Shown here one piece after another: positions 1-64,000 of a stretch of 64,000 nt of DNA. How positions within the stretch are numbered: the first letter of the stretch is position 1; each line of letters starts with the position of its first letter. This stretch comes from an uncultured Gammaproteobacteria bacterium. Lineage in GTDB: Bacteria > Patescibacteriota > Microgenomatia > UBA12405 > JAHJSD01. Under the pieces are notes generated by a model. That model was not told where the DNA came from, did not search any database, and was given only the letters and a program-made list of their open reading frames with translations. Where the stretch lies: the NCBI GenBank assembly GCA_964428655.1, contig CAYRYE010000001.1, forward strand, positions 9,328 to 73,327, given 5' to 3'. The position numbers and the translations under genes were made by a program.

Positions 1-220
1 TAAATTCAGGAGTAATCTGCCAGCCAAATTTAGTTCCCGGTCTAGGGAAAATGCCAACATAAAAACAACCTTCACCATCAATAAAACCCACCAAATAATC
101 ATCAGTTATTTTCTTAACTATCTTGGGAGATAGCTTGCCTAACTGAAAGGATTGACCTTTCCTGCTGGTTGTCTGCACTGATAGCTTTTTCACTTCACTT
201 TTAATTATAACGAAGTAGCC
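1..220 (-). CDS. LAGLIDADG-family homing endonuclease (intron-encoded; partial, C-terminus outside the window, start codon not identified)
   Basis: Minus-strand frame open from a TGA at 221-223 reads ...KKITDDYLVGFIDGEGCFYVGIFPRPGTKFGWQITPEF. LVGFIDGEGCF is a canonical LAGLIDADG dodecapeptide (cf. I-CreI LAGFVDGDGS). Confidence 0.7.
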
Positions 221-282
221 TCAGATACTCCAGAGTTTCCAGCATATAGCCAGATTTAAAGACAGCAAGAACCAATTCGTTT
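1..282 (-). mobile_element. Group I intron (partial; continues beyond window start) inserted in the 23S rRNA gene after ...GAGACAGU (E. coli ~2593 region, the I-CreI-type homing site)
   Basis: Minus-strand 23S sequence GGGTTCAGAACGTCGTGAGACAGT (282-306 rc) is followed, instead of the conserved TCGGTCCCTATCTGCC, by about 280 nt of non-rRNA sequence carrying a LAGLIDADG ORF. The upstream exon ends in U as expected for a group I 5' splice site. Confidence 0.7.
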
Positions 283-994
283 ACTGTCTCACGACGTTCT
301 GAACCCAACTAACGCAGCGCTTTAATGGGCGAACAGACCAACCCTTCCCGACTTCTTCGTCAGGAGGATGCGCCAAGTCGACATCGAGGTCGCGATCCGG
401 GCCGTCAATACGGACTATCGGGCCCGACCACGCTGTTATCCCCGGGGTAGCTTTTATCCGTTAAGTTCCGATACATTCCACAAGTATCGGAAGATCACTA
501 AGACCTGCTTTCACACCTGCTCGACCTGTCGGTCTCGCAGTCAAGTTAGCTTCTGCCTTTATACTTACAGTCCGATTTCTATCCGGACCAAGCTAACCTT
601 TGTACGTCCGCGTTACTTTTTAGCAGACGGCTGCCCCAGCCAAACTGACAACCAGACACTGTCCCAGTTTACGTTTCCAGTAAACATTGGTTAGAGTCAA
701 ACATTCTGAAGGGTGGTATTCCACTGATGCCCGAAGGCTCCCACCTATTCTCGACAATCAAAATATTCTTCCCAACGTCAAGTCTCAGTAAAGCTCCACG
801 GGGTCTATCTGTCCTGCCGCCACAAACCGGCATCTTTACCGGTATTTCAATTTCACCGGGTAGAAGGTCGGAGACAGTTGTTCGGTCGTTAAGCCATTCA
901 TACTGGTCGGAACTTACCCGACAATGGACTTCGCTACCTTTGGACGGTTAGAGTTACCGCCGTCGTTCACCGGGGCTTCGGTTCATTGCCCTCT

Positions 995-1046
995 GGGCGA
1001 GGAAATCCTAAATTCGAATCTCCTTGTCCAAAGGACAAATTCCCTT
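995..1046. repeat. 52-nt exact repeat copy A inside 23S (GCCCTCTGGGCGAGGAAATCCTAAATTCGAATCTCCTTGTCCAAAGGACAAA), replacing a variable helix in domain IV
   Basis: Identical to 2408..2459 by direct reading. Contains a T-arm-like GGAGATTCGAATCTCC palindrome and a TTGTCCTTTGGACAA palindrome. Confidence 0.85.
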
Positions 1047-1707
1047 AACCTTCCGGCACTGGACAGGCTTCAGCCCCTATACTTCCCCTTACGGGTTTGC
1101 AGAGACCTGTGTTTTTGATAAACAGTCGCCGAACAATCTTTAGTTGCAGCCTCGAAAATTCGAGGCAGGGCATCTCCCGAAGTTACGCCCAGCTTTTTTG
1201 CCGAGTTCCTTGACCTCCCTTCTCCCGATCACCTTAGTCTACTCGACTTACCCACCTGTGTCGGTTTGCGGTACGGGTTCTATTACTTCTTTCCGCGAAG
1301 CTTTTCTTGGCACCAGAAATCAGCTGAATCGATCGAAAATTCGACCTCTTGATCAATCTCGCCTTAAAACAAAGCGACGGATTTTCCTATCGCTTCTAGC
1401 TTAATTGCTCAATGCGGCAATTTCACTACCACACTCAACTTATCCCAATGCGTCCCTCCCCAGATAATAACAAAATAATAGAAGGGCTGGAATATTAACC
1501 AGCTGTCCATCGCCTACTCCTGATTCATCAGGACTTGGCTTAGGTCCCGCCTAACCCAACGTCGACGAACGTTGCGTTGGAAACCTTGGGTTTTCGGTGA
1601 ACTGGATTCTCACCAGCTTTTGCTGTTACTTATGCCGGCATTCTCACTTCCCAACACTCCAGTTTGACTTACATCAAACCTTCACTGTCTTGGGAACGCT
1701 CCCCTAC

Positions 1708-1737
1708 CATCCCGATACGTGTAAACACTATCGGGAT
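1708..1737. repeat. 28-nt segment (RNA sense UCCCGAUAGUGUUUACACGUAUCGGGAU) shared identically between the 23S and the 16S (21278..21305)
   Basis: Plus strand here reads atcccgatacgtgtaaacactatcgggatc; its reverse complement equals 16S tcccgatagtgtttacacgtatcgggat. It can fold as an imperfect hairpin. The spurious ORFs 1597..1848 and 21226..21417 share the peptide PDTCKHYR(D/E)L for this reason. Confidence 0.85.
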
Positions 1738-1820
1738 CTCCGTCTTCGGTGGTCTGCTTTAGCCCCGGTAAATTTTCGGCGCAGTTTACCAATCCCAATA
1801 CCCATAAGGATATCGGGATC

Positions 1821-1878
<58 letters not shown>

Positions 1879-2407
1879 TTGTCTTCGATAAACTACTTCC
1901 TTCCCCACTTAGCAATCTCCGACATAATGTCGGAGAGACACTTAGGGACCTTAGACGAGAGTCTGGGATCTTTCCCTTTCGCCTGACCAGCTTAGCCCGG
2001 CCAGACTGACTGCCCTTGTAGAAATCAGAGTATTCGGAGTTTGGTTGGGTATCGAGGATTACTCCCCAGTACTCATCCAGTAGCTCTACCCCTCTGATTC
2101 AATCAAGAACGCTATACCTATATATATTTCGGGGAGAACCAGCTATCTCCGGGTTCGATAGGCATATTGCCTCCAACCACAGGTCATCCGAAGGAATTGC
2201 AGCTCCTACCGGTTCGGGCCTCCTCCCCGACTTCTCGGGGATTCACCCTGCCCATGGTTAGCTCACCCGGTTTCGGGTCTCCCGCATGCGACTAAAACGC
2301 CTTATTCAGACTTGCTTTAGCTACGCCTCCTCCTGACTCATCAGGATTAAGCTTGCCGCAAACGAGAACTCGCCGGCTCATTCTTCAATAGGCACGACAT
2401 TACTTCG

Positions 2408-2459
2408 CCCTCTGGGCGAGGAAATCCTAAATTCGAATCTCCTTGTCCAAAGGACAAAG
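2408..2459. repeat. 52-nt exact repeat copy B inside 23S (domain I variable region)
   Basis: Identical to 995..1046. Confidence 0.85.
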
Positions 2460-2510
2460 CTCTGTCTGTTTGTTAGCAAATGGTTTCAGGTTCTATTTCA
2501 CTCCCCTCCC

Positions 2511-2541
<31 letters not shown>

Positions 2542-3159
2542 ATGCGCTATCGGTCAACAAGAGTATTTAGTCTTGGAGGAGTGGTTCCCCCAGATTCCCC
2601 CGATTTTAATCGGGATACTCAGGAATCCCGCTACCAACCTAATATAATTTCGAATACGGGGCTTTCACCCTCTTTGACGATTCATTCCAGAATCTTCTTC
2701 TATTAATTCGGTCAGGATAAAGCGGAACCCTACAACCGGTCGAAAATTCGACCTTTGGACTATTCCCGTTTCGCTCACCGCTACTAAGAGAATCACTGTT
2801 GTTTTCTTTTCCTTTGGGTACTGAGATGTTTCAGTTCCCCAAGTTACTCTCCCGATATCCTTACGGGTATCGGGATATCTTGTATTACTACAAGATGGGT
2901 TTCCCCATTCGGAGACCATCGGATCAAAGGTTGCTGGCACCTCCCCGATGAGTTTCGCCGCCTTCTGCGTCCTTCATCAGCTCTTGTCACCAAGGCATTC
3001 ACCATTTGCCTTAATACTAAACCTTCTTACCCCCGATATGTGCAGGCACTATCGGAGATAAACCCGGTTGACAACTTGATTTTCAAATCAAATTGAAACC
3101 TTAATCAATTGTTAAAGTGCAATTAAATTAAATAAAATTTATTTTTCAATTCGCTCAAA

Positions 3160-3192
3160 ACAAAAACCGAGGCTTTCGCCTCGGTCACTTAG
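3160..3192 (-). terminator. Rho-independent terminator-like hairpin (CCGAGGC-GAAA-GCCTCGG followed by TTTTTGTTTTGAG on the minus strand), downstream of the methyltransferase gene
   Basis: Perfect 7-bp GC-rich stem with a 4-nt loop followed by a U-run when read on the minus strand. Confidence 0.6.
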
Positions 3193-3364
3193 ACATATAT
3201 CCTCCAATGTACTAACGCAATCTTTTACAAGAAATTGTATTAATTAGATTCTTCCTCATATATTGTCTAAAAACGAGACAAAAGCAACTCCTGCTTTATG
3301 TTTCTCAGGTAAGGGTATTATATTGAGGACAAAAGACAATGTCAAGGCTGTGGTTCTAATCACA

Positions 3365-3880
3365 TCAAAACTTGTACAAGTAAAGTTTGCCGGATCTCTT
3401 GGCGTATTTTCTGGAAAACTGATAATTGTTAGAAACTATCAGAATTGGATGAACCAATTCTTTCTTAAGAACTTTTTCTAATTTTCTCATATATTTAGGC
3501 AGTAAATAAACAGTAATCACTGTTGCTTGATTAAAGTCTGCTTGCCAGAAACTTTTAAAATATACTTTAGTTAAGCGAGATAAACCTGCTTTTTTAATTT
3601 TTCTTTTTGATTGCCAAAATAAAATCGGGTCAATTTCATAACCTATTGCTTTTGCTCCTAATTTAGCCGCTTCGATTAAAATCCGACCATCGCCAGAACC
3701 CAAGTCCAGAACCAAATCTTTCTGACCAACTTTTGCCAACTTCAGCATTTTTCTGACTGTTTTAATCGGAGTTGGCTTGAAAACTGGTCCAGCCTGAGAA
3801 GAAAAAGCCGTGTAGTACAAATAAAAAGCAACAACAATTAAAAAAGAAATAAAAATAAGATAGGCTAAAATCAAAACCAT
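3365..3880 (-). CDS. Class I SAM-dependent methyltransferase with N-terminal membrane anchor
   Basis: Motif I VLDLGSGDGRILIEAA, motif-II-like AIGYEIDP, N-terminal TM helix. Confidence 0.75.
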   Translation of the reverse strand: MVLILAYLIFISFLIVVAFYLYYTAFSSQAGPVFKPTPIKTVRKMLKLAKVGQKDLVLDLGSGDGRILIEAAKLGAKAIGYEIDPILFWQSKRKIKKAGLSRLTKVYFKSFWQADFNQATVITVYLLPKYMRKLEKVLKKELVHPILIVSNNYQFSRKYAKRSGKLYLYKF

Positions 3881-3922
3881 CTGCCCTCATAATAACAAAC
3901 AAATGTTAGAATTAATTATCAA

Positions 3923-5362
3923 GTGAACCTTAAACAAACCCGCCTGCCGGACGGGCAGGTTTCACCAACTATCTGGGAGCTGTCAAAAGATTTTAAACCG
4001 GGAATGCGAGTGCCGGGAAAAGTGATGGCCAATAAAAAACTTCTGAAGACAATTGAAGACAAGGTTCTTGACCAATTGGCCAATACTGCTTTTTTACCCG
4101 GAGTAGTGGAAGCTGTTTGGGCTATGCCTGACGCCCATATTGGTTTCGGCGTTCCCATTGGTTGTGTTTTTGCCACTGATCCTGAAAAGGAAGGCATTAT
4201 ATCTCCTGGAGCAATTGGTTTTGACATCAACTGCGGCATCCGTTTAATTACTACTAATTTAACTAAAGAAAAACTTGAACCAAAAACAACTCAACTGATC
4301 GATGCTCTTTTTAAAATAGCTGGAGCTGGGTTAGGAGCAAAAAGCAACCTAAAACTGACTCAAAAAGAAGTTGAGGCAGTTTGCTGTCAAGGAATCCAAT
4401 GGGCAGTTAAAAAAGGTTTTGGCAGAAAAAAGGATCTAAATTTTTGTGAAGAAAAAGGTCGATTAGCCGGCGCTGATCCCCAATTCATTTCTCAACGAGC
4501 TCTCCAGCGGGGCCGACAGCAATTAGGTACTTTAGGCAGCGGTAACCATTATCTGGAAATTCAAGAAGTAACTAAAATCTTTGATTCCCAAAAAGGAAAA
4601 AAGCTAGGCATCAACCAGGAAGGCCAAATCACTATTATGATTCACTGTGGTTCCCGAGGGCTAGGACATCAAATTGCCAGTGATTATATCCGCCAATTTG
4701 GCCAGGCAATGAAAAAATATCAGATTGAGCTACCTAATCGTCAATTGGCTTGTGCGCCATTTAATTCTCCGGAAGGAAAAGCTTATTACTCAGCCATGGC
4801 TGGAGCTGTTAATTACGCCTTTGCCAATCGACAGATTTTAACTGACAAAGTCAGGAAAACCATCAGCAATGTTTTTCAAACTAAGGAAGAAAATTTGGGT
4901 TTAGATTTAGTCTACGATGTGGCTCACAATGTGGCTAAGCTTGAGAGTGGCTTACTCGTCCATCGTAAAGGAGCCACTCGAGCTTTTGGTCCTAATCACC
5001 CGGTTTTGCCAGAAAAATACCAAAAAATAGGCCAACCAGTAATTATTGGCGGTTCAATGGAAACAGCTTCATACTTACTTTTAGGTACTAAAAGGGCAGA
5101 GGAATTAACCTTCGGTTCAACTTGTCATGGTGCCGGCCGAGTGATGTCTCGAAAACAAGCTAGAAAACAAACTCAGGGCATGAATTTACAACAAGATTTA
5201 GAAAAAAAAGGCATTCAAGTCCGAACTGCTTCTTATTCCGGTCTGGCTGAGGAGGCAGGAATAGCCTACAAAGACATTGATTTGGTCGTTCAAACAGTAG
5301 TCGAATCAGGCATCTCAATTCCAATAGTAAAATTCAAACCTTTAGCCAACATCAAAGGTTAA
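3923..5362 (+). CDS. rtcB: RNA-splicing ligase RtcB
   Basis: MPDAHIGFGVPIG, GFDINCG, HCGSRGLGH and a C-terminal GxxxHGAGR region are hallmark RtcB metal-binding/active-site motifs; 479 aa. Confidence 0.9.
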   Translation: MNLKQTRLPDGQVSPTIWELSKDFKPGMRVPGKVMANKKLLKTIEDKVLDQLANTAFLPGVVEAVWAMPDAHIGFGVPIGCVFATDPEKEGIISPGAIGFDINCGIRLITTNLTKEKLEPKTTQLIDALFKIAGAGLGAKSNLKLTQKEVEAVCCQGIQWAVKKGFGRKKDLNFCEEKGRLAGADPQFISQRALQRGRQQLGTLGSGNHYLEIQEVTKIFDSQKGKKLGINQEGQITIMIHCGSRGLGHQIASDYIRQFGQAMKKYQIELPNRQLACAPFNSPEGKAYYSAMAGAVNYAFANRQILTDKVRKTISNVFQTKEENLGLDLVYDVAHNVAKLESGLLVHRKGATRAFGPNHPVLPEKYQKIGQPVIIGGSMETASYLLLGTKRAEELTFGSTCHGAGRVMSRKQARKQTQGMNLQQDLEKKGIQVRTASYSGLAEEAGIAYKDIDLVVQTVVESGISIPIVKFKPLANIKG

Positions 5363-6389
5363 TAACTTTGTAGGAAAAGGGCAAGTTAATCTCCTCTGTT
5401 GAAGTAAGTAAAATCTGATAATTTTCCAAAAGAGAGCTAACTAACTTTTGACTTTTCTCATCTAATTCAGAAAAAATATCATCCAGTAACAGAATCGGCT
5501 TTTCTTGTTTTTTTTCTTTAATAAAGGCCAATTGAGCTAATTTAAGAGCCAAAATGGCTAAACGATACTGGCCTCGAGAACCCCAAGAAGCCAAGTCTTT
5601 TTCCTCAGCTCCAAACCGAGAGTTCAAAAGAGAAAAATCATCTCGGTGCGGCCCAGCAGTAGTAACCCCTTGTTTTAAGTCTTCAGTTAAATTTTGGTCC
5701 AAAATTGTTAAAGAAATCGGATTAACCAAATATTGGCAAGAAAGGTGGTTAAACCTCTTTTCTTGAGAAATATTGAAAAACTGATTAACAAAATCAACAA
5801 ACTTCTTCCGTCCCTGATAAATAATTTCTCCGTTTTTGGCTAGGGCCTGGTTCCAATAGAAAAGCTCCTGTTGGCCAGCTTTGCCTTCACTGATTTCCAG
5901 CAAAACCCGATTGCGTCGCCTTAAAGCTTTTTCATAAGCCAAAACTGCCTGGCGATACTGCCAATCTAAAGGTAATAAAATGTCGTTTAAAAAATCTCTC
6001 CTGCGTGAAGGCGAACTCGTAATAACACGGATTTCTTCTGGCCGGAAAATTACAGCAGAAAAAGAGTCTAAAAACTGCCGCCGTGTTTTCTTAATCTTAT
6101 CCACCCAAAATTCTTTCTTTGTTCGCTGATTTTCTTTTTGCAAGCTGATTTTTAACTCTCTTTCGCCAACCTTAGCTTCAGCTATAGCTAGTTGCTGATT
6201 CCAATTAATCATTTGCTCATTTTTCAAAGCTCGAAAACTATTGCCGGTTGCCAATAAATAAACCGCCTCCAATAAATTAGTTTTACCAACCGCATTCGGA
6301 CCAACAATTAAATTTAAACTGGAAGAAAACTGAAAACTTACTTTGGAGTAATTGCGAAAGTTAAATAAAGATAAACTTTTAAGTGCCAT
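5352..6389 (-). CDS. recF: DNA replication/repair protein RecF (start trimmed to internal Met MALKSLSLFNFRNY...)
   Basis: LxLxNFRNY followed by Walker A GPNAVGKTNLLEAV; C-terminal LLLDDIFSELD signature. The ORF-track N-terminal Lys-rich extension overlaps rplY and is probably not translated. Confidence 0.85.
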   Translation of the reverse strand: MALKSLSLFNFRNYSKVSFQFSSSLNLIVGPNAVGKTNLLEAVYLLATGNSFRALKNEQMINWNQQLAIAEAKVGERELKISLQKENQRTKKEFWVDKIKKTRRQFLDSFSAVIFRPEEIRVITSSPSRRRDFLNDILLPLDWQYRQAVLAYEKALRRRNRVLLEISEGKAGQQELFYWNQALAKNGEIIYQGRKKFVDFVNQFFNISQEKRFNHLSCQYLVNPISLTILDQNLTEDLKQGVTTAGPHRDDFSLLNSRFGAEEKDLASWGSRGQYRLAILALKLAQLAFIKEKKQEKPILLLDDIFSELDEKSQKLVSSLLENYQILLTSTEEINLPFSYKVINL

Positions 6390-7143
6390 TAGTTTGTTCT
6401 TGTTTATTTTTTCCCTTAGGTTCTTGCCTAGTTTTGGTTTCTCCATTTTCTTTTTTCCCTTCTTTTGCCTTTTTTTTCTCTTTTGGAGCCTCACCTTCTT
6501 TAACCTCTACTCCAGGTACTTCTGCTGCTTCACTTTCCTCAACTGGCAGTTTTTCTTCCTCTTCCTCTACTTTTGTTGGTAGTTCAACCTTAACTAAAAC
6601 CTGGTTTTCAGCTACTTTTAAACTAATTTTCTTTTTATCAATTTTCAAATCGGCAACAGTAATCGTCTCGCCAATGTTTTCAAGTTTGCTAATATTAATA
6701 ACAAATTTTTCCGGCAGATCAGTTGGCAACGCCTCAATCTCAATTTCACTAAGCAGTTGAATCAAGACGCCTTCACTTGTCTCAATTGCCGGTGCTTCAC
6801 CTACCGTCTCTACTGGAACAGCAACTGTTACTTTTTCACTCAAATCAACCTGGTGAAAATCAATATGAATCAGTTCATCAGTAATTGGATTGTATTGGGG
6901 ATTTTTCAAAAGAACTGTCCTAATTTTCTCTTCTTTCTCAACCTGGAGATCAACTAGACCAGTTTCGCCAACTTCACCAAGAATATCACCAACCTCTTTC
7001 AAACTAGTCTTAACACTTAAAGAGTCAATCTTCTTGCCGTAAATACTAGCCGGCAAAATTCCTTGCTTGCGCAATTGCTTAACTTTCCGGCCAGTAACTT
7101 TTCGTTTCTCAATTTTTAAATTTGGTCTTTTTCGTGCCGTCAT
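6379..7143 (-). CDS. rplY: 50S ribosomal protein L25 / general stress protein Ctc (bL25), with acidic/Lys-rich C-terminal tail
   Basis: RKxxKxLRKQGILPASIYGK N-terminus typical of bL25. Start trimmed to MTARKR.. because the longer form would overlap the tmRNA 3' end. Confidence 0.75.
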   Translation of the reverse strand: MTARKRPNLKIEKRKVTGRKVKQLRKQGILPASIYGKKIDSLSVKTSLKEVGDILGEVGETGLVDLQVEKEEKIRTVLLKNPQYNPITDELIHIDFHQVDLSEKVTVAVPVETVGEAPAIETSEGVLIQLLSEIEIEALPTDLPEKFVINISKLENIGETITVADLKIDKKKISLKVAENQVLVKVELPTKVEEEEEKLPVEESEAAEVPGVEVKEGEAPKEKKKAKEGKKENGETKTRQEPKGKNKQEQTNGT

Positions 7144-7157
7144 TTTCTCACTTATTG

Positions 7158-7489
7158 TGGAGATGCCCCGAGGTGATCGGGGGTCCAAAGAATAACTTTA
7201 AAAACTTCTACAGGCTTAGGCTATTTTTGGTTATTACTGATTAAGGAAAATTGCCAAACCTTTAATCAGGCCGACCGTTTGTTTCTCTCTAATCCTTGGT
7301 CAGAAGACTAAAGAACAGTCCGACAAGTTGACACCGATCTTGCTTCCTCGGACAAAAAGCAAGTCGATGCTAGCTTAAGCTTAAGCGTAAGCTAGGGCCA
7401 AATTATCTTCGGCATATGTTTTGATCCTGTTTTGACTCAACTGATCAATGAGCACCTGCAGTTTTTAAAAGTGCTTTCTCTGTCAAAAC
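7158..7489 (-). ncRNA. ssrA: tmRNA (SsrA), one-piece, immediately downstream of smpB
   Basis: 5' GGGGAUGUCGAG... pairs perfectly with 3' ...CAUCUCC-A, including the G3:U70 Ala identity pair. T-arm CCCCG-AUCACCU-CGGGG. Internal tag reading frame GCC GAA GAT AAT TTG GCC CTA GCT TAC GCT TAA gives AEDNLALAYA*. Canonical smpB-ssrA synteny. Confidence 0.75.
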
Positions 7490-7557
7490 TCGACATCCCC
7501 ATGCTCCGCCGTTGGCGGAGAATTATCAATTTTTAATTATCAATTTTTAAATTAAAA

Positions 7558-7989
7558 CTACTTTCGCAATTCTTTCTTTATTTCCCTTTCAATTAAATCT
7601 TGCTTTCTTTGTCTCTTTGTCCTTCTTTTTCCAATCCCAAGCTGAATTTTTATCCAGCGGCCCTTAGTATAGCAAGCTACAGGCACAATTGTCAATTTAC
7701 GTTTTTTTGTTTCTATTAATTTTTTGATCTCGCTTTCTTTTAATAACAGCTTCCGTTCCTGAGTTGGTTGTTGTTCTTCCAATCGAGCAAACGGATAGGG
7801 ATGAATCACAGCATTGATTAAAAATGGCTCGCCATTTTTAATCCGCACCAAAGCATTACGCAGCTCTATCCCCCTCGTCCGAATCGCTTTTGTCTCGGCT
7901 CCAGTTAAAATTATTCCTGCCTCAAGTTTTTCCTTAATCGAGTACAACCGATAGGCATTTTTGTTGATAAATTTTTTCATCCCATTCAA
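7558..7989 (-). CDS. smpB: SsrA-binding protein SmpB
   Basis: Length 143 aa, basic C-terminal tail, conserved LTGxExKS/IELRNA-like core, and synteny with tmRNA. Confidence 0.85.
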   Translation of the reverse strand: MNGMKKFINKNAYRLYSIKEKLEAGIILTGAETKAIRTRGIELRNALVRIKNGEPFLINAVIHPYPFARLEEQQPTQERKLLLKESEIKKLIETKKRKLTIVPVACYTKGRWIKIQLGIGKRRTKRQRKQDLIEREIKKELRK

Positions 7990-8471
7990 TCCTTCTTCTT
8001 TTCAATTTTTTTTAAGATAGGCTGAATGACAACATAGCGCTGGTTGCCTACTCCTTCAGACTTAGTTTTAACATCATCCAGTTCACCTAGAGCTAGATGA
8101 ACTATTCTTCTCTCAAATGGAGTCATTGGAAACAAAGCTACCGGTTGACCAGAAAGTTTTGCTTTTTGGGCCGCGCTAAGAGCAATCTGTTTTAAACGTT
8201 CAACTTGTTCTTTTCGATAATCGTTAACGTCAACAATTACTCTTTGCCACTCGCCAAGTTTTTTGAAAACCATTAAGCCTAAAATCAACTGAAGAGAAGA
8301 TAAAGTTCCGCCATGAAATCCAATTAACACTCCTGGTTCGCTGGTTTTAATTTTTATCTTGATGACATCATCTTTTTTATCCTCTTCAACAGTAAATTCC
8401 ACCTTCTGGTCCAACAACTCTACCAAAAGCTTTTTTACTAATTGCTTGGTTATTTCTATTTTTTCCGCCAT
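7986..8471 (-). CDS. khpB: Jag/KhpB RNA-binding protein (KH + R3H domains)
   Basis: GxHGxTLxSLQxIL KH-like motif and ERRIVHLAL R3H motif; classic yidC-jag synteny. Confidence 0.8.
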   Translation of the reverse strand: MAEKIEITKQLVKKLLVELLDQKVEFTVEEDKKDDVIKIKIKTSEPGVLIGFHGGTLSSLQLILGLMVFKKLGEWQRVIVDVNDYRKEQVERLKQIALSAAQKAKLSGQPVALFPMTPFERRIVHLALGELDDVKTKSEGVGNQRYVVIQPILKKIEKKKD

Positions 8472-8475
8472 GATT

Positions 8476-9237
8476 TCAGCTATTTTTGGCTAACTTCTTG
8501 ATCATAATCTGCTGAACCAGATTAAACAAGGAAAAAGTACACCAATAAAGGACTAGTCCTGAAGGAAAGCTAAGACCAATAAAAATCGTCATTAACGGAA
8601 AAATATAAAGTGATTGGGTTTGCATTGCTGATGCTAGATCATCTGTTTTTTCAGGTGTTTTATCAGCCACTTTTTCTTGTTTTTTGGCTATCGGCATCAT
8701 TAGTTTAGCTGATAAAAATTGACCTAAAGCCGAGAAAATAAGAAAAATTCCGGGCAAGTTTTTACCAAAAAGTTTAATTTTGTCCGGCTTGGCCAAATCT
8801 AAATAAAGAAATTTCAAGTTAAAAGCAACATCTCGAGAGAGGCGCAAACGTGAATATAAAACCTCATTTAATTTATCAATCATGCCATTGTTACTCAAAA
8901 CTTGACGAAAGGCTTGAAAAAGAGCAATCAAGATAACAATCTGGACAACTTGGGGCAATAAACCAGCCATGGGTTTAATGCCTGCTGACCGGTAAAGATC
9001 CATCTGGGCTTGAGCTAATTTTTGCTTATCCTTTTTATACTTTTTTTTTAATTTCCCTAATTTTGGGGCTAGTTCCTTCATTGCTTGAGCCGTTTTAAGA
9101 GCAGGCAGTGTTAAAGGTAAAAGCAAAAGTCTAATAGTTAAAGTTAAGCTAATAATTGCCCAGCCTAAGTTACCAAATAATTGATAAAAACCAATTAAAG
9201 CATTAATTAGTGGTTGATAAAGCAATGTGTGCCACAT
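8476..9237 (-). CDS. yidC: Membrane protein insertase YidC/Oxa1 (short Gram-positive-type)
   Basis: Five predicted TM helices, conserved hydrophilic groove region, rnpA-yidC synteny. Confidence 0.85.
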   Translation of the reverse strand: MWHTLLYQPLINALIGFYQLFGNLGWAIISLTLTIRLLLLPLTLPALKTAQAMKELAPKLGKLKKKYKKDKQKLAQAQMDLYRSAGIKPMAGLLPQVVQIVILIALFQAFRQVLSNNGMIDKLNEVLYSRLRLSRDVAFNLKFLYLDLAKPDKIKLFGKNLPGIFLIFSALGQFLSAKLMMPIAKKQEKVADKTPEKTDDLASAMQTQSLYIFPLMTIFIGLSFPSGLVLYWCTFSLFNLVQQIMIKKLAKNS

Positions 9238-9587
9238 TTTGGATTTTTCTCCGCATATTTACCGAGGAATCTCCGAACAGAGCTGAAAACTTCCTCAGAA
9301 CTTGCTTTTTTTAAACTTAGTTTAGCTAAAAAAACAACTTTTAAATCTTGCCTAATGTCAGGTAAAACCTGTCTCACTGCCTCACTTATTAACCGCCTGA
9401 TCCTATTCCTAACTACGGCTCGTTTATCAATCTTTTTAGAAACAACAAAACCGAATTTAGGTCCATCAGTTTGTTGAGACTTGAGAATCAAGAGTGAAAA
9501 AAGCAAACCATTAATTAATCTACCTTCTTTTTTTACTCTCTCAAACTCTTTTTTACCCTTTAAGCGATACTGTTTTGCCAAAGCCAT
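9207..9587 (-). CDS. rnpA: Ribonuclease P protein component
   Basis: KRAVVRNRIRRLISE RNR motif; follows rpmH. Confidence 0.85.
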   Translation of the reverse strand: MALAKQYRLKGKKEFERVKKEGRLINGLLFSLLILKSQQTDGPKFGFVVSKKIDKRAVVRNRIRRLISEAVRQVLPDIRQDLKVVFLAKLSLKKASSEEVFSSVRRFLGKYAEKNPKCGTHCFINH

Positions 9588-9596
9588 ACCCTATTT

Positions 9597-9769
9597 TACC
9601 GCTTTTTAATCCTTTTTATTTTCTTTTCTTGACTAACAGTTAGTTTCTTTCTTCCCTTTAACCTTCTTTTTTTAAGAACATTGCGACCAGTTGAAGTAGC
9701 CATCCGCTTTCGAAAACCATGTTTTTTCTGCCTCTTTTTTTTCTTTGGCTGATAAGTTCGCTTGGGCAT
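9597..9769 (-). CDS. rpmH: 50S ribosomal protein L34
   Basis: Hand translation gives [47 protein letters not shown]..., matching the bL34 consensus. It is below the 60-aa cut-off of the ORF track. Confidence 0.85.
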
Positions 9770-9848
9770 AACAAGTGATTATAGCACAAACCTCTTCTTG
9801 CCAATTGTGGAAAATTTTTTTATAATGTGAATAACTTGCCCTCCAAAT

Positions 9849-11186
9849 ATGACTGTTAATCTTGATTCTCTCTGGTCTAGTGTTTTAACTGAACTCAAAT
9901 TATCTTTAAGCAAAACTATTTTTCAAACTCTCTTTGTTGATACTTCTTTAAAAGAATGTAAAAATCAAATCGCCACCATTGCTTGTCCTAACCCTTATTT
10001 AGCTGATCTGATTGAGAAACGATATTACAGTCTTATCAAGGCGGCTTTGGACCGCCAAACTGGTGACAACACTTCACTCACCTTTATTATTAAAAAACAG
10101 ATAGAAAAACCAAATAAAACAGGACCCTTGTTTGAGCAACAGCCAACCAGTTTAGCTTCAGCAAAAACTGGTCTTCATCCAAGCTTTAGCTTTGAAAACT
10201 TTGTTGTTGGTGACGCTAACCACTTTGCATTTGCCGCTGCTCAAGGAATTATTAAAAATCCAGGAATTACATATAACCCCTTGTTTATCTGGGGTGGTGT
10301 CGGAGTCGGTAAAACTCATTTAATGCAAGCGATTGGCAATGAACTTTTCAAACTCCACTCGGATTGGAAAATACTCTACGCTAATGCAGAAACATTCGGC
10401 AGTGAACTAATTGCTTCTTTAAAAGAAAAAACCATGAATAAATTCAAGCATAAATATCGAAATATTGATATTTTGCTCATTGATGATATTCAATTTATTG
10501 CTGGTAAAGAATATACCCAAAGTGAATTTTTCCATACTTTTAATTTTCTTTATTTAGCCGGCAAACAAATTATTCTTACTTCAGATAGTAAACCCGAGGA
10601 AATTCAACCTTTGAAAGACCGACTTACTTCCCGATTCATGGGAGGATTAACTGTTGATATTCAACCACCAGATTTTGAAATGCGAGTTGCTATCCTTAAA
10701 CAAAAAATTGAACAGAGAAAAATAAATATCCCAGAAGATACGATTACTTTTATTGCCGAAACAATTGAATCAAATGCTCGCGAACTAGAAGGATCTTTGA
10801 TTCAAATCTCTGCTAAAGCACAAGCCCAGGGAATAATTCCTAATCTAGAATTTGTTAAAAACTTTTTTGGTGTTAAGCAAACCAACTCAAATAATAAAAA
10901 AGTTTCTCGTCGAAGAATCATTTCCACTGTCGCCAAAAACTACAAAATCAAAACCTCAGAACTAATCGGTAAGTCTAGAAAAAAGAATATTATTATTGCT
11001 CGTCATATTGCCGCTTATTTCCTTAGAAGGGAACTGGAAATACCTCTTAAACAAGTAGGTGAAATTTTAGGTGGTCGAGACCATACAACAATCATGTATG
11101 CCGAAGAAAAGATTGACCGTCTCTTTTCCACAAATCAACAAATAAGGCATGACATCTTGGAGATGAGAAAAGTGATTTATTCTTGA
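9849..11186 (+). CDS. dnaA: Chromosomal replication initiator protein DnaA
   Basis: Walker A GGVGVGKTHLMQAIGN, Walker B LLIDDIQF, sensor/arginine-finger region, and a C-terminal DNA-binding helix-turn-helix. Confidence 0.95.
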   Translation: MTVNLDSLWSSVLTELKLSLSKTIFQTLFVDTSLKECKNQIATIACPNPYLADLIEKRYYSLIKAALDRQTGDNTSLTFIIKKQIEKPNKTGPLFEQQPTSLASAKTGLHPSFSFENFVVGDANHFAFAAAQGIIKNPGITYNPLFIWGGVGVGKTHLMQAIGNELFKLHSDWKILYANAETFGSELIASLKEKTMNKFKHKYRNIDILLIDDIQFIAGKEYTQSEFFHTFNFLYLAGKQIILTSDSKPEEIQPLKDRLTSRFMGGLTVDIQPPDFEMRVAILKQKIEQRKINIPEDTITFIAETIESNARELEGSLIQISAKAQAQGIIPNLEFVKNFFGVKQTNSNNKKVSRRRIISTVAKNYKIKTSELIGKSRKKNIIIARHIAAYFLRRELEIPLKQVGEILGGRDHTTIMYAEEKIDRLFSTNQQIRHDILEMRKVIYS

Positions 11187-12067
11187 TTCTCTTGTAACGT
11201 CCCTTCTTCAATTTTAACCATGACTGCCGAAATATCATCTATTCTTTTTCTTCCAGTTTTTTCCGCTTCAGTCCGAGCTAAATTAGTAATAAAAGCGGCT
11301 GGATCAGGTTGCTCAAGAGCTTGTTTGATAACATTCTTTATCTCTTCATCCGAAATATATTTTGTAACTCCATCACTAACTAACAAAAGAACATCGCCAA
11401 ATAACGGCATATAAAAGCCTGTTTCAGGATTGAAAAAATCCTTAAGACCAACTCCTCTAGTTAATACATTAACTCTAGCTCCCTCTTTCCTTGCTACTTG
11501 GACAGCTCTCTGGCGAGAATGACCTTCTCTGATTAACTGCCAAACTCTTTTTTCTAATGCATCATGATCAGTTGTTACTTGAGAAAGCTGGTTTTGACTT
11601 AAAATATAAAGTCTTGAATCGCCAAGATGAGCCCAACAAATTCTCCTTCCGGCAATGACTATTGCGGTAAAAGTAGCTACTGTTTCTCTATCCGGTGATT
11701 GTTTTCTAGCATACTCTCTCGCTGTCTTTATTATCTCAATTAAAACCTTATCACCGTTCCCTCCACTGACAGAAATGGGACAAGTTTGAGTGGTATCAAT
11801 CAAAGCCTGGGCCATAACACAACCTCTTGCTGTACTAACACCGTCACTCTCAACTGCCATAAAATCTCCTGCCTTATTTACCCCTGCCCAAACTCGATCG
11901 TCACATCTCTTTTCCATATATTGTCCATCTTCTTTTAAATAGGCTCCGGGAACAACTGAAGTCCAATGGACAATTTTTAATTGTTTCCCACTCTCCACAT
12001 GACTTACTTGATTGACATCTTCTGTTTGCTCCACTACAAAATAAATTATAGCGCAAAAAATGCGCAA
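11177..12067 (-). CDS. PP2C-family (PPM) Ser/Thr protein phosphatase
   Basis: Metal-binding motifs ...FMAVESDGVSTARG and ...LLLVSDGVTKY... typical of bacterial Stp/PrpC-like phosphatases. Confidence 0.75.
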   Translation of the reverse strand: MRIFCAIIYFVVEQTEDVNQVSHVESGKQLKIVHWTSVVPGAYLKEDGQYMEKRCDDRVWAGVNKAGDFMAVESDGVSTARGCVMAQALIDTTQTCPISVSGGNGDKVLIEIIKTAREYARKQSPDRETVATFTAIVIAGRRICWAHLGDSRLYILSQNQLSQVTTDHDALEKRVWQLIREGHSRQRAVQVARKEGARVNVLTRGVGLKDFFNPETGFYMPLFGDVLLLVSDGVTKYISDEEIKNVIKQALEQPDPAAFITNLARTEAEKTGRKRIDDISAVMVKIEEGTLQENQE

Positions 12068-12163
12068 AGTTGTTTTTCATGACTTCTTATCTAATAAAAA
12101 TCAAGGTTGAAATTCTGGAAAAAAAAGAAATTCTATTTCCAATATTCCACATCGGAATCTAAT

Positions 12164-12206
12164 TTATCCACAATTTTCTCCACAAATTAAGCTGTATTTT
12201 CCACCT
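12164..12206 (+). promoter_or_regulatory. DnaA-box cluster (candidate oriC) in the dnaA-dnaN intergenic AT-rich region
   Basis: Perfect TTATCCACA at 12164-12172, plus TTCTCCACA (12178-12186) and TTTTCCACC (12198-12206), in a 320-bp AT-rich spacer. An additional TTTTCCACAATTG is on the opposite strand at about 9826-9838 upstream of dnaA. Confidence 0.6.
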
Positions 12207-12389
12207 CCTATAGTTAGTTTCAGGTATAAACTATCGGTTTCATTAATCAGTTTTAACTTTGATCTTAGGCAAAAATGTTAAAAACCAATCCTTTTTCCTC
12301 ATTAATACCAAACCCAATGTTTAACTTGAATTTCCACTTATTGACACTCCCTATTAATTAGACTACTATTTATTAGAATTAGAATTATT

Positions 12390-13520
12390 ATGAAGTTAAA
12401 ACTACTCCAAGAGGATTTGAATAAAAATTTATCAATAACTTCTCGTTTCGTTGCTTCTAGACCTCAATTGCCTATTTTAGCTAATATTCTCTTTTCCGCA
12501 GAAAAAAATAATAAATTATTCTTAACAGCGACTAATTTGGAAATAGGTATTTGTTGTGGGTTAGGCGCCAAGGTTGAAACGACTGGCAAACTGGCTATTC
12601 CTGCTAAAGAAATTAGCGAGTTTGTTTCCTATCTTTCTGTGGGAAAATTGACCTTAGAAAGTAAAAAGAAAACCCAAATTAAGATAATATCTCCTAGCGG
12701 CGAAAGTCTTTTTACCGGCATGGATCCGGCGGAATTTCCTAAAATTCCTAGTATTAATGAAGATGAGGCCGTTTCTTTGCCTATGAAAGGAATGATTGAA
12801 GCTGTTAATCAAGTAGGCTTCGCAGTGGCTGGTGATGATACGAGGCCTGTGTTGGGGGCAATCAATTGGCAATTTACCACTAGCGGTTATCGTATGGTAG
12901 CCACTGATGGTTATAGATTATCTTTAAAGAATGTTTCTGGAGTTAAGATTAAGGTTAATGCCAAGAATGGCAAAACAACCTTTTTGATTCCTGCTAGAAG
13001 TTTAGCTGAAATTGTTCGTTTAGCAGCTGGTCAAGATAAAATTAAAGTTGGTTTAACTAAGGATGGCAATCAGGTTATTTTTCTTCTTCCTGATCTTCAG
13101 CTGACTTCTCGATTAATTGAAGGTGAATTTCCTGACTACGAGAAGATTATTCCTAGTCAAACAAAAACTAAAGTTGTATTAGAAAAAGAAGAGTTTTTGC
13201 AGGCGGTTAAAATTGCCTCAGTTTTTGCCAGAGAATCGGCAAATGTAGTTAAATTTAGTTTAAAAGACAACCGGATGACTATTTCAGCTAACGCTCCTAG
13301 TGTTGGGGAGAATAAAACCGAAGTTGGCGCTAAGATTGATGGACCAAAACTAGAAATAGCTTTTAATTTCAGATTTATTTTAGATTTTTTAAATGCGGTT
13401 CCCGTAGAAGAAGGAGAGATAAATCTGGAATTTACTGAATCTTTAACTCCTGGTCTTTTTAAAATTCCTTCTGATTCTTCTTGGCTTCATTTAATTATGC
13501 CGGTAAGAGTGGATTTATAA
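12390..13520 (+). CDS. dnaN: DNA polymerase III beta sliding clamp
   Basis: 376 aa with a three-domain clamp pattern and conserved ...ATDGYRL... motif; immediately downstream of dnaA. Confidence 0.9.
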   Translation: MKLKLLQEDLNKNLSITSRFVASRPQLPILANILFSAEKNNKLFLTATNLEIGICCGLGAKVETTGKLAIPAKEISEFVSYLSVGKLTLESKKKTQIKIISPSGESLFTGMDPAEFPKIPSINEDEAVSLPMKGMIEAVNQVGFAVAGDDTRPVLGAINWQFTTSGYRMVATDGYRLSLKNVSGVKIKVNAKNGKTTFLIPARSLAEIVRLAAGQDKIKVGLTKDGNQVIFLLPDLQLTSRLIEGEFPDYEKIIPSQTKTKVVLEKEEFLQAVKIASVFARESANVVKFSLKDNRMTISANAPSVGENKTEVGAKIDGPKLEIAFNFRFILDFLNAVPVEEGEINLEFTESLTPGLFKIPSDSSWLHLIMPVRVDL

Positions 13521-13528
13521 ACTAAGAA

Positions 13529-13936
13529 CTATTTCCAACTTATCTCATGTGTTTGAGGATCAATTTCTTTGCTGTGGATCCAGTCAAGGATTTTTTGGCG
13601 AGTGACAGCTGAAGTTGTTACCTTGATAGTAATTTCAAGTTTTAATGGACCGATGTAGCGAATAGCAATGTTTTTGTCGGGATAGGGGAGATAAGGAGAA
13701 AGAGGGAAGTTGTTTAAAATATTCTGGACAAATTCTTCTTCAGTGATTCCCTTATCGCCGGTATCAGCAGGGGACTTAGTGGGGATTTTAGTTGGATACG
13801 GGGTGGGAAGAAGTGTTGGTATTACCTCTTCTGCTTTTTGAGAACCGAATAGTTTAAAACCCAGAAGCAGACTGGCGATCAAAGCTAAAAGAATGATTAA
13901 CTGATATTTTTTAACAAAAGCAATTAATTTTTTCAT
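13529..13936 (-). CDS. Hypothetical membrane-anchored protein (N-terminal TM, about 100-aa extracytoplasmic domain); first gene of the T4SS-like operon
   Basis: Signal-anchor MKKLIAFVKKYQLIILLALIASLLLGF; no recognisable family. Confidence 0.4.
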   Translation of the reverse strand: MKKLIAFVKKYQLIILLALIASLLLGFKLFGSQKAEEVIPTLLPTPYPTKIPTKSPADTGDKGITEEEFVQNILNNFPLSPYLPYPDKNIAIRYIGPLKLEITIKVTTSAVTRQKILDWIHSKEIDPQTHEISWK

Positions 13937-13945
13937 TTTTAATAA

Positions 13946-16579
13946 TCAGTGACAGCGGATAAATTCAGCCACGCTGGCAACTGGTACGCTCTTAAAATTA
14001 ATTCTACCAGATCCGCCCCAGGCCTGAGCCACTTGAACCATACCGCTATCTAAATCAGCGCCGATGACGATAGCGATGTGACCATATGCTCCTGATGTCC
14101 AAATAGTGTTATCGCCAATTTGAATAGCAGCCATGTTTTCTCCTGGCGAATATACATGAGTACATTGGCCACAACCGCTTCCAACAAAGTGTTTAGCGTC
14201 ACCACAAGCGGGTAGATTTTGTTCAACGGCTCGTTTAAAACCAACACACTGAAGAGTTCCATCCCAAGCAAGTGATATTTTAAAAGTATCTATGATTCTC
14301 TCGGCAGAACCAATCAATTGTTGTAAGGTTTGGCTAGCTCGAAGACAGATAGCAGTCATGTTCATAGAGTTGTTAGTAACCGCCGAAATATTGCAGTCTT
14401 GAAGAATAAAGTTAATATAACAGGCAACTTTTGCCGATTGATTGTTTATACTTTGACAATAACCAACATCGCTTTCAAAAGGAAGCATGTCTCTTATTTC
14501 ACCAATAAGTTCTTCTTCGGTAATTCCTCTTTCAATTGGCGGAGCTAAAGTTTGGTTATACATTTGCATTGGTCCCAAGTTAATGAAAAACAAAACACCA
14601 AAAACGAGAACAAAAATAAGAGCAAGAGGGACAACAGTAGTAACGGTTCCTATGGCAAGGATAATGCCGACCGGGTAATAAATAATGTCTTTGAACCATT
14701 TCAGGACAGGAATTTTGCCAAGAATATCACGGAGTTTAGTTGATAGACCGAGAGTAAAGAAGTTTAAAACCTCAGGAATTTTAAGTTTTTCAGCAATCTT
14801 TTTGATTAGACTCCAGCCCAATCTTAGAGCTTCTGCTCCCAGCCAAATAAGAATACTGGCCCCACCAGTGGGGATGCCTAAAGCGGTGGCCAAAGCAACG
14901 GCAAGAGTTTCTCCGGCAAGGAGTTCTGCTGCTTTTTCAGCTGTCACAAGAACTCCTTTTTCGGCCAGTCTTTTAACTATTTTTTCAGCGGCGTATTTGT
15001 AAAACTTTGTTTTTATTTTCCCAGTAAGTTTTCCAGTAAGTTTTTTAATCGGGATTTTCTTTTTAACCCATCTGTTAAATCTACTTTTGGCTATGTGCTG
15101 ACCAAAATCGGTAACGGGTCTAACAGTTTCCATAATCGCATAGTTAGGGCTTTCTGAAACTTGGCAGGCGGTGCCACCAGGCTTATAAACAGTATCCCAA
15201 TAAGCGATTGCCGGATCAGAAGAGATTGTTTTGGCTGCTGGTTGTTCTTGGACATAATCGTAGAATTTCTGCCAAACATCAACTAACTCTTGCAATTTTG
15301 GTGTTTGGGCAAGTTGGGTGATGGTATATAAAATTGCTGGGGGGTTATTTTTTCCTGGCCTAAGAACATGGAAAATATTGATTGGTTTTGCAGGCAGGTT
15401 ATTGGTTTGTTCAACAAGAGTTTTTTGCCGAGGCATAGGCGTAACTGCCACCGCTCTGCTAAAGTAAGTTGGCAGGCTGGTGAGGGTTTGAACAGCAAGC
15501 TCTACAGCCGGAGTGACTGTTTCCGCGGATGGATCTAAACCAATGTTTGCCAGGTGTCCAATAACGATTTGCTCAACATTATTTTGGGCGTCTTGCCTGA
15601 TTTGTGTTGGCGTCATGTCTTTGGCAATTGCTTTAAGGATAGGAGTAACAGAAGTAATCATTCCTTGTACTAATTGAGTTCCTTCTTTTTCAGTTAGAGA
15701 AACATTGTGGTTTGACAAGACAATGGCAATAGTTGGAGTAGCGATTAGCGGGGCTATTCCTGACTGATCGGCTGTTTCATGAGCAGTTAGTGTTAAAGCA
15801 GCGGCAATTTGATTTAAGGCTTCAGGTGGTAAAGTAGTCGTGATTGATTCTGACAGTGATTGGGGTAGTTCTGGTGAAGGATTGGCGATGCGATAGGCAA
15901 CAGCCGTTGTGGCAGTTGAAAATTGATTTGTTTTGGCTAGTTTCCGGACTTGATCAACAATTGTTTTTCTGATTTCTGGTTGGGGAATAACTCCTTTGAT
16001 TGTGGTTTGTTGTACAGTGCCTGTTTGAAAAGAAGCAAATACCACTTCTTCTGTTTGAGTAGTGGTTAAAGGAATATTATCAACACTTGTGACGGTTGTT
16101 ATTTGTTCAGTTCTCTGTTCTAAAATTCGAGAGATAACCTTGTCTATTTCTGTTTGACTTAAACCATATCTTTCTAAAATTTTACTTAATTCTGTTTTGT
16201 CTCGGATTTCAGCAACAAGTCTTTCTCTTTCTTCTAAAGCTTGAAGCATTTCTTTAAGATTAGAAGGCACTTCACCATGAGTAATAGTATTGCCAGTGAT
16301 AGGCATTTCTTGATAAAAGAAAGCAGAAATTCTATGGAAGAAATCATAAAGATTTTCTTGTTCTTCTAAAGTAAGACCAAAAAGCTGTTCCAGACGAGCA
16401 AAAAGTTGGTTCAGTTGTTCATCAGGCCAACCCAGTTTTTTGAGCGCTTCTTGTTTGTTTGGAGTATCTGATACTCGAGTCGAGAGATCAAAAAAATATT
16501 CAGCGAGAGCGTTGTTTCTTGGTTCAGTAAGCTGGACTCTTGTTTTGGTTTGACTAATTGCCTCTATCTCTCTGGCCAT
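13946..16579 (-). CDS. Large multi-domain T4SS-associated protein: N-terminal Q/T-rich region, central polytopic membrane segment, C-terminal CHAP-type peptidoglycan hydrolase
   Basis: C-terminus carries C...GQCTHV...YGHIAIVIG, matching the CHAP Cys/His catalytic pattern. Several TM helices around residues 560-640. Resembles VirB1/VirB6-like components of Gram-positive conjugation systems. Confidence 0.55.
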   Translation of the reverse strand: MAREIEAISQTKTRVQLTEPRNNALAEYFFDLSTRVSDTPNKQEALKKLGWPDEQLNQLFARLEQLFGLTLEEQENLYDFFHRISAFFYQEMPITGNTITHGEVPSNLKEMLQALEERERLVAEIRDKTELSKILERYGLSQTEIDKVISRILEQRTEQITTVTSVDNIPLTTTQTEEVVFASFQTGTVQQTTIKGVIPQPEIRKTIVDQVRKLAKTNQFSTATTAVAYRIANPSPELPQSLSESITTTLPPEALNQIAAALTLTAHETADQSGIAPLIATPTIAIVLSNHNVSLTEKEGTQLVQGMITSVTPILKAIAKDMTPTQIRQDAQNNVEQIVIGHLANIGLDPSAETVTPAVELAVQTLTSLPTYFSRAVAVTPMPRQKTLVEQTNNLPAKPINIFHVLRPGKNNPPAILYTITQLAQTPKLQELVDVWQKFYDYVQEQPAAKTISSDPAIAYWDTVYKPGGTACQVSESPNYAIMETVRPVTDFGQHIAKSRFNRWVKKKIPIKKLTGKLTGKIKTKFYKYAAEKIVKRLAEKGVLVTAEKAAELLAGETLAVALATALGIPTGGASILIWLGAEALRLGWSLIKKIAEKLKIPEVLNFFTLGLSTKLRDILGKIPVLKWFKDIIYYPVGIILAIGTVTTVVPLALIFVLVFGVLFFINLGPMQMYNQTLAPPIERGITEEELIGEIRDMLPFESDVGYCQSINNQSAKVACYINFILQDCNISAVTNNSMNMTAICLRASQTLQQLIGSAERIIDTFKISLAWDGTLQCVGFKRAVEQNLPACGDAKHFVGSGCGQCTHVYSPGENMAAIQIGDNTIWTSGAYGHIAIVIGADLDSGMVQVAQAWGGSGRINFKSVPVASVAEFIRCH

Positions 16580-16586
16580 GGCTGGT

Positions 16587-18467
16587 TTAAACTTCTACTT
16601 TTATCGGTTGAATTGTTGGTCTTGATTTGGGTGATGGTGGGGTAGTTTTTTCCCTTTTCATTTCTAATAATTCTTCCGGGTTAGAGGTAATTACTTTGTG
16701 TTCGTTGGGAGAAGCAATGACTCGAATAGCCACATGGTTTTTGCCGGCAAAAAAGATTCCTTCACCGATATCAGCTCCCAAAAGCAATTGTCTTTCCCCC
16801 TCAGACAAGTAGAAAACATCAGTAACTTGATCCATGGCTGCCGGGTGCTGTTTGAGCAGTATTTGGATTGAAGAGTTAGTGACGATAGCCTTGCCGTAGT
16901 CAGATTGCAGGAAATCCTGGACATCTTGGGTAATGGTAGTAACGCCAAGATAATATTTCCTTGCCCTTTTGGCTAAGCTGTAAAGGAACTGAGCAGAATC
17001 TTTGTATTTCATTAGATACCAGGCCTCATCAACGACCAAAATGCGTCGTTTCATTTCTCGTCGGATTTTATTCCAAATAAAATCTAGGATAATATACATT
17101 GCTGTTGGTCGAAGGGCTTCCTCAAGATCTCGAATACCAAAGACAACAAATTTGTTTTTAATGTCAACATTAGTTTGAGAGTTGAACAAACCAGCGAATG
17201 AGCCTTTAATGAATTTTTCTAATCGGGCTGCTAAAGAAGCGGCCTTAGGATCTTCCATACCAATTAAGACTTTATAGAGGTCTTCAATTAAGGGCATTTC
17301 TTTTCCTTTTTGAGACTCTGGGTCAAGAGTGATACCTTTCATTTTGTAAGATTGAATTAGGGCTCGATCCAGCAGAGCCTCTTCTTCCGGATTTAACTCA
17401 CCCATAATTACCTTGAATAAGCCGTGAAGAGCCAGAATTTTGCGACCTAATTCATTTTCACTGTTTTCCTGGGAAGAAATTTCTAAATCGAAAGGATTTA
17501 TTTTTGAAGGCGAGTTAAAGCTAAAAGTGATATATTGGCCGCCAACAGCTTTGGCCAAATCCTGGTATTCGTTTTCCGGGTCAATGACCATGATTTCTGT
17601 ACCAAACATTAAAGATCGGAAAACTTCCAGTTTTATCATATAAGATTTTCCTGCGCCCGATTTAGCAAAAACGATAGAGTTCGCGTTTTCCAGGGAGAAT
17701 CGGTCAAAAATAACTAGTGAGCCATTGTGTTCGTTGATGCCGTACATGATTCCTTTGTCGTCAGAAAGATCAGAGGAGACAAAAGGAAAGGTTGTTGCCA
17801 GTGAAGTAGTGTCCATATTGCGAGTAATTTTGAGCAGATCTTGACAAATTGGCAAAGTGGTTTTAAACCCATTTTCCATTTGCAGAGTGGCATGTTTGGG
17901 GATAATTAAAAGTGATCCTAAGTTTGATTCAAGTTCCTTAGTGGTCTGGTTTAACTGGTCAATTGATTTAGCTCCAATAGTGATATAGAGACCGAGCTGG
18001 AAAAATTTCTCAATACCCTTAACCAGCTCTTCTTGCAAGGTAAGTGCATCCTCAAGTTTAGCTTTAGTAGCCGGATTGATTACTCTGCCTCGTTGAATGT
18101 CTGAGGAGAGTTCAGCTTCCATTTCAGCAATTTTGCGACGGAGATCGTCTAAGATTTCTTTACCTTCAGTGGGATAGATATACATGGAAGTATCTAGAGA
18201 GTGGTCGAAGTTGATTAACGATGAAAGCCAATTGGCGGAGACAAACCTGGGGTAGTTAACAATAAAAAGAGTTCGATAGTAACGATTATTAATTCTAACC
18301 CAATCAAAATCGACTTCAATAGCTGAAGGGGCGACAATGTCTTTTACAGAAACCAACCCAGCAGAAAACGAAACAGGTTTAGTTTTGTCAGTTGGATTAA
18401 CTGTTGTTTTTTGGTTTTTGGTTGACTTCTTTACTGGTTTGATTTTGTTGAAAAAATCTAGGATCAT
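16587..18467 (-). CDS. virB4: VirB4/TrbE-like type IV secretion ATPase (core and C-terminal ATPase part)
   Basis: DWVRINNRYYRTLFIVNYP... WL..L entry motif typical of Firmicutes-type VirB4; Walker A AKSGAGKSYMI; Walker B ILVVDEAWYLM. Confidence 0.85.
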   Translation of the reverse strand: MILDFFNKIKPVKKSTKNQKTTVNPTDKTKPVSFSAGLVSVKDIVAPSAIEVDFDWVRINNRYYRTLFIVNYPRFVSANWLSSLINFDHSLDTSMYIYPTEGKEILDDLRRKIAEMEAELSSDIQRGRVINPATKAKLEDALTLQEELVKGIEKFFQLGLYITIGAKSIDQLNQTTKELESNLGSLLIIPKHATLQMENGFKTTLPICQDLLKITRNMDTTSLATTFPFVSSDLSDDKGIMYGINEHNGSLVIFDRFSLENANSIVFAKSGAGKSYMIKLEVFRSLMFGTEIMVIDPENEYQDLAKAVGGQYITFSFNSPSKINPFDLEISSQENSENELGRKILALHGLFKVIMGELNPEEEALLDRALIQSYKMKGITLDPESQKGKEMPLIEDLYKVLIGMEDPKAASLAARLEKFIKGSFAGLFNSQTNVDIKNKFVVFGIRDLEEALRPTAMYIILDFIWNKIRREMKRRILVVDEAWYLMKYKDSAQFLYSLAKRARKYYLGVTTITQDVQDFLQSDYGKAIVTNSSIQILLKQHPAAMDQVTDVFYLSEGERQLLLGADIGEGIFFAGKNHVAIRVIASPNEHKVITSNPEELLEMKREKTTPPSPKSRPTIQPIKVEV

Positions 18468-19182
18468 CTTGTTTTAGCTTTACTCTTCCTTTAATAATAG
18501 CTCCTTGTTGATTTAAAGCGTCAATATTATCAACCAGACTTGATTCCTGATTATAAATCTGATAGAAAAGCTGGATTAACTCTTTGCTTTTAAGCTGTTT
18601 AATTGATAAACCCAGTCTACCAAAAAGACGAATTAAATGTTCTTTTTTGGGTTCTAAAGTTGCCTTAGCTCTTTCCAAGATCTTTTCTTTAGCCATAGGT
18701 AGTGATTTGTTTGTTTGTTTGTTTAATAGTGAGAGTGGGAGAGGCAGACTAGTTTTAACCGCTGTTTGGACTCCTAGTTCGACTGAAAAGAAAGGGATAA
18801 TTATATAGAAAGATTTGGCTAAAACGTTGTTTTTCTTAACTACTTCCTCGACGAATTGGCGATAAAGGATAATCTGTTTTTTCAACAGTGGTTCGTTGAT
18901 TTTAGCCTCTTGTTTTTTGAGACGATTAACATAATTGGAAACATCCTTTAAAGTGGATCGGATCACGATTTGAACTGGAAAAGTAAGTGAGTTGAGCATG
19001 GCGGCGTAAGTGTAGATCATTGCCTCTTGTTCTTTTTCAGAAAGAAGGTCAAAGTTAACTGATGAAGTTTCTAAAATCATAATACAAGACCCATTTTTTA
19101 AAATGGTTAAATCTTCCTTGATGTCTTCGATAGGGAGATGTTCTTGAGTGGTTCCTTTAATAGCAATTTTGTTTAAGTCCAT
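18397..19182 (-). CDS. VirB4 N-terminal-domain-like protein; likely the 5' portion of a split or frameshifted virB4
   Basis: ILETSSVNFDLLSEKEQEAMIYTYAAMLNSLTFPVQIVIRS resembles the N-terminal region of Gram-positive VirB4 ATPases. It overlaps the next ORF by 71 nt in a different frame. Confidence 0.5.
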   Translation of the reverse strand: MDLNKIAIKGTTQEHLPIEDIKEDLTILKNGSCIMILETSSVNFDLLSEKEQEAMIYTYAAMLNSLTFPVQIVIRSTLKDVSNYVNRLKKQEAKINEPLLKKQIILYRQFVEEVVKKNNVLAKSFYIIIPFFSVELGVQTAVKTSLPLPLSLLNKQTNKSLPMAKEKILERAKATLEPKKEHLIRLFGRLGLSIKQLKSKELIQLFYQIYNQESSLVDNIDALNQQGAIIKGRVKLKQDDPRFFQQNQTSKEVNQKPKNNS

Positions 19183-19188
19183 GGGAGC

Positions 19189-20037
19189 TTAGCTCTTGGT
19201 TGTAATTTTTAACGGTGAGATTACTTTGCCTTCTACCTTGATTTTGATTATATCAAACTGATAGCTTTCTTTTTCTGCCAATATTAGGTATTCACCATTG
19301 GCCAGAGGAGTGGCGGTTTTGAATTGTCCTAATTGATTGGTTCGTAAGGCTCGAACCGGGTTTTCAGAGATGTCTTGAATTTCAATAATTACATCTTCCA
19401 TGATTTTTCCGTCTTGATTTGTAACCATACCAACAATAATATTAGGGGTTGTTGGTGGTTGGGGCATAGGTATTTCCCCGAAAGCAGCTTCAATAGTTGG
19501 TTTCGGTGTCACCACAGTTTTAGGAATGTCGATTTCTACTCTAGGAGTGATGGTTGTTTTTCTTTCGGGTGGCTTTTGAATTTGAACAGGAGCAGTAACT
19601 TCTTTTTTCTGATCAGTCTTTTTTTGTTTTTTGGGAAGCGAGGCAAGAAACTCTTCTAATTGAGGTTTTTTTGATATAATGGGCTCTTCTTCTTCTTCTT
19701 CTTCCTCCTCCTCTTCTTTAAAGCTCGTGTCAAAGATATCTAGTGTGGTTAGTTGTTTTTGCCAGAGATAAATTGTTGGCGAAAGGACGCTTTTGACAAA
19801 AGCAAAAATCCAGACCTCTAGTGGTCTTTCATTGACAGGTAAGAAAGCTAGGGCGATTCCAAGGAGGCCAAAACTTAAAACTAAGGGCCATTTTATAATA
19901 AAAGATAGATGACTGGAGTAAAAAATAAAGGCAATAACTAGACCACCGGCAACCTTAAAAAACTGCTTCAAAGTCATATTTCCTACTAGTCGAAACTCGT
20001 AGGAAGAAATTTGTTGTGGGATGGGATGTTGTTCCAT
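19189..20037 (-). CDS. PrgI-family (VirB3-like) membrane protein with poly-Glu linker and C-terminal beta-sandwich (carboxypeptidase-regulatory-like) domain
   Basis: N-terminus ...ISSYEFRLVGNMTLKQFFKVAGGLVIAFIFY plus a second TM helix matches the PrgI/VirB3-like pattern. It sits directly upstream of virB4, as in Gram-positive T4SS. The EEEEEEEEEEE run is encoded by a GAA/GAG repeat at about 19690-19725. Confidence 0.6.
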   Translation of the reverse strand: MEQHPIPQQISSYEFRLVGNMTLKQFFKVAGGLVIAFIFYSSHLSFIIKWPLVLSFGLLGIALAFLPVNERPLEVWIFAFVKSVLSPTIYLWQKQLTTLDIFDTSFKEEEEEEEEEEEPIISKKPQLEEFLASLPKKQKKTDQKKEVTAPVQIQKPPERKTTITPRVEIDIPKTVVTPKPTIEAAFGEIPMPQPPTTPNIIVGMVTNQDGKIMEDVIIEIQDISENPVRALRTNQLGQFKTATPLANGEYLILAEKESYQFDIIKIKVEGKVISPLKITTKS

Positions 20038-20091
20038 CGTTATTTCATTTTAAAGGAGTGAGTATTAAGTAGCAAGTAAGATGAGATATAA

Positions 20092-20994
20092 TTGTTTATG
20101 TTCAGATTGGTTTTAATTGATTCTCACGCTCTTCTTCATCGGGCTTATCATGCTTTGCCAAAACTAAATTTCAAACGGAGCGGACGATTGGTCAATGCCG
20201 TTTATGGTTTTTTTAGTATGCTCTTGAAGGCTATTTCTGAACTTAAGCCTGATTATCTAATTACTTGTTTTGATGCTCCAGCTCCTAATTTTAGACACCA
20301 AAAATTTGTTGGTTATCAGGCCAATCGGCCAAAGACAGAAGTTGAATTAGAGCCTCAAATTGATTTAGCCAGGAAAAGTTTGAAAGACGCAGGGATTCCA
20401 ACTTTAATGAAGCATGGTTTTGAAGCTGATGATTTGATTGGCACTATTGCTAGTAAATCTAAAACTAAAGAAGTGATCACAGTTACCGGAGATAGAGATT
20501 TAATGCAATTAGTTAACAAAAAAGTTAAGCTTTTTCTTTTAACTAAAGGAATTATCCAAGGAGAATTAATTGGCATTAAGGGAGTAAAAAAAAGTTTGGG
20601 TGTAAGGCCAGAACAGGTGGTTGATTATAAAGCTTTGGCTGGCGATCAATCGGACAATTATCCTGGTGTTCCTGGTGTTGGGCCCAAGACCGCTGTTAGT
20701 TTATTGAAACAATTTCATAATTTAAAACAAATCTATGGCCAATTAAAAAAAGTTGATTCAAGAATAAGAGAAAAATTGGAAAAGGGCAAGGAATCCGCGT
20801 TTTTATCCCGTCAGCTAGCAGAAATTGATCAGAATGTTCCGGTCAAGTTTTCTTTAACCGGAGCCAGCTGGGATCAGGAGAAATTATTGAGATTGAAATC
20901 AGTTTTAAAGGATTTAGGTTTCCCGTCGTTAGTGAAACGAATAGAGACTTATTTTGATCAGGGTAAATCAGAGGAGCAAATGAGATTAGTATGA
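20092..20994 (+). CDS. 5'-3' exonuclease / flap endonuclease (Pol I N-terminal-domain homolog)
   Basis: LVLIDSHALLHRAYHA, ...FDAPAPNFRHQKFVGYQANRPKTEVE..., helix-hairpin-helix GVPGVGPKTAVSLL. Confidence 0.85.
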   Translation: MFMFRLVLIDSHALLHRAYHALPKLNFKRSGRLVNAVYGFFSMLLKAISELKPDYLITCFDAPAPNFRHQKFVGYQANRPKTEVELEPQIDLARKSLKDAGIPTLMKHGFEADDLIGTIASKSKTKEVITVTGDRDLMQLVNKKVKLFLLTKGIIQGELIGIKGVKKSLGVRPEQVVDYKALAGDQSDNYPGVPGVGPKTAVSLLKQFHNLKQIYGQLKKVDSRIREKLEKGKESAFLSRQLAEIDQNVPVKFSLTGASWDQEKLLRLKSVLKDLGFPSLVKRIETYFDQGKSEEQMRLV

Positions 20995-21021
20995 GAGAAA
21001 TTGGCGAGGGAGAATAATGTC

Positions 21022-21050
21022 TTGATCTTTCAGATTAAGATTGGTACAAT
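21022..21050 (+). promoter_or_regulatory. Sigma70-like promoter upstream of 16S rRNA (TTGATC-N17-TACAAT with TGG extended -10)
   Basis: cTTGATCtttcagattaagatTGGTACAATatt located about 65 nt upstream of the 16S 5' end. Confidence 0.55.
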
Positions 21051-21077
21051 ATTATTGTACTTTAACAGCTAAATAAT

Positions 21078-21097
21078 GAGTCAAGATTGTTCGTGGC
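21078..21097 (+). promoter_or_regulatory. 5' half of the 16S precursor processing stem (pairs with 22638..22657)
   Basis: TCAAGATTGTTCGTGGCAGG is the exact reverse complement of CCTGCCACGAACAATCTTGA found 50 nt after the 16S 3' end. This is a 20-bp perfect RNase III-type stalk. Confidence 0.8.
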
Positions 21098-21112
21098 AGG
21101 ATATTTTTTATA

Positions 21113-22588
<1,476 letters not shown>

Positions 22589-22637
22589 CTAAGAGGAAAA
22601 TTTTTAATTTCTTTAAATCCTGTTTTAAACAGGTAGT

Positions 22638-22657
22638 ATTCCTGCCACGAACAATCT
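22638..22657 (+). promoter_or_regulatory. 3' half of the 16S processing stem
   Basis: Exact complement of 21078..21097. Confidence 0.8.
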
Positions 22658-22735
22658 TGATTTAAAAATTAGTAAATAGTGATTAGCAGTCTTGAACTTT
22701 TCACTACTTTTTATAAACCTATTTCCTGCTTCTTT

Positions 22736-23467
22736 ATGGTATCTAAAAAAACGGTTGGCCATTATTATAAGCTTGATTCCAAGTGCATTCCTTATCACAT
22801 TGCTATCATCATGGATGGAAACAGGCGTTGGGCGGCGGAGAGAAATTTGTCACCAATCAAGGGTCACGAGTCAGGAGCGAAGAACCTGGCTAGACTAGTT
22901 GAGTACTGTGAAAAATTGGGGGTTAAGTATTTAACAGTTTATGCTCTCTCAACTGAAAATTGGCGTAAACGAGCTAAGAGAGAAGTAAAAGGTATTTTTG
23001 ATCTTCTAATAAAAATTGCTAAAGAAAAAAGCAAAGAGTATAGAAAAAAAGGGATCAAGTTTTTTGTTTTAGGTAATTTTCAAGCTTTTCCTCTTCGGGT
23101 TAAACGAACAATAGGTGAAGTTTTAAAAGTTGTTTTAAAACATGAGCGCATGAAGTTTAATGTTGCTTTGAATTATGGTGGTAGAGACGAGTTGATCAGG
23201 GCGATTAGAAAAATGATTAAGGATGGTGTAAGGCCAATAGAAGTTAACGAAAAGCTGGTTGCGCGCTATTTAGATACCAGTGGCCAACCGGATCCAGATC
23301 TAATTATTCGAACTGGTGGTGAGATTCGACTTTCCAACTTTCTCATTTGGCAGATGTCTTATGCGGAACTCTATTTCACTGATACTTTTTGGCCGGATTT
23401 TGGACCAAAGGAATTAGAAAAAGCAATTTATGATTACCAAAAAAGACAGAGACGTTTTGGGGGGTGA
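22736..23467 (+). CDS. uppS: Isoprenyl transferase (undecaprenyl-diphosphate synthase)
   Basis: HIAIIMDGNRRWA and LTVYALSTENWKR-type motifs, plus C-terminal RFGG. Start trimmed to MVSKK.. Confidence 0.9.
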   Translation: MVSKKTVGHYYKLDSKCIPYHIAIIMDGNRRWAAERNLSPIKGHESGAKNLARLVEYCEKLGVKYLTVYALSTENWRKRAKREVKGIFDLLIKIAKEKSKEYRKKGIKFFVLGNFQAFPLRVKRTIGEVLKVVLKHERMKFNVALNYGGRDELIRAIRKMIKDGVRPIEVNEKLVARYLDTSGQPDPDLIIRTGGEIRLSNFLIWQMSYAELYFTDTFWPDFGPKELEKAIYDYQKRQRRFGG

Positions 23468-23477
23468 TTAAATGGTT

Positions 23478-23780
23478 TTAGAGAATTGTGAGACCGAAAA
23501 TAACTTCGACGATTTGGACAATCCAGTAGGCGGAAAAGACTACTAAAAAACCAATAATGGCAAAGACAATTTTATTGGTTCCTTCTTTAATTCCATTTGG
23601 TTCTCCTCCGGAAGTTAGAAGCTGAAACCCTCCCAATAAAAGATAGACAAACATAGCTAAACCAGCAAAGACCAGAGCATATTTTAAAGTTTCGGAAGCA
23701 ATTCCTCCTAAAGTAGAAACTTCTGGCTTTATACCAACAATTTTAGGATCAGGAATGGTAACTTGGGCAAAAACCTTCAC
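23478..23780 (-). CDS. VirB2/TrbC-like two-helix pilin-type protein (paralog 1 of 8)
   Basis: About 100 aa: hydrophobic helix, GG...SGGEPNGIKEGTNKIVFAIIGFLVV, second helix. N-terminus MKVFAQ.. nearly identical to the paralog at 59707..60045. Confidence 0.55.
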   Translation of the reverse strand: MKVFAQVTIPDPKIVGIKPEVSTLGGIASETLKYALVFAGLAMFVYLLLGGFQLLTSGGEPNGIKEGTNKIVFAIIGFLVVFSAYWIVQIVEVIFGLTIL

Positions 23781-24088
23781 TTTTGTAACCCTGGGATATG
23801 TAAAATGTCAACCCCAATTAGTCTTAATAGAAACAGAGAGAAGATAGCGAGTAGTAAACCAGTAATAGCACTAGTAATTGTTTCTTGCCCTCCTTTGATT
23901 TTTTGAGGATCACCTGCTGAAGTAATAATTAAGATGCCGCCGTAGATTATTAATAAAAAAGCTATACCTCCAATAGCTCCTATCAATCTTGGTAAGAACC
24001 ATTCGATGAAATTATTTGGAGAGTTAATAGGAATACAACCAATAGCGGTATTGATCCCATCTTCTCCACTGCAAAAAATTTGAGCCAT
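23777..24088 (-). CDS. VirB2/TrbC-like pilin-type protein (paralog 2 of 8)
   Basis: ..LLIIYGGILIITSAGDPQKIKGGQETITSAITGLLLAIFSLFLLRLIGVDILHIPGLQK, the same architecture and C-terminal (I/L)L.IP motif as the 58.9-61.1 kb array. Confidence 0.55.
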   Translation of the reverse strand: MAQIFCSGEDGINTAIGCIPINSPNNFIEWFLPRLIGAIGGIAFLLIIYGGILIITSAGDPQKIKGGQETITSAITGLLLAIFSLFLLRLIGVDILHIPGLQK

Positions 24089-24145
24089 TGGCTAAATTAT
24101 AACCCAGTGTTTATCGGCTAGCAAGTGAAATGAAAATTTCATATA

Positions 24146-26002
24146 ATGGACTTAATGTATGCGGAAGTGAAGCAAATTCTAGGTACTCCCAGTGATTCCT
24201 CTTGGAGTCAGGTTCATCATTTTCTACCCAAGGAGGAGAAAAAGTGGGAAAAAAAGGGAGAATTAATTCTCTTGGTTAGTCTTGGGACCGCGAGCGAAGA
24301 TCAGAAGATATTCAGCTTAGGCAGAGAAATGCTTTCTCGTTTTCACGAAGAGTACTACGGTAATCCTACCAGAAAGCCAATGATTTCCCTAAAGGAGGCT
24401 TTGTCTAGGGTAGGTCAAGAGAAATCGCAATATTTTGAAAATCCTAAAGAAATTTCTTTGCTAGCTTTAGTGATTTGGAAAAATATTGCCTACTTAGGTA
24501 TTTGGCATCAGGGCAAGATTTTGTTCCGTCGTAACGGTAAATTAACAACATTGATTCAGGGCGAAATTGGTCAAGTTAAAGTAGCCTCCGGATTTATTCA
24601 GGCAGGCGATGTTTTTCTTTTAGCAACAGACAGTTTTTTTGAAAATATTCCCAAGGGAATGGTTACTGCCTCTTTGAACAGTGAGGATTTAGAGACCGTT
24701 GTTGAAGTATTGGCTCCCGTTGTTCATGCTCGAGAAAAGCAGGGTAATTTGGCAGCGGTTTTAGCAAAAATAACTGATTCGCCCTTAATCGGGCCAGAAC
24801 CCAGCGAGGAGAAAGAAGTTTCGAAAGGAGCGTTACTAGCAAGATGGGGAGAGGCTTTATTAAAAAGGCTAAAAAAATTAAAGTCTTTAAAAAAAGTTAA
24901 GTTAAATTTTTCCCGTTGGCTAAAAAACATTCACCCAAAAACTTCAGCTTTGACAGTGGCTCTGGGCTTTTTACTGCTTTTAATTGTTTCTGTTTTTTTA
25001 GGCTGGCAAAAGAAAACTAAGCAGAAGCGGTTAACAGAAATTGACAAGTTGTCATCTTTGATTGAAGAAAAACTGAAAACAGCGGTAGTAATTAAAAACC
25101 TGGATCTGGACAATAGTTTAAAACTGACTAATGAGGCTAAAGATGTTGTTGAGCAACTTAGGATATTGGATGCTGCTAAAGCAGATTCTTTTCAGACTAA
25201 AATTGACTCTTTGGCTTCAGTTTTAGGTGGAGAGGCAGTGTTTCCTCAACTTTATTATGACCTTAATCTCATTGGTGAAAATGTTAGCGTCAGAAATGCT
25301 TTTAGCCAAACAGAAGAAACAATCGTTCTTGATGGAGAGGGTAAGAGGCTAATCAGTTTAGATCTAGAAAAAAAATCAGGGGAAGTTATTGCTGGCGGAG
25401 AAAAATTGGCTGACCAAAGATTAGTGGTTAGTTCCAGTAATCGTGTTTACACCATTGACGACAGTATTTACTTGCTTAAAGGTAAAAAGTTGGAGATTGT
25501 TGATCAATTGGGAGAAAATGATCAAATTATTGCCGCTGATAGCTGGTTAGGAAAACTTTATCTTTTGGATAAAAACAGCAAACAGATTTGGAAATATCCT
25601 GTTGTAGCTGATGGTTTGGGATCGAGAAAGGCTTGGTTTAAAACCTCGCCAAATTTTGATTTTGGTTCAATTGTTGATATGGGTATTGATGGCCATATTT
25701 GGTTGCTTTTAGAAAGCGGACGGATTTATAAATTCTTGTCTGGCGGACAAGATAAGTTTGGTCAGCAATTGCCTTCTGGCGTTGGTAAGGCAAGTTTTTT
25801 AGCAGTAGCTCAAGAGAGCGAAAAGATTGTTTTTTGGGATCAAGGAAAGAAAATGATTTGGGTTTTTAATAAAAAAGGAGAGTTTATTTCCAGAACTCCT
25901 ATTGCTCTAGACCAGATCAGTGATTTGACAGTTTCTCCAAAGGGAGACAAAGTTTTTCTTTTTGCTAAGGATAAAATTTACCTTCTTTCAATCAAAGATT
26001 AA
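24146..26002 (+). CDS. Hypothetical single-pass membrane protein; N-terminal cytoplasmic domain possibly a degenerate PP2C-like fold, C-terminal extracellular beta-rich domain
   Basis: A central TM helix TSALTVALGFLLLLIVSVFLGW. N-terminal ...GDVFLLATDSFFE... is weakly PPM-like. No confident family assignment. Confidence 0.35.
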   Translation: MDLMYAEVKQILGTPSDSSWSQVHHFLPKEEKKWEKKGELILLVSLGTASEDQKIFSLGREMLSRFHEEYYGNPTRKPMISLKEALSRVGQEKSQYFENPKEISLLALVIWKNIAYLGIWHQGKILFRRNGKLTTLIQGEIGQVKVASGFIQAGDVFLLATDSFFENIPKGMVTASLNSEDLETVVEVLAPVVHAREKQGNLAAVLAKITDSPLIGPEPSEEKEVSKGALLARWGEALLKRLKKLKSLKKVKLNFSRWLKNIHPKTSALTVALGFLLLLIVSVFLGWQKKTKQKRLTEIDKLSSLIEEKLKTAVVIKNLDLDNSLKLTNEAKDVVEQLRILDAAKADSFQTKIDSLASVLGGEAVFPQLYYDLNLIGENVSVRNAFSQTEETIVLDGEGKRLISLDLEKKSGEVIAGGEKLADQRLVVSSSNRVYTIDDSIYLLKGKKLEIVDQLGENDQIIAADSWLGKLYLLDKNSKQIWKYPVVADGLGSRKAWFKTSPNFDFGSIVDMGIDGHIWLLLESGRIYKFLSGGQDKFGQQLPSGVGKASFLAVAQESEKIVFWDQGKKMIWVFNKKGEFISRTPIALDQISDLTVSPKGDKVFLFAKDKIYLLSIKD

Positions 26003-27723
26003 TGAAAAGAAAGATTTTCGTTTTTATCTTGCTTCTATTTTTTTTACCATTTTTGGCTTTTGCTGTAGAGTGTCGTAAAGATTGTGGAACAATTGAGGAA
26101 TGTGGCCGTTTTATTGATGAATGCTCCGAAGTTTTAGGTCTTTATGAAAGCGCTAATTTAAAAAATAGGGAAACTTTGACTGAGTTTGAAACTCAAGTGA
26201 AGAGATTTGAGCAGATGATTAAATCTGCGGCAAAACAGATAAATGATTTATGGGAAAATATTATTGATCGGGAAGCGGATTTAGAGATTCAAAGAATTCT
26301 TTTAAACGAGCGAATCCGCCGCCTCTATATTCATCAGCGGGGTTTTTCTACCTTGACTATTCTTTTTGCTTCTCAAAACAGCGGCCATTTTATTCGCACT
26401 CTTTTCTATCAGCAATTAGTGGCCAATGAGGATAAAAAAGCAATTGAAGATTTGACCCAGCAGATAGGCAAACTTCAAGAAGACAAAGATAGACTGGAAA
26501 AACATCAAATTTGGTTAACGGCCAAGAAAAAAGAGGCGGAAAAACAAGCTGCTTTTTTTAGAGAAGAAGTCGAAGAAGCGGAGGGTTACATTAGTGTCCT
26601 TTCTTCAACTATCAGTAGCTTAACTACCAAACAAAAGAATCTCTTGACTGCCCGATCAGGGACTTTTACCAGTAGCGTTGGTGAAGTTCCTATTAGTAGT
26701 ATTCCTTGTTCTGGGCCTTCAGGCAGCCCTACTTTTTGTGATCCTGGTGGCGGAGATTGGTTTGGAGCTTTTTCTTTTGGCGGTTGGACTCATCGTAAAG
26801 GTATGAGTCAATACGGGGCTAAAGGTCAAGCTGATGCGGGCCAGAATTGTCAACAGATTCTTCAAGCTTATTACGGCAAGACATCAATTAATAAAGATAC
26901 TAACGGCGCTATTTCTGTTTCCGGTTATGGCAATCTTAATTTTGAAGATTATTATTTGATGGGAATTGCTGAAATGCCTTCTTCCTGGCACAAGGAAGCC
27001 TTAAAAGCTCAGGCAATCGCCGCCAGAACTTATGCTTATCGGTATAAAGTTGAGGGAAAAACCATTTGCACTACCGAGTCTTGCCAGGTTTTTTCCAAGA
27101 GTAAAGCGGATCAGGTTTCTGGAAACTCTGGTCATGCTTGGCATCAAGCGGTTAAAGAAACCAGAGGTCAAGTCATTGAAGATGTGGTTACTTATTATTC
27201 TTCAACTGCCGGTGGCTATTTGACTACTTCTGGTTGGGACACTACCGATGGTCAAGGTGGAGAAGGTTTTGCCAGTCGGGCCTGGGAAAGTAAAGCTGGT
27301 TCGCCGTGGTTTTATAGCAGTTGGTTTACTCAAACTTATAATTCCGGTTCAGCCAAGTGCGGCCGGTCTCATCCTTGGTTAAATTCTGAAGAAATGGCTG
27401 ATATTTTAAATGCCTGGCTGGTGGGCAATGATGAAAGAATTTTGCCGGTAACTATTAATCAATGTACTATTGGTGGAGTTACTGGCAATCCTTATTCTAT
27501 GGATGAATTGAGGAACAAAGCTAATGAGAAAGGTGGTGCTTTCACCAGTGTTAGCACAGCTTCGGTTGTTTACGGTAACGATGGAGCAACTAATTCAGTT
27601 ACTTTTAACACTAATAAAGGTTCGATAACTGTCTCGGGATCAGAGTTTAAGCAAGCTTTTAATCTCCGCGCTCCCGGCTACATTGCCATCCGCAGCCCAT
27701 TGTTTAATATTGAAAAAAAGTGA
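26002..27723 (+). CDS. Secreted coiled-coil protein with C-terminal SpoIID/LytB-family domain (peptidoglycan remodelling)
   Basis: Signal peptide; about 200-aa coiled coil; then GMSQYGAKGQA..., ALKAQAIAARTYA and ...YSSTAGGY motifs characteristic of SpoIID/LytB. Confidence 0.7.
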   Translation: MKRKIFVFILLLFFLPFLAFAVECRKDCGTIEECGRFIDECSEVLGLYESANLKNRETLTEFETQVKRFEQMIKSAAKQINDLWENIIDREADLEIQRILLNERIRRLYIHQRGFSTLTILFASQNSGHFIRTLFYQQLVANEDKKAIEDLTQQIGKLQEDKDRLEKHQIWLTAKKKEAEKQAAFFREEVEEAEGYISVLSSTISSLTTKQKNLLTARSGTFTSSVGEVPISSIPCSGPSGSPTFCDPGGGDWFGAFSFGGWTHRKGMSQYGAKGQADAGQNCQQILQAYYGKTSINKDTNGAISVSGYGNLNFEDYYLMGIAEMPSSWHKEALKAQAIAARTYAYRYKVEGKTICTTESCQVFSKSKADQVSGNSGHAWHQAVKETRGQVIEDVVTYYSSTAGGYLTTSGWDTTDGQGGEGFASRAWESKAGSPWFYSSWFTQTYNSGSAKCGRSHPWLNSEEMADILNAWLVGNDERILPVTINQCTIGGVTGNPYSMDELRNKANEKGGAFTSVSTASVVYGNDGATNSVTFNTNKGSITVSGSEFKQAFNLRAPGYIAIRSPLFNIEKK

Positions 27724-27751
27724 GCGTTCCACACTGGGTGTTGACACACTT

Positions 27752-28066
27752 TCATTCTGACCTTCTTCGAAGAATTCTTCCTAAACATTTTGGACCTAGA
27801 GTGCTTTTTTTAAGTATTTTTTCTGCCTTTTTCTGATCTTCACCAAAATAGTCTACTGTTACATTTAATGACCTTGCCAGCCTGATAGCATAATCAAGTG
27901 ACGGTCTGGTTCTACCATCTTCCACTTGCCAAAGGTATGGTCTTGATATTCCAGTACGTTGAGACACTTCTCTTCTTGTTAGGCCGCGTGTCCTTCTCAA
28001 TTTTTCAAGGCGAGCTCCAAATTGTCCCACTATTTGTTCTGCTTCTCTTTCTCTATTTCTGGTCAT
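27752..28066 (-). CDS. XRE-family helix-turn-helix transcriptional regulator
   Basis: LRRTRGLTRREVSQRTGISRPYLWQVEDGRTRPSLDYAIRLARSLNVTVDYF is a classic Cro/C1-type HTH. Confidence 0.8.
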   Translation of the reverse strand: MTRNREREAEQIVGQFGARLEKLRRTRGLTRREVSQRTGISRPYLWQVEDGRTRPSLDYAIRLARSLNVTVDYFGEDQKKAEKILKKSTLGPKCLGRILRRRSE

Positions 28067-28219
28067 GATGCTTTTTAACAAGGAATTGAATCCATTTCAA
28101 GCAAGATTTTTAAAGGTTATTTTTTCTATTGCAGGCTTAATTTAAAGACAAAATTTAATAAAAATCTTAAAAAAAGCATCTTTGAAGCTTGGGTTGGTTC
28201 GTGATATTATTCAGCCGCC

Positions 28220-28903
28220 ATGAAAAAATATAAATTTCCACGACTAACTGATATTTTGAAAGTTAAAGTTGGGACTAAATACGTTTGGGAAGAGAGAGTT
28301 AAACGTCAAGCAATGTCAGTTCATTTGTTAGAAGAGATTTATGACATTAAATTGAATTTCAGCGCTTTTTCTTTTTATCCTAATCGTCTTTATTTTGGCA
28401 TGCCGCTTAGTTGTTGTCCTGAATACGTTCGAAAAACAAAGCCTCTTTGGCGAAAAATTGTTAAGGTTTTTGAGAAGAATCGTTGGCATGTTTACGCTGC
28501 TTTTCAGCACATTGATCCCGGTAAAAGACTTTCCAGCAAATTTACTTCATTTGAAGATTTGGGTTATGGTTATACTCAATTATTACTTTCAGAATTAGCT
28601 CTAATGGATGTTAATTATCCTTCTCATGGGGTTGGGCGGCAATTGGAGCTGTCTCTTTTTCAGCCATTAATTGGTTTTTCCAAAAATTCAGTTTCCAGAA
28701 TGGTTAGTGGTCGGCCAGGAAGTTTGATTCTTAAATATGAAAGCGATGATAAATTATTAAATATGCTGGCTGAAATTTCCAAAAGAAAAAGTTATCGCGC
28801 TGAGCCATTTTACATTAAAAAATGTTTTATTCACCCACTAAAAACTATCTTTAAAGGTAAGATTTGTCTTAATTGTTTATTTAAAAATAAACTTCATTGT
28901 TAG
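28220..28903 (+). CDS. Hypothetical protein (227 aa, Cys-rich C-terminus), divergent from the XRE regulator
   Basis: No recognisable motifs; long ORF with typical local codon usage. Confidence 0.4.
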   Translation: MKKYKFPRLTDILKVKVGTKYVWEERVKRQAMSVHLLEEIYDIKLNFSAFSFYPNRLYFGMPLSCCPEYVRKTKPLWRKIVKVFEKNRWHVYAAFQHIDPGKRLSSKFTSFEDLGYGYTQLLLSELALMDVNYPSHGVGRQLELSLFQPLIGFSKNSVSRMVSGRPGSLILKYESDDKLLNMLAEISKRKSYRAEPFYIKKCFIHPLKTIFKGKICLNCLFKNKLHC

Positions 28904-28907
28904 TTTT

Positions 28908-30839
28908 TTACTTTTGTTGCTTAGCCCTTGGAGATTTAGAAGCAAGTTTAATTATTTTTTCAAATTCTTCTCGTTCTAAAGTTTCTTTTTCAAGAAGTTT
29001 TTTGGCGACTCTGTCAAGTTGAGAGTGGTGTTTTCGGAGAAGCTGCTGAGCTTTTTGGTGACATTTGTCAACAATTTCTTTAATTTCTCTATCTATTTTG
29101 GCTTGCATTTCAGGCGAGACTTCTTGAGGTCTGATGAATGATTGGCCCCATTCAGCGATATCAATTTGGGGGCCTAAGTAAAGAGGTCCTAAGGAACTCA
29201 TGCCGTAGTTAATTACCATTCGTCGAGCAATTCTGGTTGCTTGCTGGATGTCGACACTGGCGCCGGAGGTTATTTCGCTAAAGATTATTTCTTCAGCTGC
29301 TCTGCCGCCCATTAAAGTAGTAATTTGCGATAGAAGGCGAGTTTTGTCTTCATGAACTCGATCTTTTTCTGGCGGCATAAGGGTGTAGCCTAACGTTTGG
29401 CCTCGGGAAATAATTGAGATTCTTTCTACTGGGTCCATTTTTGGAGAATGAAAACTGGTTACAGCGTGACCGGCTTCATGATAGGCAGAAATTTTCTTTT
29501 CCTCTTCCGAAATAATCCTTTTTTTCTGAGGCCCCAGTTTTATTTTTATCATTGCTTCTTCGATTTCCTTGACAGTAATAGCTTTTTTGTTAGCTCTGGC
29601 GGCTAAAATGGCTGCTTCGTTAAGCATGTTTTCCAAATCAGCTCCGGAGTAGCCAACTGTTCTTCTGGCTGTTCTCGGCCAAGAAACGCTTTTGGTAAAA
29701 GGTTTGCCCTTGGCATGAAGTTTTAAAATTGCCTCTCTCTCTTTTAGGTCTGGCAGAGTTAAGGCGATTCTCCGATCGAAACGGCCCGGCCTGATCAGAG
29801 CTGAATCCAAAATGTCAGGTCTGTTTGTAGCTGCCAAAATAATGATTGTTTCATTGGGTTCTAATCCATCCATTTCTACTAAAAGCTGATTAAGGGTTTG
29901 TTCTCTTTCGCCGTGACCAGGTGTAGCTCCCAGGCCGCGAACTGCGCCGATAGCGTCAAGTTCGTCGATAAAAATAATGGCCCTTTTTGTCTTTCTTGCC
30001 GTAGAAAAGAGATCTCTGACTCTGCTCGCCCCGATGCCTACGAGCATTTCCATAAATTCTGAACCTGCCATATGAAGAAAGGGAACTTTGGCTTCTCCGG
30101 CTATTGCTCGAGCCATCAAGGTTTTCCCTGTTCCGCTAGGGCCGACCAGGAGAACGCCTTTTGGAGTTCGAGCACCTAATTTGTGATATTTGTTTGGGTT
30201 TTTTAGAAAATCAACAACTTCTTTTAGTTCTTCTTTGGCTTCTTCTAATCCGGCTACATCAGCAAAAGTGGCTTTGCCATTTCTTTTAAAATATTTTGGT
30301 TTTGATTTGCCAAAAGAAAAAAGGCTGGTTTGAGCTTTGCCCGCTTGTTTGAAAATGTACCAGAAAATAAAACCAGTTAGGGCCAATGGAGCGAAGGTAG
30401 CTATCAAGTTAGTAATGGTTTTAGTTAAGTCTTGATTGTCAATTTGGAGATTTATACTAGTAGGGTCAATTTCGGCATTATTAAGGATCTCGGTGAAACT
30501 AATCCCCGGCTCTTTTTGGCTCAGGACAACTTTATTTTCTCCAAGATAAAGTTGAATGTGATTATCGGAAATAATTGCTTTTTCAACTTCGCCATTTTTA
30601 ATTTTTTCTAGAGCTTGAGAAAGAGGAATTTCTTCTGTTGTTGGAGCAGAAAAAGTGATTAAGGCTGAAATTACATAGAGAATAAGAAAACCAATAATCA
30701 ATAATTGCCCCAATGTTTTTAGAGGAGGTGATTTCTTTTTCTTAGACCCTTTATTTTTTTTGTTCCGGCTAAGTTTTATTTTAAGCATTAGTGGCCATAA
30801 GTATAGCATACCTGGATGGTTTAGGTTATAATTAGTCAA
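28908..30839 (-). CDS. ftsH: ATP-dependent zinc metalloprotease FtsH
   Basis: Two N-terminal TM helices; AAA Walker [19 protein letters not shown]; Walker [10 protein letters not shown]; SRH; zinc motif HEAGHAV. Confidence 0.95.
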
Positions 30840-31510
30840 TGGTAGAAATTTATCGAGCTGCTAGCAAAAAGGCTAAGAAAAGTTCTCCAAAGAAAGCAAA
30901 ATCTCCTACCGTTCAATTTCGTAAAAAGGTCTACCGAGCAATAGGAAAAACTACTAACCCTTTGTCTGCTTTTGTGGCTCGGCCTAAAAAGATTAATTTT
31001 GAAAATCAACTTGATGGTGAGGAAATTCTTCTTCTTCTTCGCCGCCACCCAATTACACAGATAAAGTGGGTCCTTATAACAATAGCCATGATTCTTGCTC
31101 CTCTTGTTTTAACTCAATTTCCTTTGATTGATTTTCTACCGGGCAGATTTCGATTTATTACTATTTTGATGTGGTTTCTTTTAACTTTAGCCTTTATTAT
31201 GGAAAGCTTTTTAAGTTGGTATTTCAACGTCAATATTATTACTGATGAAAGAGTAATTGACATTGATTTTTACAACTTAATTTACAAAGAGATCTCTGAT
31301 GCTGAAATTGAAAATATAGAAGATGTTACTCTGATTCAGGGTGGAGTTTGGCAAACACTTTTTAATTACGGCTTGGTAATTATTCAAACTGCAGCGGAGA
31401 CACCCCAATTTGAGTTTAAAGATATTCCCAACCCAAGTTTAGTAGTAAATGTTTTGAAAAATATGCAGTTAGAAGAAAAACAGGAAGTATTAGAAGGAAG
31501 GATAAAATAA
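30839..31510 (+). CDS. Bacterial PH-domain (bPH_2, YdbT/YdbS-like) membrane protein
   Basis: DGEEILLLLRRHP entry motif, two TM helices, then a PH-like region. Confidence 0.6.
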   Translation: MVEIYRAASKKAKKSSPKKAKSPTVQFRKKVYRAIGKTTNPLSAFVARPKKINFENQLDGEEILLLLRRHPITQIKWVLITIAMILAPLVLTQFPLIDFLPGRFRFITILMWFLLTLAFIMESFLSWYFNVNIITDERVIDIDFYNLIYKEISDAEIENIEDVTLIQGGVWQTLFNYGLVIIQTAAETPQFEFKDIPNPSLVVNVLKNMQLEEKQEVLEGRIK

Positions 31511-31741
31511 ATGGATTCAGTCATTAAACTTATTCTTAATATCTCAGTTTGGGGAGTAGCCAAATTACTAGTTTTAATCGCTCTTTTAATCTATTTAATT
31601 TTTGCCGCTGTTGTTGTTCGTCAAATTTGTTTAATGACTCAAGTAGTTTCTGGGGAACTCGATTTGCCAATTAAAATTGCCGCCTGGCTTCATTTTTTCT
31701 TTGCCATCTTTATTATTCTCTTAGCAGTGGTAATTTTATAG
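31511..31741 (+). CDS. Small two-TM membrane protein (hypothetical)
   Basis: 76 aa, two hydrophobic helices; translationally coupled to the upstream gene (TAA-ATG overlap). Confidence 0.4.
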   Translation: MDSVIKLILNISVWGVAKLLVLIALLIYLIFAAVVVRQICLMTQVVSGELDLPIKIAAWLHFFFAIFIILLAVVIL

Positions 31742-31925
31742 TAGGACGGGCTTCTTTGGAGTTGTTGTCGGATTAATTTGGAATTGAAGTCTTTAATATT
31801 ACCAGTAATGAGAAGATTACATTTGTAATTGATGTCAGCTACCAAAATTAGCTTGATAACCTTCTAGAAAGCAGTTTTATAAGTGATATAATTAAAGCAA
31901 AGCTTATTTAATTTAAGGGAGGTAA

Positions 31926-32456
31926 ATGACAGAAGGAGGAGAGGTTGGAATAATTGTTACTAGACGTAGAGCTGAGCATTTAGCGGAAGAAGCAAGAGAG
32001 CGAGGGATTAAAGAGGGTAAAGAGGAGGAAAGACATGCAGTGGTTAGGAGATTAGGACCACGCAAAATACAAGATTTATCTAGACAGGTAGAGTTACTTA
32101 GGGAACTTTTATCATCGAATAAAATCTCTGGACTAGAAAGAGAACTTCGCGACCACCAATTAGCAGTGGCTGAAAACAGATTAATAGATCTTAAAAGAGC
32201 ACTTTTTATTAAAGTAGGTAGAGAGGGTTCTAACTTTGGTGATGCAGTTTCATACGACCCTGAAGAGCATGAATTGTTAGATGATGAAAGACCAGCGAAA
32301 GATGTTTCTGTTAATGTTCTTTTTCCTGGTATTTATGACAATGAGACAGAAGAGATTATTATCAAACCAGTTGTTACCTTAAAAGCATTTAGAAAGGAAG
32401 AAATAGCTCTACACGATTATTATGTAGAATTAGCTAAAAAAAAAGGTTGGATTTAA
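31926..32456 (+). CDS. grpE: GrpE-like nucleotide-exchange-factor protein (tentative)
   Basis: AENRLIDLKRAL resembles the GrpE LLPVIDNLERAL helix. FGDAVSYDPEEHELL resembles GxxFDPxxHEA. The size, 176 aa, fits. A strong AGGGAGG ribosome-binding site is upstream. The coding composition is more G/A-rich than neighbours. No dnaK is adjacent. Confidence 0.45.
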   Translation: MTEGGEVGIIVTRRRAEHLAEEARERGIKEGKEEERHAVVRRLGPRKIQDLSRQVELLRELLSSNKISGLERELRDHQLAVAENRLIDLKRALFIKVGREGSNFGDAVSYDPEEHELLDDERPAKDVSVNVLFPGIYDNETEEIIIKPVVTLKAFRKEEIALHDYYVELAKKKGWI

Positions 32457-32558
32457 TATAATTAGTTCTAACACCTACGAAAAGGCCGATATCTTTTTAA
32501 TTTGTTAATTCGTAGCATATTTTAATTTTATGTAAGAAAGAATTCTTTGTAACTTTTT

Positions 32559-34334
32559 TCAACCTTTTTTTATTGTTGGTTCTATTAGTTTTAGAGTAGT
32601 GTTGGGATAAACCTGTTTGAATTGTTGCCAAGAGGTGCGGTTTTTGCCTTCGAGTTGGATTTCGTCAGGAATAAGTTTGCCTTTTTCTAAATGGGCTTGC
32701 CAGATTTTGAGACGGAGTTTTTTACCTTTAATTTTCACGAAGGTGTAAGTGCCTGGAGAGGGATTAAAAGCTCTAATTTGGTTTAAGATTTGTTTGACTG
32801 GTTTTTTCCAGTCAATTTCTGCTTCTTGTTTATCAATTTTTGCCGCAAACGTTGCTTTTGTATGATCTTGTGGTTTCATGATCCAAGAACCTGGTTTTTT
32901 GACCAAAATGTCTGGCTTAAAAAGTTGGATAAATTTTTTAGTGCCCATCTCAAAAAGCCTTTTGATTAGTTGACCACTGGTTTCGTCAGTTTTAATTTTG
33001 GTTTTAGTTTGAATGATGATTGGACCTGCATCCATTTCTTTGATGATTTTAAAAATTGTGATTCCTGTTGTTTTGTCACCAGTTTTAATGCTTCTGATCA
33101 CTGGTGCCGCCCCTCGCCATTTAGGAAGCAAAGAAGGATGAAAGTTGATAATCATGCCGAACCAGTCAAGCCATTCCTGAGGAATTAAATTGCCATAAAC
33201 GGCAACTATTCCCAAAATCGGTTTCTTCTTTAATTTTTTTTCTGTTTTTTTTAGTGTTTCATGATTTAATTTTTCCCATTTAGCAACAGACAGTTTTTTT
33301 TCTTGACAAAATTGGGCAACTGGCGTTGGCGTTAATTTTTGACCTCGGCCGGCTGGCCGGTCAGATTTGGTAATGACAAGATCGATTTTTATTTTTTCTT
33401 TTAGCAATGTTTTTAAGATTTCTACGGATTCTTGGCTAGAGCCAAAGAAAACAATTGGCTGGGTTTGAAGCGTTTTCTTTTTCGTGTAGCTAAGAATTAT
33501 TTTTTTGGCCTTTTTAGTTGCTATTTTTTTACCTCGAACCAAGGCTGTTGGGCCAATGAAATTAGCCGGTTGGATTAAAATGTCTTTTGGTTGGGATAAA
33601 TTCTCTAAACTTCTATTTTCTTCTTCATTTCGGCCAATGATAATTTTGGTTTTGCCGATCCAAAAATGACGGCCAATTTTTAGTAATCCAGCGTCATTAC
33701 CGCTAAAGCTCGGTTTTTCTTCTTTGAGTTCAAACAATTTTTTGGCAAATTTTATTTCGGTTAAAATACAACCGCCAGCAGGTTGAGGATATTTTAAATC
33801 GATTTTTTTTGCTAGGGCAATTTGTTTTTTCCTACTTCGACCGTGGATGTCTAATAATTTTTCCCGATTGACCCATTTTTTTTCTTCAGGAAGAGTAGGA
33901 GAAAGAAGTTTGGCTGAAAGTGGGCGAAGTAATCGTTTACCCAAACCGGTTTTTTTAGCGATTATATCCAGTGCTTGCCTGTTTTGGGAAAACGGCCTTT
34001 GGCCTAAAACCTCACCAGTAATAACAAAATCAAAACCTTCTTTTTCTAAGATTTTTCTAGCCGTTTTCAGCATCAATAAGTGACAGTCAATGCACGGATT
34101 ACTAGCTTTGCCGTAGCCATATTTTGGCTTTTTAACTATTTCTAAATGTTCGTCTGAAAAATCAATAACTTGATAGGGAATTTTGAGCTGTTTAGCTGCT
34201 TTAATTCCTTTTTCTGGGTTGAAGAAGTAACTTTGGAAAATTAGAGCTTTAACTTTAAGATTTTGCTTTTTAATTAACCAAGCAGCTAAACTGGAATCTA
34301 AACCACCAGAAAGCAACACTAGTACTTTTTTCAT
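32559..34334 (-). CDS. fmt: Bifunctional fusion: N-terminal PP-loop tRNA thiolase-like domain (ThiI/MnmA-type) + C-terminal methionyl-tRNA formyltransferase
   Basis: N-terminal PP-loop LLSGGLDSS, SNPCIDCH, and ITGEVLGQRPFSQNRQALDII...RLLRPL (ThiI-like GExLGQVASQTLxNL...RPL). From about residue 290: Fmt N-domain IVFFGSSQESVEILKTLL...VITKSDRPAGRGQKLTPTPV and catalytic HPSLLPKWRGAAPV. 591 aa, continuous frame. Confidence 0.7.
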   Translation of the reverse strand: MKKVLVLLSGGLDSSLAAWLIKKQNLKVKALIFQSYFFNPEKGIKAAKQLKIPYQVIDFSDEHLEIVKKPKYGYGKASNPCIDCHLLMLKTARKILEKEGFDFVITGEVLGQRPFSQNRQALDIIAKKTGLGKRLLRPLSAKLLSPTLPEEKKWVNREKLLDIHGRSRKKQIALAKKIDLKYPQPAGGCILTEIKFAKKLFELKEEKPSFSGNDAGLLKIGRHFWIGKTKIIIGRNEEENRSLENLSQPKDILIQPANFIGPTALVRGKKIATKKAKKIILSYTKKKTLQTQPIVFFGSSQESVEILKTLLKEKIKIDLVITKSDRPAGRGQKLTPTPVAQFCQEKKLSVAKWEKLNHETLKKTEKKLKKKPILGIVAVYGNLIPQEWLDWFGMIINFHPSLLPKWRGAAPVIRSIKTGDKTTGITIFKIIKEMDAGPIIIQTKTKIKTDETSGQLIKRLFEMGTKKFIQLFKPDILVKKPGSWIMKPQDHTKATFAAKIDKQEAEIDWKKPVKQILNQIRAFNPSPGTYTFVKIKGKKLRLKIWQAHLEKGKLIPDEIQLEGKNRTSWQQFKQVYPNTTLKLIEPTIKKG

Positions 34335-34349
34335 TATTGATGACCAAGT

Positions 34350-34421
34350 GGCAGGGGAGGGAGTCGAACCCTCGGCCTTCGCCTTATGAAAGCGCTGCTC
34401 TAACCACTGAGCTACCCTGCC
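34350..34421 (-). tRNA. tRNA with CAT anticodon (elongator Met or lysidine-modified Ile2)
   Basis: Reverse complement GGCAGGGTAGCTCAGTGGTTAGAGCAGCGCTTTCATAAGGCGAAGGCCGAGGGTTCGACTCCCTCCCCTGCCA. 7-bp acceptor, T-arm GAGGG/TTCGACT/CCCTC, anticodon loop TTCATAA. Confidence 0.85.
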
Positions 34422-34497
34422 TTCGCAACCTCACTGCTTCGGTAGGCAGGTTTGCCTTTTTTTATGGCTTGCTTGCCATAGTTTTAGCGAAGGTGGG

Positions 34498-34571
34498 TGG
34501 ACCCGAGCGGAGTCGAACCGCTGACCTTCCGGATGCAAACCGGGTGCTCTAACCAACTGAGCTACGGGCCC
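34498..34571 (-). tRNA. tRNA-Ala (TGC)
   Basis: Reverse complement GGGCCCGTAGCTCAGTTGGTTAGAGCACCCGGTTTGCATCCGGAAGGTCAGCGGTTCGACTCCGCTCGGGTCCA. G3:U70 Ala identity pair; anticodon loop TTTGCAT. Confidence 0.9.
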
Positions 34572-34623
34572 TCCGATTCGGAGGGCTTGCCCGCCAAACC
34601 GGAGGGCGGGCCCTTACAATTTG

Positions 34624-34693
34624 TTGCGGGGCCAGGAGTTGAACCTGGTCTGTGAGGTTATGGGCCTCACGTGCAGCCGTACACCACCCCGCG
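34624..34693 (-). tRNA. Initiator tRNA-fMet (CAT)
   Basis: Reverse complement CGCGGGGTGGTGTACGGCTGCACGTGAGGCCCATAACCTCACAGACCAGGTTCAACTCCTGGCCCCGCAA. C1xA72 mismatch at the top of the acceptor stem; CGCGGGG start identical to E. coli tRNAfMet; anticodon loop CCCATAA. Confidence 0.85.
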
Positions 34694-34720
34694 GCATGTA
34701 CTGATATTTTATTGTTAAAG

Positions 34721-35086
34721 CTAAAGATTGTCAAATTTAAACTCTGTTCCTATGAATAATTGCCACCATTGTTGCCAGGGAGCGAGAGATTCAAACATTT
34801 GTCCTTTGGATTGGAGTAGAGATAGATTTGGAATTGTAGGTAGAACCAAAATAATTTCATTATCATGAGTCATTCCTAGTTTTTCTCTTGCCTCTCGAAG
34901 AATAAACTCTTCAGTTTGATAGTATTCCTGCTTTTGGGTTAAAAATTGATTTTCTTCTTGAAGTTGATTTAACTCGTTTTGCATTTCCTTGAGCTTTCTC
35001 TTTGCCTTATACCAGGTACGAACCCTTTGGTTTAAACTAATAACCAAACTTAAAAGGATGACTGGTAGAATTAACTTCTTAACCAT
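34721..35086 (-). CDS. ftsB: FtsB/DivIC-like septum-formation initiator (TM + coiled coil)
   Basis: N-terminal TM; heptad-rich LKEMQNELNQLQEENQFLTQKQEYYQTEEFILREAREKLGM is a typical FtsB/DivIC motif. Confidence 0.65.
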   Translation of the reverse strand: MVKKLILPVILLSLVISLNQRVRTWYKAKRKLKEMQNELNQLQEENQFLTQKQEYYQTEEFILREAREKLGMTHDNEIILVLPTIPNLSLLQSKGQMFESLAPWQQWWQLFIGTEFKFDNL

Positions 35087-35132
35087 TTCAATACTTGCAT
35101 GAAGCCCGACCCCATGATATTATAAGCTAATT

Positions 35133-35996
35133 ATGAATTCAGAACTGGCTTTGGAAAATGCAATTGGGAAATTTATTTCTCATTTAGAATCTTTAAAGCG
35201 CTCCAGTAATACGATTGTAGCATATAGGGGCGACTTGAGTCAGCTTGTTGATTTCCTGAAAGGGCAAACAATAGATTTACTAACTCAGGTTGAAACTAGC
35301 CATATTGAAGAGTTTAAAAAGTACTTGACCAAGAAAGGCTATACCCCAAAATCTATCTCCAGGAAGTTAAATTCAGTAAAAAGCCTTTTTAGGTTTTTGG
35401 TTGAGGAGGGAATTCTAGATAGAGATCTTTCCAGAGCAGTTAAACACCCTAAGATCAAAAATGACTTGCCTCGGATACTAAAATCCATAGAGTATCGAGC
35501 CTTACGAGATGTTTGTCGTCATGACAAAAGGACTTTAGCTATTACAGAGCTGATGCTCCAGGTAGGTTTAAGAATTAGCGAGGTGGCCAGTTTACAGTTA
35601 GAAGATGTTGAGGCTGATAACTTGATAATTAGGGCTTATGAAAGCCATTCGCAGAGAAAAGTGCCTTTAAATCGGGCCGTTAAAGAAGCAATAGGAACCT
35701 ACCTAAAAGAACGTTATCAATCAAGATATAAGTTTTTGTTTGTTACTAAAACCGGAAAACAACTCTTGGTAAGAAATATTAGAAGTATTCTTAATCGCTA
35801 TTTTGATAAGGCAGGTCTGCAGGGTGTGAAAGTAAATGATCTTCGCAACACTTTTATTGTTGAACAGTTGTCAGCGGGGGTACCCTTGGACATAATTAGT
35901 AAAATCGTTGGTCACAAAAGGCTTTCCACCACGGAAAGATACTTAAACATGGTTGAAAAGTCAGAAAAAGAAGGAATCAGTCTCAAAGAATTGTAA
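35133..35996 (+). CDS. xerD: Tyrosine site-specific recombinase (XerC/XerD family)
   Basis: Core-binding N-domain; catalytic ...LRISEVASLQLEDV..., HKRLSTTERYLN (the R..H..R..Y tetrad is visible); 287 aa, typical Xer size. Confidence 0.8.
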   Translation: MNSELALENAIGKFISHLESLKRSSNTIVAYRGDLSQLVDFLKGQTIDLLTQVETSHIEEFKKYLTKKGYTPKSISRKLNSVKSLFRFLVEEGILDRDLSRAVKHPKIKNDLPRILKSIEYRALRDVCRHDKRTLAITELMLQVGLRISEVASLQLEDVEADNLIIRAYESHSQRKVPLNRAVKEAIGTYLKERYQSRYKFLFVTKTGKQLLVRNIRSILNRYFDKAGLQGVKVNDLRNTFIVEQLSAGVPLDIISKIVGHKRLSTTERYLNMVEKSEKEGISLKEL

Positions 35997-36011
35997 TAGG
36001 AAGCTTTTTTC

Positions 36012-38354
36012 TCATACTTGGGAACGACGAGTGATTTCTGCCTCTACCACTGAAGCAGGCTGGCCATATTTTAAGACGCTTAATCTTTTAATAGTTTTAG
36101 CCAATTTGGGATTTCTTCTTTTTTTCTCAATTTCTATATCCTTAGTGGTATCCATGGAAAATGGCAGTACGGGCTCGTTATCGATAACTGTTTTTATGTA
36201 AGCATGGAACCGTTCTACGTTAAGAAGATCTTGTTCGCTAAAGACAGGTTGGAATTCACGAGCCAAGTAATTAGCATCAGAAACACCAACCTGAAAAGAC
36301 ACCACTGTTCCCACATTGCCGAAAATGGCATTTTTAACCTCTTCTTCCATTTGGCCAATAAATTGGTTGGCTACGGTAAGATTCAGGCGATACTTTCTGG
36401 CCTCGGAGAGAATTTGGGCAAAATCAGGGGTAGCAAAGTTTTGAAACTCATCAACATAAAGATAGAAATTGCGCCTCTGATCTTCCGGTATATCTTGGCG
36501 GCTCATGGCGGCCATAAGGATTCTGGGAACTAGGATTAGTCCCAAGAAGGAAGAATTTTCTTCGCCGATTTTTCCCTTAGCCAAGTTAATAATTAAAATT
36601 TTGCCCTCGTCCATTACCTTGCGGAAGTCAAAAGCTGATTTTGATTGACCGATGATGTTGCGCATCATTTTGTTAGTTACAAATCGGCCGAATTTGGAAA
36701 CAATGTAATCCAATGTTTCAGATTTGTGAAACTCAGCAGTATGGGCGATTTGTTCGGTCCAGTATTCTCTAACAATAGGGTCTTTTACTTTTGGTAGAAT
36801 TCGTTGTAGATATGGCCCGCCTGGATTTTGAAGAATTTTTACCACTTCCATAAAAGTTGTTCCTGGCACACTCATGGCAGTTAGCATGGCGTTTCTGATC
36901 GCATGTTCAAACCGGGGGCCAACAATACCGGTTTTATACGGATCGTAAAGTTTGTACATCAGATTGATTATTGCGGCAGAGACGAAGTGTTTTTGATCTT
37001 CAGTTTCTACTTCTAAAAGGTTAAGTCCAATTGGTCTTTCTGTTTCTGAAGGATCAAAATAAATTACATCTTCGGCCCTCTCGGGAGGGATGTATTCTAG
37101 AATTTGTTCGGCCAAATCATGGGGGTCGATTAAACAAATCCCTCTACCTGCTTTAATATCCTGGATAAGCATTTCCTTCATTAACTCTGTTTTGCCTGCG
37201 CCTGTTTTGCCGATAATGTAGAAATGTCTCTGCCGATCTTTTTCCTGGATATAGATTGGCTTTTCCACTCCTCGGTAACCGCTTTTACCTAAATACAAAC
37301 CAGATTCGGGAAGATTGGACGGCGGCGGAGCGGGTTTAGCTTTCAGACAGTAAACATTAGGAGTTTCTACTGTTTTATTGGGGAGATGGAAGATTGAAGC
37401 CAGTTCTTCGCTGTTTAAAATGGTTTTTATATTTCGCCAGATAATTGGTTGATAGCGGTAAATAAAGTCAATCATAAAAGAATAACGGAAACGGATTTTC
37501 TTTTCCGAAAAACCATTCCAAGGAGATTCAAATTGAGCAAAACTTGATTTGATGTTGTTGAGCTTGGCTTTAGCAATATCCATTGTTGGAGCGCAAACAA
37601 CAATTCTGATTGAAGTTTCGAATCCTGGTTTACTGCACTTGGACTCGATCGCTTCCAAAGTTCGAGCGTCCACTTTAAAACTGGCTTTTTCTGGGTCAGC
37701 CTCTTGTTTTTTGGTGTCACTGACATATGTTTTGCCTGACTTTTGCCAGTTGATATCAGTTGGGCTTATTAAAATCTGGATGGCCGCTCCCTCGTTTTCT
37801 TCTAATTTAGCCATAGCGGAAGTGATTGCTGAAAGAGGATCAGTGGGAAGATCTTTGTAGGTTTTTAAAGGATAAAAGGATTCTTTTTTAAACTTTAGCC
37901 AGGCGTAGCTAATTTTTCCGCTTTTGGAAAAGATATTATACTCATCGACTTCTTTTATCTCGGCATCAGGGTAGCCGCCATGAATTTGCCGCTCTACTAA
38001 TTCGCGCAGTTTTTGAGAGCAGGAGACAAAGAATTTAATTTCTCCATCAGTACTGACGATCTCAAAAGAAATATGGGGTTGACTTTTAAGGAATTTAAAT
38101 TTACCTCCGGTTTTGATTGAATAGAGAGAGGCCATTATTTGTTCCATGGCATCGATTTTCGTCTCATTGTCTCGGGGAACAGCGATTCTAAACAGGACGG
38201 ACTTTAAAGCCTCTTCTTCTCTTTTACGCCATCGCCACCAAAGAACAAAACTATAAAATAATAATCCAAGACCCAATAGTGTTATAACGGCAATTAAAAA
38301 GAGAACAATATAATAGAATAAGGTACTAGTTAGTTGGTTAACAGTTTGATCCAC
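36012..38354 (-). CDS. virD4: VirD4/TraG/TraD-family type IV coupling protein (FtsK/HerA-superfamily ATPase with N-terminal TM anchor)
   Basis: N-terminal TM helices; Walker A YIIGKTGAGKTELM; Walker B LYVDEFQNFATPDF; long N-terminal periplasmic/cytoplasmic domain as seen in other CPR-type coupling proteins. Confidence 0.8.
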   Translation of the reverse strand: MDQTVNQLTSTLFYYIVLFLIAVITLLGLGLLFYSFVLWWRWRKREEEALKSVLFRIAVPRDNETKIDAMEQIMASLYSIKTGGKFKFLKSQPHISFEIVSTDGEIKFFVSCSQKLRELVERQIHGGYPDAEIKEVDEYNIFSKSGKISYAWLKFKKESFYPLKTYKDLPTDPLSAITSAMAKLEENEGAAIQILISPTDINWQKSGKTYVSDTKKQEADPEKASFKVDARTLEAIESKCSKPGFETSIRIVVCAPTMDIAKAKLNNIKSSFAQFESPWNGFSEKKIRFRYSFMIDFIYRYQPIIWRNIKTILNSEELASIFHLPNKTVETPNVYCLKAKPAPPPSNLPESGLYLGKSGYRGVEKPIYIQEKDRQRHFYIIGKTGAGKTELMKEMLIQDIKAGRGICLIDPHDLAEQILEYIPPERAEDVIYFDPSETERPIGLNLLEVETEDQKHFVSAAIINLMYKLYDPYKTGIVGPRFEHAIRNAMLTAMSVPGTTFMEVVKILQNPGGPYLQRILPKVKDPIVREYWTEQIAHTAEFHKSETLDYIVSKFGRFVTNKMMRNIIGQSKSAFDFRKVMDEGKILIINLAKGKIGEENSSFLGLILVPRILMAAMSRQDIPEDQRRNFYLYVDEFQNFATPDFAQILSEARKYRLNLTVANQFIGQMEEEVKNAIFGNVGTVVSFQVGVSDANYLAREFQPVFSEQDLLNVERFHAYIKTVIDNEPVLPFSMDTTKDIEIEKKRRNPKLAKTIKRLSVLKYGQPASVVEAEITRRSQV

Positions 38355-38478
38355 GATAATAATTTCTAATTTCTAACCAAATCCCAATGACTCAATGCCC
38401 AATAACTAAAGTTTATTATTTTAATTTAATCATTAAGAATTGGATACTGGTCATTTTTTAGGTTAATTAGAAATTAAG

Positions 38479-38826
38479 TCAATTTATTTTTTTCAATACC
38501 ACTCCCTTTGGTTTCATTTTAATAAGTCTCAGACACCATTCAGCCAACCAGCGAATCGCCTGATTGACTTTTTGATTAAGCCCTTGTACCAACTGCTGCC
38601 TGCTCAATGGCAAAACAATTTTTGGCTTTTTAGCTGAGGGAGCGGTGACTAGAACTTGGCCGGTTTGATCATCAGTAACTGGTTTTGCTAAGTAGATATC
38701 ACCTTTTTCTATTTTCTCCAACCAGCCAAGAATCTCTCTTGGAATTCTTGTTTCTGGTATTTTCTTAACAGGAATTTCCCCAGATTTTTCGGTTCTTATT
38801 TGTTCTTTTTCTACCCTTTCCACCAT
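38479..38826 (-). CDS. Hypothetical protein (115 aa), operonic with virD4
   Basis: No recognisable motifs. Confidence 0.35.
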   Translation of the reverse strand: MVERVEKEQIRTEKSGEIPVKKIPETRIPREILGWLEKIEKGDIYLAKPVTDDQTGQVLVTAPSAKKPKIVLPLSRQQLVQGLNQKVNQAIRWLAEWCLRLIKMKPKGVVLKKIN

Positions 38827-38868
38827 TTTTTTCAGTATAACACTGTTAGACTTTTCTTTCAGGAAGCA

Positions 38869-40554
38869 TCACTGTTGAATTTCTGCCTTTTTTTCTTTCA
38901 AGAACTGGCTGAAACTTTCTATAAATTCAACTAATGTGGAGAAAGGAACATCGACTAAAGCAGTAAAGAAAACACTAATAATGTTATATTCTTTCCATTT
39001 TTTAGACAACCATTGACCAAGCTTGGCTAGCGGGACAGAAAGCAAATCAAGAGAAAACTCCCAAAAGCTAGTTTTTTCTTCAATGGTCATTTCTTTGGCT
39101 CTTTGTCTAATTATTAAGCCGGCAAAAACGACCATGGCTACATTCATAGTATCTAGAATAAGAGAGGTGATGGGAATTCTGACAAGATAGAAAATCCAAA
39201 AAGTAATTCCCAGCGAGATCAAACTAATGGCGGTATAGAGAGAGCCAATAATAAGCTTGGCAATCAAGCCTCTTTTTCTTCGTGGTCTGAGTTCGTAAAC
39301 GTCGTCTTCTTCTCTTTGAGAAACGATTTTCGTAATCTCGCTAACCACCCTTTTGAAATTTCCTTCTTTAGGAAGCCTTATAATTGCTACCAGAAAAAAC
39401 ATTACCAAAGTGGGGATCAAAATATCTACAACAATAGCCAGAGGACTGAATTTTCCGTAAAAAAGTTTGGCCAAAGGTACTTCAACTATGAACAGAGATA
39501 GGCCGCCGGCGACAAAAATTGAGAGAGTTGAATAAATGGCGGCTCGGAAAAGACGTGACTTTAGGGTGGAAAGCCTTTGGTAATAAGTTTTCTCAATTAA
39601 ACTTTTTAGAATCTTTGAATCAGAGAATTTTTTACTCATTTCCAGGGGCTTTTTAGAGATCACCTCAAGGATATCACCGATAATCAGATAAACGGTATCG
39701 TATTTTTCGCAGATTTTGTGAAATTCGCCAGATAAAGGATGATTGAAGTCATTTTTAATACTATCCCTGATTGAGAGAATATTTTTGCTAATTGTTTCTA
39801 AAAAGAGTTTGTCAGGCTTTGTCCATTGAGGGTAGTGAAATTTTAAGAGACGATAACTGATGATTGGAGAGTCTAAATGAAAGAGGGCATGATGAACGGC
39901 AATAAAAATTTGGACTTTTTTTTCTTCCTCAGCAATTTCGACTCCTGGAGCAGACCTGATCCTTTCTTCCATTAAATTGGTCATAAAATTAATAAGAACA
40001 TTTTCTTTTAGGGGAGGATCCAAAATTTCTTCTATTTCACAGGCAGCAATCTCCAGAATCCAGTTATAGAAATTGACTTTTTTCTTAATTTTTATCTGCA
40101 CTGAGGAGTGACTATTTGATAAAGGATTATTTTCAAGGATATAAATATATTTTTCCAGAATTTGTTGGACTTTGCTTATTTTCTCTCTTGGGATTTTATC
40201 GTTAAGGAAATGGCAGCCGCGGATCAGTTCCAAAACTAATGGTTCCGCTATTTTTTCAGGTTTAAGATTGGAGATTAAGCTAAATCCAGAAAGTTCGGAA
40301 ATCAGCCTTCTTTTCAACATTCTTTCGATAGCTGCTCTTCTAATAAGGTGTTCTTCTTTCCAATCAATAATTTTTCTAATCTTCTCGTAGAAGAAGGCTA
40401 TTTTAGAAGCGATTTCATCGACATGAATAGTGGCCACTTCTCCTTTTGTTTCTAAGCTTAAGAGAATTTTTTGATATTCCTGGACTAGCTCTTGAATTGC
40501 CGATGATGATCCGGCGCTGGTATCGTGAGTGAAAATTACTTGATTGTTATTCAT
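38869..40554 (-). CDS. Hypothetical protein, large cytoplasmic N-domain + four C-terminal TM helices; first gene of the virD4 operon
   Basis: 561 aa; TM helices about 340-470; no family recognised. Confidence 0.4.
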   Translation of the reverse strand: MNNNQVIFTHDTSAGSSSAIQELVQEYQKILLSLETKGEVATIHVDEIASKIAFFYEKIRKIIDWKEEHLIRRAAIERMLKRRLISELSGFSLISNLKPEKIAEPLVLELIRGCHFLNDKIPREKISKVQQILEKYIYILENNPLSNSHSSVQIKIKKKVNFYNWILEIAACEIEEILDPPLKENVLINFMTNLMEERIRSAPGVEIAEEEKKVQIFIAVHHALFHLDSPIISYRLLKFHYPQWTKPDKLFLETISKNILSIRDSIKNDFNHPLSGEFHKICEKYDTVYLIIGDILEVISKKPLEMSKKFSDSKILKSLIEKTYYQRLSTLKSRLFRAAIYSTLSIFVAGGLSLFIVEVPLAKLFYGKFSPLAIVVDILIPTLVMFFLVAIIRLPKEGNFKRVVSEITKIVSQREEDDVYELRPRRKRGLIAKLIIGSLYTAISLISLGITFWIFYLVRIPITSLILDTMNVAMVVFAGLIIRQRAKEMTIEEKTSFWEFSLDLLSVPLAKLGQWLSKKWKEYNIISVFFTALVDVPFSTLVEFIESFSQFLKEKKAEIQQ

Positions 40555-40566
40555 AAGTCTTTGTAA

Positions 40567-41799
40567 TTATATAGTATATTGACTGATTGTTTTTTTCATG
40601 CGGCAAAGAGCTAGTGAAGAGAGTATGGCGACTAAGGCTTCCGTGGAAACAGTAACCCAAGCGGCGGCGACAATTCCCTGCCGGGGGATGAAAACTAGAT
40701 TGAAGACCAGATTCCAAACTAAGGCGGCAGCACCAATTTTCAGGGAAACAGCTTGGCGATTTAAAGCAACTAAAGAGAATCCTGTCAAGTGGTTTAGACA
40801 AGAGAAAATTAGAGCTATAACTAGGATTTTCAGAATTAGGGCGGATCGGGTAAAATTTTCACCAGCAATAAGCAAGATGATTGGTTTATTGAGGATAAAG
40901 ACTAATGGAATTAGGATCAGGAGTCCTAGTCCGGTTAAAACCAGGCCAATTTTCATTAATTTTGCAAATTCCTTTTGAGGATTTTTTGAAAGCATGGGGA
41001 AAATAGTATTGTTAAGAAAGTAAGCTGGCAAGGCGAGATTGGCATAAATCTTGTAAGCCAAGCCGTAGATGCCAACCTGGGTAGGTCCAAGAAAACTTTT
41101 TATGGTAAAAGAGTCAATTGCCCGATCATAAGCAGAAAATAGTACCAGAAGCGTTCCCATAGGAAGCGATTCTTTGATCAATTTTCTAATAATTGATCTC
41201 TTGGATTTGATTTCTCCCTTGATAAACTTTCCAACCAGGATACTGGAGAGCAAAACAATAATTGTCTTGGTGAAAAGCCAGCCAATGATTGGCGCTGACA
41301 GCCCAAGACGCAAGTTGAGTAAAAAGATTGTGGTGACTAGAAAAATTACAGAGCCAATAATATTAATTATGGCTTTAAGGTCCATTCTGACAAAAGTTTG
41401 GAAGACTATTTCCGAAGTTAATTCCGCAATTAATCCAAAAACTAAGGGCATTGAAAGCAAAGCTAATAGTTTGATGTCGGCAAAAACAGGGAATATAATA
41501 ACAATGGCCAAACCGAGACAAGCAGCCGTTATTCCTAAGAAGAGCCGAAGTTTAACCAAAGAACCAAAGACAATCTCCTTATTTTTAGCTCGGGATAATT
41601 CGCGAACACCGATAATCTGAGTTCCCCAATTGCCGATGGCTACTAACAAATCAACAAGAGAGATAATTAAAGCATATTGGCCATAACCGGATGTTCCTAG
41701 TTTGCGAGTCAGAATGGCAGTGGCCAATAATGAAATTGAAAGCCCAATTAATTTTCCCATTACTTGTGTTCCGGAGTTGTAGATTATTTTTTTAAGCAT
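40567..41799 (-). CDS. MOP-superfamily flippase (Wzx/MurJ-like polysaccharide or lipid-linked oligosaccharide transporter)
   Basis: 410 aa, about 12 TM helices, typical polysaccharide-biosynthesis flippase layout. Confidence 0.65.
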   Translation of the reverse strand: MLKKIIYNSGTQVMGKLIGLSISLLATAILTRKLGTSGYGQYALIISLVDLLVAIGNWGTQIIGVRELSRAKNKEIVFGSLVKLRLFLGITAACLGLAIVIIFPVFADIKLLALLSMPLVFGLIAELTSEIVFQTFVRMDLKAIINIIGSVIFLVTTIFLLNLRLGLSAPIIGWLFTKTIIVLLSSILVGKFIKGEIKSKRSIIRKLIKESLPMGTLLVLFSAYDRAIDSFTIKSFLGPTQVGIYGLAYKIYANLALPAYFLNNTIFPMLSKNPQKEFAKLMKIGLVLTGLGLLILIPLVFILNKPIILLIAGENFTRSALILKILVIALIFSCLNHLTGFSLVALNRQAVSLKIGAAALVWNLVFNLVFIPRQGIVAAAWVTVSTEALVAILSSLALCRMKKTISQYTI

Positions 41800-41827
41800 T
41801 GTTTATAATTCTACAGTAAAATTAGGA

Positions 41828-42484
41828 ATGATAAATAACAAGTCTCTTATTGATCTTTTGTTTCCCAAAAAATGTCTGGTTTGCCGAAAGGCAGGCAGTT
41901 ATCTTTGCCGCCAGTGTCGAGAAGAAACCGTCCTTTTAAAACTCCAAACACATCGGGCTTGTCGAAAAAAGTTTTTAGCTGATGGATTGGTCAGTCTCTA
42001 CCAGTACCGATTTCCCCTAAATAGATTGTTAAAAGATTTTAAGTATTACCAAGTTAGAGATTTGCGTATGCTGATGGTAGATTTAACAGTATCTGCCTTA
42101 ATAAAACAGAGAGTTTTGCCTTTTTGGAAGAAAAATAATTTTGTTTTTATCCCCATGCCTCTTTTTCCAGCTCGTTGTCTTTGGCGGGGCTTTAACCAAA
42201 GCGAAGTTATTTTGGAAACGGTTTGCCAACAACTTAATTTGAAATTTGACAATAGAATTTTGATCCGGAGCAAGTGGACCAAAGAACAAGCCAAGCTTAG
42301 TGGGGAAGAAAGGCGTAAAAACATTATCAATGCTTTCCAAGTTCTGGACGAGAAGAAAGTTATGGGCAATAATTTTGTTGTTTTTGATGATGTCTATACT
42401 AGCGGCTCTAGTTTAAAGGAGGCTATTAAAACTCTTAAATCTTCCGGGGCGATGAAAGTTTGGGGGTTAACCCTTTGCCGCTGA
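41828..42484 (+). CDS. comFC: ComF/ComFC-family phosphoribosyltransferase-domain protein (competence-associated)
   Basis: N-terminal 4-Cys zinc finger LFPKKCLVCRK...CRQC; C-terminal PRTase motif VVFDDVYTSGSSLKEA. Confidence 0.85.
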   Translation: MINNKSLIDLLFPKKCLVCRKAGSYLCRQCREETVLLKLQTHRACRKKFLADGLVSLYQYRFPLNRLLKDFKYYQVRDLRMLMVDLTVSALIKQRVLPFWKKNNFVFIPMPLFPARCLWRGFNQSEVILETVCQQLNLKFDNRILIRSKWTKEQAKLSGEERRKNIINAFQVLDEKKVMGNNFVVFDDVYTSGSSLKEAIKTLKSSGAMKVWGLTLCR

Positions 42485-42523
42485 TTAATTGATAATAATG
42501 GGGATTGAAGGTATAATTCGAGC

Positions 42524-43366
42524 ATGAAAAAAGCAAGTATTGTCTTACTGATTTTAATAACTTGTTTGTTGTTTTTTCAAAGACCGACTCTTGCTGCTGA
42601 CTTAAGTGAGGCAATAGAGTCAAGAGTGTTTTCTGAAACTGAGCCCTTAAGTAAACCAACCAAAGGCAGATTGGAGTTAGCTTTGGAGCGGCAAAATATT
42701 GGTCCGCTTTCACCGCTTAATTTTTTGAAACATGCGATTCGAACCGCGATTAAGCGAGGAGCGCCGACTAACACTATCATTTTAGTTCTTCTTTTGCCTT
42801 TGGTTGGAGTTATTGTTAGCGGGCTTTATTATCTTGTTGGCTTAACCGGTTTTGGTATTTTTATGCCGGCAATGATATCAGTTGCTTTTTTAGCTACTGG
42901 AATAGTTGGCGGTCTAATTCTTTTTGCTATGATTCTGGTTTTGACTTTGGCAACAAGAAGAATTCTTAGGAAAATTAAATTTCATCAGCGATCAAGACGA
43001 GCAATTACTCTTTGGGTGGTTTCTTTGGGCACATTCCTCCTTTTGTTTTTTGCCCCCGCTTTTCATTTGCTTGACTTAACTAGGATTTCCATTTTTCCGA
43101 TTTTATTTATAATTCTCCTTTCTGATGAATTTGTTAGGGTTCGAACCGGGATGAGTCCAAAAAAAGCAATTAATATGATTGGAGGAACACTAGTTATTTC
43201 TATTTTTGGAGCCTTGATAATGGGCTGGGAGTGGTTTCAAGAATTAATTTTACTGAACCCGGAGATTAGTTCTCTTTTAATTCTTCTTGTTAGTTTTTCG
43301 GTTGGCCGCTACACAGGCTTTCGTCTATTGGAATATCGCCGCTTCAAAAGTGTAGTTAGAAAATAA
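42524..43366 (+). CDS. Polytopic membrane protein with signal peptide (probable 7TM partner of the ATP-grasp/retropepsin peptide-modification module)
   Basis: Signal peptide plus about 6-7 TM helices; immediately upstream of, and co-oriented with, the ATP-grasp genes. Confidence 0.5.
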   Translation: MKKASIVLLILITCLLFFQRPTLAADLSEAIESRVFSETEPLSKPTKGRLELALERQNIGPLSPLNFLKHAIRTAIKRGAPTNTIILVLLLPLVGVIVSGLYYLVGLTGFGIFMPAMISVAFLATGIVGGLILFAMILVLTLATRRILRKIKFHQRSRRAITLWVVSLGTFLLLFFAPAFHLLDLTRISIFPILFIILLSDEFVRVRTGMSPKKAINMIGGTLVISIFGALIMGWEWFQELILLNPEISSLLILLVSFSVGRYTGFRLLEYRRFKSVVRK

Positions 43367-43370
43367 TACA

Positions 43371-44681
43371 ATGAAGAATTTTTCATCTGTTTTAAGCAGG
43401 AATTACAGGAATCGGTTTTATTTGACGTATAACCATCCCCGAGGGAAAAAAATAGCCAATTCCAAATTGAGAACCAAAAAGATTTTGAGTAAAAATGAAG
43501 TTGCTATTCCTAAGCTTTTGGCGATTTTGAAAACACAAGCTGATGTGGCTAATTTTCGTTGGGAAGAGCTAGAGGAAAATTTTGCGGTTAAACCAGTTTC
43601 TAGTTCCGGAGGTGAGGGGATTCTTGTAATTCGAAAAAAGGCTAAATGGGCGGGCGAGTGGTTTTTAATGGATGGCAGGAAAATTAACATTTCTGATTTA
43701 AGATTTCATTGTTTTGATATTCTTCAAGGCCATTTTAATATTAGGAGAACACCAGACAAGATTTTTATTGAGGAGCGAGTTAAAATCCATCCTAAATTTT
43801 TGCGCTTTACCAAATTGGGAACTCCGGATATCCGTGTAATTGTTTTTAATCGAGTGCCAATAATGGCAATGTTGAGAATTCCTACTGAGGAGTCCGGAGG
43901 CAAAGCTAATATTACCCATGGAGCTATTGGCCTAGGAGTGGATTTAGCTACAGGAATTACCATTTTTGGAGTTCAAAATGACCATTTAATTACGAAGATT
44001 TATGATAGGCGCCGCAAGAAAAAAATTAAGGTTAATGGAATTAAAGTACCTTTTTGGAACAAAATTCTGAAAACTGCAGTTTTTTGTCAAGAAGTGGTTC
44101 CTGGATTAGGCTATATGGGGGTGGATATTTTTTTAGATAAAGAAAAAGGACCGGTGGTGGTTGAATTGAATGCTCGTCCCGGTCTTGCAATTCAAATTTG
44201 CAATCGGGCCGGTTTAAGACGCCGATTGGAGCGAATAGCAGGTTTAAAAGTGAGAAGCGCGGCTCATGGAATCAGAATCGCTCAATCTCTTTTTGGAGAA
44301 AGTTTTGTTGATCGAGTCAGGTCAAATATTGAAATAGAAGTGCTTTCAATGTTGGAACCGATTAGATTGAAAACTTTTGTTAAAGGAGTTAAAAGGCTGG
44401 ATTTAACTGCTAAGATAGATACTGGGGCTTTTCGCAGTTCGGTAGATGAGGAATTAGCGAAAGAAATAGGTCTTTTGAAGAAAGATAATATTCTTTATTA
44501 TCGCCACTATCGTTCTGCTTTGGGTAGAAAACACCGTCGGCCAGTAGTTGGAGCCACTTTTTGGATTAAAGGCAGAAAAATTATTACTGCTGTTAATGTG
44601 ACTAATAGAGAGAAGTTGAGAACTAAATTTTTGGTTGGCAGAAAAGATTTAAGTGGTTTTATGGTTAAAGTTGGAGAATAA
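43371..44681 (+). CDS. ATP-grasp (alpha-L-glutamate-ligase-like) enzyme fused to a C-terminal retropepsin-like aspartic protease domain
   Basis: ATP-grasp motifs SSGGEGILVI and GYMGVDIFLDKEKGPVVVELNARPGL. C-terminal AKIDTGAFRS (D-T-G-A catalytic signature) as in RimK-associated 'ATP-dependent zinc protease'/retropepsin-like domains. Confidence 0.7.
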   Translation: MKNFSSVLSRNYRNRFYLTYNHPRGKKIANSKLRTKKILSKNEVAIPKLLAILKTQADVANFRWEELEENFAVKPVSSSGGEGILVIRKKAKWAGEWFLMDGRKINISDLRFHCFDILQGHFNIRRTPDKIFIEERVKIHPKFLRFTKLGTPDIRVIVFNRVPIMAMLRIPTEESGGKANITHGAIGLGVDLATGITIFGVQNDHLITKIYDRRRKKKIKVNGIKVPFWNKILKTAVFCQEVVPGLGYMGVDIFLDKEKGPVVVELNARPGLAIQICNRAGLRRRLERIAGLKVRSAAHGIRIAQSLFGESFVDRVRSNIEIEVLSMLEPIRLKTFVKGVKRLDLTAKIDTGAFRSSVDEELAKEIGLLKKDNILYYRHYRSALGRKHRRPVVGATFWIKGRKIITAVNVTNREKLRTKFLVGRKDLSGFMVKVGE

Positions 44682-44683
44682 AT

Positions 44684-45616
44684 ATGAAAAAACAAAAATC
44701 GGAAATTTTAGTTTTGTTCGGGAAAGGGGCCACTCCTCATATTCTTGCTGTTCAAAAAGAGTTAGAACTGCTTGGTGAGCCTGCGACTTTTTCTAATTAT
44801 AAAGATGTAAGATTTCAAGTGGGCGAAGGCGGCAGTGCCAAAATCCTTTTAGGTAAAACGAATTTATCTCAATTTAAGGTAATATTTTTTAGAACAACAG
44901 GTAAGAAATGGGAAGAGGTAAATTTAATACTTTCTTATCTTAAAGAAAGAGTTGAAAAAAAGTTGGTCAGGATTGTTGATCCTGTAATTTTGGGTGGACG
45001 ACCCTACCTTTCAATGAAGGCTCATCAAATGTTTGTTTTTCACCAAGCCGGTTTGCCAGTGCCGAGGACCATTTATGGCAGTTTGAAATTTATTAAAGAG
45101 GAAGTAGGTAGAGTAATTGGTTTTCCGGCAGTAGTAAAGCGAAGTGAAGGAGGTCGGGGCCAAAGAGTGTATTTAGCCAAAGATCAGCCGAGGCTAAATT
45201 ATTTAATCGAAGAACTTAAGTCTCAAGAGAAAGAAGAAGGAAAAAGATTTTTGGTCCAGGAATTTATTGCCAACAAAGGTGATTTGAGAATTTTAGTTTT
45301 GGGCAACCAAATATTGGGAGCAATAAAAAGAGTCAGAGCCAAAAAAGGCGAGTTCCGCAATAATGTTTCTCTGGGGGGCAAAGTCTATCCCTCTAAATTA
45401 GACAAAAAAATAAAACAGATAGCCTTGAGAGCGGCAAAAATTGCTCAACTTTCAGTGGCGGGAGTGGACATTGTTTTAAGGGATCCGGACCAAAAACCGT
45501 TTATTTTCGAGGTCAATCGTGCGCCTCAATTTAAAGGGTTTATGAGAGCCACTGGAATTAATGTGCCTTTAAAGCTGGCTGAGTATTTAATTTCATTAAA
45601 AGAACAAACAAGGTGA
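44684..45616 (+). CDS. rimK: RimK-family ATP-grasp ligase (paralog 1)
   Basis: VVKRSEGGRGQRVYLAKD, FLVQEFIANKGDLRILVLGNQILGAIKR, VAGVDIVL...FEVNRAPQFKGF match RimK-type alpha-L-glutamate ligase. Confidence 0.8.
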   Translation: MKKQKSEILVLFGKGATPHILAVQKELELLGEPATFSNYKDVRFQVGEGGSAKILLGKTNLSQFKVIFFRTTGKKWEEVNLILSYLKERVEKKLVRIVDPVILGGRPYLSMKAHQMFVFHQAGLPVPRTIYGSLKFIKEEVGRVIGFPAVVKRSEGGRGQRVYLAKDQPRLNYLIEELKSQEKEEGKRFLVQEFIANKGDLRILVLGNQILGAIKRVRAKKGEFRNNVSLGGKVYPSKLDKKIKQIALRAAKIAQLSVAGVDIVLRDPDQKPFIFEVNRAPQFKGFMRATGINVPLKLAEYLISLKEQTR

Positions 45617-46536
45617 AACTATTACTTTTAAGAATCAATAAAGAAAAATATGTACCGGAAAGAATTAAAGAAGAAGCGAAAAAATTAGGACATCAAGTGA
45701 ATGTTTGTCAATATCAAAATTTAGCTTTTAAATTCGACCCACTGTTTCAGGCAGGAATTTTAGATAAAAAAAACATTGCTGATTATGATGGACTTATTTT
45801 CCGAGTTGCCGGAACCACAAGTGGCAGTTATGTTGCCTTTCGGGATATTTTAATTGCTCAATTTTTAAAATCAGGAAAATTCTGTCTTAATGGCCGCAGT
45901 TATTTGAAATTTTCCCGTTTGGATAAGTTAATTCAACACTTTTATCTTTCCTGGGCTGGATTACCAGTGGTGAGAACTTTTTGTTTTGGCAAAGGTGCTT
46001 CCGTTGATTATGCTGAAGCTCAATTGGGAAAAAGACTTGGTTTTCCGATTATTGCCAAACCGCGCTTTGGTGCCCAGGGTAGAGAAATTTTCTTGTTGAA
46101 AAATGAAAGCGAAATTAAGAAGTTTTACCAAAAAACAAGAAAAAAAGAGGATATTAGTTTGTGGTTGTTCCAAGAGTTTTTATCCACAGGTTGTGATTAC
46201 AGAATTGTTGTTTTGGGTGGTAAAGTTTTGGGAGCAATGAAAAGAGTGGCAGTCAAAGGAATGATTGTGACTAATTTTTCTCAAGGTGGGTCTGTTTATT
46301 CTTTTGAACCAACAAAAAAGCAAATGCAATTGGCTCTAAAAGTAGCCAAACTATTTAATCTGGACTATGCTGGAGTCGATATTATGGAAGATAAGCAAGG
46401 TAATAGTTATGTTTTGGAAGTCAACCGCGCCTGCCAATTTAAAGGTTTTGAAAAAGCCACTGGCATTAACGTCGCCGCTAAAATTGTGGAATTACTTTTG
46501 ACACCTGGGGCAGAAAAAGGTGCCGCGGCCGCCTAA
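45613..46536 (+). CDS. rimK: RimK-family ATP-grasp ligase (paralog 2)
   Basis: IAKPRFGAQGREIFL, WLFQEFLSTGCDYRIVVLGGKVLGAMKR, YAGVDIMEDKQGNSYVLEVNRACQFKGF; 4-nt overlap with paralog 1. Confidence 0.8.
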   Translation: MKLLLLRINKEKYVPERIKEEAKKLGHQVNVCQYQNLAFKFDPLFQAGILDKKNIADYDGLIFRVAGTTSGSYVAFRDILIAQFLKSGKFCLNGRSYLKFSRLDKLIQHFYLSWAGLPVVRTFCFGKGASVDYAEAQLGKRLGFPIIAKPRFGAQGREIFLLKNESEIKKFYQKTRKKEDISLWLFQEFLSTGCDYRIVVLGGKVLGAMKRVAVKGMIVTNFSQGGSVYSFEPTKKQMQLALKVAKLFNLDYAGVDIMEDKQGNSYVLEVNRACQFKGFEKATGINVAAKIVELLLTPGAEKGAAAA

Positions 46537-47307
46537 TTTGATTTTTTCAATTTTCCCTTGACAATCAAAACAGTTTTTCCCTTCTCGGTTATAAACTAAA
46601 AAATAGTCTTGATATAAACCCTTGCGACCTAAAGCGTCCAGATAGTATTGGTTAGAAGCGCCGCGATATTTAATACCGGCTTGGAGAACTTTCTCAATCG
46701 CCCGGTAGAGTCTCCTAGCCTCTTTTTCATTAATTTTATTAGCGGCTTGGCAGGGATCAACTTTAGCTAAAAACAAAGCATCATTGGCGTAAATGTTGCC
46801 TATGCCACTGATTTTTTTCTGATCCATTAAAACGATTTTAACAGCCCGTTTAGTGGAAGTGAGAATTTTTTTGAATCGGTTAAAACTGAGATCACTTAAA
46901 GGTTCAGGTCCAAATTCACTGAAGATTTTTTCCAGCTCCTTTTTATCTTTTAGCAATCTGATCCAGCCAAATTTTCGCAGATCGGCAAAACGGAGTTCTT
47001 GATTGCCACTTAAATAGATAGTGATGTGCTGCCATTTATCTGGAGGTTCTTTTCCATTTCGAACTAAAAGCCGGCCTGTTAGTTTAAGATGAATATTTAA
47101 GATCTTATCGTTGTCAAGGAAAATTTGAATAATTTTGGCTCGCCGGCCTACCTTTTTGATTTTGGTACCAATAATAGCTTTCTTTACCTTTTTAAAAGAA
47201 GGCTGGATTTGTTTAGGCGAGTCAGTTTCAATACCTAAGATTTTTTTACCAACAATTAGTTTTGATAGGCCCCGTTTAATGGTTTCAACTTCAGGTAGTT
47301 CCGGCAC
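46492..47307 (-). CDS. mutM: Formamidopyrimidine-DNA glycosylase (Fpg/MutM)
   Basis: N-terminal MPELPEVE catalytic Pro2/Glu3, H2TH, and C-terminal CxxC...CxxC zinc finger. Confidence 0.9.
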   Translation of the reverse strand: MPELPEVETIKRGLSKLIVGKKILGIETDSPKQIQPSFKKVKKAIIGTKIKKVGRRAKIIQIFLDNDKILNIHLKLTGRLLVRNGKEPPDKWQHITIYLSGNQELRFADLRKFGWIRLLKDKKELEKIFSEFGPEPLSDLSFNRFKKILTSTKRAVKIVLMDQKKISGIGNIYANDALFLAKVDPCQAANKINEKEARRLYRAIEKVLQAGIKYRGASNQYYLDALGRKGLYQDYFLVYNREGKNCFDCQGKIEKIKLGGRGTFFCPRCQK

Positions 47308-50093
47308 TATTTTCCAAACTCTACTCCAAAATTTAGATCTTTATCCAATTGCTGGTTAAATAACAATTTGCCTGAGACTAAACTGGCACTGGGATTGACT
47401 TGCAGCGGCTGCCAATTTTCGGGAAAAGAGACGAGTAGGGAAACTGGCGTTTCTCGGTAGCCAGATTGCTTTTGCCAATAGAGAAGATACCCCAATTTAT
47501 CATTGTTGGTATTTTGCTGTTGGCTAAAGCGTATTTCAACAGTCAATCTTTGTCTGATTGGCACTTTTACTTGAAAGCCAATCACTTCTTTTCCATCCGC
47601 TATTTCCTCTTTTCGCTTATCAACACCGATAATCTTTCTATTCTGGGCATTAAGGGGATCGTAGGCAACAATTTCTTCTATTTTGCTTTGTTTTGGCAAG
47701 TAAACCCGCAGCCAACTGAGGTATTTTCCCCCGGGCCAGCTTTCAGACACAGCCGTGTTTTCGTAGTTAATTTTTAATTGGTGACCAATTTCGCCGTTTT
47801 CTTTGAATTCAATTGCCTGTTCCAAAGTCCGGCGGAGAAAGTAGTTAGCCTTATTGACTCCTAAGTTAGCCTCAACAAGATAGAGGTAGTCGGCAAAACA
47901 ATTGTCGAGATTACAGCGCGGAGTTCTGATACTGCCATCCCAATTCAGCTGATAAAGAGTTTTATTTAATTGAGAATTATGAGTAAAGATAAGAATCTCT
48001 TTTTCCTCCAAAGAATCCATAATTGCTTGAGTAATTTTCAGGTGTTCTTCAGGTCGGGCAGCTTTAATATTCTCAAATAATTGTTTGCCTAATAATCCTA
48101 AAAAGGCCATTTTTTGGTCTGAGCCGGGAAAAGATTCGTTTTCAGACCAGAATTCGGCCCGTTCAAAAAGATTATTGGCATCAATTTTTTCATTAAAGTC
48201 GGGCAAATAGACTTCTCCAAAAGCGCTGATTATTTTTTTGGCCGCTTCTAGATTAAAACCGATCGTCCCATCGACTTCGCGGCCTAATTCTTTTTTCAAA
48301 AACCACTCTGAGCTCTTAGCAGTTTTAGGAAAATTAGGGTTCCAGTTTGAGTCTCTTAAGTACCAGTTTGCCTCTCCTAGGATTTCCTTAATCTCTCTTG
48401 GCGGCTCAACATGCCCTTTGAGTTGGCCATCAGCAGTGTAGACATCTTTGACATCAAAATTAGTTAGGGCTCCGTCTTCAAAAGTAAGTAGAGCAAAAGA
48501 ACCAATAAAACCTCCGGTTGGACGTAGCTCCATATTGTTTTGTAAAAGAACTAGAAAAGTTCTTCGTTGATTGTCAAGGCCGATTATCCACGGGAGGTTG
48601 CTCAATAGTTTTTCGCCTTTAGCTAATGGTTTCCTAATATTTTCGATTTTGGCGGCCCATTCCTTAGGTAAATGGCGCCATCTAAGCGGTAGCCAATGCC
48701 AGGAATTTTTTAAAAATGCTTCAATGAGTGTTAATTCAGCCGAAAGCTGGCTTTGTTGGGTTTGGATTTGTTGGATTTGTGCATTAAAGTCAAGGTCTTG
48801 GTCTTTTAAGATGGCTTCAGATAGAATTAGGGCATTCTTGGCTAAAGGGACAGCATTTTCACTAGCAGCGGCAATTCTTTTTCCAGTTTCAGCAATTTGC
48901 CCCAAGCTTTTTTTAGCAGTCAAAAAGAGACAGCTTAAACGATGGTTTTTAAGGAAGTTCTCTGCTTGCCAAAAGTGGTTTTTTGCTTTTCGAGTTGAGA
49001 TTTCAGCTTCAGCCCAAGATTGAGATTTAAGATAAGTGAGAGTTTTTTTTAGCTGCCAGCTGCCCAACCCGATGGCGACAGTTGGTTTTAGCCAGACTGA
49101 TAGTACAACAGCCAAGCCAAACAGTAGGAAAATTAGTAAATATTGCCATTGACGCGGCTTTTTATTTTTTACTTCAGCGGGCGGCGTTTTCGGTTTAGTT
49201 AGTGGCGGTTTTTCTTCAAACTGAGAGATGATTTTTTTTACCTTCTCTTCTAAAGGCTCTTCGATAATAATAGTTTCTTCTTCTTTTTCTTTTCTGAGTT
49301 TTTTCTTAGTTTTTTTAACTTTTTTAGGGATGATGGGGACTGGAGTTGGAGCTGGTATTTCCGGGGTAGTAAGAATGGTGATTTTTTCTGGCTCAATTTT
49401 TTTCCAAAAATAGCGAAAGGCTTTTTCTATAGCAACCTGCCAATCTATTTTGGGCTGCCAGTTTAACTGCTGATTAGTTTCTTGAATTTGAGCTGAAAAG
49501 TATTGAGGCAAACTTTGCTTTGAAGAAAAATGGATTCCCTGGGTTGTTTGGCTTAATTGCTGTAAAAAGTTGGCTAGCTTTCCTAATTCCACTGATTGAC
49601 CCAAGACTAAGAATTCCTTTTCGGTTGTTCCTGGCGTAACCAATGCCTGCCAGACTGCTTCAGCTAAATCATTTACTTGCAGAGGATAAATTTTCTCTGA
49701 GCTGGAGCCTGGGAATTCTAAGACTTTGTTTTTGACAGCAGAGCTGATTAGTTGACCTAAAAATGAGCTGGTTGGCATTTGAGGACCAACAAGAAAATCA
49801 GTTCTGACAACACGCCAGTTTATTTTTTCCAATGGCGGTGAAACATGTTGGCCGATCATTAATTGAAGATATTTAGTATTTTGTTTTTGGGCTAAACTGA
49901 TTGCTTTCCGACTGCCAAAGCAGTCAACAATATAATCAACGGATTTAGGAAGTTTTTGGTTTGAACCCGATTTAACACTCAAGCCTCTTTTTCTGAACAG
50001 TTTAGCAATCGATTTTCTCAAAAAATGATCAGCGAATATGACCATTGTTGAGCTGGTTGTTGATATCTCGAATTGAAAAGAAGTTTTGGGCAT
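47307..50093 (-). CDS. Large membrane protein: degenerate NAD(P)-binding epimerase-like N-domain, Lys/Pro-rich linker, TM helix, C-terminal DUF4012-like extracytoplasmic domain
   Basis: 928 aa; TM WQYLLIFLLFGLAVVLSVWL; LRPTGGFIGSFALLTFEDG... resembles the DUF4012 family found in cell-envelope polymer loci. Confidence 0.5.
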   Translation of the reverse strand: MPKTSFQFEISTTSSTMVIFADHFLRKSIAKLFRKRGLSVKSGSNQKLPKSVDYIVDCFGSRKAISLAQKQNTKYLQLMIGQHVSPPLEKINWRVVRTDFLVGPQMPTSSFLGQLISSAVKNKVLEFPGSSSEKIYPLQVNDLAEAVWQALVTPGTTEKEFLVLGQSVELGKLANFLQQLSQTTQGIHFSSKQSLPQYFSAQIQETNQQLNWQPKIDWQVAIEKAFRYFWKKIEPEKITILTTPEIPAPTPVPIIPKKVKKTKKKLRKEKEEETIIIEEPLEEKVKKIISQFEEKPPLTKPKTPPAEVKNKKPRQWQYLLIFLLFGLAVVLSVWLKPTVAIGLGSWQLKKTLTYLKSQSWAEAEISTRKAKNHFWQAENFLKNHRLSCLFLTAKKSLGQIAETGKRIAAASENAVPLAKNALILSEAILKDQDLDFNAQIQQIQTQQSQLSAELTLIEAFLKNSWHWLPLRWRHLPKEWAAKIENIRKPLAKGEKLLSNLPWIIGLDNQRRTFLVLLQNNMELRPTGGFIGSFALLTFEDGALTNFDVKDVYTADGQLKGHVEPPREIKEILGEANWYLRDSNWNPNFPKTAKSSEWFLKKELGREVDGTIGFNLEAAKKIISAFGEVYLPDFNEKIDANNLFERAEFWSENESFPGSDQKMAFLGLLGKQLFENIKAARPEEHLKITQAIMDSLEEKEILIFTHNSQLNKTLYQLNWDGSIRTPRCNLDNCFADYLYLVEANLGVNKANYFLRRTLEQAIEFKENGEIGHQLKINYENTAVSESWPGGKYLSWLRVYLPKQSKIEEIVAYDPLNAQNRKIIGVDKRKEEIADGKEVIGFQVKVPIRQRLTVEIRFSQQQNTNNDKLGYLLYWQKQSGYRETPVSLLVSFPENWQPLQVNPSASLVSGKLLFNQQLDKDLNFGVEFGK

Positions 50094-50103
50094 TATGATG
50101 ATT

Positions 50104-50532
50104 TTAACAAACTTGCCTGCCTGTTGTAAGATCCAAGGCTTGATTGAGAAGTTGATCAGCCTCGCTGTTTAGTTCTCGAAAGATATGGTAGTAGTTGATT
50201 TTTGAGCGAAGATTCTTTTCCAAGGTTTTTGCTTTTTGCCAGAGAGATTTAATATTTAAAGATTTGATTTTAAACTCGCCTTTCATTTGAGCAACGACTA
50301 ATTTGGAGTCAAGAAAACAATCAATTACATTTACTTGAAATGTATTTTCTTTGACCCATTCTAAAGCGTGGATCAACCCTTGGTATTCTGCTTGATTATT
50401 AGTCGCTTTTCCAATGGTTTTGCCTTCTTGATAAATGGTTTTGCCTGTTTTGCTTTTGATGACTATTCCAATAGCAGCTGGGCCTGGATTGCCTCTTGCG
50501 CCTCCATCAGTGTAGATTTTTAAATATTTCAT
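50104..50532 (-). CDS. rnhA: Ribonuclease HI
   Basis: YTDGGARGNPGPAAIG, TNNQAEYQGLIHALEW, and a C-terminal D...ADxL catalytic layout. Confidence 0.9.
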   Translation of the reverse strand: MKYLKIYTDGGARGNPGPAAIGIVIKSKTGKTIYQEGKTIGKATNNQAEYQGLIHALEWVKENTFQVNVIDCFLDSKLVVAQMKGEFKIKSLNIKSLWQKAKTLEKNLRSKINYYHIFRELNSEADQLLNQALDLTTGRQVC

Positions 50533-50534
50533 GT

Positions 50535-50840
50535 TTAAAAATTTATTTCTTTCTCTAAATTTTTAATTTCTTCCCTAATCGGATCTAATTTTCTTGCTTT
50601 TTTGATTGCTATTTTGGCTAAATCTTTATCTTTAAGATTGTACCAAATAATAGCTAGTTTTGCCCAGGTGTCGGGATGCTCTGGATGTTTTTGGGCAATT
50701 CTTTTCCAAGTAATCAGTTTACCTTTCAACTCTTTTTTTCTTTGCTGGTAGGTTAAATAACTAATAATTAGAGTGGAAAAGGTGATACCAATACTTAATC
50801 CTAAAAAAAGGTATGGCGAGATTTTAATTATTTTTTTCAT
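50535..50840 (-). CDS. Small membrane-anchored protein with TPR-like helical C-terminus (hypothetical)
   Basis: N-terminal TM; WAKLAIIWYNLKDKDLAKIAIKKARKLDP is TPR-like. Confidence 0.4.
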   Translation of the reverse strand: MKKIIKISPYLFLGLSIGITFSTLIISYLTYQQRKKELKGKLITWKRIAQKHPEHPDTWAKLAIIWYNLKDKDLAKIAIKKARKLDPIREEIKNLEKEINF

Positions 50841-50841
50841 T

Positions 50842-52563
50842 TCAGCTTGATTCTACCCCTCTTAAAAATATTGCTCTCCAAGGCTGGTAAGCGGAATAGA
50901 ATGTTTTTTCGTGGAGAGTGTTTCCATTATTTGTTACTTTCCAGTCAAAAGCCGCCTTAGCGCCCCAGGATTTAAAATCAATTTGTTTGATAACACCTGG
51001 CGGTAAACTTGGGTCATCAATATATAAATCTTCTGGCGGTGGAACAGTACCCCAGAGTTTTATATTACTAATTTCCACTTTCCGGCCATCAGGTGAGCCG
51101 TAAAATTGAAAGGCAAGATAGTAATTTTTACGATCAAATTCTCTTTGGATAAGAATATAATTGCCGGTATCATTTTTAAATTTTAAATCACTTGTTGGAG
51201 AAAAGACGGTAGCGTCAAATCCCGGCTTTGAATTTTGTTCATAATAAGAGACTCGGTAGGCATGAGGGTGACGCTCAATAATAGGTAAACCAGTATTAAT
51301 TGCTGCTCGGAAAAGCGTGGTCGAGACTTGACAAACGCCGCCGCCGTCTCCCAAAACCGTTCGGCCCTCCTTAATTATATAGGCTTCACGATAACCAGTG
51401 GCTTTGGAGATATCTCCTAGGGCCTTGTTAAGAGAGAAAGTTTCTCCAGGATTAATTAGAATGCCGTTTAATTTATTAGAAGCTAGATCAACATTATGGA
51501 TTCTGGAAGTGATTGAGTGGCTGAAATATGATTCCCCCTCTCCAATCAGATCAACGATTCCTAATCGATTAGTATCAGGGGTTTTAATCTCGGGATCAAT
51601 TTTTCTGACTAATAATTCTTTAACACTCTTACTTTCGCCATTAATTAACTCATCCAATGCCTGTTCAATTAAATCACCAGCTTTCTCCTGGTTTAACTCA
51701 AAACCATCCTGGCCTGGTTTAAAGGCAGTTACTTTGCCGTGCTCAAATTTGAAAAGAGCGTCTTGGGCCGGTCGATTAATAGATTGAGTTAAGACTTCTA
51801 CATATTCGTTGATTTTTTCCCTGTCCCATTGGGAAGAAAAACTGACAAAATTGATTAATTGCACATCTTCGATAACAAAATTTTGTTGAGGACTGCTGAA
51901 GATAATTGTTTTGCCAATTAGTTTTTCCGCTTGCTCTTTGGCAAGTTTTATTTGATTTTCAGAAGGAAGGTTGTTTAGTTCCTTAACGACCAGATCAGCA
52001 GGTTGATCAATTTCAAAAGAAACAATTTTACTAAAAATAACCTTTCTTGAGGTTTTAGCATCAAGTTCCTTTCCCAACTTTCCCTCGCTGACAGTAACTT
52101 CTTTAGTTTTTTGATCAAAAGAAAGTTGAGTGGGAATAGCAGGCTGATAAATTTGGGCGGCAATTGTTGCCAGCTTTTCATCTAAAAGGCTTTCTTCTAA
52201 AGAAAATTCCAGGCTGATATATTTGGCTTTAAATTGGTTTTTGGCCGGGCTTCTTCGGAAAAGATAATATGCTGTTTGGGCAGTTTTCTGAGAATCTATT
52301 TGCAGATTTATTTCTTGTAAATCTATTTCCCAAGATTGGTTATTATGAGTCAAGTTCAATTTAAGACCTTTTTCTGTTTGAACTTTTCCATCAATAGCTT
52401 TTTTAGCTTGTTCAATAGTTAAACCACTGACATTAATATCATTTATCCAGGTTTTAGGATATATTCTGTTTTTATAAGCTAATAGAAAAGCCCCTAGGAT
52501 TGTAATTGGTAATCCAAGAGCAACAATGATTAGACTAAAAAAAATCGCCCTTTTCCAGCGCAC
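50842..52563 (-). CDS. VanW-family protein (cell-wall associated) with N-terminal TM anchor
   Basis: GGGVCQVSTTLFRAAINTGLPIIERHPH is the conserved VanW core. Confidence 0.75.
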   Translation of the reverse strand: MRWKRAIFFSLIIVALGLPITILGAFLLAYKNRIYPKTWINDINVSGLTIEQAKKAIDGKVQTEKGLKLNLTHNNQSWEIDLQEINLQIDSQKTAQTAYYLFRRSPAKNQFKAKYISLEFSLEESLLDEKLATIAAQIYQPAIPTQLSFDQKTKEVTVSEGKLGKELDAKTSRKVIFSKIVSFEIDQPADLVVKELNNLPSENQIKLAKEQAEKLIGKTIIFSSPQQNFVIEDVQLINFVSFSSQWDREKINEYVEVLTQSINRPAQDALFKFEHGKVTAFKPGQDGFELNQEKAGDLIEQALDELINGESKSVKELLVRKIDPEIKTPDTNRLGIVDLIGEGESYFSHSITSRIHNVDLASNKLNGILINPGETFSLNKALGDISKATGYREAYIIKEGRTVLGDGGGVCQVSTTLFRAAINTGLPIIERHPHAYRVSYYEQNSKPGFDATVFSPTSDLKFKNDTGNYILIQREFDRKNYYLAFQFYGSPDGRKVEISNIKLWGTVPPPEDLYIDDPSLPPGVIKQIDFKSWGAKAAFDWKVTNNGNTLHEKTFYSAYQPWRAIFLRGVESS

Positions 52564-52647
52564 GGTTAGTATTATATAACATTAGCTGTTCACTAATTAC
52601 TATTTTCCCTTGTAGCATTTAAACCGAGGTGGTAAAATAAAACCCAA

Positions 52648-54552
52648 ATGGGGGAACGAGATGAAATGCACATGATGGAAGAGGCCTCACGTCTTGGAGA
52701 ACAGTATAGGGAAATTGCATATGAGGGAATAATCTACGAAGAGAGAATTTTAGAGGCTTTAAAGTGGAAAACTGCAGAACAAGTTAATCTTGGGTGGTTG
52801 GAGGAAGTTATAGACGAGGGTCTTGCCTATCAAATGGGCAGATTGACAGAGAGATATGGCTACACTCTAAGTTCCGATGGTCCAGCCGCTTGGGAGTTAA
52901 CGAGACTGACAAGATTATTTTGTACTGTCGAGGAAGCCAGAGACAGGCCGATTACCAAAATTGCTGCGGCGGTAACAAGGGCGACTTTAGAAAATCTTGA
53001 CCGCCTAGGAAGAGACGAAATTGCGGGTTTCGATGGTGATGAAGCCGGGGAGGAAGACGGAGAAAAGTCAGGGCTTCAGTGGTATGATGTTTTGGCAGTT
53101 TCAGAAGCGGAAAGGGATAATCCCAAGTATGATGGCTGGCGAAGTCTGACAGCCAAAGAAGCTTTTAGGTTTAAATTATATGAGCTTCATGCTCGAGCAA
53201 CAGCAATTTTAAACATTACTACGGTTGACCAACAAGTTATGTTAGCTGCTGATGATGCTCAGGCTATGGTTGATTTGGTTTTAAGACAAAAGGATCTTCA
53301 TTTTCTAGACACTATTACTCCTGATTCCATGGTTTGGAAAGCTGCTTTTTCTGGTGAGTGGGGAGAGAAAGTTGATAGGGCTTTGTGGTTGATTGATGTG
53401 GTAGGAAGAGAAGGTTTTAGGTATGTTGATGAAAATAAAGAGAGTCGACATCTCAAAAAACCTTTTGCCGACAGTAAGGAATTTTCTGACGAAAGGGTCT
53501 TTGCCAATTTCATGAAAAGACTATATAAAGCTGCCGGTCGGGATATGAGTGCTGCTTTGTTTGCTTGGCAATTAGCTCGTGGTGTTTGGGGCATAATTGG
53601 CGAGTACGGATATACTGTAAAGGAGGAAGAAAAAAATGTTTGGAATCATAAGGGTGAACATTTAGGGAAGAAGAAAGTTAAAGTTCATAAAATTGGCGAT
53701 TCTCCATTTGTAACTAATCACCAAACTTGGACAATGCATACAGGCGCAAAAAGAGCGGCTGAATGGGGAATAACATGTTATGACCAAGTTGCTCATCCCC
53801 GAGGTGAGGAATTTCCTTTTCTTACTACCTATAGATTTGCTTTAGGTGGTTCTTTTGTTTCTCATGCGGGTTTGCCTTATTCTTTAGGTATTACAAAAGA
53901 TAAGGAATTGCTACAATTGCTACCCTCTTATTTAAAATCGGCAAAAATTGATTATGAAGGAAAGAAAGTTAGTCTTTACGATCTTTGGTCCGGGGAAATT
54001 ACAGGCAAAAGGATTCCTTTAGGTAAGTTGCCCTGGGGTGAAACACAAAGGGTTGAAACTGGTACTGATGAATCACTGCCTCTTGCCTCATTTGGCTTAT
54101 GGAGGTCTCTTCACTCGCGCGCTTTAGCAGTGGTTACCAAGCTGTTAAGAGGAAATCCACCGCTAAGAGATCTTACTTCAGAAGAATTTTGGCAAGGTTC
54201 AGTTTTTAGGCATCTTGCAAAAGTAACTCCAATTAATAATATTCCTGGCGACAGTGAGTATACCAAGCCTTCTGAGAGCTTTAGAACCAGACTGGTGTTA
54301 AGCTGGATATTAGCGAGAAGACCGTCCCTTTCCACAGACAAGGGATTGCTTGTTTTTCACTATGTTCACCCAGATGAACAATGGAAGGGCGTAAATGCTG
54401 ATGATTCGCCAGTCTCAGTAGCTAGAATACTCTGGCACGCGGTAAACACAAGCTTTCTTCGAGATAAAGACTTTGATTGGATAATGGAACAAGTGAAGGA
54501 GGTAGTTACTCTCACCCACGGAGAAAAGGCAGCCTTCTACAAAAAATCTTGA
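52648..54552 (+). CDS. Hypothetical cytoplasmic protein (634 aa), compositionally atypical (GC-richer, Glu/Trp/Arg-rich)
   Basis: Long uninterrupted ORF; no TM or signal peptide; no recognised motifs. Its codon usage visibly differs from neighbours, with many G/C-ending codons. Confidence 0.5.
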   Translation: MGERDEMHMMEEASRLGEQYREIAYEGIIYEERILEALKWKTAEQVNLGWLEEVIDEGLAYQMGRLTERYGYTLSSDGPAAWELTRLTRLFCTVEEARDRPITKIAAAVTRATLENLDRLGRDEIAGFDGDEAGEEDGEKSGLQWYDVLAVSEAERDNPKYDGWRSLTAKEAFRFKLYELHARATAILNITTVDQQVMLAADDAQAMVDLVLRQKDLHFLDTITPDSMVWKAAFSGEWGEKVDRALWLIDVVGREGFRYVDENKESRHLKKPFADSKEFSDERVFANFMKRLYKAAGRDMSAALFAWQLARGVWGIIGEYGYTVKEEEKNVWNHKGEHLGKKKVKVHKIGDSPFVTNHQTWTMHTGAKRAAEWGITCYDQVAHPRGEEFPFLTTYRFALGGSFVSHAGLPYSLGITKDKELLQLLPSYLKSAKIDYEGKKVSLYDLWSGEITGKRIPLGKLPWGETQRVETGTDESLPLASFGLWRSLHSRALAVVTKLLRGNPPLRDLTSEEFWQGSVFRHLAKVTPINNIPGDSEYTKPSESFRTRLVLSWILARRPSLSTDKGLLVFHYVHPDEQWKGVNADDSPVSVARILWHAVNTSFLRDKDFDWIMEQVKEVVTLTHGEKAAFYKKS

Positions 54553-54588
54553 GGAGTTTTTTAAGGAAGTAAAGTAAATGGTTTAATT

Positions 54589-56112
54589 TTATCTACCTTG
54601 TAGTTTCCTTAGGAGTGCTTCGTATAAGACATCTATGCCTTTCGCTGGCCCTCCTTTAGTCACAACTTCGCTACCACTACCTTTCTTTTCATATCCCAAT
54701 CGTTGTCCGTATTTACCTCTTGCTATAGCTGACCTTACTGATGGAGCGGCACCCATGAGTCCGTATTTAGCACCTGTTTTAACTGGCCCGAATGCCTCGC
54801 CGATGGCGGTGCCAAATCCTGGATCTTTTATTCCCATGGCGTTTCTTATTATATCAGGAATTTGGGCTAAAATTAACAAAAATCCCATGCCGATGATGGT
54901 TTTGATGAAAAACGCAGATCTGGAACCGGTTACGTCTAACAGGGGAGCGGCCCACATTGATTCTAAATTAGCTGATTGAAGAATAAAGACACCAATCATA
55001 GACACAACGACTACTGCCGGAAAAATTAGAATTTCAGCAAAGATTCCCTTTATCCAAGTGCCGAACCCACCGGCTTGGAAACCAGGGATGGCCCCCATCA
55101 TTATCTGGAGCGGTCCTATGATAACAGCAAAAATAATTTTTATATATGCTTTAGTTAGTCCAAATAATAATTTAAAAAGCAAAAACAAAGCGATAACTGT
55201 CCAAATTAACATTATCAAGGCTGGTCCAGCAAGTAAGCCGATAGCAGCTCCAATCAAAAATTGTCCTCCTATGAGGGTACCGATGACAGTGCCAACAACG
55301 CCGCCAAGAGCTGTTGCAAGTACGAATATACCATTTCCTGCATTAGTAACGGAAAAAAACATTGGCAAAAGAGCGAAAAAGCCGCTATTAATGACTCTGG
55401 TAGGCGTGACCTCGCCTAGTTTCACCGGGCCCAATTGAAACAGTACTGGTTCAATGCCGCCTGTTTTTAAAACTGTAATCCCAAGGGCTATTAAGACATA
55501 CATTAGATCAATCAAAAATCCGGCGATGGCGTAGGAGAAGGTGACTAAAATCAAGGCGCCGATGATTTTGGGCAAAGCGTTTTCAATGGTGATGACAGCT
55601 TGGGGCGATATTTTTACCCGGAACATAATCGCTAGACCGATGCCAACAAAGATAAGAGTAAAAAGAACATAAGTAACATTTCTAAAAGCTTTCCAAATAG
55701 GCAGGATTGGCTGTAAACCGGTGAAACCAACTCCTTGAGCGTAGGCTGGCGCCGCTCCCAAACGATGTAAAACATCATAGGCATAGTAAACTCCTGAAGC
55801 CGGTGGATTAGCGTAAACAGCGCCAATTAAATTAGTGGTGAATTGAAGAGCGCCTATTTCCTGTTTTATTTTTCCTGATTGGGTTCCTTCAGGTGAACCT
55901 TCTCCAGTTCCAGCCATGTTTTTCAAAAAGCCAAAAACAGTATCACTTAAAGTATGTTCATGAAGTCCTTCAGCCGTTAATTTATCTTTATTATTTAAAT
56001 AGTCTTCGTAGCTTGAAGCAGCAAAGGTGAGTTTGAGAGAACCAGCAATAAGAACGCTGAAACAAAAAAATAAGAAGCTTAAACTGATGATTTTCTTTGC
56101 TTTTCTATTCAT
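54589..56112 (-). CDS. VirB6/TrbL-like polytopic membrane protein (putative T4SS channel component)
   Basis: Signal peptide, about 100-aa periplasmic region, then 7-9 Gly/Ala-rich TM helices and a short cytoplasmic tail; genomic context next to the pilin array and virB-like genes. Confidence 0.45.
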   Translation of the reverse strand: MNRKAKKIISLSFLFFCFSVLIAGSLKLTFAASSYEDYLNNKDKLTAEGLHEHTLSDTVFGFLKNMAGTGEGSPEGTQSGKIKQEIGALQFTTNLIGAVYANPPASGVYYAYDVLHRLGAAPAYAQGVGFTGLQPILPIWKAFRNVTYVLFTLIFVGIGLAIMFRVKISPQAVITIENALPKIIGALILVTFSYAIAGFLIDLMYVLIALGITVLKTGGIEPVLFQLGPVKLGEVTPTRVINSGFFALLPMFFSVTNAGNGIFVLATALGGVVGTVIGTLIGGQFLIGAAIGLLAGPALIMLIWTVIALFLLFKLLFGLTKAYIKIIFAVIIGPLQIMMGAIPGFQAGGFGTWIKGIFAEILIFPAVVVVSMIGVFILQSANLESMWAAPLLDVTGSRSAFFIKTIIGMGFLLILAQIPDIIRNAMGIKDPGFGTAIGEAFGPVKTGAKYGLMGAAPSVRSAIARGKYGQRLGYEKKGSGSEVVTKGGPAKGIDVLYEALLRKLQGR

Positions 56113-56154
56113 CTATCTCTGTTGATTATAATTTTCTATTTTCTTCCGGTCAAG

Positions 56155-58932
56155 TTATAAAGGCGACCCCTGCCATTCGGCAGGAGTATTGTATAAACTC
56201 CATAATTTTTTAGTTAATTCCAGACTGCCTCCCGGAGCATAAAGTTTTCTCCCTTCATCTCTTTGTATATCTGTATGGCCGCTAATAGCGTCTGGTTTTT
56301 CAAGCCAATGTTTCTCCTCATCTATGGACTCCAGTGAGGAACCCCCGCCGGTTCCGTTAAATTTAGCTTCTATCGGCAAATTTTTGGCGTTGACTTTTTT
56401 ACCGTTAGCCTCTTCAATTTCATATACAAGTTGGTCTGCAATCTCTCCAATTTGGAGTCCGAAAAGATAATTTGTACATTGAAGGACTTTATTATAATTA
56501 GTGACATAAAGAGTATCTCGGGAGGTGACTCTTGCTTCTGCAGTACAACGATTAGGAACATCTTCGTCATTGTAATTAACAGAACAATTGTCCACTTTGA
56601 ATGAATCAGGGAATAGTAGATTTCTTGCTTCCCTAGCCAAACCAGTTGGATTGTCGTAATCTTCATTGGCTTTATTGGTAGTCGGTCCGTTGGCTTTTAC
56701 TCCTTTACCGAGATCGCAGGGGAAATAGAAACGGCTTCTATCTGTTTCTGAAAGACTGGTGTGCAGCTCGGCTGGCAAGCTCATACCTGCCATTCTCGAA
56801 CAGGCTTCGACAGCGCCAAGAGCGTTGGGGATAAAAAGTTTTGCTACCTGGCAAATCTGGCATTGATCATCAACGTCGGTTATAAAGCTGTTTCTTATTG
56901 GTTCGTCGTTGACTTTGACAGGCAATACCCGGTACCTTTGTTGTGGACTTAACTGACCAAAATAACTGCTAAAAACCTCATTGCCTTCTTCTCTTTTACA
57001 TTTACTTTCTTTTGTAGGGTAGCAGGATTCAAGGTAAACCGGCAGATCAGAGTGGCTAATTCCTCCATCTATAGTCATCTGAGCCCAAGTATAAAAGCCA
57101 TAAAGAGCCGCATCCATAGTTTTCGGTATCAAACAAGCCCACTGAGGTGTGTGGGCACACATTGCTTCATAATTTAAATCATTTTCTATAAAATGTTGTT
57201 CATTACAACAATACAGAAGACTTGGTCTAACGGGAATAGGATTGGATGTACACCCGTCAACATTGACTCTGTCAATTCTTCCATCGTCCATTTTTTCAGT
57301 AAAGTCTTTTTCCAACAACATTCCTTTTCCTTCGCAGATCCAAAACAACGGTCGGTCAAAAAGAGCTGTTTCATTCCTTTGTTGAGGAGATCTTGGATCG
57401 TCTGATACTGCCGCCCAAAGTAAGTCATTAGTGATCCAATCAGTGCCTAACTCTCTATATTTCGGCCCAGAAATATATTTACTGGCAAATCCGGTTAAAC
57501 GTTGACTTCTTCTTTTAGCTAGTTCTTCCCAACCGCCTTCTTTGAAAACATCAACGTAGGGCATGTTTCCTCCATAAGCAGAACCAGTATACCAATCAAT
57601 TATTTCTTGAAAGACTTTTAAACCGGCAAAAACATGATGATGGATGGAGAGTTGGTTTATTAGTTCAATAGAGAGTTCAGAGGAATGATGGGTGGGGAAA
57701 AATTTGAACTGGTGGGTAATTATGTTTGATGAGGGGACACAGAATTCAGCCATTCCGTTGTTGAATTCTATAGCCCTTTTATATAATGCGTAATTAATAT
57801 TTGGATCTTCTCCCGGATAGGTATTGTCTTTATCGGAAGGTACCCAATCCAGGCTCCAGGGAAGACGAAACAGATTTCCTAGCCCAGGAATAAAGCTGAA
57901 GAGTCTTTGGAGCAAAGAAGGCTCGTTATTCGGAGTTGAATTACCAGGAAACCAGTTGCGGTTTACTTTAGCCTCGTCCCAGGAAGCTTCTCTGGTTGAG
58001 CGGTTGAGAGCGCCTTCAACCAGACTGCGAAGGGACGGTTTACCTCCGCTTTTGCAGGTGTCGCAGTGGCAATCTCCTTTCAAGGCGTCAATGACACAGT
58101 CAGCATCCCAAAGATTCCATGATCCGCTGTAATCACCAGGAGCAAAAGAAAAAATTGCCCAGCCAATGATATTCTGAGATTGCCAGAAATCAACTACTGT
58201 TTGGCCGTCGGCGCCGGCGCAATACATATTACAGAGGTCATTTTCTTGATAGGTTGGCGGACCGCTTTCACCATTTTCCAAGGCGCCGGTTTCGGTTAGA
58301 ACTACTGGCAGAGAGCCAGCTCCCCTAACTCCCAGTTCACCTAGCTTATTCCGGTAATTTCTAGCCATGCCCGGAGAATAAATATGCATGGAAATAACAG
58401 AGTAGGGGATATTTTCTAACAAGCCAACCATCGTTGGAGTATTTGGATGGTATGGATCCCAAGCCGGTGAGGTTAAAATGGCATTGGAAGGCAAAACACT
58501 AGCCAAAGTATTAATATATTTTTTTACTCTACTACCACATTCTTGTAAAGATAAATTGCCGCATTCAGTGTCCAATCGGGCTGGTTCGTTCCAGGGTTCA
58601 AAATAGACTGTTTTATTAATTTTCTTTAAAAAATTAGCCCAGATATTGGCTGCCTCTTGAGGATTATTAAGCATTTTATCGCCTATTGGCAGCCAGTGGC
58701 TGTGGCCGCGGATAACCCAATTAAAGGAGGAAGAGTTGATTACATTAACCAACGCATCGCTTTTAGGATCGGCGGCAACGACTACCAAGGCTCCGTCGCC
58801 AAAATGCTCTTGGATTTTATTAATAGTATTTCCACTCCAATCATTAATAATATTGACATAGGCAAAAGTTTTAACAACAGATAACAGGTAACAGGTGGTA
58901 ATGGAAAGTAGGAAGATTGAAAACTTTTTCAT
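56155..58932 (-). CDS. Secreted 925-aa Cys-rich protein with N-terminal glycoside-hydrolase-family-5-like TIM-barrel domain
   Basis: Signal peptide MKKFSIFLLSITTCYLLSVVKTFA. GH5 acid/base signature VYFEPWNEP and nucleophile LPVVLTETG. The C-terminal ~600 aa has more than 30 Cys. Confidence 0.55.
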   Translation of the reverse strand: MKKFSIFLLSITTCYLLSVVKTFAYVNIINDWSGNTINKIQEHFGDGALVVVAADPKSDALVNVINSSSFNWVIRGHSHWLPIGDKMLNNPQEAANIWANFLKKINKTVYFEPWNEPARLDTECGNLSLQECGSRVKKYINTLASVLPSNAILTSPAWDPYHPNTPTMVGLLENIPYSVISMHIYSPGMARNYRNKLGELGVRGAGSLPVVLTETGALENGESGPPTYQENDLCNMYCAGADGQTVVDFWQSQNIIGWAIFSFAPGDYSGSWNLWDADCVIDALKGDCHCDTCKSGGKPSLRSLVEGALNRSTREASWDEAKVNRNWFPGNSTPNNEPSLLQRLFSFIPGLGNLFRLPWSLDWVPSDKDNTYPGEDPNINYALYKRAIEFNNGMAEFCVPSSNIITHQFKFFPTHHSSELSIELINQLSIHHHVFAGLKVFQEIIDWYTGSAYGGNMPYVDVFKEGGWEELAKRRSQRLTGFASKYISGPKYRELGTDWITNDLLWAAVSDDPRSPQQRNETALFDRPLFWICEGKGMLLEKDFTEKMDDGRIDRVNVDGCTSNPIPVRPSLLYCCNEQHFIENDLNYEAMCAHTPQWACLIPKTMDAALYGFYTWAQMTIDGGISHSDLPVYLESCYPTKESKCKREEGNEVFSSYFGQLSPQQRYRVLPVKVNDEPIRNSFITDVDDQCQICQVAKLFIPNALGAVEACSRMAGMSLPAELHTSLSETDRSRFYFPCDLGKGVKANGPTTNKANEDYDNPTGLAREARNLLFPDSFKVDNCSVNYNDEDVPNRCTAEARVTSRDTLYVTNYNKVLQCTNYLFGLQIGEIADQLVYEIEEANGKKVNAKNLPIEAKFNGTGGGSSLESIDEEKHWLEKPDAISGHTDIQRDEGRKLYAPGGSLELTKKLWSLYNTPAEWQGSPL

Positions 58933-59300
58933 GGTCCTGGGATTTTAAACTCAGTGACATTTGCTCCGGTGAACTCTTTAATCAAAATCAAGATAAACCA
59001 GCCAGCAATAGTTAAAACTAAACCGATTATGGCAGTGGTAAGAGTGTTTTTAGCTGACTGTAATCCCTTTTGTTCACCACCAGCAAAGATTAATTTAAAA
59101 CCACCAACAATCAGCATTGCTCCAAAAGCCAAGCCGGCGATGGTAGTGGCTATTCTCAAAATGTTGATAAATAGACACTGAAAACCTTGAAGGGTGGCAA
59201 CAGTGGGGTCGGTAGCACTAACACAGTCTCCACTCCAAAATACGGGATCAGCTGCAAAAACTGGTCCCCAAAAGACAATTCTTTTCTTGAGATAATTCAC
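58929..59300 (-). CDS. VirB2/TrbC-like pilin-type protein (paralog 3 of 8)
   Basis: ...MLIVGGFKLIFAGGEQKGLQSAKNTLTTAIIGLVLTIAGWF...FKIPGP. Confidence 0.5.
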   Translation of the reverse strand: MNYLKKRIVFWGPVFAADPVFWSGDCVSATDPTVATLQGFQCLFINILRIATTIAGLAFGAMLIVGGFKLIFAGGEQKGLQSAKNTLTTAIIGLVLTIAGWFILILIKEFTGANVTEFKIPGP

Positions 59301-59303
59301 TGT

Positions 59304-59669
59304 TTATCCTTGCAGACTGGGAATTTCTAGTTGCAGAATATTGATTCCAAACAGAGCTTCAATCAATTTTATAATTGCCCAGGCAACGAAAATAATGGCC
59401 AAACCAATCAAAGCATGAGTGATTTGGTTTCGGGCATTTTCGACCTCTGTCTTATCACCTTTAGACGTGATCCATCGAACTCCGCCCCAGATCAAAATGG
59501 CAAAAAATACCAAGGCGACAATAACCAAGACCAATCGGATCAATCCAGAAACAACACTGGCAATTGTTAAACCGCCAAGAGCACTAAATTGTCCTCCAGG
59601 AGAAATATCAATTGGTTCTTGGGCCCAAGCGGGTTTTGCTATTAGAGCCATTAGTTTTTCCATGTTCAC
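59304..59669 (-). CDS. VirB2/TrbC-like pilin-type protein (paralog 4 of 8)
   Basis: ...FAILIWGGVRWITSKGDKTEVENARNQITHALIGLAIIF...INILQLEIPSLQG. Confidence 0.5.
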   Translation of the reverse strand: MNMEKLMALIAKPAWAQEPIDISPGGQFSALGGLTIASVVSGLIRLVLVIVALVFFAILIWGGVRWITSKGDKTEVENARNQITHALIGLAIIFVAWAIIKLIEALFGINILQLEIPSLQG

Positions 59670-59706
59670 CTCCTTTCAAGAATGCGACATACAACAATTT
59701 TATAAA

Positions 59707-60045
59707 TTATAATTGTGGTAGAGTAATTTGCAGGTTCTCAAATCCACTTAAACCGAAAACAAATCCAATTATTCTAATAATAGCAAAGATGGAAAAAACA
59801 ACCAAGAGGCCAACAAGAGCAAAAGTTAGCTGTTTTTGGGCTTCTTCAATTTTGTTTTTCTCTCCCTGACTATTGATCCACTTAAGTCCTCCCAGTAAAA
59901 AGTGAACTAGGAAGAAAAAGAAGCCGACGATAATTAACCAATGAATAAGAAACGGCAGAGCGCGATTGAAAAAATCAACACCTTCTAAATTTTTTACTGA
60001 GTCTTTTAAAACCGGATTTTCTAACCCTTGGGCAAAGATTTTCAT
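59707..60045 (-). CDS. VirB2/TrbC-like pilin-type protein (paralog 5 of 8)
   Basis: MKIFAQ... HFLLGGLKWINSQGEKNKIEEAQKQLTFALVGLLVVF...LQITLPQL. Confidence 0.5.
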   Translation of the reverse strand: MKIFAQGLENPVLKDSVKNLEGVDFFNRALPFLIHWLIIVGFFFFLVHFLLGGLKWINSQGEKNKIEEAQKQLTFALVGLLVVFSIFAIIRIIGFVFGLSGFENLQITLPQL

Positions 60046-60047
60046 CT

Positions 60048-60470
60048 CTATGGCGTTAACCTATTAATTGCTCCTGGAATATCCAGGAAATCAACATGCA
60101 GTAAATGGCCAACTAAAGATAGTAAGAAAATAGCGGCAATAACGACGGCAAGACCGATTAGTGAATTGGTAATTTTCTTTTGAGCGTCTTGAATTTTCTG
60201 AGCTTCGCCGCCGGCGGAAACCAAGTTGTAGCCAGCGATAATGATTTGAACAATGAACCAAATCCCGGCAACAGTAGTCATCAAACCAATGACAATGGAG
60301 ACAGCTCTGCTGAACATTTTTCCTCCCTCGCCAGCCCCTTCTCCTTCAAGTCCGAGAGGTCCAATTCCTCTTAACGGTGGTAAGTCCTTAGGAACTTGGG
60401 CTAAAACTGATTTGGTAATTTTACTGAGGTCCATAGATTTTTGGTAACAAAATTGCGTCCCAATTCCCAA
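60048..60470 (-). CDS. VirB2/TrbC-like pilin-type protein (paralog 6 of 8; start may be internal)
   Basis: ...IIIAGYNLVSAGGEAQKIQDAQKKITNSLIGLAVVIAAIF...FLDIPGAINRLTP. Confidence 0.5.
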   Translation of the reverse strand: MGIGTQFCYQKSMDLSKITKSVLAQVPKDLPPLRGIGPLGLEGEGAGEGGKMFSRAVSIVIGLMTTVAGIWFIVQIIIAGYNLVSAGGEAQKIQDAQKKITNSLIGLAVVIAAIFLLSLVGHLLHVDFLDIPGAINRLTP

Positions 60471-60801
60471 AAATTAAACGTCCGAAAATTGCTGCTAGAG
60501 TAAACGATCCGGCTGCCACCAGCAATCCAAGTGAGCTTAACCAAATTTTAGCCCAAGCGTTGGTGATTTTCTGAGCATCACCGTTGGCGCTCATGAAGCC
60601 ATAACCGGCAATAATAAAATTAAGAAGAGCAAAAATGCCGGCCCCAACAACTAAAAGTTTAAGGATATTATTAAGAAATGTAATCAGACCCTCACCTCCC
60701 GTTCCGGAGTACTTATCTACCCCGGGAGGGGGTTTAATCTGGCCAAAAAAGTTGGCGGCTAGAGCCGGTTGGTTAAAAAGGCGCTTCAAGGATATTGACA
60801 C
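60421..60801 (-). CDS. VirB2/TrbC-like pilin-type protein (paralog 7 of 8)
   Basis: ...FIIAGYGFMSANGDAQKITNAWAKIWLSSLGLLVAAGSF... Confidence 0.5.
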   Translation of the reverse strand: MSISLKRLFNQPALAANFFGQIKPPPGVDKYSGTGGEGLITFLNNILKLLVVGAGIFALLNFIIAGYGFMSANGDAQKITNAWAKIWLSSLGLLVAAGSFTLAAIFGRLIFGNWDAILLPKIYGPQ

Positions 60802-61084
60802 CAGTGATTACTTGAATTAATTGAATAACAAAATAACTGACAAAAATAACAACAAATCCGGCAACAGCAGATGTAACAGCCTTTTGTCCTTTTTGTACTT
60901 TACTGCTGTCTTGGTTTCCTGCTCCGATGATAATGCTAATGCCGCCAAAAATCAAGAGAAAAAGAAAAATTATGCCCGCCAGTCCGTAAATATTAAAAAG
61001 AATGGTTGAAAAAAATTCACCCAGGGTGCCAAATTTATCAGCAACTCCGTATTCTTTACCAATATCAACGGCAAAAACTTGCAT
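60773..61084 (-). CDS. VirB2/TrbC-like pilin-type protein (paralog 8 of 8; trimmed to internal Met MQVFAVD..)
   Basis: ...LIFGGISIIIGAGNQDSSKVQKGQKAVTSAVAGFVVIFVSYF...NILEAPF. The 200-aa form in the track would overlap the SBP gene on the other strand. Confidence 0.5.
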   Translation of the reverse strand: MQVFAVDIGKEYGVADKFGTLGEFFSTILFNIYGLAGIIFLFLLIFGGISIIIGAGNQDSSKVQKGQKAVTSAVAGFVVIFVSYFVIQLIQVITGVNILEAPF

Positions 61085-61161
61085 AAAATCAGGATAACAA
61101 AAGTTGGTTAAAAAGTAAATTGCTGATATATTAGATTTTGAAGGGCATTTAAAGGGTAAAG

Positions 61162-62697
61162 ATGGAAGAAAGTAAAGAGAAAGAATTACCACAGAGAAAA
61201 CCACAAGTGGAAGCACAGGAAAAAGTTCCTCAAAAAGAGGCGCCCGGTTCTGTTCAAGAAAAACCAACTGATAGGTCAATAGATGAGGTTTTAAAAGAAG
61301 CTCGAGAGATAGCTGGTCGTAGTCAGGATCAGCCTTCATCTGGGGAGCAAATTTCATCTCCAGAACAAACATCATCTGCTGAAAAACCTCCTTGGCTGTT
61401 TATTGCTTTAGCGTTAGTAATTATCTTAATTATTGGTCTGGTAATTATTTTTTTAACCAAAGGCAAGAAGAAAACCGAGCCGATAACTTTGACCTACTGG
61501 GGCTTGTGGGAACCGGAATCGGTCGTTCAAGGGATGATTGCTGACTGGGAGAAGGATAATCCCAATATTAAGGTCCAGTATATTAAGCAAGACAAAAATG
61601 ATTATCGGGCTCGATTGCAGTCAGCTTTTTCTCGGGGTGAAGGGCCTGATATCTTTCGCTTTCACGCTACCTGGCTGCCAGTGCTTAAAAATGATCTGGC
61701 GCCTTTGCCTAACACGGTGGTTGCGTCTTTAGGATTAGACGATAATTATTTTCCGATCGTTGTTGATTTATTAAAAACAGGTGGTCAATTCTATGGTGTT
61801 CCTCTTATGATAGATACTTTAGCCCTTTATTACAATAAAGATATTTTGGATGCTGCCAATAAATCTCCACCAATAACTTGGTGGGGGTTAGAAAACCTAG
61901 CTAAAGAGTTAACAGTGAGACCTGATCAAAGAATTTCCCTGGCCGGAGTTGCCTTAGGAACAACCAATAATGTTGATCACTGGAGCGATATTATTGGTCT
62001 AATGATTTATCAAAATGGAGGCAGACCAGATGAAATCGGCGCTTTGGTGGAAGATGTTTTGAAATATTATTTAAGATTTAAAAACACAGCTAAGGTTTGG
62101 GATGAAACTTTGCCAAATTCAACTCTGGCTTTTTCCAATGGAAAGCTGGCTTTTTACTTTGGTCCGTCTTGGCGCGTTTTCAATCTCTTGGAAGCTAACC
62201 CTAACCTTAACTTTGGTATTACCACTGTGCCTCAACTGCCAAAACTAAAAGAGACTGATTGGGAGGCGGCTGAAAAAGGTGAAGAGGAATTAACCAACAT
62301 TGGCTGGGCTAGTTTTTGGACGGAGGGGGTAGCAGTTAAAAGCGAGTATCAAGAGGAAAGTTGGCTATTTTTAGAGTTTTTGGGATCAAAGGAAACTTTG
62401 CAAAAACTCTATACTGCCCAAAGCCAAATTCGTCTCTTTGGAGAGATTTATCCTAGATCTGATTTGGCTTCCAGTTTAGAGAGCGATCCTCTTATTGGAT
62501 CGTTTGTCAAGCAAGCTAAAGTGTCCCAAAGCTGGTACTTGTCTTCCTTTACTCACGATGCTATTGGAGTTAATGAAAGAATTATTAAGTATTATGAAAA
62601 TGCCATCAATGCCCTTGACCAGGGTGAGCGAGAAGAAAAGGTGTTAGAAACTTTAAACAGCGGTTTAGGACAAGTATTGGGTCAATATGGGATTTAA
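61162..62697 (+). CDS. ABC-transporter extracellular solute-binding protein (family 1, carbohydrate-type) with membrane anchor and long Glu/Gln/Ser-rich N-terminal region
   Basis: TM PWLFIALALVIILIIGLVIIF followed by LTYWGLWEPE...DNPNIKVQY...GEGPDIFRFHATW, a typical SBP_bac_1 pattern. Confidence 0.7.
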   Translation: MEESKEKELPQRKPQVEAQEKVPQKEAPGSVQEKPTDRSIDEVLKEAREIAGRSQDQPSSGEQISSPEQTSSAEKPPWLFIALALVIILIIGLVIIFLTKGKKKTEPITLTYWGLWEPESVVQGMIADWEKDNPNIKVQYIKQDKNDYRARLQSAFSRGEGPDIFRFHATWLPVLKNDLAPLPNTVVASLGLDDNYFPIVVDLLKTGGQFYGVPLMIDTLALYYNKDILDAANKSPPITWWGLENLAKELTVRPDQRISLAGVALGTTNNVDHWSDIIGLMIYQNGGRPDEIGALVEDVLKYYLRFKNTAKVWDETLPNSTLAFSNGKLAFYFGPSWRVFNLLEANPNLNFGITTVPQLPKLKETDWEAAEKGEEELTNIGWASFWTEGVAVKSEYQEESWLFLEFLGSKETLQKLYTAQSQIRLFGEIYPRSDLASSLESDPLIGSFVKQAKVSQSWYLSSFTHDAIGVNERIIKYYENAINALDQGEREEKVLETLNSGLGQVLGQYGI

Positions 62698-62735
62698 TTT
62701 AGGACTTGACATTCCTGTTAGAATAGTTAGTAAGA

Positions 62736-63038
62736 ATGATTTCTATAATTCCCGCACCAGGCTATATCCTTGTTGAGCCCTTAGAGCTTGAAAAGAAAAC
62801 GCTTTCGGGAATTGTCCTGCCAGAAAATATTGAAGAAAAACCTCTTAAAGGAAAAGTGATTGCTGTTGGTGAGGCGGCAGTTTCTGAATCAGGGGCAAAA
62901 ATAGAGCTTTGGAAAAAAGTTAAGAAGAGAGTGATTATTGTTTATAAAAAATGGGCTGGCAACGAATATCGGCCCAAGGGAAGTGAAAAAGATTTATTAT
63001 TCGTTAAGTTTGAAGATATTTTGGCGATCGAAGGTTAA
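62736..63038 (+). CDS. groES: Co-chaperonin GroES
   Basis: IIPAPGYILVEP...KTLSGIVLPE...KGKVIAVGEA; 100 aa; upstream of groEL. Confidence 0.85.
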   Translation: MISIIPAPGYILVEPLELEKKTLSGIVLPENIEEKPLKGKVIAVGEAAVSESGAKIELWKKVKKRVIIVYKKWAGNEYRPKGSEKDLLFVKFEDILAIEG

Positions 63039-63047
63039 GGAGAGATT

Positions 63048-64000
63048 ATGGCAAAACAATTAGTTATTGGAGAGAAAGCAAGACAGGCGATTTTAAGGGG
63101 AGTTGAGATTTTAACTCAGGCGGTAGCAACTACTTTAGGGCCTCGGGGGCGGAATGTAGCGATTGATAAAAAATGGGGTACTCCTAATGTAATCCATGAT
63201 GGAGTTAGTGTAGCTAAAGAAATAGAATTACCGGATCCTTTTGAAAATATGGGGGCCCAGTTGATTAAAGAAGCAGCTTCCAAAACCAATGATGTTGCTG
63301 GCGATGGCACTACCACGGCAACAATCCTAAGCCAGGCGATTATTAAAGAAGGGTTGAAAAATGTTACTGCCGGCGCTAATCCGATGATTATTAAGAAAGG
63401 AATTGAGAAAGCGGGTAAAGCAGTGGTGAAGGAGCTTAAGAAAATGGCAAACCAAGTTAAAAGTGACGAGGAAATTGTCAATGTGGCCACTATTTCTGCT
63501 GGTGATGCCGAGATTGGTGTCAAAATCGCTGAAGCCTTAAAGAGAGTAGGTAAAAATGGGGTAGTGACTGTTGAAGAAGGTCGAGGACTGGAGATGGAAA
63601 TTGTTTACAAAGAAGGAATGGCTTTTGATCAGGGTTATGTTTCTCCTTACTTTGTTACTGACCCTTCCGGCATGGAGGCGGTAATAGAAAATCCACATAT
63701 TTTAATTACTGACAAGAAAATTTCTTCAGCTCAGGAGATTTTGCCTTTTTTGGAGAACATTGTTAAAGTCAACAAAAATTTTGTCATTATTGCCGAGGAT
63801 ATTGAAGGCGAGGCTTTAGCTACTCTAGTAGTTAATAAACTCAGGGGTACTTTTAACTGTTTGGTGATTAAAGCGCCTGGTTTTGGTGATCGAAGAAAGG
63901 CGATGCTTGAGGATATTGCTGTTTTGATTGGAGGGAAAGTAATCTCTGAAGACACTGGTCAAAAACTTGAATCAGTTCAACCGGATGACTGTGGTCAGGC
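63048..64000 (+). CDS. groEL: Chaperonin GroEL (partial; continues beyond window end)
   Basis: [39 protein letters not shown]...[11 protein letters not shown]...; good AAGGAGAG RBS; no stop before the window end. Confidence 0.95.

Follow-up and report, generated by a model that had tools for sequence, protein, structure and literature searches.

A ThiI-like PP-loop module fused to methionyl-tRNA formyltransferase beside an initiator tRNA gene in a clade of Patescibacteria

The fusion gene and its reading frame

The minus strand of the window (the whole 64,000-nucleotide stretch of DNA that was analysed) carries one unbroken ORF with an ATG start, encoding 591 amino acids plus stop (Table 1). 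The first-pass annotation of this DNA had read the product as a single polypeptide joining a ThiI/MnmA-like PP-loop enzyme to a complete methionyl-tRNA formyltransferase (Fmt), and this reading is borne out: the motifs it quoted all lie in the one frame, and the second half scores above the curated cut-off of TIGR00460. The N-half contains LLSGGLDSS (residues 7–15), SNPCIDCH (78–85), and ITGEVLGQRPFSQNRQALDII...RPL (105–139), and the Fmt half contains IVFFGSS (294–300) and HPSLLPKWRGAAPV (399–412). The Pfam families named for checking (PF02568, PF03054, and PF00551/PF02911) were all matched, with ThiI (PF02568) covering residues 3–139, tRNA_Me_trans (PF03054) residues 2–108, Formyl_trans_N residues 294–470, and Formyl_trans_C residues 499–552. 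A further family, missed at first reading, is NFACT-R_2 (PF18297), which matches residues 221–307. The fusion gene comprises four domains rather than two: of the original description of the N-terminal ~290 residues, the PP-loop assignment stands, and the supposed single domain gives way to a PP-loop domain of ~205 residues followed by NFACT-R_2.

Methionine occurs in the protein only at positions 1, 88, 394, 434, 463, and 486; hence, as first claimed, no in-frame ATG separates the halves. In a codon-level check, the 30 codons that precede the Fmt domain contained no ATG, GTG, or TTG in the window or in five of the seven loci examined, and no internal non-ATG start is conserved across the seven. 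The linker is variable, with 24% mean pairwise identity and zero invariant columns, and the DNA at the junction is A-rich with homopolymer runs. Constraint is comparable in all segments of the fusion, the PP-loop domain being the most conserved. The AF2 model of the full-length protein has a pLDDT of 90.7 and a pTM of 0.84, the latter of which suggests a defined inter-domain arrangement.

Table 1. Features of the fusion gene and the adjoining tRNA cluster, in coordinates of the window
Feature	Position	Strand	Basis or remark
Whole fusion gene: PP-loop, NFACT-R_2, linker, Fmt	32559..34334	(-)	ORF and domain matches
ThiI-like PP-loop (N-type ATP pyrophosphatase) domain, aa 1-205	33720..34334	(-)	Pfam ThiI and tRNA_Me_trans partial matches
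SGGLDS of PP-loop domain, aa 9-14	34293-34310	(-)	
C81xxC84 of PP-loop domain	34083-34094	(-)	
GRSRKKQ of PP-loop domain (G165-R-S-R168-K-K-Q171)	33822-33842	(-)	
C189 of PP-loop domain	33768-33770	(-)	
NFACT-R_2 (DUF814-type) predicted RNA-binding domain, aa 206-283	33486..33719	(-)	PF18297
Junction/linker, aa 284-292 (TKKKTLQTQ), 9 aa	33459..33485	(-)	Without stop or start-like codon
Fmt N-terminal (Rossmann) domain, aa 293-480	32895..33458	(-)	PF00551, E 7e-35
Fmt-specific loop 1 (ITKSDRPAGRGQKLTPTP)	33321-33374	(-)	
N397-x-H399 of Fmt half	33138-33146	(-)	
SLLP of Fmt half	33123-33134	(-)	
D435 of Fmt half	33030-33032	(-)	
Fmt C-terminal (OB-like, tRNA-binding) domain, aa 481-591, plus stop	32559..32894	(-)	PF02911
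Elongator-type tRNA, CAT anticodon (Met, or Ile2 if lysidinylated)	34348..34421	(-)	ARAGORN, Rfam
tRNA-Ala(TGC)	34496..34571	(-)	ARAGORN, Rfam
Initiator-type tRNA-Met(CAT)	34623..34693	(-)	ARAGORN; Rfam tRNA 43.7 bits
Promoter-like TTGACA-17-TAAAAT (11/12), ~13 nt upstream of initiator tRNA	34706..34734	(-)	Consensus scan only

The adjoining tRNA cluster

As first described for this CPR/Patescibacteria genome, the gene adjoins a tRNA-Met/Ala/fMet cluster, whose three genes immediately precede it on the minus strand, the nearest ending 13 nt before the ATG of the fusion ORF. The initiator tRNA has the C1xA72 mismatch typical of bacterial initiators, U8, a 3-bp D stem, and the anticodon loop CCCAUAA; the initiator tRNA of the clade is unusual in its C33, A29–U41, and 3-bp D stem, and keeps U8. 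A nearly identical initiator tRNA lies beside the fusion in five loci (L001, L002, L081, L083, and L084), and tRNA-fMet adjoins the fusion in every locus with upstream sequence retained.

The scan found no terminator-like hairpin on the minus strand between the tRNAs and the fusion ORF, and the spacing together with the consensus promoter match indicates that the fusion gene is probably co-transcribed with the tRNAs in the window. Three loci (L081, L082, and L083) have an inverted tRNA cluster, with another gene between it and the fusion; co-transcription is thus not a conserved feature. The metY-nusA-infB operon of Escherichia coli opens with an initiator tRNA gene, followed in the transcript by genes for translation-initiation proteins. 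The arrangement in the window is similar in placing an initiator tRNA ahead of a translation-initiation gene, albeit with different protein genes and with co-transcription predicted only from the spacing and the consensus promoter match. The order common to the fusion loci is DUF8128-Xer-DivIC-tRNAs-fusion-DUF5657-p223-FtsH-SpoIID. The first-pass suggestion that the fusion may channel initiator tRNA processing draws no direct support from the tRNA neighbourhood, which is inherited synteny within one clade.

The N-half: a ThiI+DUF814 module

Its sequence places the N-half in the 'ThiI+DUF814' family, a predicted alternative s4U8 synthase described by Burroughs and Aravind in 2014 (PMC4075521). 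The features shared with that family are a ThiI-like PP-loop with a CxxC and an internal Cys, a GRxRxxQ loop motif, and a C-terminal DUF814/NFACT-R domain with a conserved Arg, with neither THUMP nor rhodanese; the window protein differs in that this module is extended by a complete Fmt. Family members are phyletically exclusive with THUMP-ThiI, and a TusA/IscS neighbourhood is frequent among them without being required (PMC4075521). That paper does not cover Patescibacteria, and the term formyltransferase does not occur in it. Among the genes called within 10 kb either side of the fusion, there is no TusA or IscS/desulfurase. Standalone homologues of the N-half (~305 aa, 55%–65% identical) number in the thousands and are widespread, and the family is the main ThiI-like protein of Patescibacteria. 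Many of its members carry the JGI annotation MnmA.

Within the PP-loop domain, mean pairwise identity is 65% and 52 of 205 columns are invariant. Of the four cysteines in the whole protein, three (C81, C84, and C189) do not vary among 27 fusions and 73 N-half family members. G165, R168, and Q171 are likewise invariant in the fusion and family alignments, where SGGLDS, the ATP-binding motif, is at least 90% conserved. NFACT-R_2 scores 49 bits against a PF18297 cut-off of 26.9, with G221-R222-H223 invariant, and the family profile matches the NFACT-R region of RqcH (7aqc residues 459–525, E 3.4e-6) and FbpA (5h3w). The fusion protein has no Pfam match to a THUMP domain or to the NFACT-N domain of RQC factors.

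Unlike canonical ThiI, the window protein lacks the N-terminal NFLD and THUMP domains and scores 48.3 bits against a cut-off of 264.5 for TIGR00342, matching profile positions 174–312 (the PP-loop part) only. It also falls short of MnmA models (42.3 bits against 284 for NF001138; 38.5 against 237 for TIGR00420); these matches end at aa 108, and only the first ~110 residues align with MnmA (2DER and 9HLN), whose central and C-terminal barrel domains are absent. The PP-loop is shared with MnmA, and NPC-x-x-C aligns residue for residue with Fe-S-type MnmA. The family profile matches ThiI (2c5s, 9.5e-10) and MnmA (2.3e-7), and Foldseek matches of the N-half include MnmA, LarE, TtuA, and ThiI, with LarE and MnmA ranking above ThiI (the AF2 model of the N-half has a pLDDT of 94.8). 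ThiI-like and MnmA-like are thus not separable by sequence or fold for the N-half.

The TtuI/ThiI of Methanococcus maripaludis offers a biochemical point of comparison: it is a [4Fe-4S]-dependent U8-tRNA sulfurase in which CXXC + C is the ligand set of the cluster, through which sulfide can be used (PMC9825150). As seen from its sequence, the window protein resembles this enzyme in its PP-loop with CXXC + C and its lack of rhodanese; however, the archaeal enzyme has N-terminal NFLD and THUMP domains, as against a C-terminal NFACT-R_2. The spacing of the cysteines also differs between the two proteins, at 105 residues against 80.

Scores below the curated ThiI and MnmA cut-offs, the Foldseek ranking of LarE and MnmA above ThiI, the occurrence of NFACT-R domains in RqcH/NEMF, and the neighbouring tRNA-Ala gene would all suit an N-half that is a PP-loop sulfur or amide transferase whose substrate is a small molecule or some other RNA (LarE-like, QueC-like, or related to RQC through NFACT-R). 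Such a role is nevertheless decidedly unlikely, given that the family carries an RNA-binding domain, occurs in fusions with both Fmt and Sua5/TsaC, which are different tRNA enzymes, aligns its NPCxxC with the tRNA-thiolase motif of MnmA, is phyletically exclusive with THUMP-ThiI, and is without the NFACT-N domain of RQC factors.

The C-half: a complete Fmt

Sequence comparison identifies the C-half (aa 293–591) as a complete methionyl-tRNA formyltransferase. The NCBIfam model TIGR00460 matches aa 294–548 with 211 bits, above the equivalog cut-off of 201.5, and N397-F-H399, S401-LLP, and D435 align with E. coli Fmt (1fmt), in which the catalytic residues are N108/H110/D146. H399 and D435 are invariant and N397 at least 90% conserved across 27 fusions. 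Fmt-specific insertion loop 1 reads the acceptor stem of tRNA-fMet; here, it is TKSDRPAGRGQKLTPTPV, which aligns with TQPDRPAGRGKKLMPSPV of E. coli Fmt. Foldseek aligns the C-half with whole Fmt chains, including that of the Fmt-tRNA complex 2fmt, over ~310 columns with a target-normalised TM of 0.73–0.80. In keeping loop 1, N-x-H, SLLP, the Asp, and both domains, the C-half resembles E. coli Fmt (1FMT/2FMT); it differs in having no Met start of its own, in a ~10-aa insertion in the N-domain, and in a C-terminal domain ~20 aa shorter, in which the PF02911 match spans profile positions 1–50 of 100. The fusion's Fmt half is not in a def-fmt operon. In a search of sister lineages for a syntenic standalone fmt, the nearest standalone Fmts (40% and 38% identical to it) proved to come from non-CPR genomes, where their genes belong to a def-fmt operon or have unrelated neighbours; they were uninformative.

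Recurrence, rarity, and origin

When proteins are clustered at 90% identity, the fusion architecture is present in at least 27 clusters, drawn from JGI, ENA, NCBI, and Logan assemblies. The orthologues whose existence the first-pass annotation had left to be checked are therefore at hand: the 26 other clusters have the same continuous architecture, with 584–653 aa and 55%–68% identity to the window protein. Across the 27 fusions, SGGLDS, C81/D83/C84/H85, G165/R168/Q171, C189, R222, and N397/H399/D435/SLLP of Fmt are conserved; in one member, P0127, the catalytic Asn is replaced and the Fmt motif carries further changes. The architecture, found in a small clade of the ultra-small Patescibacteria, is rare: of 1.84 billion representatives, those with the fusion make up a single cluster at 50% identity, and among GTDB species-representative genomes, 2 of ~593 related loci are fused (L001 and L002 only). 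The fusions surfaced only with a full-length query and an exhaustive search of representatives, queries with the N-half or the Fmt half having listed none. An early impression of 'no fusion' from the N-half query was dropped, as that query missed even the window's own protein.

That an error in sequencing or assembly has run two neighbouring genes together, or that two polypeptides arise through an internal start, might be suspected from the A-rich junction and from a relative (L087, the only broken copy of the fusion) that is frameshifted inside the Fmt part. The same continuous frame nevertheless recurs in 27 clusters from four independent data sources, five of seven loci are without a start-like codon near the junction, and no standalone Fmt is close to the Fmt half (the best is 40% identical). 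No relative was found with thiI-NFACT-R and fmt as adjacent separate genes, an arrangement that would have counted against the original description. Four candidate split genes were rejected: P0001 is a frameshifted copy, P0148 and P0149 are PP-loop-deleted derivatives, and P0377 is cut by a contig end. Recurrence, the conserved catalytic residues of both halves, and common synteny establish that the fusion is not an assembly artefact, and this whole reading, internal start included, is extremely improbable.

In a neighbour-joining tree, the N-halves of the fusions are monophyletic in 26 of 40 bootstraps; with the single 50%-identity cluster, the two GTDB loci, and the common synteny, this indicates that the fusion probably arose once in a Patescibacteria lineage. 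None of 78 non-fusion loci has the synteny of the fusion loci or a tRNA-Met neighbour. An fmt gene lies 4–5 kb off on the opposite strand in three of them and is missing from the flanks of the rest; a thiI-NFACT-R/fmt operon as ancestor of the fusion is not supported by these flanks. Other partners occur in other lineages: Sua5/TsaC is attached C-terminally to the same N-half module in P0044 and P0162 and a HAD hydrolase N-terminally in P0093 and P0155 (all from other Patescibacteria), and P0452 is a peptide deformylase-Fmt fusion. None of these architectures (ThiI-NFACT-R_2-Sua5/TsaC, HAD-ThiI-NFACT-R_2, and Def-Fmt) joins the thiolase module to Fmt.

Two relatives (P0148 at L091 and P0149 at L088) have lost the PP-loop domain and kept NFACT-R_2 and Fmt; some lineages can thus do without the thiolase part. 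Together with the somewhat shortened C-terminal tRNA-binding domain of Fmt, these derivatives would fit an N-half that has been catalytically retired and serves Fmt only as an additional module for tRNA binding or recruitment. However, the PP-loop is the most conserved part of the fusion, unlike degenerate domains, and SGGLDS and the three putative cluster cysteines are invariant or nearly so across the 27 sequences, which makes catalytic retirement very improbable.

A proposed bifunctional tRNA enzyme

With fair confidence, the protein is interpreted as a bona fide, clade-restricted fusion of single origin, and as a bifunctional tRNA enzyme in which both halves are predicted to be active. In the proposed scheme, the PP-loop domain would first adenylate and then thiolate a uridine of tRNA, exchanging its oxygen for sulfur that most likely comes from a [4Fe-4S] cluster with C81, C84, and C189 as ligands. 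NFACT-R_2 would stand in for the THUMP domain of canonical ThiI in binding RNA, and the thiolated position, according to the published ThiI+DUF814 prediction, would be s4U8. Thiolation, its position, and the Fe-S cofactor are what we infer from sequence, because no experimental test of any ThiI+DUF814 member was found in the searched literature. The C-half would formylate Met-tRNAfMet using 10-formyl-tetrahydrofolate. The fusion is envisaged to have arisen once, at a locus beside the tRNA-fMet/Ala/Met cluster, and the window gene to be transcribed with the tRNAs from the promoter upstream of tRNA-fMet. The most likely benefit would be fixed co-expression of two tRNA-directed housekeeping activities, with Fmt also gaining a further surface on which to bind tRNA; like thiolation, co-transcription and any kinetic coupling of the two halves are things that we infer. 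The independent Sua5/TsaC fusions of the N-half module support tRNA as its substrate.

A more specialised role has also been weighed, namely dedicated maturation of the initiator tRNA, in which the N-half thiolates tRNA-fMet specifically and thereby promotes or licenses formylation, with coupled or ordered sites. NFACT-R_2 and the Fmt C-domain would clamp one tRNA-fMet, and Fe-S-dependent thiolation of U8 or another uridine by the PP-loop domain would be coupled to formylation. By analogy with 2fmt and ThiI-RNA complexes, both halves would bind tRNA near its acceptor/D-stem side, and their coupled action on initiator tRNA is plausible. The position of the fusion beside tRNA-fMet wherever upstream sequence is retained, the unusual initiator tRNA of the clade with its U8, the high whole-protein pTM, and the retention of NFACT-R_2 on Fmt in the PP-loop-deleted derivatives are all consistent with such a role. 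Against it, standalone N-halves number in the thousands, with no fmt or tRNA-Met link in the 78 loci, and tRNA adjacency is explained by inherited synteny, which inversions and insertions have broken; the module's fusions with Sua5/TsaC or HAD in other Patescibacteria speak for an enzyme of general use on tRNA and not one reserved for the initiator. Dedicated initiator maturation is accordingly regarded as unlikely, and the bifunctional enzyme outlined above is preferred.

Significance

Nothing on the fusion, the biochemistry of the family, or s4U in Patescibacteria was found in the searched literature beyond the 2014 paper. Fusion of the thiolase module to Fmt is an unreported, if modest, variation on two known enzyme families, with a new domain architecture. 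It also exposes an annotation problem, since public records name the 590-aa protein 'methionyl-tRNA formyltransferase', 'MnmA', or 'tRNA-uridine 2-sulfurtransferase'.

ThiI+DUF814 proteins are widespread, and their function rests on a prediction made in 2014. Fusion to Fmt, and elsewhere to Sua5/TsaC, provides 'Rosetta-stone' evidence for tRNA as the substrate of the N-half family, and the tRNA-fMet of the clade is nominated as a concrete candidate. The fusion further illustrates the consolidation of translation-related enzymes in reduced genomes. Were the two activities uncoupled, it would be an ordinary co-expression fusion; were they coupled, tRNA thiolation would be tied to translation initiation in a new way. 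Were the fusion dedicated to maturing the initiator tRNA, a tRNA modification would be a licence for, or an identity element in, the initiation of translation in these reduced bacteria, and the fusion would offer the first experimental handle on the ThiI+DUF814 family.

Architecture and reading frame of the fusion

The fusion is encoded by a single ORF (see table), within which all motifs quoted in the first-pass annotation are found. The two-part reading offered there stands as regards one ORF carrying both PP-loop and Fmt, but Pfam recognises four domains rather than two, with NFACT-R_2 included in the N-half. Methionine occurs only at positions 1, 88, 394, 434, 463, and 486, and thus no in-frame ATG separates the halves, as had been claimed; at the DNA level, the ~30 codons preceding the Fmt domain contain no in-frame ATG, GTG, or TTG, either in the window or in five of the seven loci examined. 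The start site MKK(A/V)L..LSGGLDS is common to the window fusion and its homologues, and a JGI gene call (P0121, 586 aa) begins five codons downstream of the window ATG. The fusion gene and the DUF5657 gene are separated by a 176-aa ORF without a Pfam hit, which is missing at this position in related loci and therefore looks like a window-specific insertion.

Features of the fusion, its neighbourhood, and related loci (window positions unless a locus is named)
Feature	Location	Strand	Remarks
Fusion ORF	32559..34334	-	ATG start, 591 aa
ThiI PF02568 (PP-loop)	aa 3-139		Pfam, partial match
tRNA_Me_trans PF03054 (PP-loop)	aa 2-108		Pfam, partial match
NFACT-R_2 PF18297	aa 221-307		Pfam
Formyl_trans_N	aa 294-470		Pfam
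Formyl_trans_C	aa 499-552		Pfam
tRNA Met-CAT	34348-34421	-	ARAGORN, Rfam
tRNA Ala-TGC	34496-34571	-	ARAGORN, Rfam
tRNA Met-CAT, initiator-type	34623-34693	-	ARAGORN, Rfam; C1xA72 mismatch
Nearly identical initiator tRNAs	L001:43-115; L002:113-185; L081:3984-4054; L083:4115-4187; L084:5724-5796
Promoter-like site	34734-34706		TTGACA-17-TAAAAT
176-aa ORF	31926-32456	+
Xer-type recombinase and ATPase genes	35133-38354		conserved in L081-L084
23S rRNA	215-3024	-
16S rRNA	21109-22588	+
tmRNA	7155-7500	-	tag peptide AEDNLALAYA
P0148	L091:1913-3106		397-aa NFACT-R_2+Fmt without PP-loop domain
P0149	L088:685-1779		364-aa partial NFACT-R_2+Fmt
Frameshifted fusion copy	L087:2046-3943
Duplicate of first 34 codons	L086:5518-5613		59% identity

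The C-half passes the curated NCBIfam cut-off for methionyl-tRNA formyltransferase (TIGR00460, 211 versus 201.5 bits), and alignment with E. coli Fmt reveals that the Fmt-specific loop 1 TKSDRPAGRGQKLTPTPV, the N397-x-H399/SLLP motif, and D435 are all kept. The whole protein is confidently predicted by AlphaFold2 (pLDDT 90.7, pTM 0.84), and the modelled C-half superposes on complete Fmt chains, among them the Fmt-tRNA complex 2fmt, with TM 0.73-0.80 normalised by target.

Recurrence and origin

Searching with the full-length sequence recovered the window's own protein and 26 further 90%-identity clusters (584-653 aa), all with the same domain order, 55-68% identical to the window protein, and derived from JGI, ENA, NCBI, and Logan assemblies. 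The alignment is collinear across the junction, with a variable 9-aa linker, and all four domains are conserved, with mean pairwise identities of 65% (PP-loop), 53% (NFACT-R_2), 56% (Fmt-N), and 58% (Fmt-C). This recurrent collinear architecture, together with the lack of a conserved internal start, leads us to reject both an assembly artefact and synthesis as two polypeptides. Queries with either half alone list no full-length fusions, the window's own protein included, and a negative from a half-length homologue query hence does not equate to absence of fusions.

The fusion is nevertheless rare: when 1.84 billion 50%-identity representatives were scanned exhaustively with HMMER, one full-length representative (P0125) emerged, all other matches covering one half only, and L001 and L002 are the sole carriers among ~593 related loci from one-genome-per-species GTDB contigs. 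The fusion N-halves are monophyletic against their 72 closest standalone relatives (26 of 40 bootstraps), and all fusion loci share the order DUF8128/T4SS-like ATPase, Xer-type integrase, DivIC, tRNAs, fusion, DUF5657, 223-aa protein, FtsH, and SpoIID. Rarity, monophyly, and common synteny point to a single origin in one Patescibacteria lineage. No standalone protein is closely related to the Fmt half: the best is 40% identical and belongs to a def-fmt operon in an unrelated genome. The L001 and L002 records are titled 'uncultured Gammaproteobacteria bacterium'; these labels look wrong, since gene content and synteny match Patescibacteria loci.

Within the fusion clade, some relatives are decayed variants of this architecture. 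In P0148, directly after an M3 peptidase gene, and P0149, after an unrelated 192-aa ORF in what may be a chimeric contig, the PP-loop domain is lost while NFACT-R_2, whole or in part, remains joined to Fmt; this hints that NFACT-R_2 now benefits Fmt and that some lineages can do without thiolation. A further copy, in L087, is frameshifted, and L086 holds a short duplicate of the gene's beginning ~400 nt upstream of it. In fusion cluster P0127, another residue takes the place of the catalytic Asn in the N-x-H motif of Fmt (ILVLHPSLLP; around window residues 393-412) and RWRWSAP substitutes for KWRGAAP, changes that may impair its Fmt half.

Identity of the N-half

The N-half falls far under the NCBIfam cut-offs for canonical ThiI (48 versus 264.5) and MnmA (42 versus 284). 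Modelled separately (pLDDT 94.8), it matches the PP-loop sulfur transferases MnmA, LarE, TtuA, and ThiI weakly and about equally; its family profile best matches B. anthracis ThiI (9.5e-10), then MnmA (2.3e-7), and the C-terminal part of the profile matches the RqcH NFACT-R region (3.4e-6). The N-half matches the 'ThiI+DUF814' family of Burroughs and Aravind, in which a ThiI-like PP-loop domain bears CxxC and a further, internal Cys, an elaborated loop contains GRxRxxQ, and a C-terminal DUF814/NFACT-R domain replaces THUMP; the family is almost mutually exclusive with THUMP-ThiI in phyletic distribution and is predicted to act as an alternative 4-thiouridine(8) synthase (PMC4075521). GRxRxxQ is present in the fusion as G165-RSRKK-Q171, and three of its only four cysteines (C81, C84, C189) are invariant in both the fusion clade and standalone relatives. 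By analogy with rhodanese-less archaeal ThiI/TtuI, in which a CXXC + C motif binds a catalytic [4Fe-4S] cluster (PMC9825150), the N-half is a predicted Fe-S-dependent thiolase. No experimental papers on the ThiI+DUF814 family were found in the searched literature.

The tRNA neighbourhood

The tRNA-Met/Ala/fMet cluster noted in the first pass is indeed present: three tRNA genes lie directly upstream on the same strand, the fusion ATG being 13 nt past the nearest. The mismatch in the third is typical of bacterial initiator tRNAs. A near-consensus promoter-like site lies just upstream of tRNA-fMet, and no terminator-like hairpin occurs on the minus strand between the tRNAs and the fusion ORF in the window, making co-transcription here plausible.

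Wherever upstream sequence is retained, the cluster occurs alongside the fusion, in varying arrangements: same-strand and directly upstream in the window, L002, and L084; with the initiator tRNA 30 nt before the gene in L001; inverted, with an intervening ~640-aa gene in L081/L082 or M3 peptidase gene in L083; and partly dispersed in L086. At 78 other loci, standalone ThiI+NFACT-R_2 genes have neither a tRNA-Met neighbour nor an adjacent fmt, so the tRNA link belongs to the fusion locus and its clade rather than to the family. Three non-fusion loci with Deltaproteobacteria or Desulfobacteraceae labels (L018, L022, L051) have fmt 4-5 kb from the standalone thiI-NFACT-R gene on the opposite strand, which may be coincidence.

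The clade's initiator tRNA, nearly identical across the loci, is itself unusual, with a 3-bp D stem, an anticodon loop CCCAUAA in which C33 replaces near-universal U33, only two of three canonical G-C pairs closing the anticodon stem (A29-U41, G30-C40, G31-C39), and a low Rfam tRNA score (43.7 bits). Further upstream are conserved genes for a 287-aa Xer-type tyrosine recombinase and a 780-aa DUF8128/TraG/VirD4-like ATPase, and the source contig carries T4SS-pilin-like genes ~10 kb downstream. Elsewhere in the window, a tmRNA gene is present, and the genes for 23S and 16S rRNA are not linked but lie on opposite strands with ~18 kb between them.

Proposed function and significance

The best-supported reading is that of a bifunctional enzyme whose two active sites work independently, both of them on tRNA. 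The N-half would adenylate and thiolate a uridine, predicted for the family to be s4U8 (U8 is present in all three neighbouring tRNAs), and the C-half would formylate Met-tRNAfMet; NFACT-R_2 may add tRNA affinity, and fusion would fix co-expression of both activities. In other Patescibacteria, the PP-loop+NFACT-R_2 module has been joined independently to Sua5/TsaC of the t6A pathway, C-terminally in the position occupied here by Fmt (P0044, P0162), or to an N-terminal HAD hydrolase (P0093, P0155); P0156 and P0173 carry a ~210-235-aa N-terminal extension of unknown nature. The Sua5/TsaC and HAD fusions support tRNA as the module's substrate and favour a general function over one dedicated to the initiator; that the fusion couples thiolation to formylation on a single initiator tRNA is considered improbable.

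Both halves belong to known families, that of the N-half described in 2014, and the new element is the architecture joining them: the PP-loop/NFACT-R_2/Fmt combination is mentioned neither in PMC4075521 nor elsewhere in the searched literature, and public annotations miss it, giving 'methionyl-tRNA formyltransferase', 'tRNA-specific 2-thiouridylase', or 'tRNA-uridine 2-sulfurtransferase'. The chief value of the fusion is as a Rosetta-stone clue to an uncharacterised tRNA-thiolase family and as a starting point for experiments on it.

Follow-up and report, generated by a model that had tools for sequence, protein, structure and literature searches.

The window analyzed here—64,000 nucleotides of an ultra-small Patescibacteria/CPR bacterial chromosome—carries between positions 35,133 and 40,554 four genes that fall into three separate units and do not form one system: a xer gene, a module of the genes for a 115-aa protein and a 780-aa ATPase, and the gene of a 561-aa membrane protein. 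The best explanation for the region as a whole, to which we give a probability of about 0.6, is that of these three units the module encodes a coupling protein (T4CP) of pLS20-like descent together with an adaptor, both working for a relaxase-less T4SS. This reading builds on gene identities, architecture, conservation, synteny, gene fusions, and the lack of a relaxase in the scanned ORFs. All four ORFs lie where the initial annotation had placed them, and their homologues—more than 6,889 for the ATPase, 1,412 for the 561-aa protein, and 88 for the 115-aa protein—mark them as genuine genes rather than chance frames. The features discussed are listed below.

13529..20037, minus strand: T4SS core cluster by dnaN (P-loop_TraG 1.1e-33, AAA_10; PrgI 5e-7); members on the minus strand are a 135-aa, an 877-aa, a VirB4-like (16587-18467), a 261-aa, and a PrgI/VirB3-like (19189-20037) protein
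23478-23780 and 23777-24088, minus strand: two VirB2-like T4SS pilin genes (T4SS_pilin 1.7e-6 and 2.6e-7)
24146-26002, plus strand: gene of a 618-aa protein
26002-27723, plus strand: SpoIID-like hydrolase gene (SpoIID 4.8e-19)
34348-34693, minus strand: three tRNAs
34721..35086, minus strand: DivIC/FtsB septum-formation gene (Pfam DivIC 1.9e-14), divergent from xer
35087..35132, plus strand: xer–divIC spacer with promoter-like motif (spacers of 28 loci inspected)
35133..35996, plus strand: Xer-type tyrosine recombinase, 287 aa (Pfam Phage_integrase 2.4e-26, Phage_int_SAM_1 4.6e-16)
36012..38354, minus strand: T4CP-type ATPase, 780 aa, GTG start (N-terminal TM helix, DUF8128, VirD4/TrwB-like motor)
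36135..37307, minus strand: P-loop motor of the ATPase, aa 350-740
36426-36461, minus strand: Walker B of the ATPase
36609-37001, minus strand: all-alpha insertion of the ATPase
37188-37220, minus strand: Walker A of the ATPase
37320..38222, minus strand: DUF8128 alpha/beta domain of the ATPase, aa 45-345 (precomputed PF26449)
38232..38342, minus strand: single N-terminal TM helix of the ATPase, aa 5-41 (hydropathy 2.79)
38479..38826, minus strand: gene of the 115-aa small protein
38518-38556, minus strand: C-terminal Trp-rich amphipathic helix of the 115-aa protein, IRWLAEWCLRLIK
38869..40554, minus strand: gene of the 561-aa Patescibacteria-specific membrane protein
39106-39543, minus strand: four TM helices of the 561-aa protein

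The three minus-strand genes had initially been joined into one operon. Their shared orientation holds, but the intergenic gaps measure 42 and 124 bp, and promoter and terminator scans of the region scored no better than shuffled sequence and did not resolve an operon structure. Base composition is uniform across the window, with a GC content of 0.36–0.40 throughout.

By sequence, the product of the 780-aa gene belongs with the VirD4/TrwB-type coupling ATPases—a VirD4/TraG-type T4CP, as the initial annotation had it—and on this the Pfam families TrwB_AAD_bind and TraG-D_C, the PDB profile search, Foldseek, and homologues on Bacillus plasmids agree. Three Pfam models exceed their cut-offs: TrwB_AAD_bind (28.9 bits; cut-off 20.5), TraG-D_C (28; 22), and DUF87 (31.9; 23.2). 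T4SS-DNA_transf stays below its own (19.3 bits; 20.1), so that of the two T4CP models earlier put forward as a check only TraG-D_C passes. The NCBIfam T4CP equivalogs all score far below cut-off (e.g., SXT_TraD with 51.9 vs 366), and the PDB profile search matches only T4CPs, namely TrwB (1.4e-3) and DotL (6.7e-3). With an AF2 model of the ATPase (pLDDT 82.6), Foldseek retrieves TrwK/VirB4 (4e-14), TrwB (6.5e-9, TMt 0.57), and also Cagbeta and HerA. Both motifs quoted previously are present and invariant in 40 homologues: YIIGKTGAGKT at residues 379–389, with Walker A (GKTGAGKT) at 382–389, and LYVDEFQNFATP at residues 632–643, with Walker B (YVDEF) at 633–637. Between Walker A and Walker B, the model places a helical block of aa 452–582. 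A single N-terminal TM helix, not the two typical for T4CPs, is followed by WWRWRKRE, and by the positive-inside rule the rest of the protein is predicted to be cytoplasmic. This helix is found in 74 of 79 homologues and is missing in fused forms and in the Bacillus plasmid homologues. DUF8128 itself has 2,479 cluster representatives at E≤1e-3; all six long members that were checked combine it with a T4CP-like ATPase, and the domain is common to the Patescibacteria ATPase, the Bacillus plasmid T4CPs, and proteins of SPO1-like phages. In comparisons over identical sets of genome pairs, conservation of the ATPase exceeds that of FtsH (59.7% vs 53.2% identity, n=9) and equals that of VirB4 (59% vs 59%, n=2).

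The closest parallels along the whole length of the protein are the T4CPs of Bacillus pLS20-like/MPF-FATA plasmids (e.g., CP120602.1 WEZ26732.1; NZ_CP086062.1 WP_229762801.1), which share DUF8128, the TrwB-like motor, the same Walker A and B motifs, and the TraG-D_C region. These full-length homologues cover profile positions 70–734 with E values of 1e-62 to 1e-64 (about 1e-63, with 24–25% identity). They head conjugation operons and stand directly before a gene of the replication-relaxation family—the relaxase-family gene—followed by TcpD/TcpE-type proteins and a VirB4-like ATPase. They lack both the N-terminal TM helix and a 115-aa partner, whereas the window gene lies on the chromosome, is inherited vertically, and has no relaxase among the scanned ORFs. 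With TrwB of R388, Cagbeta, and DotL, the window ATPase shares a RecA-like nucleotide-binding domain, an inserted all-alpha domain, and a membrane anchor. It is, however, very remote from them (E about 1e-3), bears one TM helix instead of two, and inserts an extra 300-aa domain between anchor and motor—a layout that Foldseek ranks closest to full-length VirB4/TrwK. The two-domain architecture also recurs in phrog_5156 of the SPO1-like Bacillus phages Shanette, CP-51, and SP8 ('VirD4 component-like'; phrog E 5e-95), with tblastn aligning aa 82–776 of the window ATPase at 21% identity; these proteins, in contrast, are phage-encoded and have hypothetical genes as neighbors. Orphan coupling ATPases of Patescibacteria were already published in 2025 by Quinonero-Coronel et al. 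(PMC12102498), who found T4CP homologues in 2,918 of 3,035 genomes and relaxases in only 103. The window ATPase belongs among these, being VirD4-like, chromosomal, relaxase-less, and far from virB4, as is usual for them, and the window has its T4SS near dnaA/dnaN like the Microgenomatia of that survey. The survey does not cover the DUF8128 architecture, the small partner with its fusions, the xer–divIC synteny, or how strongly the gene is conserved.

The 115-aa protein consists of a variable charged N-terminus, a PVTDDQxGQVLV...IVLPL core, and the Trp-rich amphipathic helix at the C-terminus. In 31 of 72 species loci, a homologue sits immediately upstream of the ATPase; in two (L066 and L069) it is joined to the ATPase in one reading frame, and its amphipathic helix takes the place of the TM helix. 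As judged from this gene order, the 115-aa and 780-aa genes constitute a conserved two-gene module. Adjacency and fusion suggest that the small protein might act as an adaptor or membrane-proximal regulator of the ATPase—a role for which Cagbeta–CagZ provides the precedent of a T4CP-bound small regulator. Neither the 115-aa nor the 561-aa protein finds a match in Pfam, NCBIfam, PHROGs, PADLOC (single sequence), or the PDB profile search.

The 561-aa protein was previously counted as a second partner of the ATPase. Its described build is borne out, with a cytoplasmic domain of about 335 soluble helical residues preceding four hydrophobic helices, to which two amphipathic C-terminal helices are to be added. 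Despite its 1,412 homologues it belongs to no Pfam family, and the structure prediction advised earlier gave a model (pLDDT 77) for which Foldseek found no fold match in PDB or BFVD. Besides the window, only L089 and L066 have this gene next to that of the ATPase; it lies 400 kb away in the complete genome OZ246397.1 and elsewhere in two more genomes, which rules it out as an obligate partner and leaves the 115-aa protein as the only conserved one. The 561-aa protein thus appears to be a lineage-specific neighbor and a doubtful member of the module. Two independent adjacencies—one in the clade of the window, one in L066—leave a weak link.

The 287-aa protein is best described from its sequence relationships as a vertically inherited, housekeeping Xer-type tyrosine recombinase rather than an island integrase, because the ATPase has xer–divIC as its commonest neighbor among 80 species-level loci and the base composition is even; here the initial annotation is upheld. 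Its more specific label of XerD goes too far, and the protein cannot be called XerD in particular: the models for XerD (TIGR02225, 157.1 bits; cut-off 329.6), XerC (156; 335), and archaeal XerA (155; 220) score equally and all below cut-off, the closest solved structure is XerA (4A8E, 5e-22; XerD 1A0P, 1e-20), and the canonical HxxR histidine is replaced by Asn235. Of the catalytic set R-K-H-R-H-Y, residues R147, R238, H261, and Y270 were found, while the alignment at the Lys position is unreliable; the tetrad noted before hence exists in these four residues, but not in the HxxR histidine, which is Asn in 40 of 40 orthologues. The protein shares with single-recombinase Xer systems (archaeal XerA, bacterial XerD) the SAM-like N-terminal domain, the catalytic domain, and the R, R, H, and Y residues, and differs from them by falling below every equivalog cut-off and by this substitution. 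The spacer between xer and divIC carries a conserved promoter-like motif, in relatives TTGACT-N17-19-TGATATTATAGG, that may represent a sigma-70 promoter, with the end of the −10 element 9 nt ahead of the xer ATG. The recombinase gene lies on the 5' side of the tRNAs, as had been noted, and is set apart from them by divIC. Its predicted function is that of the chromosome's own dimer-resolution recombinase, inherited together with divIC. Since the window holds oriC (dnaA at 9849-11186, GC-skew minimum about 12 kb), dif is expected about 270 kb away. Among 80 species-level loci, the ATPase most often neighbors xer (37 loci) and DivIC (31), with xer followed by divIC as a conserved pair in 31. 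Of 56 loci, 29 have a convergent xer no more than 5 kb downstream of the ATPase, 18 of them at 1 kb or less; a tRNA or inserted genes often stand between the two.

Genes of a T4SS lie in the same window at 13.5–27.7 kb and had escaped the initial annotation: VirB4, PrgI/VirB3, two VirB2-like pilins, and a SpoIID-like hydrolase are found 8–22 kb from the ATPase, beside dnaA/dnaN. The core cluster at 13529..20037 is probably the machine that the ATPase serves. T4SS parts adjoin the ATPase in 8–10 of 80 loci: the SpoIID/618-aa/pilin module does so in eight, from different classes, and VirB4 within 10 kb in two. That the commonest neighbors are xer and divIC instead of T4SS genes speaks against T4SS coupling, as does the published count of only 148 out of 5,713 patescibacterial T4CP genes near virB4 (PMC12102498). 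Relaxase families of Pfam gave no match in the scanned ORFs, which comprised most of those of at least 100 aa between ~8 and ~63 kb of the window but only a minority of the ORFs in 1–8 kb, 50–51 kb, and 59–64 kb. The earlier statement that no relaxase is recognizable nearby holds for these ORFs, and so does that of a chromosomal, non-conjugative locus that is not self-transmissible. In the mechanism we propose, the 780-aa protein would be a membrane-anchored VirD4/TrwB-type coupling ATPase, presumably hexameric, whose ancestor was the coupling protein of monoderm (pLS20-like, MPF-FATA) conjugation systems. Together with the small protein, it would recruit and energize the substrates of the relaxase-less, pilus-bearing T4SS by oriC, whose cargo is more likely protein than relaxase-piloted DNA.

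Transposon data exist for S. epibionticum (PMC10633639 Table S1), in which the 139-aa hypothetical protein SEML1_0141 and, after a 13-bp gap, the 1,019-aa 'TraM recognition domain' ATPase SEML1_0142 (P-loop at 381–800) form the probable counterpart of the module; this orthology is suggested by annotation, size, domain offset, and the presence of a small gene upstream. Tn-seq scores SEML1_0141 as GD/ES/ES and SEML1_0142 as ES/ES/ES, whereas the T4SS cluster genes SEML1_0006-0010 and 0013-0019 are GD/ES/ES or NE/ES/ES, i.e., class II; SEML1_0011 is ES/ES/ES and SEML1_0012 non-essential. With the probable counterpart in class I (essential at T0) and most genes of the T4SS cluster in class II, these calls hint at a role that extends past the T4SS. 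The 2025 survey calls the t4cp of S. epibionticum non-essential, in conflict with ES/ES/ES for SEML1_0142 (Wang et al. Table S1).

This difference in essentiality is one reason to consider, as possible if unlikely, that the small protein and the ATPase were exapted as an essential, T4SS-independent membrane motor, exporting or importing a macromolecule alone or with another envelope machine. The survey itself raises exaptation and finds a T4CP in 96% but VirB4 in only 80% of genomes (PMC12102498), which together with the rarity of virB4 nearby and the conservation above FtsH would suit such a motor. The apparent absence of VirB4 is, however, inflated by MAG incompleteness, T4SS pilin/SpoIID modules recur beside the ATPase gene in several classes, T4SS genes share the origin-proximal block with it in the window, and no alternative channel partner was identified. 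Rather doubtful to us is a broader form, in which the small protein and the DUF8128 ATPase would form a membrane translocase that is essential throughout the phylum and has lost its tie to conjugation and perhaps also to the T4SS—needed from the first hours of growth, moving protein or nucleic-acid cargo for a host-dependent life, and linked to the cell cycle by its placement at xer–divIC. An import of DNA from the environment or the host, driven by the ATPase through the T4SS, is improbable. The known T4SS-based uptake system, ComB of H. pylori, is not known to use a T4CP, and the matches to the archaeal DNA-import ATPases CedB (2e-3) and CedD (3e-4), which together with the lack of a relaxase in the scanned ORFs and the inability of Patescibacteria to make nucleotides could invite this idea, are far below cut-offs and limited to the P-loop. 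The window offers no support for the DNA uptake suggested in the initial annotation, and competence of S. epibionticum depends on ComEC (review PMC12857230), whose loss is viable whereas the T4SS is essential.

More improbable again is an FtsK-like role, in which the ATPase would join Xer and DivIC at the septum to resolve chromosome dimers or segregate chromosomes. The ATPase is a member of the FtsK–HerA superfamily, and its strong synteny with xer and divIC prompted us to consider it as an FtsK substitute. We rejected this as the main reading, as the genes are convergent and often split, and the ATPase has neither a gamma domain nor detectable similarity to the FtsK motor: Pfam FtsK gives no match in it, and the E. 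coli FtsK motor as query retrieves nothing at E≤10 among window and locus ORFs. Moreover, the FtsK of S. epibionticum is canonical, includes a gamma domain, and is essential; in the same species Xer scores as non-essential, whereas the counterpart of the ATPase is essential (PMC10633639 Table S1). Hardly credible, finally, is an ICE or a defense island with the tyrosine recombinase as integrase, even though recombinase, nearby tRNAs, and T4CP resemble the edge of an ICE and PADLOC mad8 matches the ATPase at 6e-16. The gene arrangement persists across orders and classes, core genes flank the locus (divIC, ftsH, and a tRNA-modification/formyltransferase fusion), composition is uniform, and the scanned ORFs hold no relaxase, on which grounds the integrase reading was dismissed. 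The mad8 and HerA matches cover only the P-loop core of a gene that is universal and syntenic, and the defense reading was discarded likewise.

On the preferred reading of a coupling ATPase and adaptor for a relaxase-less T4SS, the locus adds to the catalogued orphan coupling ATPases of Patescibacteria, a kind already known. Patescibacteria account for a large part of bacterial diversity, and no T4SS before theirs had been shown to be essential to the bacterium carrying it. How a T4SS without relaxase selects and powers its cargo is the question on which the locus bears, as it shows the form of the coupling ATPase: near-universal, conserved above FtsH, descended from a pLS20-type conjugative coupling protein, and accompanied by a small partner that evolves fast and in some cases is fused with it. 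Two distractions are removed, since neither the Xer recombinase nor the 561-aa membrane protein is among the module's conserved parts. The module probably corresponds to a gene pair that scores essential in the only Tn-seq data set of the phylum, and ATPase and small partner provide a concrete two-protein target for finding the substrates of this T4SS.

The four open reading frames (ORFs) at issue lie exactly where the initial annotation had placed them. Seen from the ATPase gene, DivIC/FtsB and the tRNA genes are located on the far side of the recombinase gene:

34348-34693 (-), three tRNAs (Met, Ala, Met)
34721-35086 (-), DivIC/FtsB
35133-35996 (+), tyrosine recombinase, 287 aa
36012-38354 (-), coupling ATPase, 780 aa
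38479-38826 (-), small protein, 115 aa
38869-40554 (-), membrane protein, 561 aa

All four ORFs have many homologues—for the minus-strand proteins >6,889 (ATPase), 1,412 (561-aa protein), and 88 (115-aa protein)—and are hence real, with none arising by chance. Of the three-gene operon proposed earlier, only the co-orientation is left; promoter and terminator scans gave background-level signal. The window comes from a Patescibacteria (CPR) chromosome with unlinked 16S and 23S rRNA genes and a tmRNA, and relatives of the ATPase are annotated as Shapirobacteria, Microgenomates, or Patescibacteria. Among the relatives' loci compared with the window (L-numbers), the record titles of L008-L087 are often misleading ('uncultured Gammaproteobacteria', 'Pseudomonadales', 'Bathyarchaeia archaeon', or 'Limisphaerales' on Patescibacteria contigs), and organism names taken from them are not to be trusted. 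Two further features of the window recur in its close relative L089: a 591-aa fusion of a ThiI/tRNA-methyltransferase-like HUP domain, an NFACT-R_2 RNA-binding domain, and a methionyl-tRNA formyltransferase (32559-34334, -), and a syntenic cluster (41828-46536, +). The latter encodes a ComF-like phosphoribosyltransferase, a 7TM_transglut membrane protein, two RimK-like ATP-grasp ligases, and an ATPgrasp_ST protein whose C-terminal tail resembles an aspartyl/Zn protease; it may serve peptide ligation or modification.

The Pfam matches of the ATPase are weak but consistent, with TrwB_AAD_bind, TraG-D_C, and DUF87 over and T4SS-DNA_transf just under the gathering cut-offs; precomputed database annotation adds DUF8128 (PF26449) at the N-terminus. 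Its AlphaFold model (pLDDT 82.6) has three parts: a single long transmembrane (TM) helix at the N-terminus (aa 5-41, with WWRWRKRE after it), an alpha/beta domain spanning about aa 50-300, and a RecA-like motor whose Walker A (aa 382-389) and Walker B (aa 633-637) motifs are separated by an all-alpha insertion (aa 452-582). Foldseek against the PDB returned full-length TrwK/VirB4 (4e-14), then TrwB (6.5e-9, TMt 0.57), Cagbeta, and HerA, and a sequence-profile search of the PDB only the coupling proteins (T4CPs) TrwB and DotL. The deciding comparison is with Bacillus plasmids, on which full-length homologues (E about 1e-63, profile positions 70-734) head conjugation operons; the genes immediately after them encode a protein of the replication-relaxation family, membrane proteins of TcpD/TcpE type, and a VirB4-like ATPase. 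Hence, DUF8128 plus motor is a plasmid coupling-protein architecture. The VirD4/TraG-type assignment made at the outset is supported by Pfam, Foldseek, and plasmid homologues. The patescibacterial ATPase is a domesticated relative of the Bacillus plasmid coupling protein, which fits the published origin of the Patescibacteria type IV secretion system (T4SS) from MPF-FATA machinery (PMC12102498).

The N-terminal domain alone matched 2,479 clusters at 50% identity; all six long members checked combine DUF8128 with a T4CP-like ATPase, some with long C-terminal extensions. SPO1-like Bacillus phages carry the same architecture (phrog_5156, E 5e-95), with full-length homologues in Bacillus phage SP8 (L088, 99766-102486) and 48 other phage records; these Herelleviridae homologues lie among hypothetical genes. 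One locus, L085, bears two tandem DUF8128 ATPase paralogues (1128-3587 and 3587-6163), the second without a TM helix.

Two unknown partners had been assigned to the ATPase, and only the smaller one, the 115-aa protein, holds up as a real partner. Searches of it against Pfam and the PDB gave no family match; the motif PVTDDQxGQVLV...IVLPL and a C-terminal IRWLAEWCLRLIK helix are common to its homologues. By iterated HMM, 31 of 72 loci have a homologue immediately upstream of the ATPase, and in many of the remaining loci the same place is taken by a small ORF of roughly 80-200 aa that cannot be aligned—several with a Trp-rich basic amphipathic C-terminal helix (e.g., L027, L030, L032, L068, L070, L073, L077). 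In two distant lineages the small protein is fused in frame to the ATPase (L066, 233-2773; L069, 9521-12262), and there its Trp-rich amphipathic helix takes the place of the N-terminal TM helix, leaving no hydrophobic segment. Structure prediction of the 561-aa protein (pLDDT 77) confirmed a large soluble domain with four TM helices: the cytoplasmic domain, helical and about 335 aa long, precedes these, and two amphipathic C-terminal helices follow. No sequence or fold relative was found outside Patescibacteria. It adjoins the small protein–ATPase module in the window, in L089, and, in opposite order, in L066; in OZ246397.1 its gene is 400 kb from the ATPase, and in two further genomes it is likewise elsewhere. 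We regard it as a lineage-specific neighbour whose functional link to the module is weak at most.

The recombinase consists of a SAM-like N-terminal and a catalytic domain (Pfam). It had been read as more likely XerD than an island integrase, of which the second half stands: the recurrent xer/divIC neighbourhood and the uniform base composition across the window argue against an integrase, and xer is vertically inherited. The scores against the NCBIfam models for XerD (157 bits), XerC (156), and archaeal XerA (155) are nearly equal and far under cut-offs, P. abyssi XerA and E. coli XerD come closest among solved structures, and the name should be 'Xer-type'. Conserved residues are R147, R238, H261, and Y270; in place of the HxxR histidine, the window protein has Asn235 (35835-35837, motif NDLR), as do 40/40 Xer orthologues from related loci, which looks like a lineage-wide active-site variant. 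The commonest neighbours of the ATPase in species-level loci are xer (37/80) and divergent divIC (31/80); where there is enough flank, xer is convergent and at most 5 kb away in 29/56 loci and at most 1 kb away in 18/56.

The xer-divIC spacer (35087-35132) holds a promoter-like motif toward xer, TTGACT-N17-19-TGATATTATAGG, conserved in the spacers of L004, L008, L018, L021, L022, L039, L082, and others. In the window, the predicted -10 element ends 9 nt ahead of the ATG, suggesting that the xer mRNA is nearly leaderless. In many relatives (L004, L009, L024, L026, L028, L039, L047, L051, L052, L056, L071, L072), a putative tRNA gene separates the 3' ends of the convergent ATPase and xer genes, in several with anticodon TAT (Ile) as read by eye (e.g., L004, L024, L071, L072); in the window, this gap is 15 bp only and the tRNAs lie beyond divIC.

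The window also encodes T4SS genes, the core cluster of which begins right after dnaN; they are listed here together with the origin region and several large ORFs:

8476-13520, origin region: yidC, rnpA, dnaA (9849-11186), PP2C phosphatase, dnaN
13946-16579, 54589-56112, 56155-58932 (-), large ORFs without Pfam family
24146-26002, 52648-54552 (+), large ORFs without Pfam family (all five 507-925 aa)
16587-18467, VirB4-like ATPase (P-loop_TraG, 1e-33)
19189-20037, PrgI/VirB3-like protein (Pfam)
23478-24088, two VirB2-like pilins (Pfam)
26002-27723, SpoIID-like hydrolase (Pfam)

The rnpA, yidC, and dnaA genes span 8.5-11.2 kb, dnaN 12.4-13.5 kb, and the cumulative GC-skew minimum falls at ~12 kb. 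The window holds oriC, and hence a dif site is not expected in it. The position of the T4SS genes beside dnaN and the 16S gene is the arrangement published for Microgenomatia (PMC12102498). A divergent VirB6/PrgH-like channel protein has been reported as 'missing' in Microgenomatia, and the 877-aa ORF beside VirB4 is a candidate for it. From these genes to the coupling ATPase it is 8-22 kb; elsewhere, the SpoIID/618-aa module adjoins the ATPase in 8/80 other species, in two together with the pilins (L072, L079), and VirB4 lies within 10 kb in 2/80 species.

In conservation and ESSENTIALITY, the ATPase stands at 59.7% identity versus 53.2% for FtsH (same genome pairs, n=9), and at 59% versus 59% for VirB4 (n=2); Xer reaches 48%, the small protein 38%, and DivIC 31%. 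In the S. epibionticum Tn-seq data (PMC10633639, Table S1), SEML1_0142 is called ES/ES/ES (ES, essential) and belongs to the 61 class I essential genes. Its product, annotated 'TraM recognition domain-containing protein', has 1,019 aa and a P-loop at residues 381-800, and its family is marked as core and Patescibacteria-enriched. Thirteen bp upstream of SEML1_0142, the 139-aa hypothetical SEML1_0141 retained no insertions (GD/ES/ES). This pair is probably the counterpart of ours, to judge by size, domain offset, annotation, and the small gene upstream. A 2025 survey (PMC12102498) describes the S. epibionticum t4cp as non-essential, which is at odds with the ES/ES/ES call. Orphan VirD4-like genes in Patescibacteria are already published and the domain is in Pfam; the conserved, sometimes fused small partner, the full-length homology to the Bacillus plasmid coupling protein, the conservation above FtsH, and the xer-divIC synteny appear to be new.

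What the module does can be weighed against this background. A defence island is unlikely, and so is an integrative conjugative element: Pfam scans of most ORFs >=100 aa between about 8 and 63 kb matched no relaxase family, in line with the initial reading that none is recognisable nearby. In the published survey, relaxases occur in 103 of 3,035 Patescibacteria genomes (PMC12102498). DNA uptake by the ATPase, the use suggested at first, is likewise judged unlikely. The recurrent Xer and DivIC neighbours might call to mind an FtsK-like role for the ATPase; this too is unlikely, and S. epibionticum has an essential FtsK of canonical type, gamma domain included, alongside a non-essential Xer (PMC10633639, Table S1).

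The main rival, which we regard as rather improbable, is that the pair was exapted into an essential translocase and lost its dependence on the T4SS. In its favour, T4CP homologues are more widespread than VirB4 (2,918 vs 2,417 of the 3,035 genomes) and usually unlinked from it (148/5,713 T4CP genes near virB4; PMC12102498), and the probable counterpart is class I essential, with most T4SS cluster genes in class II. The best reading, to which we give a probability of about 0.6, is that ATPase and small adaptor serve a relaxase-less T4SS. The coupling ATPase would form a membrane-anchored hexamer with the small protein as its juxtamembrane adaptor, and together they would recruit and power cargo—probably protein—for a pilus-bearing, chromosomally encoded T4SS.

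Follow-up and report, generated by a model that had tools for sequence, protein, structure and literature searches.

A four-gene operon conserved in Microgenomates (CPR) bacteria rearranges the Rlo and Rim polyglutamate ligase/protease systems known from Pseudomonas

Four co-directional ORFs span positions 42524-46536 on the + strand of the window, i.e. the whole stretch of 64,000 nucleotides analysed here (Table 1). Our check of these ORFs confirmed the coordinates, the shared direction, the tight spacing and the RimK gene overlap given by a first-pass annotation, and JGI's own annotation of this DNA, made independently, has the identical four gene calls. Genes 1 and 2 are spaced by 4 nt and genes 2 and 3 by 2 nt, and genes 3 and 4 overlap by 4 nt. 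The promoter-like element is the top-scoring site within 41500-47400 and stops 6 nt short of the gene 1 start codon (ATG), and the 3′-end of gene 4 overlaps by 45 nt with the convergent fpg gene (46492-47307, - strand). In the window the module lies among envelope genes, whose products are a flippase (Polysacc_synt), a VanW/PG_binding protein and one with DUF4012.

Table 1. Features of the four-gene module (positions refer to the window)
Feature	Position	Strand	Remarks
Promoter-like element TTGATA-17 nt-TATAAT	42489-42517	+	consensus match only, 11/12 positions
Gene 1, 7TM membrane protein	42524-43366	+	280 aa
Gene 2, ATP-grasp::retropepsin fusion	43371-44681	+	436 aa
RloC-type ATP-grasp ligase domain, fusion residues 1-315 of 436	43371-44315	+	PF14397, TIGR02291
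Retropepsin domain (RloA/RimB-like, PF05618), fusion residues ~322-436	44334-44681	+	DTGA motif 44418-44429
Gene 3, RimK-family ATP-grasp ligase type A	44684-45616	+	310 aa
Gene 4, RimK-family ATP-grasp ligase type B	45613-46536	+	307 aa, GTG start
Terminator-like hairpin and T-rich tail, end of gene 4	46518-46534	+	consensus match only

A relative is encoded in at least 576 genome stretches, and conservation was determined in 80 related species-level genomes (Shapiro-, Woese- and Collierbacteria). The 7TM gene lies directly upstream of the fusion gene in 71/71 loci (median gap 19 nt), and a RimK gene lies directly downstream in 66 of 75 loci (median gap 3 nt); the 9 loci without an adjacent RimK make RimK a frequent but not obligatory partner. 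The order 7TM, ATP-grasp::retropepsin, RimK is kept across Microgenomates, and the proteins belong to one known functional triad rather than to unrelated families. The four genes are a strongly conserved operon of these CPR bacteria.

The domain assignments of the first-pass annotation (7TM, ATP-grasp, retropepsin and two RimKs) were correct, as judged by matches to PF14402, PF14397, PF05618 and PF08443. The gene 1 product matches PF14402 7TM_transglut with E=1.5e-23; its sequence and the helices of its AF2 model give a signal-like segment (residues 1-24), an outside segment of ~60 residues and seven hydrophobic helices, and a transglutaminase domain is absent. An invariant T39-E40 pair lies in the outside segment (consensus ITEP, SETEP in the window protein), and the cytoplasmic face bears two conserved motifs, GxYxGxRxxExxRF and EEFxRxQ, the latter reading SDEFVRVR here. 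This protein corresponds to the C-terminal half of RloB.

All three motifs quoted for gene 2 by the first-pass annotation (SSGGEGILVI, GVDIFLDKEKGPVVVELNARPGL and AKIDTGAF) are present in its translation. Residues 13-289 match PF14397 ATPgrasp_ST (E=2.3e-59), and the ligase domain scores 251 bits against TIGR02291 (positions 11-315 of 317), under the equivalog cut-off of 314. Ligase residues K74, D252, E265 and N267 are conserved in 79/79 orthologues. Foldseek matched this domain to Ddl, CphA, ArgX/LysX and RimK, with cyanophycin synthetase among the top structural matches. To our knowledge, no biochemical activity has been reported for any RloC-type (PF14397) ligase, nor do we know of one reported for the 7TM domain.

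The retropepsin domain is preceded by a disordered linker (residues 312-321). A whole-protein Pfam scan gave PF05618 21.6 bits over residues ~322-436 of gene 2, below the cut-off of 27, and upon isolation of the C-domains 15/15 matched this family (best E=3.7e-10). The C-domain profile matched the RloA crystal structures 9G59 (6.7e-9) and 9G58 (3.4e-5), both from PMC12239564, and also 2PMA (8.6e-4), and the AF2 model (pLDDT 83) matched acid proteases of phages and the proteases of retroviruses, foamy viruses and caulimoviruses. Of the DTGA residues, D, G and A are invariant in 79/79 orthologues and T is found in 78/79. The PF05618 matches of the C-domains, the matches to RloA structures, the AF2 model and the DTGA conservation thus make the retropepsin call secure at family level. 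K348, D350, R390 and R413 of the fusion align with K46, D48, R114 and R137 of RloA; R390 and R413, which are spaced by 23 residues as in RloA, occur in 79/79 fusion proteins, and K348 in 74/79. The domain is strongly basic, with a median net charge of +16 in 79 orthologues, and is Cys-free in 78 of them. Its flap is ~28 residues shorter than that of RloA (D-to-R distance 40 versus 66-68), and substrate length or specificity may differ from RloA.

The protease is cytoplasmic, being joined to an enzyme that depends on ATP and has neither a signal peptide nor a TM segment. Three arrangements of this short retropepsin domain occur: fused behind PF14397 ligases, fused between an N-terminal TM segment and the 7TM domain, which places it outside the cell, and standalone. 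That the protease can lie inside or outside the membrane is in keeping with a product which is made in the cell and then moved out.

For the two RimK-family ligases, the PF08443 matches have E=1.4e-35 (gene 3) and E=3.5e-31 (gene 4), with TIGR00768 scores of 150 and 168.8 bits against a cut-off of 143.4, and gene 4 also carries a RimK_N pre-ATP-grasp domain (PF18030, E=4.3e-7). Types A and B share 35% identity. The first RimK after the fusion gene is of type A in most loci; 33/65 loci have a second RimK, with type A preceding type B in 30. The Mg/ATP motifs are conserved in 109-111 of 112 RimK-like ORFs, and the catalytic residues are intact in all four enzymatic domains of the module.

Stepwise amino-acid ligation and proteolytic trimming at the membrane, as proposed by the first-pass annotation, is still the best reading. 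More specifically, we propose, with about an even chance of being right, that the module is a Microgenomates (CPR) Rlo/Rim-type system of glutamate ligases and retropepsin with components of both merged in one operon, in which the ligases build, the protease trims and the 7TM protein exports. In the cytoplasm, three ATP-grasp ligases (one of RloC type, and one or two of RimK type), probably with some division of labour, would add amino acids stepwise using ATP; the amino acid would most likely be L-glutamate in alpha linkage, and the acidic chain so made would be free or bound to an acceptor. The retropepsin domain would have to dimerise for a two-aspartate active site, and would cleave or trim the acidic chains in the cytoplasm where they are made, in the manner of RimB with RimK. 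The 7TM protein might anchor the ligase at the membrane and hand the product to the cell surface. An acidic substrate is suggested by the conserved K348, R390 and R413 together with the basic charge of the domain and with RloA mutants, in which R114A and R137A abolish polyglutamate cleavage and complementation (PMC12239564).

Alternatively, though we regard this as unlikely, the RloC-type ligase with the RimKs might add amino acids to a carboxylate on a precursor of the cell wall or of a surface glycan, for example a peptidoglycan stem, a uronic acid or a teichoic-like polymer; the 7TM protein would flip or hold a lipid-linked intermediate and the protease would edit the peptide branch. A glycan acceptor is hinted at, against our main reading, by the Pfam label of PF14397, ‘sugar-transfer associated’, and by one relative in which ligase, retropepsin and a YdjC-like sugar deacetylase are fused in one protein, but this single fusion may be a gene-call artefact. 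Moreover, rlo mutants of Pseudomonas show phenotypes in cell shape, with beta-lactams and under hypo-osmotic conditions, Shewanella releases more membrane vesicles when it lacks an RloB homologue, and the module sits among envelope genes in the window. However, such neighbours are common to the closest relatives alone, and across the 80 loci conservation is limited to the 7TM, fusion and RimK genes; the conserved module is without a glycosyltransferase, and its protease retains the polyglutamate-binding arginines. It is rather improbable that the module serves ribosome modification only, with the RimKs polyglutamylating S6, the fused protease trimming the tail and the 7TM protein acting only as a sensor or regulator at the membrane. 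Both RimK paralogues here exceed the RimK-family cut-off, and a cytoplasmic Cys-free protease is closer to RimB, with its RimB/RimK precedent, than to secreted RloA. The S6-ligase equivalog model, however, gives the two RimKs 85 and 84 bits, under its cut-off of 331, and in related loci just two S6 proteins are visible, both short (95-96 aa, ending in ...LLIVIE and ...LIVLKV) and without the Glu-Glu tail that E. coli RimK extends. Strict 7TM adjacency and fusion of the protease to a RloC-type ligase instead of RimK would also be left unexplained. In one of the two genomes with a visible S6, a RimK adjoins the fusion gene.

The protease might instead target genome-encoded polyglutamate tracts, with the ligases acting separately. 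A run of 11 Glu is present in the window, in a PrgI-family type IV secretion protein (19189-20037), and RloA requires at least 8 consecutive Glu (PMC12239564); runs of at least 6 Glu are rare, with 0 in 306,414 ORF residues of the 80 related loci, and the closest homologues have E5-E11 at the same position. This is nonetheless very unlikely, as at least 8 Glu occur in only 3/120 homologues and at least 5 in 18/120, more distant relatives retaining the module show a mixed acidic linker instead, and the PrgI-family gene is 23 kb away. Maturation of a ribosomal precursor peptide (RiPP/graspetide type), the peptide-maturation option of the first-pass annotation, is scarcely credible. Graspetide clusters do typically combine ATP-grasp ligases and a protease in a single operon, but the NCBIfam graspetide maturase models match weakly, at 17-31 bits where the cut-offs are 350-475. 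The ligases are of the RimK and RloC clades, for which no use of a leader-containing precursor peptide is known, RimK extending either free Glu or the S6 C-terminus, and the operon, with intergenic gaps of 2-39 nt, is too tight to fit a peptide gene. The small precursor-peptide ORF which the first-pass annotation suggested to look for was not found, the 700 nt that flank the module on each side having no conserved small or acidic ORF in 80 loci. With no precursor peptide and with RloABC already characterised, the ‘novel system’ of that annotation should be read as an architectural variant of the known Rlo/Rim kind.

Neighbourhoods of ATP-grasp, 7TM-inactive-transglutaminase and aspartyl-peptidase genes were reportedly predicted by Iyer, Abhiman, Burroughs and Aravind in 2009 (Mol Biosyst 5:1636), a prediction from which we take Pfam PF14397 and PF14402 to originate. 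The interpretation of the first-pass annotation is essentially this prediction, which is cited in PMC12239564 and PMC12096838; the CPR module belongs to the same neighbourhood class, but is transglutaminase-less, protease-fused and RimK-linked. The triad is not ‘essentially uncharacterised’ as had been supposed, since it equals RloA/RloB/RloC of P. aeruginosa, and its protease type is that of RimB (PMC11957791). For the RloABC operon of P. aeruginosa and P. fluorescens (Lormand et al., mBio 2025, PMC12239564), crystal structures, in vitro polyglutamate cleavage and genetic epistasis have been reported for P. aeruginosa, where loss of rloB or rloC suppresses the defects of protease-less cells, implying that RloB and RloC make the substance which the protease removes. 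The kind of system is known, if poorly understood, and the CPR module is one of its variants.

Both RloABC and the CPR module combine a PF05618 retropepsin with DTGA, a PF14402 7TM protein and a PF14397/TIGR02291 ATP-grasp ligase in one operon, and the CPR protease retains equivalents of the four aligned RloA residues; the closest named models are NCBIfam RloB and RloA2, which match weakly, and TIGR02291. In contrast, RloA is a separate, secreted and disulfide-bonded protein with a longer flap, RloB carries an inactive transglutaminase domain of ~300 residues where the CPR 7TM protein has its short outside segment, and RloB was reported to be 96% proteobacterial (PMC12239564). What sets the CPR form apart is the 7TM protein without transglutaminase domain, the protease fused to a cytoplasmic ligase instead of being secreted, and the one or two RimK genes in the operon. 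Little et al. (JBC 2025, PMC11957791) describe RimB as a partner that binds to RimK, shortens polyglutamate tails by trimming and stimulates the synthesis of poly-alpha-glutamate. Like the CPR module, the Rim system physically couples a cytoplasmic retropepsin with an ATP-grasp ligase (there a glutamate ligase), has RimK-family genes and balances synthesis by trimming. A proteolytically active RimB-RimK hybrid (PMC11957791) provides a precedent for ligase-protease fusion, although its protease is N-terminal with RimK as partner, whereas the CPR protease is C-terminal on a RloC-type ligase and the RimKs remain separate proteins. Moreover, the invariant 7TM partner is absent from rim loci, and the CPR module is without the RimA (EAL) gene of RimABK, S6 modification being doubtful. 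Retropepsin-7TM fusions (P0312, P0318, P0339 and P0348, and P0268 with two tandem retropepsins), whose genes are immediately followed by a stand-alone PF14397 ligase gene, share the short-flap retropepsin subfamily, a 7TM domain with C-terminal GxYxGLRxxExxRF and the ligase family, but place the protease outside the membrane and have no adjacent RimK; at one such locus, glutamate dehydrogenase lies directly downstream. Cyanophycin synthetase and Pgs/Cap also make amino-acid polymers in an ATP-dependent, ribosome-independent way, with synthesis coupled to the membrane in Pgs/Cap, but CphA is multi-domain, PgsB is Mur-ligase-like, and these systems have neither retropepsin nor 7TM_transglut protein. 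Compared with all of these, the CPR operon is a rearranged version of the Rlo and Rim systems.

The module consists of four co-directional ORFs of 280, 436, 310 and 307 aa, spaced by 4 nt, by 2 nt and then by a 4-nt overlap between genes 3 and 4. In an independent JGI annotation of an identical stretch (100% identity over the module), these four genes are called as well. ORF calls, Pfam matches and translation bear out the anatomy that the first-pass annotation had described (a 7TM protein, an ATP-grasp ligase fused to a retropepsin, and two RimK-family ligases) as well as the motifs that it had quoted. Of the families it had named for profile searches, PF08443, PF14397 and PF14402 were matched, and PF05618 was matched through isolated C-terminal domains of the fusion proteins (C-domains). 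The module is real and well conserved. Its description as essentially uncharacterised and possibly novel was overstated, since the triad is already known as RloABC of Pseudomonas (PMC12239564). We regard it as very likely that the module belongs to the same kind as RloABC and the RimK/RimB proteins (the Rlo/Rim kind), of which it is a new architectural form, apparently undescribed for CPR bacteria; nothing relevant was found in the literature searched for the CPR form, for the Pfam names or for RimK together with Patescibacteria.

Features of the window and of related loci (positions in related loci follow the locus handle)
Feature	Position	Strand	Assignment
Four-gene module	42524-46536	+	
Gene 1		+	7TM_transglut PF14402, 1.5e-23 (Pfam)
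Gene 2	residues 13-289	+	ATPgrasp_ST PF14397, 2.3e-59 (Pfam)
Genes 3 and 4		+	RimK PF08443, 1.4e-35 and 3.5e-31 (Pfam)
Gene 4		+	additional RimK_N domain (Pfam)
Promoter-like element	42489-42524		sigma-70-like, consensus match only
Gene 4/fpg overlap	46492-46536	+/-	convergent 3' ends
561-aa membrane protein	38869-40554	-	no Pfam match
DUF4012 ORF	47307-50093	-	928 aa
PrgI-family protein	19189-20037	-	type IV secretion
T4SS-like genes	16587-18467, 36012-38354, 58929-60801, 23478-24088	-	
23S rRNA	215-3024	-	full-length Rfam match
16S rRNA	21109-22588	+	full-length Rfam match
tmRNA	7155-7500	-	tag peptide AEDNLALAYA
tRNA-Met, tRNA-Ala, tRNA-Met	34348-34693	-	cluster
Retropepsin-7TM and PF14397 ligase genes	L084: 6001-8323		
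Retropepsin-7TM and PF14397 ligase genes	L085 and L086: 2277-4306		

Gene 1 scored 84.1 bits against PF14402 (cut-off 25) over profile positions 58-247 of 248. Residues 1-24 are signal-like, and a segment of ~60 residues lies outside, in which T39-E40 is invariant (consensus ITEP, SETEP in the window protein). Seven hydrophobic helices are found in the sequence and as helices of the AF2 model, and the positive charges of the loops are placed such that the N-terminus is predicted to be out and the C-terminus in, with the conserved motifs EEFxRxQ (SDEFVRVR in the window protein) and GxYxGxRxxExxRF on the cytoplasmic face. The NCBIfam model of RloB, NF052267, covers only the 7TM half (positions 312-507 of 508, 48 bits vs a cut-off of 900), and all of the 120 homologues listed for gene 1 are 231-329 aa long with PF14402 alone; hence the inactive transglutaminase domain that defines RloB is absent.

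The N-terminal domain of gene 2 matched PF14397 with 201 bits (cut-off 31.4). It also aligned end to end with TIGR02291, the ‘alpha-L-glutamate ligase-like’ family, over positions 11-315 of 317, at 251 bits, which is under the equivalog cut-off of 314; the match places the domain in this family, of which RloC is a member, without implying orthology. The ATP/Mg residues K74, D252, E265 and N267 are kept in 79/79 fusion proteins, and Foldseek found structural likeness of the ligase domain to Ddl, cyanophycin synthetase, ArgX/LysX and RimK. Genes 3 and 4, with 150 and 168.8 bits, are above the cut-off of the RimK-family model TIGR00768 (143.4), whereas neither passed the cut-offs of the S6 ligase, MptN, CofF and LysX equivalog models, and the S6-ligase model PRK10446 gave only 85.6 and 84.4 bits vs a cut-off of 331. 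Because the two genes are only 35% identical, the RimK duplication is old. Catalytic (Mg/ATP) motifs are kept in 109-111 of the 112 RimK-like ORFs of related loci. The module contains four intact enzymatic domains together with a conserved membrane partner.

The 50 Foldseek PDB matches listed for the model of the fusion protein are all ATP-grasp ligases and do not resolve the protease domain, which was examined separately with a C-domain profile and a library of predicted viral structures. In the AF2 model (pLDDT 83), a disordered linker at residues 312-321 is followed by a beta-rich domain, whose best viral fold match is a phage ‘acid protease’ (E=1.2e-10, TM 0.75), followed by foamy-virus, lentivirus, STLV and caulimovirus proteases. 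As part of the whole protein, residues 374-431 matched PF05618 (Zn_protease, now ‘RimB-like’) with 21.6 bits, under the Pfam cut-off of 27, whereas 15/15 isolated C-domains matched it (best E=3.7e-10) and 13/15 matched Asp_protease_2. The C-domain profile found 9G59 (6.7e-9), 9G58 (3.4e-5) and 2PMA (8.6e-4) in the PDB, the first two being the RloA crystal structures of Lormand et al. (PMC12239564).

D350-T351-G352-A353 is invariant in an alignment of 25 full-length homologues. Among 79 full-length orthologues taken from species-level genomes, a single one departs from the motif at T (78/79), and D, G and A never change (79/79). The same set keeps R390 and R413 throughout (79/79) and K348 in 74/79. 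Aligned to 9G59 and 9G58, residues K348, D350, R390 and R413 stand opposite RloA K46, D48, R114 and R137, and the spacing of 23 residues between R390 and R413 equals that between R114 and R137. In RloA, R114A and R137A had the strongest effect on polyglutamate cleavage and abolished complementation (PMC12239564). The determinants of polyglutamate cleavage are conserved in the C-domain, which has a median net charge of +16 (79 orthologues) and a flap (DTG motif to R390) ~28 residues shorter than that of RloA. Since the ATP-grasp ligase carries the domain at its own C-terminus, with no hydrophobic segment between the two and with no cysteine in the C-domain of 78/79 orthologues, the protease is cytoplasmic, like RimB.

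Upstream of gene 1, the best promoter-like site, TTGATA-17-TATAAT, is sigma-70-like and close to consensus, its -10 hexamer ending 6 nt short of the ATG, and a hairpin with a T-rich tail, likewise a consensus match only, is found at the stop codon of gene 4; promoter-like and terminator-like elements are consistent with a four-gene unit. Such placement of the -10 element would give a leaderless or nearly leaderless mRNA; alternatively, GAAGG at 13 nt upstream may act as the RBS on a read-through transcript from the ComF-like gene. The 3' ends of gene 4 and the convergent fpg overlap by 45 nt, and no regulatory RNA was found by Rfam in 38000-50500.

Relatives of the fusion protein were found in at least 576 stretches in a scan of one genome per species, and neighbourhoods were counted in the best 80 of these, which come from Shapiro-, Woese- and Collierbacteria and unnamed Patescibacteria. 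The first-pass annotation had named unrelated families and an unconserved gene order as what would speak against a module; this is clearly not the case, as the order 7TM, fusion, RimK is kept across related loci. The 7TM gene stands directly upstream of the fusion gene in 71/71 loci with room for it, a same-strand RimK gene directly downstream in 66/75, and a second RimK gene next in 33/65, the order being type A (as gene 3) then type B (as gene 4) in 30. All-against-all ORF clustering of the 80 loci returned only the 7TM, fusion and RimK families as conserved neighbours, and the ComF-like, Fpg, flippase and DUF4012 genes near the module are common only to the closest relatives. The search for a small precursor-peptide ORF that had been recommended gave no conserved small ORF and no precursor or carrier peptide within 700 nt on either side in the 80 loci. 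Acid-rich small ORFs near the module number only two (80 loci), and those small ORFs that recur seem to be other reading frames of adjacent genes or of what may be a tRNA gene. A graspetide or ATP-grasp RiPP cluster was rejected on maturase models (17-31 bits vs cut-offs of 350-475) and on the lack of a conserved small ORF.

Many MAGs titled ‘uncultured Gammaproteobacteria/Pseudomonadales bacterium’ (loci L003, L006, L007, L009 and ~40 others) carry the CPR-type module in a synteny of CPR type shared with the window, and the closest of them also have the DUF4012, ComF-like and flippase genes that flank it in the window; the taxonomy in these titles looks erroneous or like a placeholder. One locus, L064, bears the label Bathyarchaeia. 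The 561-aa membrane protein adjoins a Polysacc_synt flippase, and this pair upstream of the module is kept only in the closest relatives, L003, L007 and L009. The JGI contig (L001), otherwise identical, has the DUF4012 ORF in two pieces of 147 and 706 aa where the window has it intact, and the two sequences lose register from ~47798 in an indel-like manner; since close relatives keep an intact gene (916-932 aa), assembly or strain variation probably accounts for the split. A family of ~120-aa two-TM proteins occurs in 41/80 loci, with ~6 copies per locus, ~2 kb upstream of the module. T4SS-like genes, scattered over the window, comprise a VirB4/TraG P-loop ATPase, a coupling-protein-like ATPase and tandem small T4SS-pilin-like genes. 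The 23S and 16S rRNA genes are unlinked, ~18 kb apart, as is often reported for CPR genomes, and tmRNA and tRNA genes are also present.

Among 1.84 billion representatives, 283 clusters matched the C-domain profile at E<=1e-10, and architectures were classified for the best 150 of these. The protease domain is alone in 90 (standalone proteins or gene fragments), follows a ligase in 33, is in tandem in 9, and in 18 lies between an N-terminal TM segment and a 7TM domain, a position that puts the protease outside the cell. Proteins of this last type include P0312, P0318, P0339, P0348 and P0268, the last with two tandem protease domains. In two retropepsin-7TM loci, a stand-alone PF14397 ligase gene is directly next, with overlapping or abutting stop and start codons. 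Through these independent fusions, ligase, protease and 7TM protein are linked into a single functional unit, and the protease is shown to be able to work inside as well as outside the membrane; most simply, the product would be synthesised in the cytoplasm and would leave through the 7TM protein or along it. Glutamate dehydrogenase is encoded next after the PF14397 ligase gene in at least one of the retropepsin-7TM loci L084 and L085. P0376 (688 aa; PF14397 ligase, retropepsin and YdjC-like sugar deacetylase) and P0346 (539 aa; class I lysyl-tRNA synthetase and retropepsin) could be true fusions or gene-call artefacts.

The first-pass annotation had proposed amino-acid ligation at the membrane followed by proteolytic trimming, an idea that stands as reasonable; that the chains consist of glutamate and are exported is what we infer in addition. 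Acidic chains of alpha-glutamate would be the product of the ligases; a dimer of the fused protease would trim these chains or release them, in the way RimB serves RimK, and docking of the ligase and export of the product would be the task of the 7TM protein. We give this mechanism of synthesis, trimming, docking and export an even chance of being right, and hold a glutamate polymer together with its export only tentatively. A further reading, rather doubtful, is that the module works as a self-contained machine of CPR bacteria: it would polymerise an acidic peptide resembling poly-alpha-glutamate, control the chain length and export the chain as a polymer for the envelope or for osmoprotection. 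Priming would then be done by the RloC-type ligase and elongation by the RimK paralogues, the retropepsin dimer would serve as length ruler or as release factor, and the 7TM protein would be a peptide-polymer translocator of a new kind. Were this true, it would show what the Rlo family as a whole makes, in the clinically relevant operons of Pseudomonas and Vibrio too.

Decoration of an envelope glycan or peptidoglycan precursor with amino acids, to which the Pfam ‘sugar-transfer’ label of PF14397, the YdjC fusion and the envelope phenotypes point, is unlikely. Modification of S6 only is quite unlikely in view of the low S6-ligase scores of genes 3 and 4 and the obligatory 7TM partner; S6 is absent from the window and present in two related loci only (15-kb loci), too few to decide on the target, and these two proteins end in ...VIE and ...LKV rather than in Glu-Glu. 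The protease might instead cleave genome-encoded polyglutamate tracts, such as that of the PrgI-family protein, which has 11 consecutive glutamates just after its membrane domain. This tract is rare, as the ORFs of the 80 related loci (306,414 residues) contain no run of six or more Glu, but its conservation does not reach as far as that of the module: the closest PrgI homologues carry E5-E11 at the same position, with eight or more Glu in 3/120. The tract may be a substrate of a polyglutamate-specific protease or merely a variable acidic linker, and we consider cleavage of such tracts as the function of the protease highly unlikely. A RiPP system, for which no precursor gene was found, is extremely improbable.

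The module is widespread, with a relative encoded in at least 576 stretches, and the very small size of the genomes suggests that its role in the envelope or in stress is an important one for Microgenomates. The CPR proteins offer a natural ‘Rosetta stone’: the protease is bound covalently to the RloC-type ligase, the operon also holds RimK genes, and in other lineages the protease is on the outside of a 7TM protein. These fusions and the operon content speak for a single membrane-crossing product on which all three (ligase, protease, 7TM protein) act, and for a functional link between Rlo and Rim. The main value lies in this comparative evidence and in a compact fused enzyme as a convenient biochemical entry to Rlo chemistry.

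RloABC comprises the secreted retropepsin RloA, which cuts runs of at least eight glutamates, the inactive-transglutaminase-7TM protein RloB, reported as 96% proteobacterial, and the ATP-grasp ligase RloC (PMC12239564). In Pseudomonas, the operon has effects on biofilm formation, cell shape and tolerance of antibiotics. Strains without any of the three RloA paralogues show hypo-osmotic lethality together with biofilm, antibiotic-tolerance and shape defects, which are suppressed by loss of rloB or rloC, and the product of the ligase and 7TM protein is not known to its authors (PMC12239564). RimB trims the polyglutamate tails that RimK makes on S6 and stimulates synthesis of free poly-alpha-glutamate, and a RimB-RimK hybrid with N-terminal protease is active (PMC11957791). 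The CPR module resembles Rlo in its RloC-type ligase family, in a DTGA retropepsin with equivalents of K46, R114 and R137, and in components that are encoded together (71/71 loci). However, its 7TM protein is without the periplasmic inactive transglutaminase domain of RloB, and its protease is cytoplasmic and fused to the RloC-type ligase, whereas RloA is secreted with a signal peptide and has a disulfide, conserved in secreted RloA proteins and missing from cytosolic RimB (PMC12239564). RimK genes inside the operon are a further difference from Rlo, and genes 3 and 4, RimK-family by TIGR00768, are a likeness to Rim; in contrast to RimBK, where the RimB domain is N-terminal to RimK, the CPR protease is C-terminal and its partner is PF14397. 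By its protease-ligase fusion, its transglutaminase-less 7TM protein and the RimK genes in its operon, the CPR form therefore combines features of Rlo and Rim.
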